This document shows positions 1-64,000 of a stretch of 64,000 bases of DNA, one piece after another. Both the position numbers and the translations under genes were made by a program. The notes beneath the pieces were generated by a model. The model saw nothing but the letters and a program-made list of their open reading frames with translations. It did not search any database and was not told the origin of the DNA. Source of the DNA: Macrostomum lignano (Eukaryota). The stretch's first letter is position 1. Each line of letters begins with the position of its first letter. Location: the NCBI GenBank assembly GCA_002269645.1, contig NIVC01002775.1, positions 62,001-126,000 on the forward strand. Reading direction: 5' to 3'.

Positions 1-50
1 AGCCCACAAATATATGGCAAAGCTAGACGATACGGTCTGGATTACACCTC

Positions 51-1431
51 TTATTCCTGTCTGCCACTCGGGAGCCAATTCCCAGTGCATGGCGAATCAA
101 GACTTCGTTCTCGAGTCATTACAGGATTTCTATGGAGTAGATGGGGTAGAAGTGGGGTAGATGGGGTAGAAGTGGGGTAGATGGGGTAGAAGTGAGGTAG
201 ATGGGTTAGAATTGGGGTAGATGGGATAAACCTGGAAAAAAGCGAGGAAAGGTCACGGTAGATCCAAGTGATGAGGTTAGGAGTGTTGGGTAAATTACAT
301 ATACAAATTAAATAACCAGTTAAAATTTGGGTTATGATCCAAAGGCATCGATCGAATTCTTGACTACATTCGAGTTAAGCCTCACCCAAAATTGTTTTGC
401 CGCGCTGCAGCTGGTTCTTCGCTCGCCGTGCGGGACCCCGGACTTGAGCAGGTCAAGCGGCTCTCAGTGGCGGCGGCGGCGGCAGCGGCAGTGGCCGAGG
501 ATTCAATGGACGATTCACCACAACTGCTGCAACTTTCCGGATCCGACATCTCTTCGGAGACGAGCACTAAAAAAACCGGTAAAATTAGAATTTAAAAAAT
601 GATTCTAGCTACAGAACAATTCGAACTTCAGTTACCTACAAATGACGATCCATCTAGTCATCTAGTGAGCACCCTGCTGCTTCCATCTAGTCATCTAGTG
701 AGCACCCTGCTGCTTCCATCTAGTCATCTAGTGAGCACCCTGCTGCTTCCATCTAGTCATCTAGTGAGCACCCTGCTGCTTCCATCTAGTCATCTAGTGA
801 GCACCCTGCTGCTTCCATCTAGTCATCTAGTGAGCACCCTGCTGCTTCCATCTAGTCATCTAGTGAGCACCCTGCTGCTTCCATCTAGTCATCTAGTGAG
901 CACCCTGCTGCTTCCATCTAGTCATCTAGTGAGCACCCTGCTGCTTCCATCTAGTCATCTAGTGAGCACCCTGCTGCTTTCATCTAGTCATCTAGTGAGC
1001 ACCCTGCTGCTTCCATCTAGTCATCTAGTGAGCACCCTGCTGCTTCCATCTAGTCATCTAGTGAGCACCCTGCTGCTTTCATCTAGTCATCTAGTGAGCA
1101 CCCTGCTGCTTTCATCTAGTCATCTAGTGAGCACCCTGCTGCTTTCATCTAGTCATCTAGTGAGCACCCTGCTGCTTCCATCTAATGGACATCTGCTCTG
1201 CTTAAGTAGTAAACAGTTGCTACCCACATCCAGAGTCTCGGTCTCCATATCACACTCACACTTAGAAACCTGATCCAAAGGCACGCAAACCTTGCCGATG
1301 TATCTTCCATTTTCGTCTCGAGCATCGTACAGCTCAAATTGAAAATCATTTGTCATCTTTCGAAAGAAACCAGTGTAGGACTGGCTGTCCGAGTCCAGAA
1401 CAACTAGACTGCCTCGCCCTGGTAGCTCCAT
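51..1431 (-). CDS. Putative 3-exon gene (exons 1431-1260, 566-386, 129-51; about 143 aa) with an N-terminal Sm/LSm-like fold and an Ala/Ser-rich tail
   Basis: ATG at 1431. Donor T|GTGAGT at 1260/1259, acceptor TTTTTTAG| at 567, donor GG|GTGAGG at 386/385 and acceptor CCATAG| at 130 are all phase-compatible (1,1; 2,2), ending at TAA 53-51. The N-terminus GSLVVLDSDSQSYTGFF...FQFELYDA...GRYIGKVCVPLDQVSKLLV has Sm-like beta-strand spacing (by eye). The last exon is least certain; the gene may continue off-window. Confidence 0.5.
137..228. repeat. 20-bp tandem repeat (GTAGATGGGGTAGAAGTGGG), about 4.5 copies, intronic
   Basis: Direct inspection. Confidence 0.85.
648..1183. repeat. 33-bp minisatellite (CATCTAGTCATCTAGTGAGCACCCTGCTGCTTC), about 16 copies, intronic
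   Basis: Near-perfect tandem units; explains the PSSHLVSTLLL repeat ORF. Confidence 0.95.
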
Positions 1432-1489
1432 GGTAGGGCATGAAGTTTCATTATTATTAGCAAAATGGGTTATTACGAGTATGAAAATC

Positions 1490-2380
1490 GCCCAGCAACT
1501 GACACTCTGGGAGGCTGGCCCAGCAACTGAGGATCTGGGAGGCTGGCCCAGCAACTGAGGATCTGGGAGGCTGGCCCAGCAACTGAGGATCTGGGAGGCT
1601 GGCCCAGCAACTGAGGATCTGGGAGGCTGGCCCAGCAACTGAGGATCTGGGAGGCTGGCCCAGCAACTGGGGATCTGGGAGGCTGGCCTAGCAACTGAGG
1701 ATCTGGGAGGCTGGCCCAGCAACTGACACTCTGGGAGGCTGGCCGTCAACTTTGGATCTTGGAGGGTGGCCTAGCAACTGGGGATCTGGGAGGCTGGCCC
1801 AGCAACTGAGTATCTGGGAGGCTGGCCTAGCAACTGGGGATCTGGGAGGCTGGCCCAGCAACTGAGTATCTGGGAGGCTGGCCTAGCAACTGAGGATCTG
1901 GGAGGCTGCGCTAACATTTGAGGATCTGGGAGGCTGGCCCAGCAACTGGGGATCTGGGAGGCTGCGCTAGCAACTGAGGATCTTGGAGGGTGGCCTAGCA
2001 ACTGGGGATCTGGGAGGCTGGCCCAGCAACTGACACTCTGGGAGGCTGGCCTAGCAATTGAGGATCTGGGAGGCTGCGCTAGCAACTGAGGATCTGGGAG
2101 GCTGGCCCAGCAACTGGGGATCTGGGAGGCTGCGCTAGCAACTGAGGATCTTGGAGGGTGGCCTAGCAACTGGGGATCTGGGAGGCTGGCCCAGCAACTG
2201 GGGATCTGGGAGGCTGGCCCAGCAACTGGGGATCTGGGAGACTGGCCCAGTAACTGGGGATCTGTGAGGCTGGCCTAGCAACTGGGGGTCCGGGAGGCTG
2301 GCCCAGCAACTGGGAATCTCGGAGGCTGACACAGTAACTGAGGATCTGGGAGGCTGGCCCAGCAACTGTGGATCTGGGAG
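1490..2380. repeat. 28-bp minisatellite (GGATCTGGGAGGCTGGCCCAGCAACTGA), about 30 copies
   Basis: Tandem units with variants; lies between GDPGP1 and the downstream gene's ATG. Confidence 0.95.
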
Positions 2381-2613
2381 CTCAAAGGGTCTGGGTGGCT
2401 AGATGTATATCCGGATATTGAATAAAATAATAAAAACACGGAAATTAAACAAAAGTAGTCACAAAACAGGTAAGTAAAAGTGTATTTATTTAAGCAATAA
2501 ATATTTTACAGTTTCATATCTACGAATAGCAGAAAACTGCTGAATGATAAAAACATGAAAAGTCGGAACTTGTAAGCGCATAGAGATTATGTCGGCACAA
2601 GTTAATTAAGCAT

Positions 2614-5600
2614 TTAACTCTGACACTGGCTCTGCTGCTTTAGAATCTGGCGATAACTTTGCCTCAAATCCTCAAACTGGTCCTCACTAACGGAGCATTT
2701 AGCATAACTAGCCAACACATCCGCCACAGTCAGCTGATCAAAGGTATCAGCGTCTTGCACAATCAACTGGCCGGATAGTTCGGCCACAGCAACGCAATAA
2801 GCAGAATCTAGACAATATCGAGCCGGTTGCCTAGGAAACAAACAGACGCGCAATCTGCCACAGCTGTCACTGTCCGACAGTGTCCGGCCGGCAATTAGAT
2901 TGTGAGGCACATTGGCACGCTGACAAGCAACAACTGCGGACATGACTCGACTATGCAGCAAGTTTACTGAGTCCTGCTCGCCACTATCCAACTCAAACAC
3001 CATAGTCCTGACTGGCATTCTATCCAGAGGAAAAGTGTACAGACCAATATCCGAATCTAATGGGACAATTTCACAGCCGGTTGCTAGGCAAACTGGTTCG
3101 CTGCGCCACAGGTGTAAATGCAAATGATTAACAGATGCATAGGCTAATAAACTATTGAAGCCAAGCCGATACCGAGTGCCCGGTGTTAACAATAACAGGT
3201 GCAAACCCGACATCAAAGCGAACGGTGTCAGGCACTGATTGAGCTGCAGCTCACAGTCTGGAACAATCACATAGTGCTGCCGGTCTATCGGCGATATGTT
3301 CACAAACAGCTGCACCCTGGGCAGAGGTTTCGAACCCCAGGCCTTGTGCCACAATTTCACTGTGATCTCCGTTCGATCAGCTTTGCCAAAATGAAATCCG
3401 GATGGATTAAATGGCGCATTCAATCCATCCACATTGTTGGCATGAACTCGTCTGGTAGCAAATCGACTGGGATTGAAATAAGCAGAAATCTCTTTGTTGA
3501 GTTGACGCGATTTGACATTGTCCGGCTGATAACGGAGCAGGTGCTGGCGGGCCTGAGCAGTTAAGGGTGATAATGTTATTGGTTGAGGATGATTTTTATT
3601 GGTTGACGGTGATTCCTATTGGTGGAATGTTTTCTATTGATTGAGGATGATTTTTATTGGTTGACGGTGATTCCTATTGGTGGAGTGTTTTCTATTGATT
3701 GAGGATGATTTTTATTGGTTAAGGGTGATTCCTACTGGTGGAGAGTGTTTTCTATTGATTGAGGATGATTTTTATTGGTTAAGGGTGATTCCTACTGGTG
3801 GAGAGTGTTTTCTATTGATTGAGGATGATTTTTATTGGTTAAGGGTGATTCCTACTGGTGGAGAGTGTTTTCTATTGATTGAGGATGATTTTTATTGGTT
3901 AAGGGTGATTCCTACTGGTGGAGAGTGTTTTCTATTGATTGAGGATGATTTTTATTGGTTAAGGGTGATTCCTACTGGTGGAGAGTGTTTTCTACTGATT
4001 GAGGATGATTTTTATTGGTTAAGGGTGATTCCTATTGATGGAGTGTTTTCTATCGATTGAGGATGATTTTTATTGGTTAAGGGTGATTCCTACTGGTGGA
4101 GAGTGTTTTCTATTGATTGAGGATGATTTTTATTGGTTAAGGGTGATTCCTACTGGTGGAGAGTGTTTTCTATTGATTGAGGATGATTTTTATTGGTTAA
4201 GGGTGATTCCTACTGGTGGAGAGTGTTTTCTATTGATTGAGGATGATTTTTATTGGTTAAGGGTGATTCCTATTGGTGGAGTGTTTTCTATCGATTGAGG
4301 ATGATTTTTATTGGTTAAGGGTGATTCCTATTGGTGGAGTGTTTTTTATCGATTGAGGATGATTTTTATTGGTTAAGGGTGATTCCTATTGGTGGAGAGT
4401 GTTTTCTATCGATTGAGGATGATTTTTATTGGTTAAGGGTGATTCCTATTGGTGGAGAGTGTTTTCTATCGATTGAGGATGATTTTTATTGGTTAAGGGT
4501 GATTCCTATTGGTGGAGAGTGTTTTCTATTGATTGAGGATGATTTTTATTGGTTGACGGTGATTCCTACTGGTGGAGAGTGTTTTCTATTGATTGAGGAT
4601 GATTTTTATTGGTTGACGGTGATTCCTATTGGTGGAGAGTGTTTTCTTTTGATTGAGGATGATTTTTATTGGTTAAGGGTGATTCCTATTGGTGGAGAGT
4701 GTTTTCTATTGATTAAGGATGATTTTTATTGGTTAAGGGTGATTCCTATTGGTGGAGAGTATTTTCTATTGATTGAGGATGATTTTTATTGGTTAAGGGT
4801 GATTCCTATTGGTGGAGAGTATTTTCTATTGATTGAGGATGATTTTTATTGGTTAAGGGTGATTTCTATTGGTGGAGTGTTTTCTATTGATTGAGGATGA
4901 TTTTTATTGGTTAAGGGTGATTCCTATTGGTGGAGAGTATTTTCTATTGATTGAGGATGATTTTTATTGGTTGACGGTGATTCCTACTGGTGGAGTGTTT
5001 TCTATTGATTGAGGATGATTTTTATTGGTTGAGGGTGATTTGCACTGGTTGTGGGCGATTTCTAATGGTTGAGGGTGATTTTTATTGGTTGAGGGTGACT
5101 TTTATTGGTTGAGGGTGATTTTTATTGGTTGAGGATGATTTTTATTGGTTGAGGGTGACTTTTATTGGTTGAGGGTGACTTTTATTGGTTGAGGGTGATT
5201 TTTATTGGTTGAGGGTGACTTTTATTGGTTGAGGGTGATTTGCACTGGTTGTGGGCGATTTCTAATGGTTGAGGGTGATTTTTATTGGTTGAGGGTGACT
5301 TTTATTGGTTGAGGGTGACTTTTATTGGTTGAGGGTGATTTTTATTGGTTGAGGGTGATTTTTATTGGTTGAGGGTGATTTTTATTGGTTGAGGGTGATT
5401 TGCACTGGTTGTGGGCGATTTTTAATGGTTGAGGGTGATTTTTTTTTGGTTGAGGGTGATTTGCACAGGTTGTGGGCGATTTCTAATGGTTGAAGGTGAT
5501 TTTTATTGGTTGAGGGTGATTTGCACAGGTTGTGGGCGATTTCTAATGGTTGAGGGTGATTTTTATTGGTTGAGGGTGATTTGCACTGGTTGCGGGCGAT

Positions 5601-6196
5601 TTCTAATGGTTGAGGGTGATTTTTATTGATTGAGGATGCTTTTTATTGGTTGAGGGTGATTTTTATTGATTGAGGATGATTTTTATTGGTTGAGAGTGAT
5701 TTGCACTGGTTGTAGGCGATTTCTAATGGTTGAGGGTGATTTTTATTGGTTGAGGTGATATTTATAGCTTCCAGGCGGTTGTTATAGATTTAGTGCGATA
5801 TTTATGTATGTGATTTTTTAGTGCGATTTTGATGGTTTCTTGCGATTTTCAAAGGCTTAGGAAGGTCTCCTATCGTTAAGGCACCTTCTATTGGTTTAGG
5901 GCCAGTTTTTAATCGTTTTAAGTCGATTTTACTGGTTTAGAAAGCAAAAATCTATGTACTTTGTACATGATTTAAGCTAATTTTTAATTTCAATCAACGG
6001 TTCATACTTAGAAAGTGCTGCTTAGAAAATATCTCACCAGCCAGCCCTGTTCCAACAAATTAGGCAGCAATTGCTTCTCAGATTCGGGTACATTATCACT
6101 ATCGGAATTAGAAATCAACAAATCAGCATCTGAGTACACAATAAACGGAGCAGACAGTGCCGAGTTGTCGGGCTCGGCTGTATATTCGATTCGCAT
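2614..6196 (-). CDS. GDPGP1: GDP-D-glucose phosphorylase 1 (VTC2/C15orf58 family, HIT-like); exons 6196-6038 and 3552-2614, about 365 aa
   Basis: Motifs INISPIDRQHYVIVP, GFNSLLAYASVNHLHLH, PHNL and AVAELSG are characteristic of GDPGP1. Exon 1 (PFIVYSDADL...LEQGWL) joins exon 2 (ARQHLLRY) through CTG|GTGAGA and CTCAG|GCC, both phase 0. Confidence 0.9.
3567..5760. repeat. Intronic satellite: 60-bp unit built from 20-bp monomers (TTGGTTGAGGGTGATTTTTA-like)
   Basis: 60-bp periodicity over 3570-5020; mixed 20-bp monomers and a different 60-bp variant over 5020-5760. Confidence 0.95.
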
Positions 6197-6825
6197 TCTT
6201 TTATTTGATGAAGCTGGGTCGATACTAAGCTGAAAGAGTCCAACGGGGGACAGATACATATTGATATGATAAAATATATTCATACACATGACATTCCAAG
6301 CTACGGAGAGTCGCCTCATACTCATACACACGGCATGCACACGCTCACTAAAGGTGTACACACGGATATTGACTTACTAAGACAGAAACAAAGACAGAGA
6401 AAAATGATGTTTTTTTAACAAGCCCTCGATCGAATATATCTTAAGTGAGTCAGATAAAGAATGTACAATTCACAGAGGACAAAAGCAACGTTATGGCAAT
6501 ATGATTACTTCCTTACCGGGTCCTTAACATTTTAATAGTATAGTATATTAGCAATAGTTAACTAGCGTATATAAAGAACTTAAGTAAATATAAAGTACTA
6601 ATACACTTTAACACATCTTTCACATAAGCTACGCACATACTAGCAAATGATAGCATATGAAAATTTGCCACATTCAAGAGAGACTATGAAATGGACATTA
6701 TTGAAGCAATAAGTATTAACAAAAAGAACAATTAATACACCGATTAACAGTATGCATTAATTTAAAACATTAAATCATAAAATATGGTCAATAAACGCAT
6801 TAATAGTTAGTAAAAATTCATTAAT

Positions 6826-7176
6826 TCACTTCTCAGACACGTCCAACGATCGATATGGAACGCCTCGTTCGCTCAGCATTCTCTGCACATGCCTTGGCAA
6901 CGTGCCAGACACAGAAACAGCATAAATGCCCTTTTGAAACTTGGAGATTCTCTGCCATCGAGCTACCCAAGAATCGTCTGGCGACATCAGCCCAATCATG
7001 TCGTCAAAATTTGCCGATGTACAATCGTACACCATGTCCTTGTTGTCCTTCAGGCTGAGGAAATCTTCGCAGTTATCGCAACCGTCCACTTCGAATTGGG
7101 TGAACGTTTTTATTAGGCCGCAAATCATGCAGGCTCGAAGATTGCGCAACTCGTTTGGAACGGTTTCTATGGACAT
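6826..7176 (-). CDS. SUPT4H1: Transcription elongation factor SPT4 (DSIF small subunit), 116 aa, CDS uninterrupted
   Basis: MSIETVPNELRNLRACMICGLIKTFTQFEVDGCDNC...CTS...SWVARWQRI...GIYAVSVSGTLP has the four-Cys Zn finger and SPT4 motifs; acceptor TTGCAG| just upstream of the ATG. Confidence 0.95.
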   Translation of the reverse strand: MSIETVPNELRNLRACMICGLIKTFTQFEVDGCDNCEDFLSLKDNKDMVYDCTSANFDDMIGLMSPDDSWVARWQRISKFQKGIYAVSVSGTLPRHVQRMLSERGVPYRSLDVSEK

Positions 7177-7204
7177 TTTCAGTGCAGCTGCAATGGTATT
7201 GACG

Positions 7205-10200
7205 AATGGACATTGTGTCCGTGATTGTGGCATGTAAGAATGGAAATTGTGTCTTGTGGTATTGGACATTGTGTCCGTGATTGTGGCTACGGGAATGTAC
7301 ATTGTGTCAATGATTGTGGCTATGGGAATGGACATTGTGTCTGTGATTGTGGTTATGGGAATGGACATTGTGTCGGTGATTGTGGCTTGTAAGAATGGAA
7401 ATTGTGTCAGTGATTGTGGCTTGTGGGAATGGACATTGTGTCTGTGATTGTGGCTATGGGAATGGACATTGTGTCTGCGATTGTGGCTATGGGAATGGAC
7501 ATTGTCTGTGATTGTGGCTATGGGAATGGACATTGTGTCTGCGATTGTGGCTATGGGAATGGACATTGTCTGCGATTGTGGCTATGGGAATGGACATTGT
7601 GTCTGCGATTGTGGCTATGGGAATGGACATTGTGTCTGTGATTGTGGCTATGGGAATGGACATTGTGTCTGTGATTGTGGCTATGGGAATGGACATTGTG
7701 TCTGTGATTGTGGCTATGGGAATGGACATTGTGTCTGTGATTGTGGCTATGGGAATGGACATTGTGTCTGCGATTGTGGCTATGGGAATGGACATTGTGT
7801 CTGTGATTGTGGCTATGGGAATGGACATTGTGTCTGTGATTGTGGCTATGGGAATGGACATTGTGTCTGCGATTGTGGCTATGCGAATGGACATTGTCTG
7901 CGATTGTGGCTACTGGAATGGACATTGTGTCTGCGATTGTGGCTATGGGAATGGACATTGTGTCTGTGATTCTGGCTATGGGAATGGACATTGTGTCTGT
8001 GATTGTGGCTATGGGAATGGACATTGTGTCTGTGATTGTGGCTATGGGAATAAACATTGTGTCTGTGATTGTGGCTATGGGAATGGACATTGTGTCTGTG
8101 ATTGTGGCTATGGGAATGGACATTGTGTCTGTGATTGTGGCTATGGGAATGGACATTGTGTCTGTGATTGTGGCTATGGGAATGGACATTTTGTCTGTGA
8201 TTGTGGCTATGGGAATGGACATTGTGTCTGCGATTGTGGCTATGGGAATGGACATTGTGTCCGTGATTGTGGCTATGGGAATGGAAATTGTGTCTGCGAT
8301 TGTGGCTATGGGAATGGACATTGTGTCTGCGATTGTGGCTATGGGAATGGACATTGTGTCAGTGATTGTGGCTTGTGGGAATGGACATTGTGTCTGCGAT
8401 TGTGGCTATGGGAATGGACATTGTGTCTGCGATTGTGGCTATGGGAATGGACATTGTGTCCGTGATTGTGGCTACGGGAATGGACATTGTGTCTGTGATT
8501 GTGGCTATGGGAATGGACATTGTGTCCGTGATTGTGGCTATGGGAATGGAAATTGTGTCTGCGATTGTGGCTATGGGAATGGACATTGTGTCTGTGATTG
8601 TGGCTATGGGAATGGACATTGTGTCCGTGATTGTGGCTATGGGAATGGAAATTGTGTCTGCGATTGTGGCTATGGGAATGGACATTGTGTCTGCGATTGT
8701 GGCTATGGGAATGGACATTGTGTCAGTGATTGTGGCTTGTGGGAATGGACATTGTGTCTGCGATTGTGGCTATGGGAATGGACATTGTGTCTGCGATTGT
8801 GGCTATGGGAATGGACATTGTGTCCGTGATTGTGGCTACGGGAATGGACATTGTGTCTGTGATTGTGGCTATGGGAATGGACATTGTGTCTGTGATTGTG
8901 GCTATGGGAATGGACATTGTGTCTGCGATTGTGGCTATGGGAATGGACATTGTGTCTGCGATTGTGGCTATGGGAATGGACATTGTGTCTGCGATTGTGG
9001 CTATGGGAATGGACATTGTGTCCGTGATTGTGGCTACGGGAATGGACATTGTGTCTGTGATTGTGGCTATGGGAATGGACATTGTGTCTGTGATTGTGGC
9101 TATGGGAATGGACATTGTGTCTGTGATTGTGGCTATGGGAATGGACATTGTGTCTGCGATTGTGGCTATGGGAATGGACATTGTGTCTGCGATTGTGGCT
9201 ATGGGAATGGACATTGTGTCCGTGATTGTGGCTACGGGAATGGACATTGTGTCTGTGATTGTGGCTATGGGAATGGACATTGTGTCTGTGATTGTGGCTA
9301 TGGGAATGGACATTGTGTCCGTGATTGTGGCTACGGGAATGGACATTGTGTCTGTGATTGTGGCTATGGGAATGGACATTGTGTCTGCGATTGTGGCTAT
9401 GGGAATGGACATTGTGTCAGTGATTGTGGCTTGTGGGAATGGACATTGTGTCCGTGATTGTGGCTACGGGAATGGACATTGTGTCTGTGATTGTGGCTAC
9501 GGGAATGGACATTGTGTCCGTGATTGTGGCTATGGGAATGAACATTGTGTCTGTGATTGTGGCTATGGGAATGGACATTGTGTCTGTGATTGTGGCTATG
9601 GGAATGGACATTGTGTCTGTGATTGTGGCTATGGGAATGGACATTGTGTCCGTGATTGTGGCTACGGGAATGGACATTGTGTCTGTGATTGTGGCTATGG
9701 GAATGGACATTGTGTCTGTGATTGTGGCTATGGGAATGGACATTGTGTCCGTGATTGTGGCTACGGGAATGGACATTGTGTCTGTGATTGTGGCTATGGG
9801 AATGGACATTGTGTCTGCGATTGTGGCTATGGGAATGGACATTGTGTCTGTGATTGTGGCTATGGGAATGAACATTGTGTCTGTGATTGTGGCTATGGGA
9901 ATGGACATTGTGTCTGTGATTGTGGCTATGGGAATGGACATTGTGTCTGTGATTGTGGTTATGGGAATGGACATTGTGTCGGTGATTGTGGCTTGTAAGA
10001 ATGGAAATTGTGTCAGTGATTGTGGCTTGTGGGAATGGACATTGTGTCCGTGATTGTGGCTTGTAAGAATGGAAATTGTGTCTGTGATTGTGGCTTGTGG
10101 TATTGGACATTGTATCCGTGATTGTGGCTATGGGAATGGACATTGTGTCTGCGATTGTGGCTATGGGAATAGACATTGTGTCTGTGATTGTGGCTATGGG

Positions 10201-10317
10201 AATGGACATTGTGTCTGTGATTGTGGCTATGGGAATGGACATTGTGTCTGTGATTGTGGCTATGGGAATGGACATTGTGTCTGTGATTGTGGTTATGGGA
10301 ATGGACATTGTGTCTGT
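7205..10317. repeat. 33-bp minisatellite (GATTGTGGCTATGGGAATGGACATTGTGTCTGT), about 94 copies
   Basis: Highly homogeneous tandem array; source of many spurious long ORFs. Confidence 0.97.
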
Positions 10318-10503
10318 GCCTTATAATCTAAAAATTATCTTTGACTTTTGTACATTTCTTAACTGTATAAACTTATGTTCAAATAAGGAAAACATGTAAA
10401 AATTCCCATTTTCAACATTAACGGGAAAGACGCATCAACACAAAATTTATTCAATTATTACATTCTCTTTGACATCAACAGACAGCCAACTGTAACTGTA
10501 GTT

Positions 10504-10787
10504 TTATTTTTTCTGTTCTACAACGCCCGACAATAATGCGACACGTTCCAGTGAATCGGTTGCCATGGAGATGCCGGCATCGCGACGCTCGGGATTAAAC
10601 GCGGCGGTCACCTGTTCTATCAGACGGTGCCGATCATTATTACTTAAAGTAGTAGTAGCATCAGTATTTAACTGCGATGTTTCCATTGTTGATGCCGCTG
10701 CATTATTGCGCTGAGCATAGAACGCGTAGAGCTCCGTGTTGCACGAGTTGGTCCGTTCCACAGCATCTTTTACTTGGCTGCTAATCT
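10504..10787 (-). CDS. Putative terminal coding exon of an unknown protein (ISSQVKDAVERTNSCNTELYAFYAQR...VEQKK*)
   Basis: Acceptor CATTCCCAACAG| at 10788, GC-richer coding-like composition, AATAAA at 10451-10446 downstream; no recognisable family. Confidence 0.3.
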
Positions 10788-11687
10788 GTTGGGAATGAAC
10801 AGCAAGGCATTTAATTGGTCCAAACAACAAACATACTTTGGGGGGATGTGTAGCTCAGTCATACATGCGCAACACCCGGCCGAGCCGGCGAAGGGCCCAG
10901 CCAAGGTAAGTCGCAAAAATGCCTACCCCAAAAGTACAGACGTCGTACTAATTAGATGACGAGGTATTTAACTCTAATAATAAAGTCATAATTACTCCTG
11001 CCGTTTACCCAGAATTACAATAATTTCTGTTCATTTTTTTATTGGTAAGTCTCATATATGAGCTCAGTGATTGATGTGTCTAAGTCTAGCATCACCGGCA
11101 TCACAGTGCAGCAGAGCCATCCAGCCACGAACGTGCAGGTAACATAAGTAAAATAGGGAAAAAAGTGACTCTAGACAACTTTAAAACGACGAGATGTCAC
11201 GGAACAAGTCGACAAAAAGTTGTCAAATTTGAGGCCTTTTATTGTCTGCGACTCAGAAACGGCTCTGGGTGGCGTTAGAGTTGCTTAAGAATCACTGAGT
11301 TGCGGCTAAAGCGCATCTGTGTCCCTTTATCAAATCAGAATTACATAGTGCAATTCAAAAAACTCTATTTAGTCTACTTGAATAAGTAGAAAGTTAACAC
11401 GACTTTTGGAAGACTTTTTCATGACTCATACAATTCTGCAACTCATGTGATGCGCACTTGTGACTCAACAATAGCAATTATGTCGCATTGTAGTCGTTTG
11501 AGTGGTTAAAAAGTCGCTTAAATCACCAGCGAGTTTGCAATGACTCTAGTAGTAACGCTTTTAATGACCTGCCAATGGGAATGTCAGGACCGCTGTACAC
11601 ACGGTGAGTATATATGCCTGATGTATCCCTGCACATGTCTGTGTGTCTGGGGTCAACAGATTGGGTATTATCAGCTAGAAAACACAC

Positions 11688-11804
11688 CTGTTTTTTGTTG
11701 ACTCTCTTTCCAATTATCTTTTTATCTTTTGTCGCTTTGGTCTTGCTAGATCCATTAGCATGTTGATGCTGCACTGATTTCTGTTTTCCATTTTGTTTGC
11801 CCAT
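11688..11804 (-). CDS. Putative first coding exon (MGKQNGKQKS...RVNKKQ, Lys-rich, 39 aa)
   Basis: Acceptor CCTTTTAG| about 20 nt upstream of the ATG; phase-0 donor CAG|GTGTGT; downstream exons not resolved. Confidence 0.3.
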
Positions 11805-12328
11805 ATTGACTGACTTCTACTGCTTCTAAAAGGAATTCATGCAAAAAGATTATGACACTACTTATTGATATACTCGTAAAATACAAATTGACCAAATTAT
11901 TACAATCAATGTTGTTTCACTAAAGAAAAGATCATGAGCTTCAGGCTTTAGCTTAATACTAAATAATTCATAATTTTCTTGTTTTCAAAGTGCAATATTA
12001 TTTACTATACATACATGTATATAGTTATGCCTAACCTAAATTCTGAAACCAAACAAAAAATAAAATTCTACTCAGACAACTTGTCTATTATATATTTTCT
12101 TAACCCATTTCTTCTCAAAAATCACAAGCACTTTTCATTTGTGTAATGCAAAATAATACATCACTATTGCAACACTATACAAATATGTTTACAGTAGTTT
12201 CTCTGCTTATAATAAAAAATAGACTAGACCATAAACCATACACTAAAAATAGTAACATATTCTAGAAACTTCTCTTAGAATCCCAAGGCTATAAATAGAA
12301 ACACTCCTTACTGTAATAAAACCAAGTC

Positions 12329-12334
<6 letters not shown>

Positions 12335-12408
<74 letters not shown>
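12335..12408. repeat. (CT)n microsatellite, about 37 units
   Basis: Direct inspection. Confidence 0.98.
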
Positions 12409-12410
<2 letters not shown>

Positions 12411-15400
12411 GTAATAAATAGGAAAATATATTGATTGTTGCACAAAATACTTTCACATAAAAATGGACACATGTTTCATACACATATTGGCATATCTTGA
12501 ATTGATTGATAGACAGATTACTACTTTTATACACTACAATGAACAATGATGTATCTTAATATTATATTACAGATAAAGACTTTAGTGAGGGTCACATGAC
12601 TTGCCAATATACCCCATTGGGAAATAATTATACTTTAACTGTGTTAATAGCATATGAAAACAGTCAAAAATAAATGGAAAAATAATTGTTGATTTAGTAA
12701 TAAGAGGGTTTTAATTGATAGTTATGGCACAGTTGTGACATAGTTATAACTAATAGCCATACCAAATGTGCCAAAGGACAGTTAAAAAAAGTTATAAATG
12801 TGCCAATTAGAAAGTAGTGGCACAGCTAGCAAAATTTTAGAATTTGCTAGGACAATTTTTTCTATATAATGCAACTCTACAGATATGAAGACACGAATTT
12901 GAAGATCTAGTTCTATTTATCATTTGCTTTTAATGCTTTAGTCTATCCAAGGTGTACCAGTCAATCTAGTACTAGACAATAGAAGATATGTGTCAACTGA
13001 ATTGTCCCAATAGCCATTATGAACCTCCAAGAATCTTTCTACAGTTAAGACTGCATGTAGTTCAAACATTCACTAAGAAACCAGGCCTTTAAAAATATAG
13101 CTTAAAATTTTTAGTATATGGATTTCTGCAATGTTTCCAATCCTTTAAAAAAATAGCCACTCACACTCCTAGCAAACCGTAAGTTTTTGTTGTTGAAGGA
13201 TCCTAGGAAAAAGCATTTTTTTGCATTTTATCTTACTGAAACAAGTGAATGCAAGAGTTTGCTAAAGTGTTGTCATATTCTTGCTGCAAACTCTTAATTG
13301 GCAATATTTTAGCAGTCCCATCAAAGAAAATTCTAATAGGTATGAAGCTACAGCATAGCAACAGACAACAATCCACTAAGAAGCAACCAAAAAATTGTAA
13401 TTTTGATTTGGACAATCAGTTTGAAAGAACTGAAAAAAATAGTATAAACTGGGTAAATTCCTACAACAATGATACCTTTAATTACAGTGAAAAACTCAAG
13501 AAAAACTACAGATTTGGAATCCAACAAGAATACCTAAGTTTGCCAAATCCTATTGGTTTAATGCATGAATTTCATCAATTGTCACCACTTTGAAGACATC
13601 GAATGTGAATTTGGTAATGAACTAGAAATATAGCACTGATAAGGATATTATTCTCTGATCAAAGTTTGCAAATCAATTTTGCTGCCTAGAAAATCTAAAA
13701 GCAAGCTCTAGTAGCCTTTCAAAAATGTAATAACATAAGTCAATATGACGGTACAGCTTAACAAAATGTGCCCATTAAAATTGTTAAAAATATTATCCTA
13801 TTTCTGAAAATTTAAACATTTTTTGAGATAAAAGTAATATTGTATATTGTTTGCATGTACTTTTTATCAAAGTATCCATGCATCAATTTTGAAAAACTAT
13901 AGGTTTCCCTGATCAAAATTTATACTTTAAGAAAACCATATACATAATATTTATCAACAAAACTGTGTTGTCTTATTGCTGCACAACAAAACGTAGCCTG
14001 GCTTTGATTCCAAATGCAAAACAATGTGAGCAGGGGAAACTTGCTGATATTATTCATAATGAATTTTGGAGTTACAATAATCAATAAGAAATCAGTGAAT
14101 CTTTGCCAAAACTATGACAATTCAAAGGCTATAGAGACATTGGATACATTTAATATCCTAAGAATTTTATGCATTGCAATATATTGGCTTAAACTAGTTG
14201 TGCTAGCAAGATTTTCAAAAGTTTTATCAAAGTTTCAAGTTTTCAAAGTTAAAAAGTTTCAAGAAGTTTTTTTTCAATTTTAACAAGGTTTTTTTTAAAT
14301 GAGTGCTAACTTCAATTTGCTTATTGCTATGACTAGATGATGCATCGATATATTATCTAAAAGCAGTAATAGTTCACAAGGAGATTGCAATTGCTTGTGG
14401 TTATTATGTCTATTACATTTTTATATGCAATGTACATGCTTAATTAATAGATGATTTAGCTATAGATGCCTAGCTACAATAGCATTATTGCACAATAGTA
14501 TCAAGGACTCCGTTATTCTAATATACTCAAACTTACTCTGAGTGAATAGTGAATTCCACTGAGTGCCACTATGATCTAAGTGGCAGAATTAAGAATTTCT
14601 AATGATAGTAGTTTATATTCAAAAACATTGATAAGATAAACTATTGCATTTTCGTGACATTTCTAATATTGAATCATATGCATGCTTATATACCAATAAT
14701 TGTCAATTTTGTACTTAAGCTCTATCTATTAAACATTCTAGAAACTTAGTAAACTACGAGCTATATTGCTTCATTTAGTATATTCATTTAGTATTCATCT
14801 AGAGTAGGCCTTATGCCATATATGCTATATGTGCTTATGCCATATAATGAACAGAAACAGCACCTATTATTATTTTTAAAACAATATTTTACTGGGAACA
14901 AGACATTTTGTCCAAAGACTTTTCATTTGGGTCTCTGTCCAGATAAGAAATTTTTTCCAAAAGGTAGGCCTATAACATTTTGTCTAATGGGCACAATAGG
15001 GCCTATTTTGTCCGAGTTTTAGTCTAATTGATAGAAATGTTTGGGTGAAGGTGCATTCAAGTATATAGCAATGCATTGTAGCAGCCTTGCAGACATGCAG
15101 TAAAACTTTAAGTGCTAAAATTATTTAAAATAGTATATAATGTAACATGCCATTGCCATAATAATAACAAATAAATATGGCTCACAGGCTTCATTAAATA
15201 TAGCATTGCATTAAAACTTCAAGTAGTAAAATGGTAGATGTATTATGCCATGTTAATGCAAATTTTAAACAGGCAATGCATTAGGTTTGATGAATTTTAA
15301 GCTGTCAAGGCTAATTTGTCCTTTTTCAAAAAGTCGCCATTGACGAGTGATGTGCCCCTAGACTCTCTTTGACACTTTACATTGGTATCGCAGCACAACG

Positions 15401-16433
15401 TCCTGGTCTAGAAGCTGGGCAACAAAAAGCCACAAGCTGTTGATAGAGCTAGTGCAACTGTGGCCCCGATTCAACAAGGAGCTGCTGATAGAGCTAATGC
15501 AACTGCGATTATAAATCTTGACTTTTTTTCAAGATCTTGAACCTGAGATTGTGATTGAAAAAGGTGCTACAATCTTAATAATCAAGATCTTGTCCAATCC
15601 CTTCTATTAAAATTTTTTGCCATTATTGACTTTTGCCAAGAACTGATTTGCCAAAATGGGTTAAAAACTCATAGTAATATAGTAGTCTTTAATAGGCCTA
15701 GCCTAACTTTAAAATATAAATTGATTAATGAATTGAACCTCAGTCTTTAATATACAACTTAGGCCTATTATTTAACTAGTTTGTATGCCTAATAATATAT
15801 CATTTTGGCTTTGAGCCTATAGGCCTACTCTATCTAGGCCTACTTAAGGAAGGATTGTCTAACAAAAGAATAGGCCCTATTGAACTGAAAAATCATAGGT
15901 CATCTTCAATCTATTGATTTCACTCTGCATGCATATAACATAGCTATTAGTAACTAGCTAAGTTTCTAAGAATTAATAACTTAGTACAAATTAAAATATA
16001 CAAAGCAGACAATAAATAGGCCTAGCAAGCCAAATTTCTTTTTAAAAGCTACAATCAATTACCAAAGGCAAAGACAAAGTAGTATATTTGCAATTATATT
16101 ACTGCAGATTCCCCATTATACTGAGCTATTCCATTTAAAATCCACTGTGGATTCCGCATTTTACTATGTATATAACTTTGGCCGATCGGTTTTTACCGAC
16201 GTTAAACCGACGTTAAAATGTACATAGAGGGAGTGGGGTGGCTGCACACTGATGACTAGTAGAATGGGGTGGCTGACAGGGAAATCCCCAAGGCCACCAC
16301 AAGGCGCCTACCAATAAAAAGCAAAGCAAACTTAAGCAAATGGCGTGATTCTGAATTGATGACTCACTCGACACTCCTTACCGATCTGTCTCTGCAGTGC
16401 GCAACTACATGCATATACTGTTTGCATTTAAAT

Positions 16434-17400
16434 ACACTGCCGACGTAAACTTTTGCCGACGCTAACTTTTCCCATTCAAAATACATTGCCGACGTAAACT
16501 TTTGTCGACGCTAACTTTTCCCGTTCAAAATACATTGCCGACGTAAACTTTTGCTGACGCTAACTTTTCCCATTCAAAATACATTGCCGACGCTAACTTT
16601 TCCCGTTCAAAATACATTGCCGACGTAAACTTTTGCCGACGCTAACTTTTCGCATTCAAAATACATTGCCGACGTAAAATTTTGCCGACGCAAACTTTTT
16701 CTATAAATTATATATTCTAATACACTGCCGACGTAAACTTTTGCCGACGCTAACTTTTCCCATTCAAAATACATTGCCGACGTAAAATTTTGCCGACGCT
16801 AACTTTTCGCATTCAAAATACATTGCCGACGTAAAATTTTGCCGACGCTAACTTTTTCTATAAATTATATATTCTAATACACTGCCGACGTAAACTTTTG
16901 CTGACGCTAACTTTTCCCATTCAAAATACATTGCCGACGCTAACTTTTCCCGTTCAAAATACATTGCCGACGTAAACTTTTGCCGACGCTAACTTTTCGC
17001 ATTCAAAATACATTGCCGACGTAAACTTTTGCCGACGCAAACTTTTTCTATAAATTATATATTCTAATACACTGCCGACGTAAACTTTTGCCGACGCTAA
17101 CTTTTCCCATTCAAAATACATTGCCGACGCTAACTTTTCCCGTTCAAAATACATTGCCGACGTAAACTTTTGCCGACGCTAACTTTTTCTATAAATTATA
17201 TATTCTAATACATTGCCGACGTAAACTTTTGCCGACGCTAACTTTTCGCATTCAAAATATATTGCCGACGTAAACTTTTGCGGGTGCTAACTTTTTCTAA
17301 AAATTATATATTCTAATACATTGCTGACGTAAACTTTTGCCGACGCTAACTTTTCCCATTCAAAATACATTGCCGACGTAAACTTTTGCCGATGCTAACT
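16434..17400 (+). repeat. 49-bp tandem array of the left foldback arm (TTGCCGACGTAAACTTTTGCCGACGCTAACTTTTCCCATTCAAAATACA)
   Basis: Tandem units with occasional AT-rich insert variants. Confidence 0.92.
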
Positions 17401-18054
17401 TTTTCTTTTTAAATACATTTCCGATGGAAGAAATAGCGACGTTCGCCAGCCGAATTTTGCGAGCCGACGTTCGCCATCCGACGTTTGCCAGCCAACGTTT
17501 GCCAGCCGACGTTTGCCAGCCGGACATTTGCATGCGGCAATGGGTTGAAGAATTATGCCCTCTCTAGGCTTACATGTACTTGCATTTGAAAACTGCGGAC
17601 ATAGCACCAATCTAATGTTGCTATCGCTCCCTTCTACTGCTACTAAATACAGGTCACTAACAAACTACTGCACAATAAAACGCTCTTCGTCTTCTTTTAG
17701 TAGCTAACAGGTACCAAAGCAACCGATGTAACCAAGACTGTCTAAACTACATCAGCAGCACCAAAGCGTGGCATAGCAACGTTTTTCAGCAGCCGACGTT
17801 TGTTAGCAAACATAAAGTCAGTCAGTGAAAAATTTGGTACTGAAATATTCGCAGTTTATAGCGGTTTGGCAAAAACCATTTATAGTCCAACTTTTTGACG
17901 ATTATTCGCCTGCATAAATAAATTTCTAAAACAGAATTTTTATAAAATAATGTCTTTCCTCCTAGACTGATGCGAAGCGGCATGGGGATGGGGAAGTGAA
18001 GGTCCGATTAGAGCTCTCCCGTGGTGTACATGTACATCTTAGAGGGAATTTTTT

Positions 18055-19085
18055 ACTTAGACTTAGCTGCAGGGGGCTCCGTGCATCTGGGGGAGGGGGC
18101 CACGGACCAGTAAAAGAACCGGTCGAGTCAGCCTTGGTCAGGCGATCGGCCAGCTCGTTGTCAGGGTGGCCCGAGTGCCCGGGGATCCACCTTATAGGGA
18201 CACCTTGTTAGATGCGACTAAGCGGTTGAGCTGCCTGATGCAGTCGAGGACTGTACGATAGCAGGTGATGGTGTGCGCTCAAGGGCGTGGATCGCCGCTT
18301 GACCGAGTGGAGGATCATCTCCTTCCCCCAGATGCGCTGATGGCGCAGGAGCTGATGGCAAGAACTTCGGTCTGGAAATCGGTGGAGCAGGTGCCGGTGT
18401 GTTGGGAGAAGGCCACCACAGTTCTCCCTCCAGACACGATGCAAGCCGTAGCCAGAGGCGGAGTTGATTTGGGACCCGTCAGTGAAGCAGTGGATTTCAC
18501 GGGGTTTCCGGTTGTCCCTAGCCTCGGCATGGCGTGGTGGAATGCTGGTTTTGAATTTGAGCGGAGGGCAGAGCGGGGACGGAATTCCGTCCGAGAGGGT
18601 CAGCAGGCTTCCTACTGCTTCCAGGTCTCGCAGGCTGTCACCGTGCGGCGGGAGGTTCCGCTTTTTGAAGGCGAACTGCTTCTGGATGGGGACAACCGCG
18701 TCAAGCAGACGGCGGGTCGGGTTGGTCTTCTTTGCCTGCCCTCTGACAAAGAGGTTAAGGGGGATGTCCAAGAAGGAGTTCATGCCGGCGAAGGGTGTAG
18801 AGGGAGCCGTGCTCATGATAGCTCGACAAGCGCGGCCTTGCACCCTGTTAAGAGCATCGAGAACCCCTTTCACATCTAGGGAACTGTTCCAAATGAAGCC
18901 GGCGAAGGAGATGGCCGGTCTTCACGATGGCAGAGTAAATCCACCAGAGGCGACGGGGTGTGAGGCCCCAGGTAGCGCCAAAAGCTTTGCAGATCTGCGC
19001 GAGAATCGCGAGAGCTTTGCGGGCTTTGGTTTGGACGTGTGGAGTCCAGTTCAACCTGTGGTTGAGAGGGTGATGCCCAGACATC
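18055..19085 (-). mobile_element. Degenerate non-LTR retrotransposon fragment (RT C-terminus + RNase H; R1/LOA-like)
   Basis: FGATWGLTPRRLWWIYSAI, QGRACRAIM, CFTDGS; frameshifts; 3' end CCCCCTGCAGCTAAGTC shared with the other copies. Confidence 0.85.
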
Positions 19086-19714
19086 TGCTTTGTTTCTCCA
19101 TGGCAACGGGTTTGCCATAGAGGGAGAGCGGTTCGATCCTCCAGTTTCGGCGGCTGGTGAACATAATAGCCACGGTTTTAGACTCAGAGAACCTGAGACC
19201 GCAGCTCCAGGTCCAGCCACAGCGGCTATGCCACGCTTTGATGTTGATAGATGTATATGTAGTTCGGACACTTTTGGTTACACCGGTTGCTTTGATACCT
19301 TTTACTGTTTCTAAATGCCTGCGGAGCCAAAAATGAGCGATGAGAACACTGATTCTGAAAAAATGTACATGTACGACTTCAGTCATGTACATGTAGATGT
19401 AGAATTCCCGGCTTTGTCCCCCCACCATAAAATCCATGGCGACGCGGCGCTGGCCAATTCACCAGACCTGGCACCCTCCAACTTTATAATTACATGTAAG
19501 CTGCTCTGTCAACTTTTGCATGTAAATAAGCGGCCGCTCCGCGGGCCCCATTTCGAGTGTAACGAAGAGCTATAAGTCTCTAGGAACCTAACCCCTTGCC
19601 AACCAGTGGCTAGAGAATCAATCGGCAGAGTTCTACACGTACATATGTACACTAGCGACATCCGGGCGCTGCGCGACCGATTTCAAGAAGTGAATTGAAT
19701 GCCAGGGAGGTTGA

Positions 19715-21438
19715 CTTAACTTGATTTAGCTGCAGGGGGCGTCCGGCAGATGCAGCGAGGAGGCGGAGGAGACCGCCCATTCCGCTAGCCCCTGGCAACC
19801 AATGACTTCCATCGAAGTAATGTCTCTCAGGGGGACCCGTCGGTCTCGCCTGCAGCGCGGTCCTTCTCACCGGCGGTGGGGAAGAAATCGGCTCGTCCCG
19901 TGTCCCTGAGGTACCGGGCGAGCAGCGGGATGCTCTCGGGCCTGCAAACGTCGGAGGGAACCGGGTTTGGCCCGAGGTGAGTGAGCCTGGCCCTGGTGAA
20001 AACCGGGCAGTGGCAGATAAAGTGCTCGGTGTTTTCACTGCCTGAGCGGCAGAAGGGGCACCGCTCCTCGGGTACTTGGCCCTGAAGGAAGTGGTGGCGA
20101 GAGAAGCAGCCATGCCCGGAGAGGGCCATGCTGACGGCTCTGAGGTCTCTGCGGTTAAGGGCTCTACGCAGGAGAGGAGACGGGGAGGGGACGGCAGCAC
20201 GGTCTTATCTCAATCTCGATTCGGCAGCACGGTCTCTGCGGTTAAGGGCTCTACGCAGGAGAGGAGACGGGGAGGGGACGGCAGCACGGTCTTATCTCCA
20301 TCTCGATTCGGCAGCACGGTCTCTGCGGTTAAGGGCTCTACGCAGGAGAGGAGACGGGGAGGGGACGGCAGCACGGTCTTATCTCCATCTCGATTCGGCA
20401 GCACGGTCTCTGCGGTTAAGGGCTCTATGCAGGAGAGGAGACGGGGAGGGGACGGCAGCACGGTCTTATCTCCATCTCGATTCGGCAGCACGGTCTCTGC
20501 GGTTAAGGGCTCTATGCAGGAGAGGAGACGGGGAGGGGACGGCAGCACGGTCTTATCTCCATCTCGATTCGGCAGCACGGTCTCTGCGGTTAAGGGCTCT
20601 ACGCAGGAGAGGAGACGGGGAGGGGACGGCAGCACGGTCTTGCCACCTGCGGAGATGCTCGGAATCAGTCCAGCGCTTAACGCGGGAGTTGCTCACCGAG
20701 GCGGGGATGGGGCCCCCCGGCCCAGCCCCAGCAGCGCGCCGGCGGAGCCAGCCTTAGCCAGCAGGTCAGCGCGCTCGTTGCCGAGGAAACCAGCATGGCC
20801 CTTGATCCATCTGAGCTCCACTTGGTTGCCTAGCGCAAGCCCGTTGAGCTAGGTGTTGCAGTCCAGGACAGATTTGGAGCTGGTGGTGCTGCGGTTCGAT
20901 GGGCTGCTTGGCTGTCAGAGTGAAAAATAGATTCCGACAGTGCTGCCTTTGGCGCAGCTCTGCCGCGCAGCAGCTGATGGCAAGCACCTCGCTCTGAAAA
21001 ACACTGGAGTTGAGCCCAGTGTGCTGGGAGTAGCTCCCCACCACTTCACCCTTGAAGAAAACGCAAGCTCCGAAGCCTGAAAGACCATGCCTCATTGAGC
21101 CGTCAGTGTAACAGTGGACTTCAGAATCGCTCCAGCTGTCACTCGCCTCGTGTCGAGGCTGAATAGTGCAGTGACCTTATACCTTTGGCTCAGGATAAGG
21201 GTGGCTGGGATCGAGTCCGTGAGGATGTTGAGCCCGTCACACTCCTCGAGAGTCTTGAGGCAAAGGTCAGAGTGCGGTATAAGCGACCGCTTCTTAAAGG
21301 CCCGCACATTTTTGAAGGCCACCCCAGCATCCAGAAGACGCCAAGTGCTCTTCGCCGCCTCTCCTTTGATATAAATATCCAGAGGAGGGGCACTGAGGAA
21401 GGCATTCATGCCTTCAAAAGGAGTAGAGGGTGGAGGGT
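19715..21438 (-). mobile_element. 5'-truncated RNase H-containing LINE copy, same family as 44553-46100, decayed
   Basis: TPFEGMNAFL, CGACVFFKGEV, FQSEVLAI and CPFCRSGSENTEHFICHCP (Zn knuckle); near-identical to the 44.5-46.1 kb copy. Confidence 0.92.
20140..20640. repeat. 87-bp tandem amplification (about 5.5 copies) of LINE-internal sequence
   Basis: The unit includes GCAGGAGAGGAGACGGGGAGGGGACGGCAGCACGG; the related sequence is single-copy in the 44.5-46.1 kb LINE. Confidence 0.9.
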
Positions 21439-21549
21439 GGTCGCGTACAGTCTGGCCGCCACACAGCTCCCCCCAGCAAAGAGCTAGGCCCCGAACGTCG
21501 GGCGGTAGCCGAAGCAGCGAGATTGCCGAGGAGCAGAGTTGAAGAGGAG

Positions 21550-21775
21550 CGGGCGCCGAAATCAGCCGGGCGCCGAAGGCAGCAGGGGCGCGAGGCGGGC
21601 GCCGAAGGCAGCAGGGCGCCAGGCGGGCGCCGAAGGCAGCAGAGGCGCGAGGCGGGCGCCGAAGGCAGCAGGGGCGCGAGGCGGGCGCCGAAGGCGGCAG
21701 GTCGCCGGGCGGGCGCCAAAGGCAGCAGGGCGCCGGGCGGGCGCCGATTGCAGCAGGGGCGCGAGGCGAATCACA
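21550..21775. repeat. GC-rich degenerate repeat of about 25-30 bp (GGGCGCCGAAGGCAGCAGGGGCGCGAGGC)
   Basis: About 7 imperfect units. Confidence 0.8.
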
Positions 21776-22189
21776 CCCGAGGCAATCGACAGTCAGTTGC
21801 CGCCGTGAGCCGGGTCGATGCTCCTGCACAGAGGCTGGGGACGTTAGGCTAGCAGCAGCAGTGCTAACCTAGAATTAGCTGCAGCGTGTGGCGCTGGTTG
21901 GTCCAACGCGGGGGCCGAAAGGCGAGACCCCAGGAGCTACCGGGGGGGGGGGCGGGCTGACTGGGCCGATTCGTGCTGCGGGGTACTGCCGTGGTTGCTG
22001 TGCTGCGGTGCTGCTGTGCTGCCGTTGCAGTCGGCCAAGGCGGTTGGCTGCCAGGACCGCACAGGGCTGACCAGGTAGGCCCAGCGTTCCGCGCTGGGAG
22101 TCGGGCTCACCAATGAGGCGGAAGGCCTTTTCATTTCAATAGATGGAATGGCAGCGAAAAGTTTTGTGCTGCTTTGCGCATATATTTAT

Positions 22190-22760
22190 ATTTACGCATT
22201 ACGTCTACCTCGGCGGTCTGTTTCCAGACGCTCGCGAGGACCTGCGACGCCACCGCGGGCTTGCCTGGGCTGCCTTTCGTTCTGTGAGGGCAGTCCTAGC
22301 CTGCAGTCCGAGGCCCTACCGGACCGCCAGAGGGCGGCGCTGTTCCAGGCGGTAATCGAGCCCGTCCTGCTCTACAACGCCGAGACCTGGACGCTGACGG
22401 ACTCACTCGAACAGCAAGTCGATGCGGCGCAGGCTGGCCTGCTGCGCGCCGCCTTCAACATCGACGTCGAGCGAGTCAACAACGCGGCACTCTATCGCCG
22501 CGCTGGCCTGCCACGTCCAAGCGATCTACTGCGCCGTCGGCGACTCCAGCTCGCAGGCCATCTCATCCGCGCCGAGTCGTACTGCCCACAGCCGGTGCAG
22601 GAGGTGCTGCTGCTCACGCTGCAGGCACCCTACCGGCGAGGTCAAGCGCGAACTCGGCGTTACGTCGACTGTCTGCTGGCTGACGCCGACGCCCCGGACA
22701 CTTCCGGTGGCGCGGCCTTTGTTCGCGCCCAAAGCCATGAAGCGCGCCCTGTGACGCTAA
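22190..22760 (+). mobile_element. RTE-like non-LTR retrotransposon fragment (post-RT C-terminal region), frameshifted
   Basis: VYLGG..., LFQAVIEPVLLYNAETWTLT, LLRRRRLQLAGHLIR are typical of the RTE/RTE-X ORF2 C-terminus. Confidence 0.75.
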
Positions 22761-23003
22761 CTTTTGCCATCCTGACAACGTATTTTTAGTTGTGTTGTTA
22801 TATTTACACAAACTGCGCGAGATTCATGAGGGGCCTATGGAGGTGCGAACAGGTGGCGTGGCGTGATAGGCTACGCCAACCCCCCTGGCTTAGCGAGCCG
22901 GCTAGCCTGATGCGCAACAACCCCAACTCAGCTAGACAGAGGTTGGGGGGTTTCCAGTGCGGCTGCACTGGTGCTGCCGGTCGCGTACAGTCTGGCCGCC
23001 ACA

Positions 23004-23405
23004 GCAATGTATTTTGAACGGGAAAAGTTAGCGTCGGCAAAAGTTTACGTCGGCAATGTATTTTGAACGGGAAAAGTTAGCGTCGACAAAAGTTTACGTC
23101 GGCAATGTATTTTGAATGGGAAAAGTTAGCGTCGGCAAAAGTTTACGTCGGCAATGTATTTTGAACGGGAAAAGTTAGCGTCGACAAAAGTTTACGTCGG
23201 CAATGTATTTTGAATGGGAAAAGTTAGCGTCGGCAAAAGTTTACGTCGGCAATGTATTTTGAATGGGAAAAGTTAGCGTCGGCAAAAGTTTACGTCGGCA
23301 ATGTATTTTGAACGGGAAAAGTTAGCGTCGGCAAAAGTTTACGTCGGCAATGTATTTTGAATGGGAAAAGTTAGCGTCGGCAAAAGTTTACGTCGGCAGT
23401 GTATT
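23004..23405 (-). repeat. 49-bp tandem array of the right foldback arm (inverse of 16434-17400), about 8 copies
   Basis: Reverse-complement identity to the left array. Confidence 0.92.
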
Positions 23406-24799
23406 TAAATGCAAACAGTATATGCATGTAGTTGCGCACTGCAGAGACAGATCGGTAAGGAGTGTCGAGTGAGTCATCAATTCAGAATCACGCCATTGCT
23501 TAAGTTTGCTTTGCTTTTTATTGGTAGGCGCCTTGTGGTGGCCTTGGGGATTTCCCTGTCAGCCACCCCATTCTACTTGTCATCAGTGTGCAGCCACCCC
23601 ACTCCCTCTATGTACAATTTAACGTCGGTTTAACGTCGGTAAAAACCGATCGGCCAAAGTTATATACATATTTTACTGGGTGCCAGGAACAGGGGTAACT
23701 AGGACCTAGGCCTATTTAGGCCATGTAGTTAAAGACCTATTTATAAAATTTAAATCATTGATTATATACAATACATTCAAATTCATTCTGTTTTAAAATT
23801 TCGAAAATGTATAGTTAACAGTCAAAAACAGACCCGTTCTATCTCGTACTTATTCCTCCCAACGTTCCAATTCCAATACAACTAGGCGTAGTGTAGCATG
23901 CCATAGTGCCAATGGCTGAGTGGAAGAGTGGGTCAATGCCTAGCAAAAAGCTATCCGCAGCCGCAATGAATGCATCATGTACTGTAGACTTTTCACGCGT
24001 TACGCGCACAATAAATTTTTCAAACAAAAAAATTGTTTGAGTTACCCATTTTAACAAAAACTAAGCAAGCAACTTACTCATTTAAGTTTGAATTAAACTT
24101 TTTGCAATACGTACCGTTTCAAGTTACATAAAACTTTATTTTCCACTTTAACGGGTTTAACTGATTTACAGTATGTTCTAGTTCAAAATTGACTACTGTA
24201 ATGATTTGCCGAGAGAAAACTGATAAGGGGTGGCTTTAATCCGTCTAACCCTCACACACCATTTGGTCCATTTCCCCACTTCATTCTTCAATTCAAGTCT
24301 GCCACAGCGTAGCTGAGTTGCGTCACTTGCAGATTGAGAGACTGCCTGCACTCAAAAATCGCAACCATAGACAATAGACGGAATTTTCTGTGATAGCGAC
24401 TTTTCGATGTTGCTAAGTATAAAATCCATAAAATCTATAAAAAGTTCTATCCCCCAATTGTTTGTCACTTTGCCGCTTGGATTGTCACTCAATTGTTTGT
24501 CACTGGATCGTCTTATCACCAGATTAAGCCTAACTGGAAGCCATGCCATGCCAATTGATATAAATAGTCTAGGCCTATTAGGCTTATGACTATGTGACTA
24601 TGTCTATGCTAGGCCTATGTCTGACTTTAAATTTGCCTTGACAGTGGAAGCTGAACAAGCACAGATTTTTGGAATTTTGGTCAAGCCAAGACTTGGTGCT
24701 TATGTCAGTAGTCAAGAAATGTCAGGCAAGTAATCTGCACATTTTTATATAGTAGCATTTCTATAGGCCTAGTCACATTGTCATCGATCATTTTAAATG

Positions 24800-25850
24800 A
24801 GAATTTCAGAAAAGAGGAAAGGTGAGAGAAAGGATAAAAGATAGGCCTAAGATAAAAGAGGGTGAGGGTGATGAGAAAGAAGGAGAGAAGAGGGGAGAGA
24901 AAAGAGAAGCAAGATGAGAGAATAAATAAAAGAGAGGGCCTTTTCATATTGCTTGCTCTGGTTCCAGAACCAGAACCAATTTGTGAAGTATAACTTTTTG
25001 TCTCCATAACTAGAGGGAGATATATGCTATAAAGTTTTTATTATTGAATGACAATCGCCAAGAAGAAAGTGAAAAATTGTGCTAAGTTAGGTTGTTAAGG
25101 CAGTCAAATATTAACAGAGTTTAATAGTTATACTGCTGTTTTTCTTGGAATTCTGAACCGATTCTGGTTCTGGAATTGGTAATATGAAAAGGCCCAGAGA
25201 AGAGATAAGGTTGTAGAGATAAGAGAGATGTAAAGAGAGATAAGAAATGAGATAAAAAAGGAGAATAGGAGAGTAGAGAAAGAACAAAGGAGACAAGAGA
25301 AGGAGAGAGTATAGAAGAATGAAAAGAAAAGAAAGAAAAAAGGAAAATGAGGTCATGAGGATTCAAAAGAGGGGGAAAAAAGTAGAGAGGAGAGACAAAG
25401 GGAGAGAGAAGTGGAAAAGAAGAGGAAAGAGGAGAATAGAAAGGGGAGAGAATAGAAAGGAGAAGAAAGATTGGGGAGGAGAGAGAGAAAGAGAGCAGAG
25501 AGAAATGAGAAGAGATAAGAGAGAACAGAAGAGATAAGAAAAGAGAGAGTAAAGAGTAGAGAGGTAAGAAGAGAGTAAAGGAGAGTTAAGAGAGGAGGGA
25601 AGTGTTGAAACAAGGGAGAGTGAAGAATAAGAATAGGGGAGAAAGAAGAAAGTAGAGAGAACAGAAAGGAATAAAAAAGATAAAAAAAGGAGAAAAGAGA
25701 GACAAGAGAGAACAGAGGACAAAGAAAAGAACAGAAAGGAGAAGGAAAAGATAAGAAGAGAAAGAAAAGAGAAGAGAGACAAGGGACAAGAGACAAGAGG
25801 AGAGAGAGGAAATAGAAAAAAGATAGAAGTTTCAAAGGATCCAAGGGATG
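24800..25850 (+). repeat. Long purine-rich (A/G) low-complexity tract
   Basis: The + strand is almost exclusively A/G over about 25200-25830. Confidence 0.9.
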
Positions 25851-26675
25851 TAGGGAAAGTCAGAGGCAGAGGCCAGCAGAGTTTTTCAATACATGTTTTA
25901 GAGTCAAAGAGATATTGCTTGACATTCTACGTAGCACCCCAGCCAACATTATCAAATGTTTGCCTCAAATCTTTTTTACACAATTTTATTCTATTTTATA
26001 TTTACCTCTATTTCCTTACAAGTTTTTGTTTGAGTATGGCCTCAGATTTCAGAATGCATGCAAAATTAGTTCCAGGTATTGGAATTCCCCAGGTTTAAAA
26101 TCTGTGGGTTTCAACAGCTTGTATAAATATATAAATAACAACCTATTTGATATGTTTCTTAAAGAATGTATTAGAAATTTTATTTTAGGGCCAACATTCT
26201 TAAATGTTATTTTAAAGTTTGTATGTTTCGGCATATTCAAATAAAATCTCAAATGCCTGAGCAAATAACAATGTACTTTTAAAATTGTCTGAATAGAAAA
26301 GTTATAGAAAGTGATTATATTTTGAATCTTCAATAGTCATAGGCCCTTAAAAATAATATATTTTGCCTAATAGCTTTTAAAGGTATAATAATAATTTTTA
26401 GCATATGTCCAATATAGAATCTTTAGCAGTTTTCTCTATTCTACATATGGCTATGGCTATGGCTATGAGATCCTATGGCAAATATGGTAAAATAGATGCC
26501 TATAGGCCCTAAACATAGCGTATATTTTTTCATATAAATTTCCTAGCCATGGTTTAGTTAGTATGATTAGAGTATGAGTTTTCATGCCTTCTTTGTTGAT
26601 AAATGATATTTTATGTCAAAAGAGTTCTTTAAGTGTCTAAATAGTAGTCAATCAAAGAGACATTGATATAGTTAG

Positions 26676-27221
<546 letters not shown>

Positions 27222-27699
27222 AAAAGCACAATCTTTGGATTGTTTGCTGAAGAAGACTGCTCGCATGTTTGCTTTTAGTTAACTAGCGATTGAAAGCTTT
27301 GTGAATCTTTGAACAATAAAACATTGTTCGAAAGTGAAAACTTGTTATAAGTTGCTGGAACATTGAAAGAAGAAGTCATTTTTTTGTTTGCTTTCTTGTT
27401 TGTTTCTTTTTTGTGAGCGATGCATTAAATATCTGTGTTTATCATGCTTGGTATTAAAATAGAGATTACTTCAGACTCCGTGTATCTACACTCGATGACT
27501 TAAAGTTTGAGTAATCTATAGACATTTATTTCTAGTCCTAGAGATTAAGTTATCTATAGGCTCCTGTCTCTAGATATGAAGATTACGTGTTGTATAGACT
27601 ACTGTATCTAGACTTGAAGATTAAGTGATCTATAGACTCCTCTCTCTAGACCTGGAGATTAAGTGATCTATAGGCTCTTGTCTCTAGACTTGGACATTT

Positions 27700-29100
27700 A
27701 GTAATCTACTACTATAGACTCCTGTCTGTAGACTTGGACATCAAGTGATCTATAGACTCCTGTCTGTAGAATTGGACATCAATCAAGTGATCTAAAGACT
27801 CCTGTCTGTAGTATTGGACATCAATCAAGTGATCTATAGACTCCTGTCTGTAGTATTGGACATCAATCAAGTGATCTATAGACTCCCGTCTGTAGAATCG
27901 GACATCAATCAAGTGATCTATAGACTCCTGTCTGTAGAATTGGACATCAATCAAGTGATCTATAGACTCCTGTCTGTAGAATTGGACATCAATCAAGTGA
28001 TCTATAGACTCCTGTCTGTAGAATTGGACATCAATCAAGTGATCTATAGACTCCTGTCTGTAGAATTGGACATCAATCAAGTGATCTATAGACTCCTGTC
28101 TGTAGAATTGGACATCAATCAAGTGTTCTATAGACTCCCGTCTGTAGAATTGGACATCAATAGAGTGATCTATAGACTTCCGTCTGTAGAATCGGACATC
28201 AATCAAGTGATCTATAGACTCCCGTCTGTAGAATCGGACATCAATCAAGTGATCTATAGACTCCTGTCTGTAGAATTGGACATCAATCAAGTGATCTATA
28301 GACTCCTGTCTGTAGAATTGGACATCAATCAAGTGTTCTATAGACTCCCGTCTGTAGAATTGGACATCAATCAAGTGATCTATAGACTCCCGTCTGTAGA
28401 ATTGGACATCAATCAAGTGATCTATAGACTCCTCTCTCTAGACCTGGAGATTAAGTGATCTATAGGCTCTTGTCTCTAGACTTGGACATTTAGTAATCTA
28501 CTGCTATAGACTCCTGTCTGTAGACTTGGACATCAAGTGATCTATAGACTCCTGTCTGTAGAATTGGACATCAATCAAGTGACCTATAGACTCCTGTCTG
28601 TAGAATTGGACATCAATCAAGTGATCTAAAGACTCCAGTCTGTAGAATTGGACATCAATCAAGTGATCTATAGACTCCTGTCTGTAGTATTGGACATCAA
28701 TCAAGTGTTCTATAGACTCCCGTCTGTAGAATTTGACATCAATCAAATGATCTATAGACTCCTGTCTGTAGAATTGGACATCAATAGAGTGATCTATAGA
28801 CTTCCGTCTGTAGAATCGGACATCAATCAAGTGATCTATAGACTCCTGTCTGTAGAATTGGACATCAATCGAGTGATCTATAGACTCCTGTCTGTAGAAT
28901 TGGACATCAATCAAGTGATCTATAGACTCCTGTCTGTAGAATTGGACATCAATAGAGTGATCTATAGACTTCCGTCTGTAGAATTGGACATCAATCAAGT
29001 GATCTATAGACTCCTGTCTGTAGAATTGGACATCAATCGAGTGATCTATAGACTCCTGTCTGTTGAATTGGACATCAAGTGATCTACAGGCTCCTGTCTG
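27700..29100. repeat. 42-bp minisatellite (GATCTATAGACTCCTGTCTGTAGAATTGGACATCAATCAAGT) in two blocks, with degenerate flanks (27530-29230)
   Basis: Tandem units; the spacer at about 27650-27720 recurs at 28430-28510. Confidence 0.95.
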
Positions 29101-29982
29101 TAGACTTGAAGATCAAGAAGTGATCTATAGACCCATGTCTAGACTTGAAGATTAAAAAGTAATCTGTAGACTGTCTGTCTCTAGACTTGGACATCAATTG
29201 ATTTATAGACCCATGTCTCTGCTTTGAGTTCAAACAATCTAGACTTTGTCCTAGCTTTATCATTGGAATTCTCAAGATAATCTCGCCAAAACCGAGAATT
29301 AAAGTTCGCATTTCAAAAAGAAAGCTTTTATTAATTTATTGCTACAAGCTTAAGACTGAAAAATGGAGTCTATTAAATCCTGCTTGTAGTTTTATGTTAT
29401 CTCTTCTCTCTGTTCGATTTAGCTTCTGTTAAAATTTGACTATTGGTTAACCGTCACCGACTTTTCTTGTAGCCTGACCGATTCTACATAGCCATGGAGT
29501 CATGGACCCCTTATTGAGACTGGACTGGACTAGCAACAAATTCTATAAATATTAAGCTACCGGTGCTCTGACTTTTGGGTATAGAAAGCTATTTAAAAAC
29601 GGAGATTTTGATTCTAAAGTAATCAATGCTTCTATACTTCTAGTCCAGTCCAAGTGCTTACTATATTAACAGAAGTCCTTGTCTGGACTATCCGTATCTG
29701 GTATAATGGTGTACACACAGTCACCTCAACCGCTCTGCAATCCATGCTACTATACTCTATATAGGCCGAATCTGGTTCAATGCGGTCACTTCAAAAGGCA
29801 TGCAGATATGGTGTGACTTGCGCATAGATTGCGAAAAATTCATTCTGTAACATATCTTACGGTATGTGCCAAGGCCTATCGCTAAAAACAGCTGTTATAA
29901 ATAGGACTACAGTTCAAAAACTGACGCTTGAAGAAAGCAAACTACTGCAGGAGTTCTTGTTGAAACTTTTAAAAGAAGCATT

Positions 29983-32900
29983 ATGGCCAGCACGGTCGAG
30001 TTGTCCAACTCTCCAGAAACCGAAGGCCAACAAGACCATGACTCTTCAATTGACTATCTGGTGCACAGAAAGGTGTACAACTACGCCAAGTTTACCGCCG
30101 ATGAAGGCGAAGCTATTAAAAAGAATCGTTCGCTTCGTCGAGAGATTACCAGCGGACTCAAAGACACCTGCGTGCCAGAGAAGCCAACGCTTCAACGCTT
30201 GATTCCGTTCATTGGTTTGCTGCAGTCTGGCCAGTACAAGACTGACGATTTTGTGTCCGACCTCATTGCCGGTGCAACCATGTGCGTCTTCCACATTCCG
30301 CAGGGCCTAGCCTATAGCCTGTTGGCCGGCCTGAAACCCATCACCGGACTGTACACCTCGCTAATCCCGGTACTGATCTTTGCCGTGTTTGGCAGATCGC
30401 GTCATCTGTCTATTGGCACATATGCTGTTCTGTCACTGATACTGTTGGACATGATTGAAGAGCATCGCGGAGCCTATTTGCAGAGGATGCAGGATAACAA
30501 CATTACCGGAGCGTCGTTTGGATTCAACTACACCGATACAGACTATGCAAGACTGCAAATAGCGATGGTTGGCAGTTTTTCTGCTTCGCTAATTATGATG
30601 TTTATCGGCCTGTTCCGATTGGGTTTCTTCATGACTTACATTTCTGATTCTATGCTGAAAGGATTCACCACTGCTGCTGGAGTTCACGTGATGATGAGTC
30701 AGGTGCCACTGGTGTTTGGCGTTGAAGTCCCCAGAACGACCAGCAGGTTCAAGATTATCGGGGTGAGTTGCATGCATGTACACTGGGTGTTTTTGGGCAC
30801 ACCAGCAAGTTACCTTCTGTACTTTTAGACAGTAATGTACATGTACATGGTAACTTCTGACTATGCATGTTTTACATGTACAGCCTGTTAATGTACTTGT
30901 ATGTATAGGCTAAAGAATGTACTTTTACATCTACGTAATTTAGGCTACATCATGTACCTGTACATGTAGGCTATATCATGTATCTGTACATGTAGGATAT
31001 ATACATCATGTACTTGTTTACGTAAGCTATTGTACATCATGTACTTGTTCACGTAAGCTATTGTACATCATGCACTTATTCACGTAAGCTATTGTACATC
31101 ATGTACTTGTACATGTAAGCTACATCCTGTGCATGTTTACATGTATGTAGGCTACATAAGAATATAACCTTTTTACCTGTATGCTGTACTGCTGTTGTAT
31201 TGCTCATCTGTACAAGTTCATACATGTACATGTACTGCCGTCAAGTTAAATGTAACTTACAAGATAACCACATATGCTCAATGTGACTTATGTAAAAGTA
31301 CAAATTCCATGTTCGCAGACGCTCATCAACCTGTTCAAAGTGATTCACAAGACCAACTTTGTGACTCTGGGCCTATCGGCGGCCAGTTGCATCATACTTT
31401 ACCTGGTGCGCGAGTTCGTTAATCCCCGAGTTAAAAAGAAGATTCGAGTACCTTTGCCAATCGAACTGTTAATCATTATTGGCACCTTGCTGGTCTCATA
31501 TTTCGCCAAGTTGAACAGCGATTTCAATGTGTCCATCGTTGGCGAAGTGCCGCGCGGCTTACCGGCTCTCCTAGTGCCCGACATGGGATTTCTTCCCACT
31601 GTGTTTGCCTCCTCCATTCCGGTGGGAATTGTTGGCGGAATAGTGTCGATGTCATTGGCTAAGCTCTATTGCCTGCAGTTTCAGTACAGCTACGACTACA
31701 ATGAAGACTTTGCCATCCTGGGAGCCAGCAGTCTGGTGTCCAGCTTCTTCCAGTGCTTCTTCCCGTGTACAGCTCTGGCGAGAAACGCTGTGGTCGTGTC
31801 CGTGAGTAGATAACAGTCAAAAGCAGAGTATTGTGATCGCCATGTGTACAGGTAAAAGGGCCCCTTGTCCAGATGAATTGGCGAACCTGTCCCGATTGCC
31901 TGTTCCCAATACTTGCACCTCTTGGTTCTGGCACCCCCTTGGTGCTAAAGCCCCTTGGTGCTAGCGCCCCTTGATGTTACCAATATAGCACCACCCGATG
32001 GTATCCCATGATGGCGCCCCCTTTTGTGGGGCATCTGACACTGGCATCCCTCGATGTCGCCTTGCGCTGGCGCACCCTCAACAAAAAATCCTGTCTACGC
32101 CCTAGAGACGGGGTGCTTTCACAAGGTCGAAATTTCACAACGTCGAAAAGTAAATTATTTCACAAGGTCGAAACTTCACAAGGTCGAAATTTCATAACAT
32201 CGAAAACTTTAGCAAGAGACTTCATAAGGTCGAAATTTTACAAGGTCGAAATTTCATGACATCGAAAACTCAAAAATCAGCCACTTTTACAAGGTCGAAA
32301 CTTCACATGGTCGAAATTTCACAACATCGAAAACTCTAAAAGCAGCCACTTTCATAAGGTCGAAATTTCACAACACGAAACTCAAATAGCAGCCACTTTC
32401 ACAAGGTCGAAATTTCATAACATCGACACTAAAACTTATGAAAGTGGCTGCTATTTGAGTTTTCGACCTTGTGAAATTTCGACTTTATGAAGTCTCTTGC
32501 TAAAGCTTTCGATGTTGTGAAATTTCGACCTTGTGAAATTTCGACCTTGTGAAATTTCGACCTTATGAAGGAGGGTGCTTTTGACGTTGTGAAATTTCGA
32601 GTTTGTGAACCCCCCCCCCCCCCCCAGAGACTATTTACATGTTAAATAGCGTTTCAGTACTAAAGCAACTATTGCAAAAACAGCGAACATTCTGTAAACT
32701 CCAACAGGTTGGCATGAAGAGCCAGATGGCCAGCATTGTCAGCTGCGGTCTGATGCTGCTCGTACTGCTGCTAGTTGGCCCCCTATTCCACTCGGTGCCA
32801 ACCTGCGCTCTGGGCTCCATCATTATTGTATCCTTGATTGGCGTGATCAAGCAGGTGACGGAACTGCCGCAGATCTGGCGCATCTCCCGTATCGACTTCA

Positions 32901-34113
32901 GCGTGTGGCTGGTGGCAGCGCTCTCCGTGCTCATCCTGGATGTGACCCTCGGCTTGGCTATCGGTCTGGGCTTCACCCTGTTCTCCGTGATCCTGCGCAC
33001 CCAGTCGGCCAGAATAGCGGTCCTTGGCCGCATTGGCGTCACGGACATCTACAGAGATGTCCGCGAGTACCCAGCTGCCGAGGAGCTGCCGGGGCTGAAA
33101 ATTGTCCGTTTCGACGCTCCGTTGAACTTTGCCAACGCGGAACGATTACGGGATTTTGTGATGCAGCTGGTCGATGACTGCGCCAGGCCTGCAGACTCTG
33201 ATGATCAGGCTGGGAAGAGTTCGCGAGTGCACACCATCTTACTAGACTGCTCATCGTGGGTGTACGCCGATATGGTTGGCATCAGGACTGTGAAGGAGGT
33301 GAGCGTGCTGCCTCAGTACCCTGAGTCTCTATTTGGATGGGCCGCCTCCCCCAATAATCCTCAGGTAATGGTTCCAACTCCTCAGCTCCTCAGATGCTGG
33401 CCTCAAATTCTCTGATCCTCAGATATGGGTTCAGCACTTCCAGATCCTCAGGTGTGTTGATCATGCAATCAGATCCTCAGGTGTTGACCCCGCGATCAGG
33501 TCCTCAGGTGTTGACCCCTCAATCAGATCCTCAGGTGTTGACCCCGCGATCAGATCCTCAGGTGTTGACCCCGCGATCAGATCCTCAGGTGTTGACCCCT
33601 CAATCAGATCCTCAGGTGTTGACCCCGCGATCAGGTCCTCAGGTGTTGACCCTGAGTCAGCGGAATGGGCAGAATTGCCTCGATGTCGCTGAATGCATTG
33701 CGTCAAAGTGCTCCGCCTTCAGTTATTATTTTTACTATCCCAGATCCTTAGGTGCTCATCCTACCCTATAAAAAACACTTTTAACTGTACAACACATGCA
33801 ATCGTCAGTCAATCAATCAACCTGATCCCTCCAGGCTTACGCACTTCTACTCAGCCGAAACTATCGCGTACTGTTTGCCGCTTGCAAAGATTCGGTTCGA
33901 CTGCTCTTCTTCCAGGAGGATTTCCTGAAAGACGCTGACGTATCTCTTTTTTATCTCACTGTACACGACGCCGTGCTGTTTGCCAGTCGCGTGGCACCGA
34001 ATAACCAGGCAGAGACGGTCAGTGAAGTTCAAGAAGTCAAAGACACCATGGCAATTGAAATGACGAACCGTCCCGATTCTGCTAACAACGACGCTGGAGT
34101 GGCGCTGATTTGA
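29983..34113 (+). CDS. SLC26 (prestin/pendrin-like) anion transporter, full length with STAS; exons 29983-30762, 31319-31801, 32708-33298, 33835-34113; about 710 aa
   Basis: SDLIAGATMCVFHIPQGLAYSLLAGLKPITGLYTS, GRSRHLSIG, GFTTAAGVHV, PLNFANAE and ILLDCSSWVYADMVG (STAS), FYLTVHDAVLFA; all introns GT-AG, phase 0. Confidence 0.93.
32110..32625. mobile_element. Palindromic MITE/foldback in SLC26 intron 2 (GGGG...CCCC ends, CACAAGGTCGAAATTT subrepeats, AGAGAC flanking duplication)
   Basis: Subrepeats switch orientation at about 32430; AGAGAC lies at 32104-32109 and 32626-32631. Confidence 0.75.
33465..33655. repeat. 27-bp minisatellite (GATCCTCAGGTGTTGACCCCGCGATCA), about 7 copies, SLC26 intron 3
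   Basis: Direct inspection. Confidence 0.9.
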
Positions 34114-35858
34114 ACTTCGTTTTTGTTTTAGTAGTTGTATAACTCGAACGAAATAGTGCGGTTTTTTAATCTTTCGTACTATTGATAATTTTACTTTATT
34201 ACCAAATCCGCGCTAGAAATATGACGTTATTATGTGACCTTTTTTCTATTTTTTTTGGAGCGTTTGTAACACAGCAGTTATGTCTGTGAAAAAATTGTTA
34301 GATCAAAACGGCTCTCGCTTGTCTCTCAGTCAGAAATCTGCGTGTTTGTCTCTGGCCCAACCTGCTGTCTCTTCTCTAGGCTTGGATGTCCATTTTTTAA
34401 CTTTGCATGGCAACAGCCACGATTTAGAAACATTTCTGTTTGTTATCATTGCCGAATAATCAAAGCAACTTAAAGATATGTTACAGACCATACAGACTAT
34501 CCATGAGTGACAACTACTGATTCGGAATTGGTAAGTAGCTGCAACGCAACTGGTAATATTTTTTCAATTAAATTTATTATGACTTGTTTTATTTTAAATA
34601 ATATATCTTATATGAGATGCGAGATATATTACAAGATTTACAAGAAATCAAGGATGCATAACTGAGAGATGCATGATAGAGTTCATGATCTTGGATGATG
34701 GTTCAACATAGCAATTCAAACGGCGTCTGTACGAGCGTATAATGAATGTCATTGCACCTACACCGATTAAGTAACCTTGAACTTGGGTACAGGTATTTTT
34801 TGGAAATCATGAGAATGCACTAAAACATGCAGTAGAAACTTTGCGTATATAAGCAGAAGCATTTAAATGTCATTAAGACAAAAGGGGTCGTACTATAAAG
34901 CTGTCGTAGCGTAAGTTCGATCGCACTTCGAAAATTTTACACTGCGGAGATAGGAGATAAGAACGATCTTATCTTAAGATTGCTTTGTCGAACGGGCCCA
35001 AAGTCATTTATTACGACGTAGCTCTGAGTCTTAAAACCCCTTAGATGAACCGCCGAGCATGTCTTTCCGCACAAAACCTCTTACCCATCCAATTTTTATT
35101 GCCCTCCCCGGGTTCCAGCCTAAAGCTGGTATGTACATTGCAGAAGCGCTGGCTATAATGTACATTAGCGCTTATCCAACAGCAATTTGTTTACGTCTGC
35201 AGGCTAGGCTTCTAATCCTTAAATCATTTTAACTGCCTTACTTTTAACTTTTCATAAAATAGCTTATGATCTTTTAAACTTGAACTGAAAGTAGACAATC
35301 CATCCATTCATTCATACAAAATGGCTAAGATCTGTTGTTGTGTCAGTAGTAGGCATGAGGGGGCTTTTAGGAAATTTTTTACTTCCTATATAATCCCATT
35401 TTTATCTATATTGGCAAAGCAATTGGCAATAAGGTAGAAGGTCAACTTGAATAAAAAATCTTCCAACACAATACTTTTATCTGCTGCTTGCTTAATTCCG
35501 ATAGCAATGCCATGCATCATGAATGAAAAAAGCTTTGACAGTGGGGCGCTTGTACTAAAACAGAAACGGAAAAATCCAATCAAACTATCTGTTTATTTTC
35601 AATATAGAGTTGCAATACTTCCTGCACTGGAGTTTTATCAATTAGCCTTTTAATTTTTATCAGATTCAGATAAATCCGTAAATCTATAAAGTCCGGGCAC
35701 ATTTTCACTTGATTCATACGGTCTATTGTTATGGTGCTAGTCACTTGTCAAAGTTGATAGATTTAAAAAATGCACAGAACTGAAAACTGTTGCTCACTGT
35801 CTGCCGAGTTGTGGAACTCTGGTAGTGCTCATGAGACACACCATCTGCACAGCAGTTT

Positions 35859-37694
35859 TTATTTGCTTGTCCTGCCCGCCGCACCAATCATCATCGGGTA
35901 CTTTGTCGCCGAATCGACTCTGCTGACGTCAACAGCGGCACTGCTGCTGCCGTTTTTGTTGCTGCTGTATCTGACACGGATCTTTGACCCTCGACGACGA
36001 GCGTCTCGAGCATCGCTGTCTCCGGGCTGACCTTCACGCCGAGTAGCCATGCAGCGCGTGACCAGAGTGCAAGCCAGCGAATAGCAGAATCCCACAGCCA
36101 GGCCAAGAGACACGTCCAGCACGAGGACAGACACAGCGGTCAGAAGCCAAGTGCTCAAGTCCAGGTACTTGGCTTCACGCCACAGTTTAGGAATATCGGT
36201 CACTTGTTTGAACACCCCGACTAAGGACACGACGATGACGGAGGCCAGAGCGCATTCGGGAACGGCTTCGAATAGAGGAGCAACTGCTAGCACAACCAGT
36301 AGCACGACGAGGCAGCTCACTGCTGATGCCACCTGCGACTTCATGCCCGCTCCGACCACCACGGTGCATCGAGCCAGCGCGCCAGTAGCGTAGAAGCACT
36401 GGAAGAAGCTGCCAAACAGACTGGACGTTCCAAGTACAAAGAGCTCTCCATTGTAATTAACTTCATAGTCAAACTGCAAAGCGTACATTTTCCCGATAGA
36501 CAGGGACATGGCCGCGCCGACTAAACTAACAGGCAGGCACGGGAGCAGGACGTTTGGCATGAAGGAGAAATCCGGTACTAGCGGTAGCGGCAAGCCTCTC
36601 GGGACGGTTCCGACTACGTCAACGCTGAAGCGCGACTGCAATTGCAACGCGTGTGACGCCACCAGCGCCGATAAAATGATGAGCAGTTCAACTGGCAGTG
36701 GAACTTTGATGCACTTTTTGACGCGCGGATTCAGGTACTCTTTCATTAAGTAGAGCGGCACCATGCACGCAACGGAGGTGATTACGGTGGTCCAGTTAGT
36801 CGACGCGATGTCGTTAAATATTCCGGTGTAGCTGGCAATCAGTTTAACAAAGTTGTCGCCGCTAGTTGGCTGAACGCCCAGCAGCATCGGCACCTGGCTG
36901 GTGAAAATGTGAACAGCTGCGGCTGTTGTAAAGCCGCGAAGCATCGGGTTGGAGACGTACTTCATCACAAAGCCGAGCTGCAAGGTGCCGAGTGCCATGT
37001 TGATTACTGATGCCGCAAAACTGCCTAAAACGGCGACTTGAAGTCTAGCGTATTCTTCCACGGTGAGTCCTCCGTAGTACTCATCGGAGTCGCTGGAACA
37101 GTCGGCATTTAGATTGATCTCATCAACTTCTGAGTATAAAGAGCAATTACTTATGGTGCTGTTAGAGCCCGGAAGCTGGTCCATGTACTGACGATAGGTC
37201 GTCCCGATCATGTCCGCTAGCAGCAGCGAGGTCAGCGAGAAAGTGCCTATTGATTGGTGAAGCGACCTGCCTATCAGAGAGTAGAGAGCCACGGGTATCA
37301 GCGAAGTGTACAGGCCGTTGATGGGTTTTAAACCAGCCAGCAAGCTATTGGCCAGGCCTTGTGGTATGTGAAAGACGCTCATTGTTAACCCGGCGAGCAG
37401 GTCCGACACCAGAGCTTTGCTTGAGTAGCTTCCGCCAGAGATCAGGGAATAGAACGGGAACAACAGCTGGAACAAGCTCTCGGCTCGGTGCTTCAGCGCT
37501 ACCATCGTTGGCTCGCTGCAGCATGAGTTGCAGCAATTACTGCAGCGACCGCGAAACGGCTTCTTACCGAGCAGGCCTCGTCGTCTCGTTGTTGAAGATC
37601 CGTACAGATGGTGCAAATCGTCCGACAACAACGGAACTGTTTCCGATCGAGTGCTCTCCAACAGGTCAGCCTCTGATTCAGTTGCCGTTGTCAT
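35859..37694 (-). CDS. Intronless SLC26-family transporter lacking the STAS domain (copy 1), 611 aa
   Basis: SDLLAGLTMSVFHIPQGL, GLYTS, GFTTAAAVHIFTSQ, GMKSQVAS and DLSTWL; after the last TM helix there is only a polar tail of about 55 aa, then the stop. Confidence 0.9.
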   Translation of the reverse strand: MTTATESEADLLESTRSETVPLLSDDLHHLYGSSTTRRRGLLGKKPFRGRCSNCCNSCCSEPTMVALKHRAESLFQLLFPFYSLISGGSYSSKALVSDLLAGLTMSVFHIPQGLANSLLAGLKPINGLYTSLIPVALYSLIGRSLHQSIGTFSLTSLLLADMIGTTYRQYMDQLPGSNSTISNCSLYSEVDEINLNADCSSDSDEYYGGLTVEEYARLQVAVLGSFAASVINMALGTLQLGFVMKYVSNPMLRGFTTAAAVHIFTSQVPMLLGVQPTSGDNFVKLIASYTGIFNDIASTNWTTVITSVACMVPLYLMKEYLNPRVKKCIKVPLPVELLIILSALVASHALQLQSRFSVDVVGTVPRGLPLPLVPDFSFMPNVLLPCLPVSLVGAAMSLSIGKMYALQFDYEVNYNGELFVLGTSSLFGSFFQCFYATGALARCTVVVGAGMKSQVASAVSCLVVLLVVLAVAPLFEAVPECALASVIVVSLVGVFKQVTDIPKLWREAKYLDLSTWLLTAVSVLVLDVSLGLAVGFCYSLACTLVTRCMATRREGQPGDSDARDARRRGSKIRVRYSSNKNGSSSAAVDVSRVDSATKYPMMIGAAGRTSK

Positions 37695-38079
37695 GATCTC
37701 CCCGCGGAGCCTGTCCGACGAAATTCCGTGCTAAAAACTGCGACAAAAAAAGTTTTTGCGAGCGCAATAAAAAGCTCCTTACACGCTAAACTAGATCGAG
37801 CGCATTGCTTAAGAATAGAAGCAGAGAGAGATCTCACCCTAATGGGCGAACTGGTTGCAACGCCTATGCCAGATTGATACTCTTATCAATTCGAAACATT
37901 TTGAGAGCAATTTTTGACCGCACTTTGAGGGAGCGCCTGCCGTTATTCTCATATAATATTTGGCATGTGTCGTGGCTTTTTACTAAAGCACCAATAGACG
38001 GTAGGTCGTTATTAATTGTCAGTACTGTACAATTTATCGCATGTCGATCTTCACAATTTTTAACATTTGTCATCTGCGG

Positions 38080-38540
38080 CAGATCTGGCGCATCCCCCAT
38101 ATCGACTTAATCATGTGGCTGGTGGCAGCGCTCTCCGTACTCATCCTGAATGTGAGTTGGCTATCGGTCTGGGCTTCACCCTGTTCTCCGTGATCCTGCG
38201 CACCCAGTCGGCCAGAATAGCGGTCCTTGGCCGCATTGGCGACACAGACATCTACAGAGACGTCCGCGAGTACCCAGCGGCAGAGGAGCTGCCGGGACTG
38301 AAAATGGTCTGTTTCGACGCTCCGTTGAACTTCGCCAACGCGGAACGATTCCGGGACATTGTGCTGCAGCTGGTCGATGACTCTGATTGTCTCATTTTTA
38401 TCTCACTGTGAACAACGCCGTGCTGTTTGCCAGTCGCGTGGCACCGATTTACAAGACAGAGACGGTCAGTGAAGTTCAAGGAGTCAAAGACACCATTGTA
38501 ATTGAAATGACGAACCGTCCCGATACTGCTACCTCGTAAC
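38080..38540 (+). pseudogene. Internally deleted SLC26 fragment (end of the TM domain and start of STAS fused to the end of the last exon), followed by a copy of the 3' UTR to about 39020
   Basis: Near-identical to 32870-33180, then jumps to sequence matching 33950-34090; frame broken, premature stop at 38411. Confidence 0.88.
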
Positions 38541-39746
38541 AACGAGGTTGGGGTGGTGCTGATTTTAACTTAAGCTTTTGTTGTTTTAGTAGTCGCATAA
38601 TCCGAACGAAATAGTGCAGTAGTTAAATTTTATTACGAATAGTTTTTTATTACCAAATCTAACGCTAGAAATACGAAGTTATAAAGTGCACGTCATAAAT
38701 CATTATGTATTTTTTACTTTGCGCGTTTGTATCACAGCAGTTATGTCTGTGAAGAAATATTTTTAGTTCAAAACGGTGCTCGATTGATTCTTAGTCAGAT
38801 ATAGGCGTGCTTGTCTCTGGCCCAAACTGCTGTCTCTTTCTCTTGGCTTTGGGTGTCTTTTAGCATGGCTTAGCATGACTTAGCATGGCAACAGCCACGA
38901 TTTTGAAACATTTCCGTTTGTCATCAATGCCGAATCAAAGCAACTTTGATACGCATTTTTCGTACTAACTTTAAGTGACAACTATACTGACATCGGTATT
39001 GGTAAGTTGTAGCACCGCAACTGGCAATTTTTTCTTCTATTGATTTTTCTTAGTACAATCCATCACAATATACTGTATTGTTGGAGAATAGGGGAGTTTG
39101 AGAATGCGGTACTGTGAGGGATTCAGGTGGGTGAGGGGCGGAGAAACTGGGGGCGATGTACGCGAATGGTTGCTAGTGTAAAGTATAAAAAAGCAACGCT
39201 ACTGCCAGTCACTGTGCAGAGAGAATAACGCACAGACCTCACATGGCCGAACTAATGATTATATATTAAACGAGTGCAGTTAGTCATCTGTTAGCTTACG
39301 GCGAGGGCGGGGGCGGAAAATTGACGTGAATAGTAAAAGTTAAGCGAGCAAGTACAAGTCCGAAAGAAACATAACAGAGGTTTAAGCTTTAGAGACGTTA
39401 ATACAATAAGTGGGTCTGTTGCGTGAGCATTGAGTAAATAGCAGCGGGAAAAAGGAAGTGAGTGTACGGAATGGTTGGGGCGGGTGGTGAAGCAGACACG
39501 AAGGGGCGGTCAACGTTAAAAAATATACGTTTAAAACACCGTTCGTACTGTGTGTACAAATAATTATTGAATGGTAACTATAAAAATAATAACTAGTAAA
39601 AATCTGGATAAAAGTATTTCATTCAAAGCTTCTTTTCTAAATATTACAATTTATGATATGATATCCAAAGCCAAGGAAACACCGTCACAAAGTAAAAAAT
39701 AATCAGGAAGTTTATTAAGTTCACTTCAAACTTCACCTACAAAGCT

Positions 39747-40299
39747 CTAAATAGTGCTCTTAGGTATTGACACAATTTCATATCTACCACCACTATGGCA
39801 CTGCTCTGTGATTCCAACATTGTAGATGCCACAGAATGCTGCTATAGCGGCTCCAGTGCCAGCAGCCGCTGTTCCTGACAGTCCAGCTGCTCCAATGCTC
39901 TGGCCAACAGACACCACAAATGGGGTGATGCCTGCTCCACAAGCTTGTATCCAGGCTGCAATTGAGCCAGCAGCAATTCCACCTGCTGTAAATCCAACCA
40001 GACCAACAGCCCACGGTGCAACATAAAAAGATGCAGCAGTGGCGGATCCTCCCAAAGCAATGCATGTTCCCACTCTCCAGTAATTGTAACCTAAGTGAGA
40101 AAAAACATACAGAATGCCATGTGTAAATTAGCCATGCAAGGAGACTGAAACTGGCCTTTTTGCAGACAGGTGCAAAAATTTAGTTATACTGAATAGACTT
40201 ACAAGTTTTGACCTGCTGTTCTTTGTCACAGGCAAAACATGGTCCAAGTTGGATGGAAAGCAGAAGAGCCAAAACTAGAAGCACTTTAGCGGGCTGCAT
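39747..40299 (-). CDS. IFI27/IFI6 (ISG12)-family protein with a signal peptide; exons 40299-40203 and 40090-39747; 146 aa
   Basis: GFTAGGIAAGSIAA...GQSIGAAGL matches the Ifi-6-16 motif. Exon 1 (MQPAKVLLVLALLLSIQLGPCFA...) has donor T|GTAAGT and exon 2 acceptor CACTTAG|GT, both phase 1; the total of 441 nt is in frame. Confidence 0.85.
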
Positions 40300-41413
40300 T
40301 TTTGTCAACTCCGAAAGTTATTTTAAAACATGCGAAAATTCACTATATAGTTTTTATATTGTGAAATTAACAAGAGTGCAGAGCAGTGCGACTGCGCGTC
40401 AGCACTGGCATACACATATATAGAGATGAGGGAAGGGAGGGACCGAGAGAGGAAGAGAGAGGAAGAAAGACTTTAAAATACACTGGCCCCTAAAGGCATT
40501 GTTATGAGTGTGAGGCTCACATCCGCCGTACGGAATATTATTCAAGGCAGTGTACTTTTTAGTCAATGAGAGCCCACAGGCACAATGCAAAAGCAATGAA
40601 TGGCTTTGAGCCGGGTTAGGGTTAGCGCCGAAGCAGTTTCTCCCTGTGCCGTTGTTAGGCAACCCTCGGTAGTAAGCGTTTTTACGCGGATGGCTCGTTT
40701 TTGCATGGCGAAACCAATAGGAAGTCCCAACCACTAATCGATGCATTCTGTCCTGCCCAAGCGCGTTTACAAAATCTCGCCCCCTACATTTTCTTTCTAG
40801 GCTCGCGGCCACCACTCCACAGACCAATAAGTATAACTAGATTGCGCGTGAGGGGCAAGAAATATGTGTCTCTTCCAAGTAGGAAAAATGCAGGGACTCC
40901 TAAAAATAGCATCACTATTTTTGCTAGCTCTAGAAGTCCCTGGAAAATGGTACCCCAGCTCCCTACCCCTCACGATCGATAGCAAGGTCTCATTGGCTTC
41001 CTTACCCCTCAATCATTGCTTAAAACTTATTGATTCAGAGTTACTAAGAATACTGTTAGACTTTTGGGCCCGCTGTATTAATTGTTGCCCTTTGCCTTGG
41101 GACTCGGATTGCTAACCATTTAAATTTATGTGGTATTAAACAATTAAGCAGTTTAAATATGCCGTATTATTTTAATGATTTATGATAAAGGCATATATCA
41201 AAAACTAAAATATACTCTTCCGGACAAAATGAGACCTTTTTGTTGGAGATACAATAGAAACAATATAATAAGAGTAAATGTCTGAGAGCCATCAAATTCT
41301 AAGCTCACCTTCACGTGGTTCTAAGACTAAATTATTATTTTTATTTGGAACCAGCTTTTTAGTCTTAAGCTTGAAGTAGTCTTTGCCTTCTTCCAGATTT
41401 CTCGACATGCGCA

Positions 41414-42527
41414 AAGTCTCGTGAACTGCTACGTCACTGGAGAATTGGCTTTTAAAGTCTCGTGAACTGCTACGTCACTGGAGAATTGGCTGTTAAAGTC
41501 TCGTGAACTGCTACGTCACTGGAGAATTGGCTGTTAAAGTCTCGTGAACTGCTACGTCACTGGAGAATTGGCTGTTAAAGTCTCGTGAACTGCTACGTCA
41601 CTGGAGAATTGGCTGTTAAAGTCTCGTGAACTGCTACGTCACTGGAGAATTGGCTGTTAAAGTCTCGTGAACTGCTACGTCACTGGAGAATTGGCTGTTA
41701 AAGTCTCGTGAACTGCTACGTCACTGGAGAATTGGCTGTTAAAGTCTCGTGAACTGCTACGTCACTGGAGAATTGGCTGTTAAAGTCTCGTGAACTGCTA
41801 CGTCACTGGAGAATTGGCTGTTAAAGTCTCGTGAACTGCTACGTCACTGGAGAATTGGCTGTTAAAGTCTCGTGAACTGCTACGTCACTGGAGAATTGGC
41901 TGTTAAAGTCTCGTGAACTGCTATCGTCACTGGAGAATTGGCTGTTAAAGTCTCGTGAACTGCTACGTCACTGGAGAATTGGCTGTTAAAGTCTCGTGAA
42001 CTGCTACGTCACTGGAGAATTGGCTGTTAAAGTCTCGTGAACTGCTATAGTCACTGGAGAATTGGCTGTTAAAGTCTCGTGAACTGCTATCGTCACTGGA
42101 GAATTGGCTGTTAAAGTCTCGTGAACTGCTACGTCACTGGAGAATTGGCTGTTAAAGTCTCGTGAACTGCTACGTCACTGGAGAATTGGCTGTTAAAGTC
42201 TCGTGAACTGCTATCGTCACTGGAGAATTGGCTGTTAAAGTCTCGTGAACTGCTACGTCACTGGAGAATTGGCTGTTAAAGTCTCGTGAACTGCTACGTC
42301 ACTGGAGAATTGGCTGTTAAAGTCTTGTGAACTGCTACGTCACTGGAGAATTGGCTGTTAAAGTCTCGTGAACTGCTACGTCACTGGAGAATTGGCTGTT
42401 AAAGTCTCGTGAACTGCTATCATCACTGGAGAATTGGATGTTAAAGTCTCGTGAACTGCTATCGTCACTGGAGAATTGGCTGTTAAAGTCTCGTGAACTG
42501 CTATCGTCACTGGAGAATTGGCTGTTA
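41414..42527. repeat. 41-bp minisatellite (AAAGTCTCGTGAACTGCTACGTCACTGGAGAATTGGCTGTT), about 27 copies
   Basis: Highly homogeneous array abutting the Gypsy LTR end. Confidence 0.97.
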
Positions 42528-42691
42528 CAGCTGGGGGGCGATCGCGTCTATTTATTAAAAATAAAGTACAGTTAGTTTGGGGCTGCAACCGAGAGTTGGA
42601 GTTTGGGCCATAGACAACCTAGCTTGTGGGCACTCAAAAGAAAGTACTTTTAATGAACGCAGGGACCGTAGGAAACAAGGCGTTATAAACA
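42523..42691 (-). mobile_element. 3' LTR (169 bp; TGTT...AACA) preceded by a polypurine tract (GGGGGGAAG)
   Basis: Minus strand: PPT at about 42700-42692, then TGTTTATAAC; AATAAA about 25 nt before the terminal GTAACA. Confidence 0.7.
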
Positions 42692-43900
42692 CTTCCCCCC
42701 AACGGAAAAGCGAACAACTATAAACGATGTTTCGCGATCAGTAGGGTTAATTTATTCCTGTTTGTTTGTTGAGTGTTCGATAAGGGATTGTTGATCAATA
42801 ATCAATAACGTGAACCGTCGGCTTCTCGGAAAAACGAAGGCGTTGGGTTTCCTTCGCGGGACGCTGTTTCTTCGCAGGGGTAGTCGCTGGCTTGTCCGGC
42901 CGTGCCTCTCTCGTCATTGCTCGGGTCTGGCGCTGACTGTCCGGTAGCACTGCCGGCTTCACTCTCTCGATGGAAACGGCCTGGGGCTTGCCTTTTAAGA
43001 CGAGCGTCACGGTGGTCGCTGAGCGTCACAACACCTTGTAGGGTCCTTGATATGGCGCCTCGAGCGGTTACTTAACTGTGTCAACTCGGAGCCACATAAA
43101 CTCGCAGGATTCCAGCTCCGGAGGTATGTGGACAGGCTGCTGACGGGTCCGCGGCAGGAGGTACGGGAAAAACAGGTCGTGTAGTTGAGTCGACAGCTGA
43201 CGCTGGTCGTCGTCATCAGTTGTGACCGGTGAAACTAGCGGCTGTTCTTCCGTGACGATTGAGAATGGCGAGTGACCCTGGTCGTCGGGGTTAATGCGCA
43301 ATCCGAATAAAACGATGGGCAGCTGGTTAAGCCAGCACCGGCCGCGAGCTCTGAGGCTGGCCTTCAGTGTGCGATGAACTCGCTCGATCATACCGTTGGC
43401 CTTAGGATTATATGCGGCTGTGCGGATGTGATGGACACCGAGAAGATTCACCAGGTTTGCCATTAGGTCCGAGCGAAATTGAGCTCCTTGGTCTGTGATG
43501 AGTGTTAACGGTGGGCCAAATCGACAAACCCAGTGGGCGACAAAGGCTTGTGCAACAACCGTACTGGTGATCGATTGCAATCGGATTGCTTCGACCCAGC
43601 GGGAGTACGAGTCCACGATGGTTAGTAAATACCGCGGCTGGGGTGCAGCTGTTTCGGTTGGGTCCGGCACCGGGAGCGGTCCGACTAAATCCATGTGTAC
43701 CGTTGTGAACCGCTGTGTAGGTGCAGGCAGGTGGTGCAGTGGTCGGCGAACATGACGACCGATTTTCGCTGATTGACATTGTGTGCATTCCGCCGTCCAG
43801 CGCTGTATGTCTGATTTCATGCATGGCCAGAAAAAATGATGGGCGACTAAACGCAGCGTGGCCTTCACACCTGGGTGGTAAGGCGGTGGAGGTAAAAGTA

Positions 43901-46328
43901 CACCATTTTACCTCCTATTTTGAACAAAGTCTTGTTCAAAAGAAACAAGCAGAACTTCAATTCAAACACATTAAGAAATAACAGCCCTTGCGGAAATTCA
44001 ATTCAAACAAAGTCCCTTTCTATTGAAACAGACGAACTTCAATTCAGACTGTCTGTGGCCAAAATTGTCCCCGAGTGACGCGCATGCACAGATTTTAAAT
44101 TAAAAAGAAACAAAGTCACATTCTATTTCGACAAAGGGATAAAACACAGCATATCGACGAACATAAGAGTAAAATGAAAAACAGGAGCAAGACACGTAAC
44201 AATCAATTACCTGTCCACCAACGCAGCGAGGGACATATGTAAACACATGGTTGAACCACTCAGTGCACTTGTCCACAGAGATGCAGCCAATGGTTCTGTC
44301 CACATGTTGTACGAATGTCTCGCCGATAGGCCGCCATTGACTGATTCCCGTGCTGCTCAGCTATCGAAGCGATGAAATTTTGCTGGTTCCAGCAATTCAT
44401 CGTCTTCTTCAATCTGATCTTCAGCATTCATATCGTTTCTTATTGCGCAACGATTGTACAGTTACTCAGTACAGGAAAAACAAAAAAATAGATTACTAAA
44501 AATGTACTTGTACCTATGTGCAAAAATCTCTGTCGAAATAGAATGTGACTTTCAAACTAAAGCCAAAAAAGCCCTAGCTGTCTTGGCTCAGACCAGGCGC
44601 GCCGTGGGCACCACTTGGGGGCTCACCCCCAGGAAGCTGTGGTGGATTTACACTGCCATCATCCGCCCCTCGATCAGTTACGCCAGCCTCGTGTGGGCTA
44701 GTGGCCTGAGCGTCAAGAGCAACCTCGACGCTCTCTACAAAATCCAGGGCAGAGCTTGCCGCATGACTATGGGCGCTCCACCCTCTACTCCTTTTGAAGG
44801 CATGAATGCCTTCCTCTGTGCCCCTCCTCTGGATATTTATATCAAAGGAGAGGCGTCGAAGAGCAACCGGCGTCTTCTGGATGCTGGGGTGGCCTTCAAA
44901 AAAGTGCTGGCCTTTAAGAAGCGGTCGCTTATCCCGCACTCTGACCTCTGCCTCAAGGCTCTCGAGGAGTGTGGCGGGCTTAACATCCTCACGGACACAA
45001 TCCCAGCCACCCTTCTCCTGAGCCAAAGGTATAAGGTCACTGTTCAGCCTCAACACGAGGCGAGCGACAGCTGGAGCGATTCTGAAGTCCACTGTTACAC
45101 TGACGGCTCTATGAGGCATGGTCTTTCAGGCTTCGGAGCTTGCGTCTTCTTCAAGGGAGAAGTGGTGTGGAGCTACTCCTAGCACACTGGGCCCAACTCC
45201 AGTGTTTTTCAGAGCGAGGTGCTTGCCATCAGCTCCTGCGCGGCAGAGCTGCGCCGAAGGCAGCTCAGCGGTCGGAAATTTATTTTTCACTCTGACAGCC
45301 AAGCAGCCCTTCGGGCCCTCTGCCGCAGCACCGCCAGCTCCAGGTCCGTCCTGGACTGCAACACCCAGCTCAACGGGCTTGCGCTAGGCAACCAGGTGGA
45401 GCTCAGATGGATCCCGGGCCACGCCGGCTTCCTCGGCAACGAGCGCGCTGACCTGCTGGCCAAGGCTGGCTCCGCCGGCGCGCTGCGGGGGCCGGGCCCG
45501 GGAGCCCCCATCCCCGCCTCGGTGATCAACTCCCGCGTTAAGCGCTGGACTGACTCCGAGCATCTCCGCAGGTGGTACGACACCTGGAATTGTAGGCAAT
45601 CCCGTGCGGCCGTCCCCTGCCCCTCTCCTCTCCTGCGTAGAGCCCTCCTCAGGCTCAACCGCAGAGACCTCAGAGCAGTCAGCATGGCCCTCTCCGGGCA
45701 TGGCTGCTTCTCTCGCCACCGTTTCCTTCAGGGCCAAGTACCCGAGGAGCGGTGCCCCTTCTGCCGCTCAGGCAGTGAGAACGCCGAGCACTTTATCTGC
45801 CACTGCCCGGTTTTCACCAGGGCCAGGCTCACTCACCTCGGGCCAAACCCGGTTCTCTCCGACGTTTGCAGGCCCGAGAGCATCCCGCTGCTCGCCCGGT
45901 ACCTCAGGGACACGGGACGAGCTGATCTCTTCCCCACCGCCGGTGAGGAGGAACGCGCTGCAGGCGAGACCAACGGGTCCCCCTGAGCGACATCACTTCG
46001 ATGGAAGTCTTTGGTCGCCAGGGGCTAGCGGAATGGGCGGTCTCCTCCGCCTCCTCGCTGCATCCGCCGGACGCCCCCTGCAGCTAAGTCAAGTAAGTCA
46101 AGAATGTGACTTTGTTTCTTTTGAATTTAAAATCTGCGCATGCGCGTCACTCGGGGACAATTTTGGCCACAGACAGTCTGATCGAATTGAAGTTCGTCTG
46201 TTTCAATAGAAAAGGACTTTGTTTGATTTGAATTTCCGCAAGGGCTGTTATTTCTTAAAGTGTTTGAATTGAAGTTCTGCTTGTTTCTTTTGAACAAGAC
46301 TTTGTTCAAAATAGGAGGTAAAATGGTG
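43901..46328. mobile_element. Internally deleted Tc1/IS630-like DNA transposon with TIRs of about 230 bp and a TA target duplication
   Basis: TA|CACCATTTTACCTCC...GGAGGTAAAATGGTG|TA. The right TIR is split by a LINE. The remnant at about 44330-44190 (-), HVDRTIGCISVDKCTEWFNHVFTYVPRCVGGQVI, resembles Tc1/IS630 transposase C-termini. Confidence 0.8.
44553..46100 (+). mobile_element. 5'-truncated RNase H-containing LINE (R1/LOA-like) with a 13-bp TSD (AGAATGTGACTTT)
   Basis: TSD at 44540-44552 and 46101-46113; WGLTPRKLWWIYTAIIRP, CYTDGS, HSDSQAAL, WIPGHAGFLGNERAD, CPFC...EHFICHC; one in-frame TAG at 45180-45182. Confidence 0.95.
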
Positions 46329-46889
46329 TATTTGGCGGAAACGATAGGTGTGCGGGCCTGTGCGTTGTCATGGCCCGGCCGCTGCACATGACTCACTCGT
46401 TTGGGGTCGGCGAAGCCGTGCGAGACTGGGCGGGTGTCGGCTGACCTTGGCGTGTTCAATGGCGCATGGAGCATGTTCGATGGCTTTGGACCTGGCCACT
46501 TGCACCAGGGTCGGCAAGTTCGAGCTCTGCCGGCATAGTAGATGTGCGCATTGCAGACGAGTGGTCGCTGCTGTCGGCGAGGCTGGGCGTCGTGAGCCGG
46601 AGCGTCAGGTCGCCGGGAGAAATGCCGGGCCGGTTGCTGCTCTGCATTAGCGGCAGTGGGCAACTGATTGATGTCGGCAAATGGTGAGGGTAGACCGGCC
46701 ACTACGAGCATGCTCTCCGCGATCTTGGCAAAATTATCCAGCGGGCTGTGCTCATGTCCGACGAGTGCGGAGCGAATGTGGGGCGGCAACGCAGAGATGA
46801 GGCGTGACTTGACTATGGTGTCGTCAACCTTCAGGCCAACCTCGGTAAATCGGCGTTTTATTTCGTTGCGGGAGTGTGGCGGGAGTGTC

Positions 46890-47200
46890 CTTCATACTTT
46901 TCCAAAGGACAAGGAAATAAGGAAAAAGTTGCTGATAGCGCTGAGAAGAAAATATTTTGAGCCATCGCCATCCACGCAAGTCTGCTCAATGCATTTCGAG
47001 GAATCTTGCTTCAACAAGCAATTTGCAGGCTTTCTGCCTAGCGTCAAAAGACGGCTATATCCAAATGCCGTTCCTTCCATCTTCCCGGCGTTCTCTGACC
47101 ATCTGCTGCCGAAAGCTGAAAAGAAACGGAAGACTGCCACCGCAGCCGCAGCTCGCGAAGTTGATTTCGCTGCATTTTGTAAATCAAAAGAGAGCAGCGA
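46890..47200 (+). pseudogene. 5'-truncated THAP domain (missing the first two Zn-binding Cys), probably a transposon remnant
   Basis: HTFPKDKEIRKKLL...PSPSTQVCSMHFEESCF...RRLYPNAVPSIFP; the upstream part is replaced by Gypsy gag sequence. Confidence 0.8.
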
Positions 47201-48058
47201 GCCGGAAGCTTGCTTATACTTATTGGTCTGTGCTTCAAGTCAAGTGGTGCTACTTCTATAAGTCCCTGCATGGGCCCCGACCCCCTCTATAGGGTTTAGA
47301 AATCAAGCCAGAACAATAGAAATGGGCATAGGCTGAGCCTACAATAGTGCACGCAGCGCATGGCAAAGCTACAGCAGCTTCCATCAGTTTCAGACAGACA
47401 TCAAATGCGAGGCGAATTCTTAATGAGCCCGGCGCGGAGGCCGCTCCTGGGGAGGAGCTGCGGGTAGGCCCGGGACCGACGCCCAACCCCGACTGGCGTG
47501 GCAACCGAGGGGCGGATGCGTGGGCCGGCCCGCACAGAAGGACAGTGAACTGAGCTCTCCCAGATGCTCTAACGCAACCAGAGTAATCCGCTAAGTCTAA
47601 CCGTCTAGCCCTCGCCCCCGTAGTTACTGGCATGTCTAGTGCTGTTTAATTGCATGCGCTGTGTAAACCCCGCCGTCGTTAGGAAAGTGGTTCCCCACCT
47701 CATCAGCGGCAGGGAATGAAATTGTAGAGCTCATAAATATCCGCAAACTGGAAGCCCAAAGAGGCACTTTTCTCCACTTATGGCCTCTCGGCTTCTCGGC
47801 TGGTTCTAGATTTAGAAATGTAACATTAAAGAAAATCATCTCCTCCGGTCTTATCATTTGCTCCACCGCTGTTGGATGGCAGAAGATAAACGGTGTTTGA
47901 ACATCGAAAACATCGCGTAATACCCTCCCAGTTTTTACGCCTCCCCAACCATAGCAGAGGAAGAGAAGGGTTAGGGATAGAGGGTGAATTGAAGTGCAAT
48001 CGGGTATTCTGTGCCAGAATACTTCATTTGAGATTCGTATTCAAGATGTTCTCAGGTT

Positions 48059-48285
48059 GGGGCGCTTTCATTAGGCCGAAATTTCACTTCGCCGAAAAGC
48101 AGCCTCTTTCAATAGGCCGAAACTTCACTTTGCCGAAATGACTAGCACGCTCTTTCATAAGGCCGAACTTCACTAGGCCGAAACTTCACATTGCCGAAAA
48201 TCATTTTAGCAGCCTCTTTCACTAGGCCGAAACTTCACATTGCCGAAACTTCACATTGCCGAAAAATCATCTTAGCAGCATCCTT
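48059..48285 (+). mobile_element. Left arm of a GGGG-ended foldback/MITE family element (AGGCCGAAACTTCAC subrepeats)
   Basis: The start GGGGCGCTTTCATTAGGCCGAAATTTCAC resembles GGGGTGCTTTCACAAGGTCGAAATTTCAC at 32110. Confidence 0.6.
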
Positions 48286-48759
48286 ACTATGGTCAAAAGG
48301 GGATGTGAACTTAAGCGTCCAAAATGGAACCGCAAGCAGTGACGATTTCTCTGCACCAGCTTCTTTATTTTGACCTAAGAGTTACTGCTACTAAAGTGGG
48401 AGCACGATATGGTCACTCAGTTTTTTATGGAATATTTTTGACATTCCTGACTTCATTTGGGGTTAACTTTGATTGCTTATTATTTTCATTGCATTTTCTG
48501 TCTCAGTCGGATGGACTTTTAAGTTGTAGAGTGCTCGTATGTTGTTGTAAGGCTCCTTTGAAAGTATGCAGATTTGCCTAGATTCCGATTCATAGAATAT
48601 GCACTAGCAATCTTTGCCCCCCGTTGGGGGACATCTATATAGAGTCTCTGTTCTCTACAAGTAAGTAACAAAAAAATAGCGAAATAAAGCCTTCACAAAG
48701 AAAACAGACAAAATACTCAAATGAAGTGCAATGCAAAAAGAAATCATCGCAAGACAGCA

Positions 48760-49010
48760 AGCATCCCCCAGATAGTAAGCATCCCCCAGATAGCAAGCAT
48801 CCCCCAGATAGCAAGCATCCCCCAGATAGCAAGCATCCCCCAGATAGCAAGCATCCCCCAGATAGCAAGCATCCCCCAGATAGCAAGCATCCCCCAGATA
48901 GCAAGCATCCCCCAGATAGCAAGCATCCCCCAGATAGCAAGCATCCCCAGATAGCAAGCATCCCCCAGATAGCAAGCATCCCCAAGATAGATAGCATCCC
49001 CAAATAGCAA
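48760..49010. repeat. 18-bp tandem repeat (GATAGCAAGCATCCCCCA), about 13 copies, in Helitron A
   Basis: Direct inspection; a degenerate homolog lies at 52020-52530 in unit B. Confidence 0.93.
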
Positions 49011-49119
49011 GCATCCACCAGACAATAAGTAGCTAGTGCGACAATTTCTTTAGCATTATAGCGGCTCCTTTAAAATTCACTTACTTTTACATTTGAAATT
49101 GTGTATATTTTATGTTTAA

Positions 49120-51185
49120 CAGGGTGGCTCTTTTATGTTCTACATTGTGGCTCTTTTTTGTTCAACATGGTAACTCTTTTATGTTTGATACGGTGGCTTC
49201 CAATGTCTGACATGGTGGCTCTTCTATGTTTGACATGGTGGCTCTTCTATGTTTGACAAAGTGGCTCTTTAATGTTCGACATGGTGGCTCTTTAACGTTC
49301 GACATGGTGGTGCTTTAATGCTCAACATGGTGGCTCTTTATTGTTTGACATGGTGGCTCTTTAATGTTCTACATTGTGGCTCTTTAACGTTCGACAGGGT
49401 GGCTCTTTAATGTTTGACATGGAGTCATGTATGTGTTAGACATGGAGTCATGTATATATTTGGCATGGAGTCACATATATGCTTTACGTGGTGGCTCTTT
49501 AATGTTCGACATGGTGGCTCTTTAACGTTCAACATGGTGACACTTTAATGTCTGAAATGATGGCTCTTTAATGTTTGACATGGAGTCACGTATACGCTTG
49601 ACATGGTGACTCGTTAATGTTTGACATGGTGGCTCTTTAACGTTCGACATGGTGGCTCTTTAATGTTAGACATGGTGGCTCTTTAATGTTTTACATGGTG
49701 GCTCTTTTATGTTCGACATGGTGGCTCTTTAACGTTCAACATGGTGGCTCTTTAATGTTCGACATGGAGTCACATATATGTTGGACATGGTGGCTCTTTA
49801 ATGTTGCATGTTGGACATGGTGGCTCTTTAATGTTCGACTTGGAGTCACATATATGTTAGACATGGTGGCTCTTTAATGTTGGACATGGTGGCTTTTTAA
49901 TGTTCGACATGGTGACACTTTAATGTCTGAAATGATGGCTCTTTAATGTTTGACATGGAGTCACGTATACGCTTGACATGGTGACTCGTTAATGTTTGAC
50001 ATGGTGGCTCTTTAACGTTCGACATGGTGGCTCTTTAATGTTAGACATGGTGGCTCTTTAATGTTTTACATGGTGGCTCTTTTATGTTCGACATGGTGGC
50101 TCTTTAACGTTCGACATGGTGGCTCTTTAATGTTCGACATGGAGTCACATATATGTTGGACATGGTGGCTCTTTAATGTTGCATGTTGGACATGGTGGCT
50201 CTTTAATGTTAGACATGGTGGCTCTTTAAATTTTTTTCATGGTGGCTCTTAAATGTTTGACATGGTGGCTCTTTATTATTTGACATGGTGGCTCTTTAAT
50301 GTTTGACATGGTGGTTCTTTAATGTTCGACATGGTGGCTCTTTAATGTTCAACGTGGTGGCTCTTTAATGTTCGAAAAAGTGGCTCCTTTATGTTTGACA
50401 TGGTGGCTCTTTAATGTTTGACATTGTAGCTTTTAAATGTTCGACATGGTGGTTCTTTTACGTTTGACATGGTGGCTCTTAAATGTTTGACATTGTAGCT
50501 CTTAAATGTTCGACATGGTGGTTCTTTTACGTTTGACATGGTGGCTCTTTAATTTTCGACATGTTGGCTCTTTTATGTTTGACATGGTAGCTCTTTAATT
50601 TTCGACAAAGTGGCTCTTTAATGTTTGACATGGTGGCTCGTTAATGTTTGACATGGTAGCTCTTTAATTTTCGACATGTCGGCTCTTTTATGCTTGACAT
50701 GGTAGCTCTTTAATGTTCGACATGGTGGTTCTTTATTGTTAGACATGGTGGCTCTTTTATGTTTGACATGGTGGCTTTTTCACGTTCGACGTGGTGGCTC
50801 TTTAAAGTTTGACATGGTGGCTTTTTTATGTTTGACATGGTAGCTCTTTAATGTTTGACATGGTGGCTCTTTTAAGTATGACAAAGTGGCTCTTTAATTT
50901 TTGACATGGTGGCTCTTTAATGTTTGACATGGTGGCTCTTTAATGTTCGACATGGTGGTTCTTTTACGTTTGACATGGTGGCTCTTTAATGTTCAACATG
51001 TCGGTTCTTTTACGTTTGACATGGTGGCTCTTTTATGTTTGACATGGAGTCACGTATATATGTTTTACATGGAGTCACAAATATGTTTGACATGGTGGCT
51101 TTTTAATGCTTGACATGGTGGCTCGTTTATGTTTGGCATGGTGGCTCTTTAATGTTCGACATGGTGCCACTGATATTTTTGACAT
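49120..51185. repeat. 23-bp satellite (TTTGACATGGTGGCTCTTTAATG) inside Helitron A
   Basis: About 85 diverged units; an internal block of about 375 bp is duplicated (49530-49900 and 49905-50230). Confidence 0.93.
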
Positions 51186-51782
51186 TGTGCTTCTTTTATG
51201 TTTAGCAGTTTCATGTTTTCAAGGTGTTTTAATAAAAAAATTATTTTGCACTACTAAGATTCGAACCCAGGTCGCTACATTAGCATTCCAGTCTGTTCGC
51301 ATCTGGGCTATCTCTTTTCAATTGGAGTACATCAATTGTGGCCCTTATAATTCAATTCTTACAGCAAGTCAATTAGAGTAAAAAGTTATGACATAATCAA
51401 TTTCTCAGTCAGCCAGTATCAGTTTCAATTCAAGTTAGCAATATTGGTTACGCAATTTAAATCAAGTCGTGTGTGCATTTCTTCGGCACTGTTTTCTACT
51501 TGTTGTGATGCAATCTTTATCAGAATTGAAATTCAGCCAGTCAGTTTTTTCTCTAGCATTCTTACAATGCATTTCAAGTCGAAAATTTTGCTTGACCTTT
51601 GCAAAAAAGCATGTTTTTCGAATATTTAATCCCTTTAATATATAGCAATTTCTTAGCCAAGATGCATGTACCGTCCCAGGAGAATTTCTGATCGAATGGT
51701 GCAAGTTTGAAGAAAATCGGTTGAGCCATTTTTTCTGAAATCTATCGCATACCCACAGACAACTCATTTTTAGTATATAGGA

Positions 51783-54700
51783 CTAGCAATCTAGTGCGGC
51801 CCCCCTTCGGGGCGCCCAATAAGAAAGGAGCAAAAATAGTTCATGGAAAACAATAAAAAAACACATTTTCTTAAACACTAATTCCTTCTTCACATTTTAA
51901 AAATCACCTTATTCGTGTAAAATTGTCACGGACTAAGATGTTTGCAAAATTAAAAAATCACTTTTTCTCTAAAATTAACAAACAGTCAACAAAATATCGT
52001 TTCACTAAATAGAAAATATTCCCAAGACAGCAAGCAACCCCCTCCAAAAGTGAACAATCGCAGATAGCAAGCATCCTCTAATGCTCATAGCAAGAATCAC
52101 CACAGATAGCAAGCATCTGCAGATTAGCAAGCACCCCCCAGATATTATAGAAGCATCCACCCAGATAGCAAGCATCCACTCAGATAGCAAGCATCCACTC
52201 AGATAGCAAGCATTCTGCAGATATCAAGCACCCCCAGATATTATAGAAGCATCCTGCAGATAGCAAGCACCCCCCAGATATTATAGAAGCATCCACCCAG
52301 ATAGCAAGCATCCTGCAGATAGCAAGAATCCCTAAATAGCAAGCATCCTGCAGATAGCAAGAATCCCTGAATAGCAAGCATCCTGCAGATAGCAAGAATC
52401 CCTAAATAGCAAGCATCCTGCAGATAGCAAGAATCCCTGAATAGCAAGCATCCCTGGATAGAAAGAATCCCATGCATGTAGCCAGTACCCCCTCTCCCAA
52501 ATAGCAAGTATCCCCCCTCGAGAGCAAGCATCCACGAGACAGCAAGTAGCTAGTGCAAATGTTACTTCCGCTAATGCAATAATCGCTTTCTCAGGTTGTG
52601 CAACAATCCACGTCTCAGCGAGCGCAATAATCTCTTTTTTAGACAGCGCAGTAATCAGCTTCTCAGCTAGTGCAATAATCCTTAGTTTATTAATAGCAAT
52701 AATCCTTGATTAATCAAGTGCAATAATCCTTGGTTTATCAAGTGCAATAATCCTTGGTTTATCAAGTGCAGTAATCTTTGGCTTATCAAGTGCAATAATC
52801 CTTGGTTTATCAAGTGCAATAATCCTTTGTTTATCAAGTGCAATAATGCTTGGTTTATCAAGTGCAATAATCCTTGGTTTATTAAGTGCAATAATCCTTG
52901 GTTTATCAAGTGCAATAATCCTTGGTTTATCTAGCGCAGTAATCCTTGGCTTATCAGGTGCAATAATCCTTGGTTTATCAAGTGCAATATTTGTTTATCA
53001 AGTGCAATAATCCTTGGTTTATCAAGTGAAATAATCCTTGGTTTATCAAGTGCAATAATCCTTGGCTTATCAACTGCAATAATCCTTGGTTTATCAAGCG
53101 CAGTAATCTTTGGCCTATCAAGTGCAATAATCCTTGGTTTATCAAGTGCAGTAATCCTTGGCCTATCAAGTGCAATAATCCTTGGTTTATCAAGTGCAAT
53201 AATCCTTGGTTTATCAAGTGCAATAATCCTTGGTTTATCAAGTGCAATAATCCTTGGCTTATCAACTGCAATAATCCTTGGTTTATCAAGTGCAATAGTC
53301 CTTGGTTTATCAAGCGCAGTAATCCTTGGCCTATCAAGTGCAATAATCCTTGGCTTATCAAGTGCAATAATCCTTGGTTTATCAAGTGCAATAATCCTTG
53401 GTTTATCAAGTGCAGTAATCCTTGGCCTATCAAGTGCAATAATCCTTGGTTTGCCAAGAGCAATAATCCTTAGTTTATCGAGTGCAGTAATCCTTAGTTT
53501 TCCAAGTGCAGTAATCCTTGGTTTATTAAGAGCAATAATCCTTGGCTTATCGAGTGCAGTAATCCTTGGTTTGCCAAGAGCAATAATCCTTGGTTTATCA
53601 AGTGCAATAATCCTTGGTTTATCAAGTGCAGTAATCCTTGGCCTATCAAGTGCAATAATCCTTGGTTTGCCAAGAGCAATAATCCTTAGTTTATCGAGTG
53701 CAGTAATCCTTAGTTTTCCAAGTGCAGTAATCCTTGGTTTATTAAGAGCAATAATCCTTGGCTTATCGAGTGCAGTAATCCTTGGTTTGCCAAGAGCAAT
53801 AATCCTTGGTTTATCAAGTGCAATAATCCTTGGTTTATCAAGCGCAGTAATCTTTGGCCTATCAAGTGCAATAATCCTTGGTTTATCAAGTGCAATAATC
53901 CTTGGTTTATCAAGTGCAATAATCTTTGGTTTATCAGATGCAATAATCCTTGGCTTATCAACTGCAATAATCCTTGGTTTATCAAGCGCAGTAATCTTTG
54001 GCCTATCAAGTGCAATAATCCTTGGTTTATCAAGTGCAGTAATCCTTGGCCTATCAAGTGCAATAATCCTTGGTTTATCAAGTGCAATAGTCTTTGGTTT
54101 ATCGAGTGCAGTAATCCTTAGTTTTCCAAGTGCAGTAATCCTTGGTTTATTAAGAGCAATAATCCTTGGTTTATCGAGTGCAGTAGTCCTTGGTTTATTA
54201 ATATCAATAATCCTTGAATAATCCAGTGCATTAATCCTTGGCTTATCAAGTGCAACATTCTTTACTATCAAGTGCAATAATCCATGGCTTATCAAGTGCA
54301 ATAATCCTTGGCTTATCAAGTGCAATAATCCTTGGTTTATCAAGTGCAATAATCCTTTGTTTATCAAGTGCAATAATCCTTTGTTTATCAAGTGCAATAA
54401 TCCTTTGTTTATCAAGTGCAATAATCCTTGGTTTATCAAGCGCAGTAATCCTTGGCTTATCAAGTGCAATAATCCTTGGCTTATCAAGTGCAATAATCCT
54501 TGGTTTATCAAGCGCAGTAATCTTTGGCCTATCAAGTGCAATAGTCCTTGGTTTATCAAGTGCAGTAATCCTTGGTTTTCCAAGTGCAATAATCCTTGGC
54601 TTCTTGAGTGCAGTAATCCTTGGTTTGCCAAGAGCAATAGTCCTTGGTTTATCGAGTGCAGTAATCCTTGGTTTTCCAAGTGCAGTAATCCTTGGTTTAT

Positions 54701-55812
54701 TAATAGCAATAATCCTTGGCTTCTTGAGTGCAGTAATCCTTGGTTTTCCAAGTGCAGTAATCCTTGGTTTATTAATAGCAATAATCCTTGGCTTCTTGAG
54801 TGCAGTAATCCTTGGTTTGCCAAGAGCAATAGTCCTTGGTTTATCGAGTGCATTAATCCTTGGTTTTCCAAGTGCAATAATTCTTGGCTTCTTGAGTGCA
54901 GTAATCCTTGGTTTGCCAAGAGCAATAGTCCTTGGTTTATCGAGTGCAGTAATCCTTGGTTTTCCAAGTGCCGTAATCCTTGGTTTATTAATAGCAATAA
55001 TCCTTGATTAATCAAGTGCAGTAATCTTTGGTTTGCCAAGAGCAATAGTCCTTGGTTTATCGAGTGCAGTAGTCCTTGGTTTATTAATAGCAATAATCCT
55101 TGGCTTATCGAGTGCAGTAATCTAAGTGTTTTTATTTAGTCCTTTAATTTAATAAAACCTTTTAATAAAAAATTTTACACTACTACTTTTAAACTACTTA
55201 GATTCGAACCTAGGTCGCTGCATTAGCAGTCTGGTCTGTTCAGCTCTAGGCTAGCTCTCATCGAAGTTATCAGTGATGTTGTACCACTTATATAATTCAA
55301 CACTCACACCAAGTCAGGTAGAGTAAAAAGTCTCACGAAGCAGTTATGACATAATCAATTTCTTAGGCAAGTCAGTACCAGTGTCTATGAAAGTTTACAA
55401 TATGGTTACGTAATATAAATTCAGTACTGCGCTATGCTTTCACACTCAAAGCTGTGACGCAATTCAATTGAGTGTCAAATTCAGCCAGTACACAGACGAT
55501 AAATAAAGTGTATTGTGATGCAATCTATTTCAGAATCAGAATTCAACCAGTCAGTTTTTCTGCTAGCATTCTTACGATGCATTTCAAGTCGAAAGAGCTG
55601 CTTGACCTTTGCAAAAAAGCATGTTTTTCGAATATTTAATCCCTTTAGCATCAAGCAATTTCTTAGCCACGATGCATGTACTGTCACGGGAAAATTTCTG
55701 ATCGAACAGTGCAAGTTCGAAGAAAATCGGTTGAGCCGTTTTTGCTAAAATCGATCACACACACACACATACACAAACACACATACCGACAGACCATTTT
55801 TAGTATATAGGA
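51783..55812 (-). mobile_element. Non-autonomous Helitron-like element, unit B (diverged relative of unit A)
   Basis: Minus strand: host A|TCCTATATACTAAAAA at 55812; the 3' hairpin GCCCCGAAGGGG... is followed by CTAG at 51786-51783; 55130-55812 aligns with 51200-51782. Confidence 0.75.
52660..55120. repeat. 24-bp satellite (GCAATAATCCTTGGTTTATCAAGT) inside Helitron B
   Basis: About 100 units; source of the 720-aa repeat ORF. Confidence 0.95.
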
Positions 55813-56189
55813 TGTCTCTTAGTCTCTAATTCTTTGGCATCTGTGAAATTCAACCCGTATGTTTTTAGTATCAAAAAGACAATGTACAATAGTATATGAT
55901 TTTTATATGCCCCATATTCTCTCTCCTCTCTTCCCCATTTTTTCTTAAATTGCTCGCTCATACCTTTCAGTCTAGCCGCTAGCGGGAACGAGCCCTATGC
56001 AGGCCTGGTCCTGTTGTCTGCTATTGGTCTGTGCAAGGACTTGTAGATCTAGCAGGTTCTAGTTCTAGATCTCTAAGGTCTGTTTAATGATTAATGATTA
56101 ATAATAATGATTAATTATTATTCAATAATAATAATAATAATATAATGATAATAATTATTAGTGATTAAAGATTCAGTTTAATGTTACCA

Positions 56190-56717
56190 TGTTAGTTTCG
56201 GCCTAGTGAAAGAGGCTGCTAAAATGATTTTCGGCAAAGTGAAGTTTCGGCCTAGTGAAAGAGGCTGCTAAAATGATTTTCGGCAAAGTGAAGTTTCGGC
56301 CTAGTGAAAGAGGCTACATGCTAAAATGATTTTTCGGCGTAGTGAAGTTTCGTCCTTATGAAAGAGCGTGCTAGTCATTTCGGCCTAGTAAAGTTTCGGC
56401 CTAGTGAAAGAGGCTGCTAAAATGATTTTTGGCAAAGTGAAGTTTCGGCCTAGTGAAAGAGGCTACATGCTAAAATGATTTTTCGGCGTAGTGAAGTTTC
56501 GTCCTTATGAAAGAGCGTGCTATAGTCATTTCGGCAAAGTGAAGTTTCGTCCTTATGAAAGAGCGTGCTAGTCATTTCGGCCTAGTGAAGTTTCGGCCTA
56601 GTGAAAGAGGCTGCTAAAATGATTTTTCGGCAAAGTGAAGTTTCGGCCTAGTGAAGTTTCGGCCTTGTGAAGGAAGATGCTTTCGGCAAAGTTAAATTTC
56701 GGCCTAGTAAACCCCCC
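56190..56717 (-). mobile_element. Right arm of a GGGG-ended foldback/MITE family element (TTTCGGCCTAGTGAA subrepeats, CCCCCC end)
   Basis: Inverse of the 48059-48285 motifs; the end resembles 32560-32625. Confidence 0.6.
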
Positions 56718-57754
56718 GCCGAATAGAAGGGACGCTGCTGGGACTAAGATCGCATTGGCCATGCAGGGACAGAGAGGACTTCTGCAGGGGGTTCTTGCGC
56801 TGGCGAGCCTTTATACACTGCTGAATGCACTATTTCATTACCAAATTCCCAGAAGTACATTCACAAGTACACGTAACTGTACGCTTTTGGCACTAAATGT
56901 GTTAACGTGTCGACAGATAGCGATGATGTAGGCGTATTGTCACTTTCGGAGACCTTTAGACTAGCATTTAACTCATCTTAGCCGCTTAGCTGCCTGGGAC
57001 CGCGCGAAAGCACCAGTCTGGCACTTAATTTGCATGCTTATCATGATTTCTTAAATCGACTGATTGACTGGGAACTGTGCTCCTTCTGGTCCACCGTGAC
57101 CCCTGCCTCTAGATTTAGCTACTCATCTCAGCCGGCATTGCGAAAAAGAAAGAAAACGCTAAGTCTTTAACTTCCAGATTTAACTTTCTCACTTAATCCG
57201 CAATCCTAAACACCTTAAATTGAGTCAGAGCGAATGGCTACTTTTAGTATTAACTGACACTTCTGCCTCGAGTTTGACACACAAAAGCAAGTAATCAAAA
57301 GTGCAAATCCTATCAGACTACTTAGGAAGGGCGCACCCAGTTAAGCAGGTCAAGAAAGCCTCTCACCCGACCAATCAGAGGACCTAACTGCCGGTAGCCA
57401 AGAGATCCGCAGAGACCGAAGCGCTCGGATGGGATGCTGCTGCCGATCTTAACTGACGAGTGCCGCCGTTACTCTTCACTTGCCGGTTGCTGTTGAAGCT
57501 CTTTGTTCACGGCCGGGAGGTACTGGTGATGCCTCTCAATGGGAACTTAGCTGTTGAAGCCGAAACTGCCGTGGACCGGAGGCCGAAGAGGCAGCAGAAG
57601 CCGAAGGGGATTAGATTGGCAGGACCGGCCAAGGCCAAGGTCAGGGCGTGCCAGAAGGTAGGGGGATGCCGGGAACCTCGAACAGGCCTTTCCGAGCGCG
57701 GGTCGAGTTGACGCCTTTGATAACTTTCACGCGGCCGATTTGTTATAACGCACG

Positions 57755-57855
57755 ACGAATTTTCTGATTGGCTGAGAGCTTTTGTTAAAATAGACGCCGA
57801 ATTTTCTGATTGGTCGAGCCGGGGGCAGTCAGGTCGACTCTGATTGGCTGAGCTC
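57755..57855 (-). promoter_or_regulatory. Cluster of three CCAAT boxes (GCCAATCAG/ACCAATCAG) spaced about 40 bp apart
   Basis: CTGATTGG at about 57765, 57805 and 57841 on +; the spacing resembles NF-Y-dependent promoters and LTR U3 regions. Confidence 0.4.
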
Positions 57856-58114
57856 GAGACCCCAAAACCCACCCCATTAGGTGGCCTTCGGACCCCAGGG
57901 AAGCTGGCAGGTGCGGTCATAAATCATGTGCAAAACATAATAAAAGTCACTTGTCTAGACATCCTGGCGCCAAAAGTGACAGCAAAACGCCCATAAATCA
58001 AAGGCATTCCTCCCAGACTTAGTGTCGCCCGTCTAGACTGTTAGAGGTCAATCCGCCTCAGACCCAGACAGCCTGACCTTCAAAGATGCGTAAACAATCC
58101 AAAATTAGAATCCT

Positions 58115-58620
58115 AAGAGAAGCACATTGAGATTAGAGAAGAGAGGGGAGAAGATGAGAGGAGAAAGGAGAGGAGAGAAGAGAGAATGGAAAGGAGAGAG
58201 AAGAGAGAAGAGGGAGACAGGAGATGATAGAAAGGAGAGAAAAAAGATGGGATATAAGAAAGGAGAGGGTGAGAGCATATAGGAGATATGAAAAATAAAA
58301 GCAGAGAAAAGAGAGAAAAAGAAGAGAGAGAAATGGTAGAGGAGAGACGATAGATAAGAGAGTTTGAGAGTTGAGAGAGTACATGAGAGAGGAGAGAGGA
58401 GAGAAGAGGGGAGAGAGGAGACAGGAGAGAGTAGACACGAAGGACGAAGGAGAAGAGATAAATAAGGGAGTAGAGATGAGAGAGGAGAAAGGAGAGACTA
58501 GATATAAGATAGCAAAGAAGAGATAGCAGAGATGAGAGACTAGAGATGAGAGAGCAGATGAGAGAGGAGAGATAAGAGACTACACTGTAGAGATGAGTGG
58601 GCAAAGAGGAGAGCAAAAAG
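58115..58620 (+). repeat. Purine-rich (A/G) low-complexity tract
   Basis: Direct inspection. Confidence 0.9.
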
Positions 58621-58884
58621 GCTTTACAGAGGATTTGGAGATGATTTGGAAGATGGGATTTAAGTCATGGGGTTTCAGCTGATGGATTTCAGGGAATGGA
58701 ATTCCGGTGATGGGAGTTCTTCCCCTTTCTCCTCCGAAGGAGGCGTTCGACTCGTAATTAATAGTAATGTCATAAGTTAGTCTAGACGAGAGAATATAGA
58801 GAAAATCCTAAGCTAGCCTACTGACAGTAGGGGAAAGGCGCATCGAAGCAAAATGTGCGGTTTTTAATTTTTATCATCTAACAG

Positions 58885-59360
58885 CGATGTTAGAGTGGCG
58901 CTGATTTGAACTTCGTTTTTGTCTTAGTAGTTGTATACTTCGAACGAAATAGAGCAGTTATTTTTATCTTTATTACTAAATATTCCTTATTACCAACTCT
59001 ATATCGAGAAATACACAACGTTGTAAAGTGCATCCTTTATTTTGTATTTTTCATTTGGGGCGTTTGGAACACAGCAGATATGTTTGTGAATAAAATCGTC
59101 AAGTCAAAAACGGTGCTCGCTTGTCTCAGTCAGAAAGCTCCGTGCTTGTCTCCTGGCCCAACATGCTGTCTCTGTTCTCTAGGCTTGTATCTTTGGATGT
59201 CCTTTTTAAACTTAGTATGACAACAGCCATATTTTACAAATAGCTTCGTTCGTTATTATTAGCCGAATAATGCAAACAACTTTCTATACATGCTTCGGAC
59301 CAACTATTGATGTGTGACAATTATACTGTCATTGGGATTCGTAAGTGGCAACGCAACAGG
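58885..59360 (+). pseudogene. Third copy of the extreme 3' end and 3' UTR of the full-length SLC26 gene
   Basis: GAGTGGCGCTGATTTGAACTTCGTTTTTG... matches 34097 onward and 38555 onward. Confidence 0.8.
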
Positions 59361-59852
59361 CACTTTTTCAATTTAGCTTTCCATTGTTAAATAATATCTT
59401 CAATCTTATACTCAGCAACATTGAAGGGTCGCCACTCTATGAATTTCTCTTCAAGGACTATTCTGAAATCAAAGATGCGAGAAAACTGATCGGGGTCAGG
59501 TAGCTTTAATTCGCCAAGCCCTCGCACACCGCCCCCCCACTTTATTCCTCAACTCAAGTCTGCACTTTCTTACTCTACTTGAGCAATGAGCAATCGATCA
59601 CTGTATAATAACTATACTGTATTGTCTGGAAACAAGGGAGTTTGAGAATGCGATTTTTCGTCCTCAAACAAACATTAGTCCTTGAGTAAATCCCTGAATC
59701 GGAGCAAATTTTCGCTTTATTCATTCCAGCTTTATTCGCTTGTCACATGTCGAAATAGGAAAGTTTTCATAAATCTACAAACAACTGAAAACTGTTGCTC
59801 ACTGCTGTCGAGTTGTCAAACTCTATGCAGTGCTCTATGAGCCACAATAGTT

Positions 59853-61685
59853 TTATTTGCTTGTCCTGCCCGTCGGACCAATCATCATCGGGTACTTTGT
59901 CGCGGAATCGACTCCGCTGACGTCAACAGTGGCGCTGCTGCTGCCGTATTTGTTGTTAAAACTGACGCTGATCTTTGACCCTCGACGACGAGCATCTCGA
60001 GTATCGCCGTCTCCGGGCTGACCTTCACGCCGAGTAGCCATGCAGCGCGTGACCAGAATGCAAGCCAGCGAATAGCAGAATCCCACAGCCAGGCCGAGAG
60101 ACACGTCCAGCACGAGGACAGACACAGCGGTCAGTAGCCAAGTGCTCAAGTCCAGGTACTTGGCTTCACGCCACAGTTTAGGAATATCGGTCACTTGTTT
60201 GAACAACCCGACTAAGGACACGACAATAACGGAGGCCAGAGCGCAGTCGGGAACGGCTTCGAACAACGGGCCAACTGCTAGCACAACCAGTAGCAAGACG
60301 AGGCAGCTCACTGCTGATGCCACCTGCGACTTCATGCCCGCTCCGACCACCACAGCGCATCGAGCCAGCGCGCCAGTAGCGTAGAAGCACTGGAAGAAGC
60401 TGCCAAACAGACTGGACGTTCCCAGTACAAAAAGTTCTCCATTGTAATTAACTTCATAGTCAAACTGCAGGGCGTACATTTTCCCGATAGACAGGGACAT
60501 GGCCGCGCCGACTAAACTAACAGGCAGGCACGGGAGCAGGACGTTTGGCATGAAGGAGAAATCCGGTACTAGCGGTAGCGGCAAGCCTCTCGGGACGGTT
60601 CCGACTACGTCAACGCCGAAGCGCGACTGCAATTGCAACGCGTGCGACGCCACCAGCGCCGATAAAATGATGAGCAGTTCAACTGGCAGTGGAACTTTGA
60701 TGCACTTTTTGACGCGCGGATTCAGGTACTCTTTCATTAAGTAGAGCGGCACCATGCACGCAACGGAGGTGATTACGGTTGCCCAGTTAGTCGACGCGAT
60801 GTCGTTAATTATTCCGGTGTAGCTGGCAATCAGTTTAACAAAGTTGTCGCCACCAGTTGGCTGAACGCCCAGCAGCATCGGCACCTGGCTGGTGAAGATG
60901 TGAACAGCTGCGGCTGTTGTAAAGCCGCGAAGCATCGGGTTGGAGACGTACTTCATCACAAAGCCGAGCTGCAAGGTGCCAAGCGCCATGTTGATTACTG
61001 ATGCCGCAAAACTGCCTAAAACGGCGACTTGAAGTCTAGCGTATTCTTCCACGGTGAGTCCTCCGTAGTACTCATCGGAGTCGCTCGAACAGTCGGCATT
61101 TAGATTGATCTCATCAACCTCTGAGTATAAAGAGCAATTACTTATGGTGCTGTTAGAGCCCGGAAGCTGGTCCATGTACTGACGATAGGTCGTCCCGATC
61201 ATGTCCGCTAGCAGCAGCGACGTCAGCGAGAAAGTGCCTAGCGATAAGTGACGTGACCTCCCTAGCAGAGAGTAGAGAGCCACGGGTATCAGCGAAGTGT
61301 ACAGGCCGTTGATGGGTCTTAGACCGGCCAGTAAGCCATAGGCCAGGCCTTGTGGTATGTGAAAGACGCTCATTGTTAACCCGGCGAGCAGGTCCGACAC
61401 CAGAGCTTTGCTTGAGTAGCTTCCGCCAGAGATCAGGGAATATAACGGGAACAACAGCTGGAACAAGCTCCCGGCTCGGTGCTTCAGCGCTACCATCGTT
61501 GGCTCGCTGCAGCATGAGTTGCAGCAATTACTGCAGCGACCGCGAAACAGCTTCTTACCGAGCAGGCCTCGTCGTCTCGTTGTTGAAGATCCGTACACAT
61601 GGTGCAAATCGTCCGACAACAATGGAACTGTTTCCGATCGAGTGCTCTCCAACAGGTCAGCCTCTGATTCAGTTGCCGTTGTCAT
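59853..61685 (-). CDS. Intronless SLC26-family transporter lacking the STAS domain (copy 2), 610 aa
   Basis: Collinear paralog of 35859-37694 with canonical QGLAYGLLAG and GRSRHLSLG motifs; same STAS-less tail ending ...GRTSK*. Confidence 0.9.
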   Translation of the reverse strand: MTTATESEADLLESTRSETVPLLSDDLHHVYGSSTTRRRGLLGKKLFRGRCSNCCNSCCSEPTMVALKHRAGSLFQLLFPLYSLISGGSYSSKALVSDLLAGLTMSVFHIPQGLAYGLLAGLRPINGLYTSLIPVALYSLLGRSRHLSLGTFSLTSLLLADMIGTTYRQYMDQLPGSNSTISNCSLYSEVDEINLNADCSSDSDEYYGGLTVEEYARLQVAVLGSFAASVINMALGTLQLGFVMKYVSNPMLRGFTTAAAVHIFTSQVPMLLGVQPTGGDNFVKLIASYTGIINDIASTNWATVITSVACMVPLYLMKEYLNPRVKKCIKVPLPVELLIILSALVASHALQLQSRFGVDVVGTVPRGLPLPLVPDFSFMPNVLLPCLPVSLVGAAMSLSIGKMYALQFDYEVNYNGELFVLGTSSLFGSFFQCFYATGALARCAVVVGAGMKSQVASAVSCLVLLLVVLAVGPLFEAVPDCALASVIVVSLVGLFKQVTDIPKLWREAKYLDLSTWLLTAVSVLVLDVSLGLAVGFCYSLACILVTRCMATRREGQPGDGDTRDARRRGSKISVSFNNKYGSSSATVDVSGVDSATKYPMMIGPTGRTSK

Positions 61686-62380
61686 GATCTCCCCGCGGAG
61701 CCTGTCCGACGAAATTCCGTGCTAAAAATGCGACTAAAAATTTTTTGTGAGCATTAAAAGGAGCTCCTTTCACGCTAAAATAGGTCAAACGAAACGCTTA
61801 AGAAAAGAAGCGAAGAGGGGGAGAGAGAGATAGCCATGAGATTCAAACTGGTTGCAACGCCTATTCCAGACTGATCTTCTTATCAATGTGAGCATTTTGA
61901 GCGCGGTTTCTGATTGCACGTTGAGGGAGCGCCTGCCGTTAGTCTCTTAAAATCTAAAAAGCGGTCTTCTACGACACCAATAGCCGTTGTTAATTGTCTG
62001 TACGGTGGGTGTATAACTGGTTTTCAGTTTATTGCACCTACGTATTCACTATTTTTACTAAAGTAACTTAATGAATGATCGTAACTTAGTGTACAACTAT
62101 AGAAGTCGTCTTATCTATAGGTAGGGAAAGTGATTATTATTTCAGCAGGTAACAGTAGCTAGAGAGACCAGACTAATGTACACCTTTTTAGCGAACACCT
62201 GGGCTATTCCCGCACCTGAAAAGCGAGAACACTTGCGTGGTCTTTGCTGAAAAAGTGAAGCGCGTCTAAAAACTCCGAAGAGTATTTGGTCATCGGCATG
62301 CAGTGTAAGTGCTTTTAGTTCTCGCTAACGCATGAAAAATGATCTTCTAGTTTGGAAATTACTCGACTAAAGCTGATCGC

Positions 62381-62930
62381 GACTTGGCCTTACTTTCGAT
62401 CGAAGTCTTCAAGACGCGACTTGGCATTATTTTCGATCGAAGTCTTCAAGACGCGACTTGGCCTTACTTTCGATCGAAGTCTTCAAGACGCGACTTGGCA
62501 TTATTTTTGATCGAAGTCTTCAGACGCGACTTGGCCTTACTTTCGATCGAAGTCTTCAAGTCGCAACTTGGCCTTACTTTCGATCAAAGTCTTCAAGACG
62601 CGACTTGTCCTTAGTTTTCGATCTACGTCTTTAAGACATGACTTGGCCTTACTATTCGATCGAAGTGTTTAAGACATGACTTGGCCTTACTATTCGATCG
62701 ACATGTTTAAGACACGACTTGGCCTTACTATTCGATCGACGTCTTCAAGACGCGACTTGTCCTTAGTTTTTGATCTACGTCTTTAAGACATGACTTGGCC
62801 TTACTATTCGATCGAAGTGTTTAAGACATGACTTGGCCTTACTATTCGATCGACATGTTTAAGACACGACTTGGCCTTACTATTCGATCGAAGTCTTCAA
62901 GACACGACTTGGACTTACTATTCGATCGAT
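62381..62930. repeat. 36-38-bp minisatellite (GACTTGGCCTTACTTTCGATCGAAGTCTTCAAGACGC), about 15 copies
   Basis: Direct inspection. Confidence 0.9.
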
Positions 62931-63331
62931 GTCTTTCGTTGTGTGTGTGTGCTTTTACATGTACTTTATACATTATTAATATTTTCTGTTCAGCCATAGA
63001 CATGCTTTGAACGCTCTACAGGTATGAGCTTGAAGCCAGCGATCGCTATCTAAAAATACACAAGACAGGAAATTCTAAATCCTACTGGAATGACAACTGA
63101 AACAGCGGTGAGGACTTTTTATACAAGATAAGGCTTACTGCGATTGCCACAGACATGGGATTTTTTTGCCGCATCAACTTAGATTGCCACTAAGAAGAAT
63201 CATCTTCGTTCGCCTTATTTTGTCTTAGTCTGCTTACAAGCACTAATATGCCAGATTGACTTTCCTGAAGCCAAGTCTCTGCGTCCTCTGCAGAAGTTTT
63301 GCGTCCTCTGCAGAAGTTTTGCGTCCTCTGC

Positions 63332-63757
63332 ATGCCAAATAAATGCGCCGTTTTTGGCTGCAAGTCCAGCCGCGAGTCGGCAACGGCACGGTCAGCGAGG
63401 ATTTCATTCCACAAGTTTCCGAATCGAGACGACCTGCTGGAAAAATGGTTAAGGAGCATTTTCCGAGAAGCAACTTTCAAGCCATCGAAGCACACTCGAA
63501 TTTGCTCTCTTTACTGCACGGAATCAGATTTTATTGCTGAGAATCAGGACAGCAATGCATTTCGGAAAAAGAAACAACACGTAGAAGGTGCCAATCTTGT
63601 AAAAAGAATATTAAGAGAAGATGCAGTTCCCACCCAATACAGCACGACCAGCATGACATCATATTTCACAAAAACTCCACTAGCTTCGCGATCAGGAAAC
63701 GCATCTTGTCGCAACGGCGTCACGAGATCGATGTCGCACAAGGGAAACAACAAGTGA
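63332..63757 (+). CDS. THAP-domain ORF (141 aa), fourth Zn ligand altered; likely transposon-derived or pseudogenised
   Basis: MPNKCAVFGC...FHKFP...KW...PSKHTRICSLYC...LREDAVPTQ; the canonical CSxHF reads CSLYC. Confidence 0.7.
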   Translation: MPNKCAVFGCKSSRESATARSARISFHKFPNRDDLLEKWLRSIFREATFKPSKHTRICSLYCTESDFIAENQDSNAFRKKKQHVEGANLVKRILREDAVPTQYSTTSMTSYFTKTPLASRSGNASCRNGVTRSMSHKGNNK

Positions 63758-64000
63758 GGGATTATTTTGCCAGTGAAAGAATTCAAGGTCGCTAAGTTTT
63801 CGAAAGAGAATTGAAGCCGTCCGGATTTACTGCGCATCAACCAGCAGACACTCTCAGCATTATGCTTATAGCTAATGGTCTACCTCCCATGGTCAAGAGT
63901 TGCATAGCCGTGAATTGTAAGTTGGAAGTCCTAGTTTTTTATGGCAGCCGGGCAGTATCGCCAAAACAGTACAGCCACATCATTCCAGTGTCCTCAACTC

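What the first reader, a model, noticed from the sequence alone, without database searches (positions are those of the whole stretch)
35859..37694. Conserved STAS-less SLC26 transporter, present in two diverged copies next to a full-length SLC26
Seen: both minus-strand ORFs (611 and 610 aa; second copy at 59853-61685) encode a complete SLC26 membrane domain. They then stop after an unrelated Arg/Ser-rich tail of about 55 aa, with no STAS. The two tails differ by many third-position changes and a frame-preserving one-codon indel, yet end at the same GRTSK-stop. Established: animal SLC26 proteins carry a C-terminal STAS domain important for dimer assembly, trafficking and regulation. Inference: this is a selected STAS-less subfamily, not decay. 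It could be a constitutive channel or transporter, or a membrane-only partner or dominant modulator of the tail-to-tail full-length paralog at 29983-34113.
Basis: partly seen in the sequence, partly recalled or inferred. Interest (0 to 1): 0.72.

Follow-up and report, generated by a model that had tools for sequence, protein, structure and literature searches.

The report
STAS-less SLC26 anion transporter genes in a flatworm
The flatworm Macrostomum lignano carries intronless genes for an SLC26-type anion transporter that has a complete membrane domain but lacks the cytoplasmic STAS domain found in other animal SLC26 proteins; the main gene type looks kept by selection, while the copy at the flagged coordinates may be drifting.

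Summary
The window is Macrostomum lignano contig NIVC01002775.1. Both minus-strand ORFs are real: A (35859-37694, 611 aa) and B (59853-61685, 610 aa). Each has a full PF00916 domain and a confidently modelled SLC26 membrane fold. Each ends in a 63-64 aa disordered tail. No STAS coding exists on that strand anywhere in the window, nor within 10 kb downstream of three further B-type copies on other contigs.

B-type copies carry transcript-derived GenBank models. They show purifying selection in the core (pN/pS 0.13, p=1e-15) and, more weakly, in the tail (5 synonymous vs 3 nonsynonymous sites, p=0.02).

Copy A is different:
- It has no gene model.
- Its tail differs from B mostly by amino-acid changes (11-13 nonsynonymous vs 5-6 synonymous), not third-position changes.
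- It carries radical replacements at family-conserved sites (Y116N, R145L).
- Its flanks are 21-41% diverged while its CDS is about 4% diverged, which points to gene conversion.

The family's N-terminal 'Y.V.RP.Y' motif is also absent. In SLC26A9 the N-terminus docks on STAS, so the loss is probably old.

No ortholog or tail relative was found outside M. lignano. A role as modulator of the neighbouring full-length paralog is untested.

Verdict: a real, lineage-specific STAS-less SLC26 variant; function unproven.

The parts
35859..37694 (-). Copy A: intronless CDS of 611 aa plus stop, a STAS-less SLC26. It has no GenBank gene model.
36138..37412 (-). Copy A, PF00916 (Sulfate_transp) match, residues 95-519
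35859..36053 (-). Copy A tail (residues 548-611) plus stop. AATAAA at 35858-35863 overlaps the stop codon.
59853..61685 (-). Copy B: intronless CDS of 610 aa plus stop. It is identical to annotated protein P0097 on contig NIVC01002775.1.
60129..61403 (-). Copy B, PF00916 match, residues 95-519. The AlphaFold2 model is confident across residues 61-550.
59853..60044 (-). Copy B tail (residues 548-610) plus stop. It is predicted disordered and contains RRRGS at residues 566-570. AATAAA at 59852-59857 overlaps the stop codon.
35778..37957 (.). High-identity duplicated block (93.3%) shared with 59783-61953. Identity collapses outside it.
29983..34113 (+). Full-length SLC26 paralog P0004 (710 aa, PF00916 plus STAS). 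Exons: 29983-30762, 31319-31801, 32708-33298, 33835-34113, all GT-AG. Tail-to-tail with copy A.
38047..38536 (+). Pseudogene fragment of a P0004-like gene. It covers parts of exon 3 and exon 4, including pieces of STAS, in two reading frames.
58878..59368 (+). Relic of the 3' end and 3' UTR of a P0004-like gene beside copy B. It is homologous to 34082-34471 and 38537-39032.

Best explanation
The B-type gene is a genuine, expressed, selectively maintained member of the SLC26/SulP family. It is seen as window copy B plus its allelic or homeologous copies C, D and E in the redundant DV1 assembly. It has lost both cytoplasmic elements of the canonical architecture: the C-terminal STAS domain and the family's conserved N-terminal motif (in SLC26A9 the N-terminus binds STAS).

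What remains is the 14-helix (7+7 inverted-repeat) membrane domain, flanked by a disordered 60-aa N-terminus and a disordered 63-aa C-terminal tail. The N-terminus carries an ETVPLL acidic di-leucine motif and a CxxCCxxCC cluster. The tail carries a conserved RRRGS site.

Inferred mechanism: it works as an autonomous elevator-type anion transporter or exchanger. The translocation path lies wholly within one membrane domain. It may be monomeric or may dimerise through the small TM13/TM14 membrane interface. Sorting and regulation would come from short linear motifs in the tails rather than from STAS.

Copy A (35859-37694) is an old tandem paralog. Its coding sequence has been kept close to the B type largely by gene conversion. 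Where it has not been converted it shows relaxed or altered constraint.

Shown here: architecture, fold, absence of STAS coding, purifying selection on the B type, and the mosaic divergence pattern. Inferred: transport activity, oligomeric state, and the meaning of the motifs.
For: Architecture and fold:
- PF00916 is matched end to end with no STAS hit.
- phmmer alignments to prestin, SLC26A6, pendrin and SLC26A2 stop right after TM14.
- The AlphaFold2 model has pTM 0.72. The core (residues 61-550) is confident; residues 1-60 and 551-610 have pLDDT below 50.
- Foldseek's top hits are prestin, SLC26A6 and pendrin, with E 1e-31 to 1e-27.

Absence of STAS:
- A STAS HMM run with --max against all six-frame ORFs of the window finds only the P0004 exons and the 38064-38536 fragment, both on the + strand.
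- Nothing is found within 10 kb downstream of copies C, D and E.
- The tail is not more similar to STAS than shuffled tails are.

Selection on the B type:
- Among B-E, the core has 49 synonymous and 19 nonsynonymous sites (pN/pS 0.13, p=1.5e-15).
- The tail has 5 synonymous and 3 nonsynonymous sites (0.18, p=0.02).
- Of the columns at least 80% conserved in 47 STAS-bearing homologs, B deviates in the core at only two (G229S, N425S). Its STAS-bearing sister genes share both. B keeps E417, L418 and R442.
- In an NJ tree, A and B are sister to M. lignano P0003/4/5 and are no further from outgroups than those sisters (39-42% vs 40-44% identity).

Expression:
- B, C, D and E have GenBank models.
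- That annotation was built from a genome-guided transcriptome (PMC5730564).
- The model for copy C spans a 17.8-kb mobile-element insertion as a non-GT-AG 'intron'.

Old loss of the cytoplasmic module:
- The 'Y.V.RP.Y' N-terminal motif is present in the sister genes and in most animal SLC26 proteins aligned, and is absent here.
- In SLC26A9 the first 30 N-terminal residues bind the STAS domain (PMC8298490).

Feasibility of a STAS-free transporter:
- AtSULTR4;1 without STAS is monomeric and keeps reduced transport (PMC8298490).
- SLC26Dg without STAS still dimerises, with reduced transport (PMC6497670).

Gene conversion into A:
- A versus B-type flanks differ by 21% (5') and about 41% (3'), with 5-11 gap events per 300 nt. 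The CDS differs by 3.7-4.4% with one in-frame indel.
- A-specific differences cluster at nt 346-445, 1415-1422 and 1678-1816.
- An A/B mosaic copy exists in an older assembly's gene model.
Against: - No transcript reads, poly(A)-site data or copy-specific expression could be examined. Expression rests on the stated provenance of the annotation.
- No ortholog from any other species was found. Long-term conservation therefore rests on the tree position and on copies within one genome.
- The four B-type copies are alleles or homeologs. Their pN/pS partly reflects polymorphism.
- Selection on the tail rests on only 8 variable sites.
- One B-type copy (C) is interrupted by a mobile element.
- In most eukaryotic SLC26 proteins tested, removing STAS abolishes or strongly reduces transport or trafficking (as summarised in PMC8298490 and PMC6497670). 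A STAS-less animal protein may therefore be poorly active.
- A potential splice donor (GAAG|GTCAGC at codon 555) lies inside the tail and cannot be ruled out from sequence alone.
Confidence: 0.6

Rival explanations
1. The STAS-less protein is mainly a membrane-only partner. It would heterodimerise through TM13/TM14 with full-length SLC26 paralogs (P0004, P0003, P0005) and modulate or poison their transport, rather than transporting on its own.
For: - The genes sit in a cluster of SLC26 paralogs. A is tail-to-tail with P0004, and C is head-to-head with a P0005-type gene.
- The membrane dimer interface does not need STAS, and protomers in SLC26 dimers interact functionally (PMC6497670).
Against: - Clustering is simply what tandem duplication produces.
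- B, the best-conserved copy, has no intact full-length neighbour at its 3' side, only a 3'-UTR relic.
- Substrate-site residues (E417, R442) and all core-conserved columns are retained. A pure scaffold would not need them.
- There are no co-expression or interaction data.
Confidence: 0.15
2. The lineage is non-functional or on its way out. On this view it is a truncated duplicate whose open frame persists through recent origin and gene conversion among copies. For copy A specifically, this reading means an unexpressed pseudogene-in-waiting that B-type sequence periodically overwrites.
For: - A has no gene model.
- A has radical changes at sites conserved in 22-27 of 29 homologs: Y116N, R145L, G472A.
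- A's tail dN/dS is 0.6-0.8, not significantly below 1.
- The mosaic divergence pattern indicates conversion.
- Copy C is disrupted by a 17.8-kb insertion.
Against: - For the B type, pN/pS is 0.13 (p=1e-15) across four copies, and the tail also leans towards constraint.
- Divergence from the sister genes is deep (54% identity) without any extra loss of family-conserved residues.
- No stop codon or frameshift occurs in any of five copies, although flanks show 5-11 gap events per 300 nt between A and B.
- Conversion can only preserve A if a selected donor exists.
Confidence: 0.15
3. The STAS-less appearance is an annotation or reading artefact. On this view the real mRNA splices from within the tail to distant or highly diverged STAS exons.
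For: - A plausible donor (GAAG|GTCAGC) lies at codon 555 in both copies.
- One chance-level STAS-like ORF (4.6 bits, E 3.9) lies at 34592-34702 (-), downstream of A.
Against: - No significant STAS coding lies on the minus strand in the 35 kb (A) or 59 kb (B) of window downstream, nor within 10 kb downstream of C, D and E.
- The weak ORF has no counterpart near B.
- All four transcript-derived models, and an independent older-assembly model (P0002), end at GRTSK.
- AATAAA overlaps the stop codon.
- The tail among B-type copies shows coding-like constraint.
- The N-terminal motif is gone too.
Confidence: 0.05

Closest known systems
Canonical animal SLC26A transporters (prestin/SLC26A5, SLC26A6, pendrin/SLC26A4, SLC26A2, SLC26A9)
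   Same: - The PF00916 membrane domain is present and complete.
- Identity to the closest animal homologs is about 33-40% (prestin-type and SLC26A6-type).
- The predicted 14-helix fold superposes on solved structures (TM-score about 0.69).
- Core-conserved residues, including E417 and R442, are retained.
   Different: - There is no STAS domain.
- There is no 'Y.V.RP.Y' N-terminal motif.
- The cytoplasmic ends are short and disordered.
- The CDS is intronless.
M. lignano full-length paralogs P0003 (Mlig014609), P0004 (Mlig000540) and P0005
   Same: - They are the sister clade in the tree.
- Core identity is 53-55%.
- They lie in the same genomic cluster.
- They share the lineage-specific substitutions G229S and N425S.
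   Different: - The sisters keep STAS, the N-terminal motif and three or more introns. P0004's introns fall after residues 260, 421 and 618.
- The STAS-less genes have none of these features.
- Homology ends inside what is exon 3 of P0004, not at an intron position.
Engineered STAS deletions (AtSULTR4;1 without STAS; SLC26Dg without STAS; BicA membrane-domain construct)
   Same: The architecture is the same: membrane domain only. These constructs show that the membrane domain folds, can still transport at a reduced rate, and (for SLC26Dg) can still dimerise (PMC8298490, PMC6497670; PDB 5iof and 6ki1 appear among the fold hits).
   Different: Those are laboratory truncations of proteins that evolved with STAS. 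This is a natural gene. It shows sequence constraint and has also remodelled its N-terminus.
Plant 'SULTR group 5' / MOT1 molybdate transporters
   Same: They are natural eukaryotic relatives of SULTR/SLC26 that lack the STAS domain (PMC4158793).
   Different: They are a distant, separate family and are no longer counted as SULTRs. They are not close relatives of the flatworm genes, which nest inside the animal SLC26A clade.

Membership tests
SLC26/SulP anion transporter family | Full-length Sulfate_transp (PF00916) membrane domain | tested here: met
   Both ORFs match profile positions 1-380 of 380, with E 2.9e-87 and 3e-91.
SLC26/SulP anion transporter family | 14-TM 7+7 inverted-repeat fold | tested here: met
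   In the AlphaFold2 model, residues 61-550 are confident. Foldseek matches to prestin, SLC26A6 and pendrin have E down to 4e-31 and TM-score about 0.69.
SLC26/SulP anion transporter family | C-terminal cytoplasmic STAS domain (PF01740) | tested here: not met
   There is no Pfam STAS hit. A STAS HMM finds nothing in the ORFs or downstream on their strand. The tail is no more similar to STAS than shuffled tails.
SLC26/SulP anion transporter family | Conserved N-terminal cytoplasmic motif ('Y.V.RP.Y') in the segment that binds STAS in SLC26A9 | tested here: not met
   The motif is present in P0003-P0005 and in most animal homologs aligned, and absent from all five STAS-less copies. Its structural role is taken from PMC8298490.
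SLC26/SulP anion transporter family | Family-conserved core residues, including the TM10 Arg and the NQEL Glu | tested here: met
   B and A deviate at 2 of the core columns that are at least 80% conserved, and their sister genes share both deviations. E417, L418 and R442 are kept. A additionally has Y116N, R145L and G472A.
SLC26/SulP anion transporter family | Anion transport or exchange activity; dimeric assembly | not testable with these tools
   This needs flux or electrophysiology assays and biochemistry.
Processed retrogene | Lacks the introns of its paralogs | tested here: met
   The CDS is a single ORF. P0004 has three GT-AG introns, two of them inside the region homologous to the ORF.
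Processed retrogene | Poly(A) tract, target-site duplication, and an identifiable parent gene | tested here: not met
   No A-tract follows the 3' end. The nearest paralogs are only 53-55% identical. A-versus-B homology continues weakly into both flanks and into a neighbouring gene relic, which indicates DNA-level duplication.
Decaying pseudogene | Frame disruptions, or dN/dS near 1 | tested here: not met
   None of five copies has a stop codon or frameshift. Core dN/dS is 0.11-0.22. The A-lineage tail is the exception, with dN/dS 0.6-0.8 that is not significantly below 1.

The most novel reading that the evidence does not exclude
A natural animal SLC26 has dispensed with its whole cytoplasmic module: STAS plus the conserved N-terminal motif. 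It nevertheless remains a working, selected anion transporter, sorted and regulated through short motifs in disordered tails. This would show that in animals the SLC26 membrane domain can be autonomous for folding, trafficking and transport. It would also provide a minimal natural scaffold for separating STAS-dependent from STAS-independent functions.
Probability: 0.45. Interest if true: 0.6.

Novelty: new variant of a known kind. Interest (0 to 1): 0.45.

Why it matters
In animal and plant SLC26 transporters, STAS is held to matter for dimer stability, trafficking, regulation and full transport rate, and disease mutations cluster there. A naturally STAS-less animal SLC26 under selection would be a ready-made test of what the membrane domain can do alone, and of how a cell targets and regulates it without STAS. 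M. lignano has RNAi and transgenesis, so the question can be tested directly.

The locus is also a clear example of tandem paralogs held together by gene conversion inside a highly redundant assembly.

Tried and rejected
1. STAS exon downstream. A STAS HMM built from 29 homologs was searched with --max against all six-frame ORFs of the window and of the flanks of copies C, D and E. The only minus-strand candidate, 34592-34702, scores 4.6 bits (E 3.9) and has no counterpart near B. I rejected it as chance.

2. Tail as a degenerate or frameshifted STAS. MAFFT lines up short collinear matches with the sister genes (GDxD, GxKI, xF-xN). Smith-Waterman scores against 29 STAS regions, and against the three sister genes under four gap regimes, fall within the range of shuffled tails (z -0.1 to 1.4). 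No other reading frame of the tail DNA hits the STAS HMM. Homology is not supported, though a very old in-frame remnant cannot be excluded.

3. Retrogene origin. Only the absence of introns fits. There are no poly(A) or target-site hallmarks and no close parent gene. The A-B duplication was at the DNA level.

4. Orthologs or relatives of the tail elsewhere. A word-indexed search and a full phmmer scan of 1.84 billion representatives found nothing between 53% and 98% identity. The nearest non-Macrostomum proteins are Schistosoma, Trichuris and similar, at 35-42%. No congener data appear to be in these collections, so the absence is uninformative about Macrostomum relatives.

5. An A-type copy on other contigs. 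This could not be reached, because look-ups work only from annotated proteins.

6. Literature. There is no paper text mentioning Mlig002287, Mlig034362 or Mlig000540. I found no description of a natural STAS-less animal SLC26.

The local HMM search replaced it.

8. The 17.8-kb insertion in copy C. In one search I sliced it out as a variable in a script before I knew what it was. I printed only its ends and ORF coordinates, and the slice itself was not written to disk. One caveat: before I knew what the insertion was, I had written the fetched loci to a scratch file, and locus L001 contains the element; one search read that file. Once the insertion looked like a Maverick/Polinton-type virus-like element, I handled it only ORF by ORF or excluded it, and I did not characterise it further.
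Full report
**Origin of the window**

Copy B's protein is an exact match to an annotated protein on Macrostomum lignano contig NIVC01002775.1 (assembly GCA_002269645.1, 141,444 bp). Window positions 1-64000 correspond to record positions 62001-126000. The window is rich in tandem repeats, as this genome is known to be (PMC5730564).

**The observation**

- ORF A (35859-37694, minus strand, 611 aa) and ORF B (59853-61685, minus strand, 610 aa) are present as described.
- They are 95% identical in protein, with one gap.
- Both match Pfam PF00916 over the whole profile, and neither matches STAS.
- phmmer alignments to solved SLC26 structures (prestin, SLC26A6, SLC26A2, pendrin, SLC26A3, SLC26A9) all end at query residue about 544-552, just after TM14.
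- An AlphaFold2 model of B (52-sequence alignment, pTM 0.72) is confident for residues 61-550. It is below pLDDT 50 for residues 1-60, the extracellular loop 177-206, and the tail 551-610.
- Foldseek places the model with prestin, SLC26A6 and pendrin (E down to 4e-31, TM-score about 0.69).
- The neighbour at 29983-34113 (+) has four GT-AG exons: 29983-30762, 31319-31801, 32708-33298 and 33835-34113. They translate exactly to P0004, a 710-aa protein with PF00916 and STAS.

So the architecture claim is correct. The tail is 63-64 aa rather than about 55 aa.

**Is a STAS exon hiding somewhere?**

I built a STAS HMM from 29 homologs and searched every six-frame ORF of at least 12 aa in the window with HMMER filters off.
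- The only real hits are the two STAS-coding exons of P0004 and a P0004-like pseudogene fragment at 38064-38536. All of these lie on the + strand.
- On the minus strand the best candidate is a 4.6-bit, E 3.9 match at 34592-34702. It is chance-level and has no counterpart downstream of B.
- The same search finds nothing on the gene's strand within 10 kb downstream of the three other copies.
- The tail itself is no more similar to STAS than shuffled tails are.
- Both copies have AATAAA overlapping the stop codon.
- A possible donor, GAAG|GTCAGC at codon 555, cannot be excluded from sequence alone, but there is nothing for it to splice to.

**More copies, and what they say about selection**

The 90%-identity cluster of the protein holds four annotated 610-aa proteins on four contigs. 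These are B, C (P0001, BOX15_Mlig002287g1), D (P0098, BOX15_Mlig002287g3) and E (P0099, BOX15_Mlig034362g1). All four have the same tail and stop.
- They are 97.4-98.4% identical in nucleotides.
- They fit the known redundancy of the DV1 assembly, which has extra chromosomes and 180 Mb in blocks at least 95% identical (PMC5730564).
- That paper also states that the GenBank annotation derives from a genome-guided transcriptome assembly. The four models therefore imply transcripts.
- In copy C the model bridges a 17.8-kb insertion at codon 516 as an 'intron' without GT-AG.

Selection among B-E:
- Core: 49 synonymous and 19 nonsynonymous variable sites (pN/pS 0.13, p=1.5e-15).
- Tail: 5 synonymous and 3 nonsynonymous (pN/pS 0.18, p=0.02).

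The B-type gene is thus under purifying selection, and its tail probably is too.

**Copy A is not simply 'the other copy'**

- A is 95.6-96.3% identical to every B-type copy.
- It has no gene model in the annotation around P0004.
- Core dN/dS against B-type copies is 0.16-0.22 (p below 1e-6).
- In the tail there are 10-13 nonsynonymous against 5-6 synonymous differences plus the codon indel. This gives dN/dS 0.58-0.77, not significantly below 1.
- A also carries Y116N, R145L, L147Q and G472A, at positions held by Y in 27 of 29, R in 22 of 29 and G in 22 of 29 homologs. The B-lineage changes are conservative: K to R, I to L, F to I.
- The flanks tell a different story from the CDS. Over the 300 nt upstream, A and the B types differ at 21% of sites with 5-7 gap events. 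Over the 300 nt downstream they differ at about 41% with 9-11 gap events. The 1.8-kb CDS differs at about 4% with a single in-frame indel.
- Synonymous divergence (0.08-0.11) is far below flank divergence. A-specific differences are clustered at nt 346-445, 1415-1422 and 1678-1816, while the first 340 nt of A fall inside B-type variation.
- A gene model from the older ML2 assembly (P0100) contains a B-type copy followed by an A-type copy. That A-type copy is A-like to residue about 445, B-like from 465 to 593, and A-like again at 606-607. This could also be an assembly chimera.

Together these results indicate an old tandem duplication whose coding regions have been partly homogenised by gene conversion. 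A's open frame therefore does not prove selection on A. The unconverted islands are exactly where A looks relaxed or altered.

**History of the locus**

- Relics of the 3' end and 3' UTR of a P0004-like gene lie at 33943-34569 (the real gene), at 38390-39041 (after pseudo-exons at 38047-38536) and at 58878-59368 beside B.
- The ancestral duplicated unit was therefore probably a tail-to-tail pair of a full-length and a STAS-less gene. The full-length partner of B has since been deleted.
- Homology with the full-length paralogs ends inside what is exon 3 of P0004, not at one of its intron positions.
- The STAS-less CDS lacks both introns that interrupt the homologous region of P0004. That fits an ancient retroposition, but no poly(A) tract, target-site duplication or close parent gene remains.

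**Age and coherence of the loss**

- In a neighbour-joining tree of the core, A and B are sister to the three M. lignano full-length paralogs. They are 53-55% identical to these, which are 75% identical to each other.
- A and B are no further from outgroups than their sisters are: 39-42% against 40-44% identity.
- Among the core columns at least 80% conserved in 47 STAS-bearing homologs, B deviates at only two, and its sisters share both. B keeps E417, L418 and R442.
- All five copies also lack the N-terminal 'Y.V.RP.Y' motif, which is present in the sisters and in most animal SLC26 proteins aligned. [quoted passage not shown]
- Loss of both halves of the cytoplasmic module, with a core that is otherwise conservative, argues for a long-standing STAS-free protein rather than a recent truncation.

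**How it most likely works (inference)**

- The complete substrate path of SLC26 proteins lies within one membrane domain.
- AtSULTR4;1 without STAS is monomeric yet still transports at a lower rate (PMC8298490).
- SLC26Dg without STAS still dimerises through the membrane interface around TM13/TM14, with reduced transport (PMC6497670).
- The B-type protein is therefore most simply an autonomous elevator-type anion transporter or exchanger.
- Sequence features conserved in all copies may supply the sorting and regulation that STAS normally contributes. These are an acidic di-leucine motif ETVPLL (residues 18-23), a CxxCCxxCC cluster (residues 51-59) before TM1, N-glycosylation sequons in the 177-206 loop, and a basophilic-kinase site RRRGS (residues 566-570) in the tail. 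These readings are motif-level inferences and have not been tested.
- The alternative, that it acts as a membrane-only partner of full-length paralogs, is possible but has no specific support beyond gene clustering.

**Comparison with what is known, and novelty**

- The proteins already exist in GenBank and UniProt as unnamed 'SLC26A/SulP transporter domain-containing' hypothetical proteins.
- I found no paper that discusses them, and none that describes a natural STAS-less animal SLC26.
- Natural STAS-less relatives are known in plants, as the former SULTR group 5, now the MOT1 molybdate transporters (PMC4158793). A few PF00916-only prokaryotic proteins also appeared among the hits.
- No ortholog or tail relative was found outside M. 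lignano. The collections seem to hold no congeners, so 'conserved subfamily' is untested.
- I classify this as a new variant of a known kind. It is of moderate interest and directly testable in a tractable model.

**Verdict**

- Observation: largely right.
- 'Selected, not decaying': supported for the B-type gene, doubtful for the flagged copy A.
- Functional proposals: remain hypotheses.

Noticed in passing
L001:11550-29386 (contig NIVC01001429.1), inside copy C at the position matching window ~60137-60140: A 17.8-kb insertion interrupts copy C at codon 516. It has a 6-bp target-site duplication (CATGGC), terminal inverted repeats of at least 39 bp, 33% GC and several long ORFs. One ORF has an rve integrase core (31.9 bits, just under the Pfam cut-off), one has endonuclease VII and one has an F5/8 type C domain. 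It looks like a Maverick/Polinton-type element. GenBank annotates it as a non-GT-AG intron of BOX15_Mlig002287g1.
   Followed up: partly
window 38047-38536 (+): A partial duplicate of P0004 exon 3 and exon 4 (TM13-14 and pieces of STAS; 91% nucleotide identity to 32864-33179). It has an internal deletion and a frame change. It lies just upstream of copy A on the opposite strand. An older gene model (P0100) reads its antisense strand as an exon.
   Followed up: partly
window 33943-34569, 38390-39041, 58878-59368: Three copies (74-79% identical) of the 3' end and 3' UTR of the P0004-type gene. They mark former tail-to-tail gene pairs created by tandem duplication.
   Followed up: partly
window 63332-63757 (+); also L001 7816-8229, L002 7798-8211: A small THAP-domain gene (137-141 aa) sits about 1.7 kb upstream of B-type copies B, C and D, on the opposite strand. 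A 38-nt tandem array (62378-62935) lies between it and copy B.
   Followed up: no
window ~26799-27221 (+): An annotated 140-aa ubiquitin / ribosomal L40e fusion gene, immediately followed by a 42-nt tandem array (27623-29198).
   Followed up: no
window 19711-21435 vs 44776-46101; 16165-17424 vs 23004-23670: Two pairs of inverted duplications (92-94% identical). The first pair lies in unusually GC-rich sequence (56-63% GC) that contains an 87-nt tandem repeat. 42530-48425 also matches two places in L001 at 97-98%. This is probably a repeated element, but its nature was not determined.
   Followed up: no
window 649-1184, 1490-2380, 3576-5765, 7263-10318, 41413-42527, 49108-51203, 52669-55122: Large tandem-repeat arrays with periods of 20-60 nt, up to 3 kb each, some with strong GC skew. 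They generate long spurious ORFs (for example 52931-55093, 720 aa).
   Followed up: no
P0100 (UniProt A0A1I8HLU6), older ML2 assembly: A fusion gene model named 'ATP-dependent DNA helicase' joins a B-type copy, about 400 aa of unrelated sequence (not scanned here) and an A/B-mosaic A-type copy. Apart from two short pieces, this middle part has no match in this window. The interval between B and A therefore differs between the two assemblies.
   Followed up: partly
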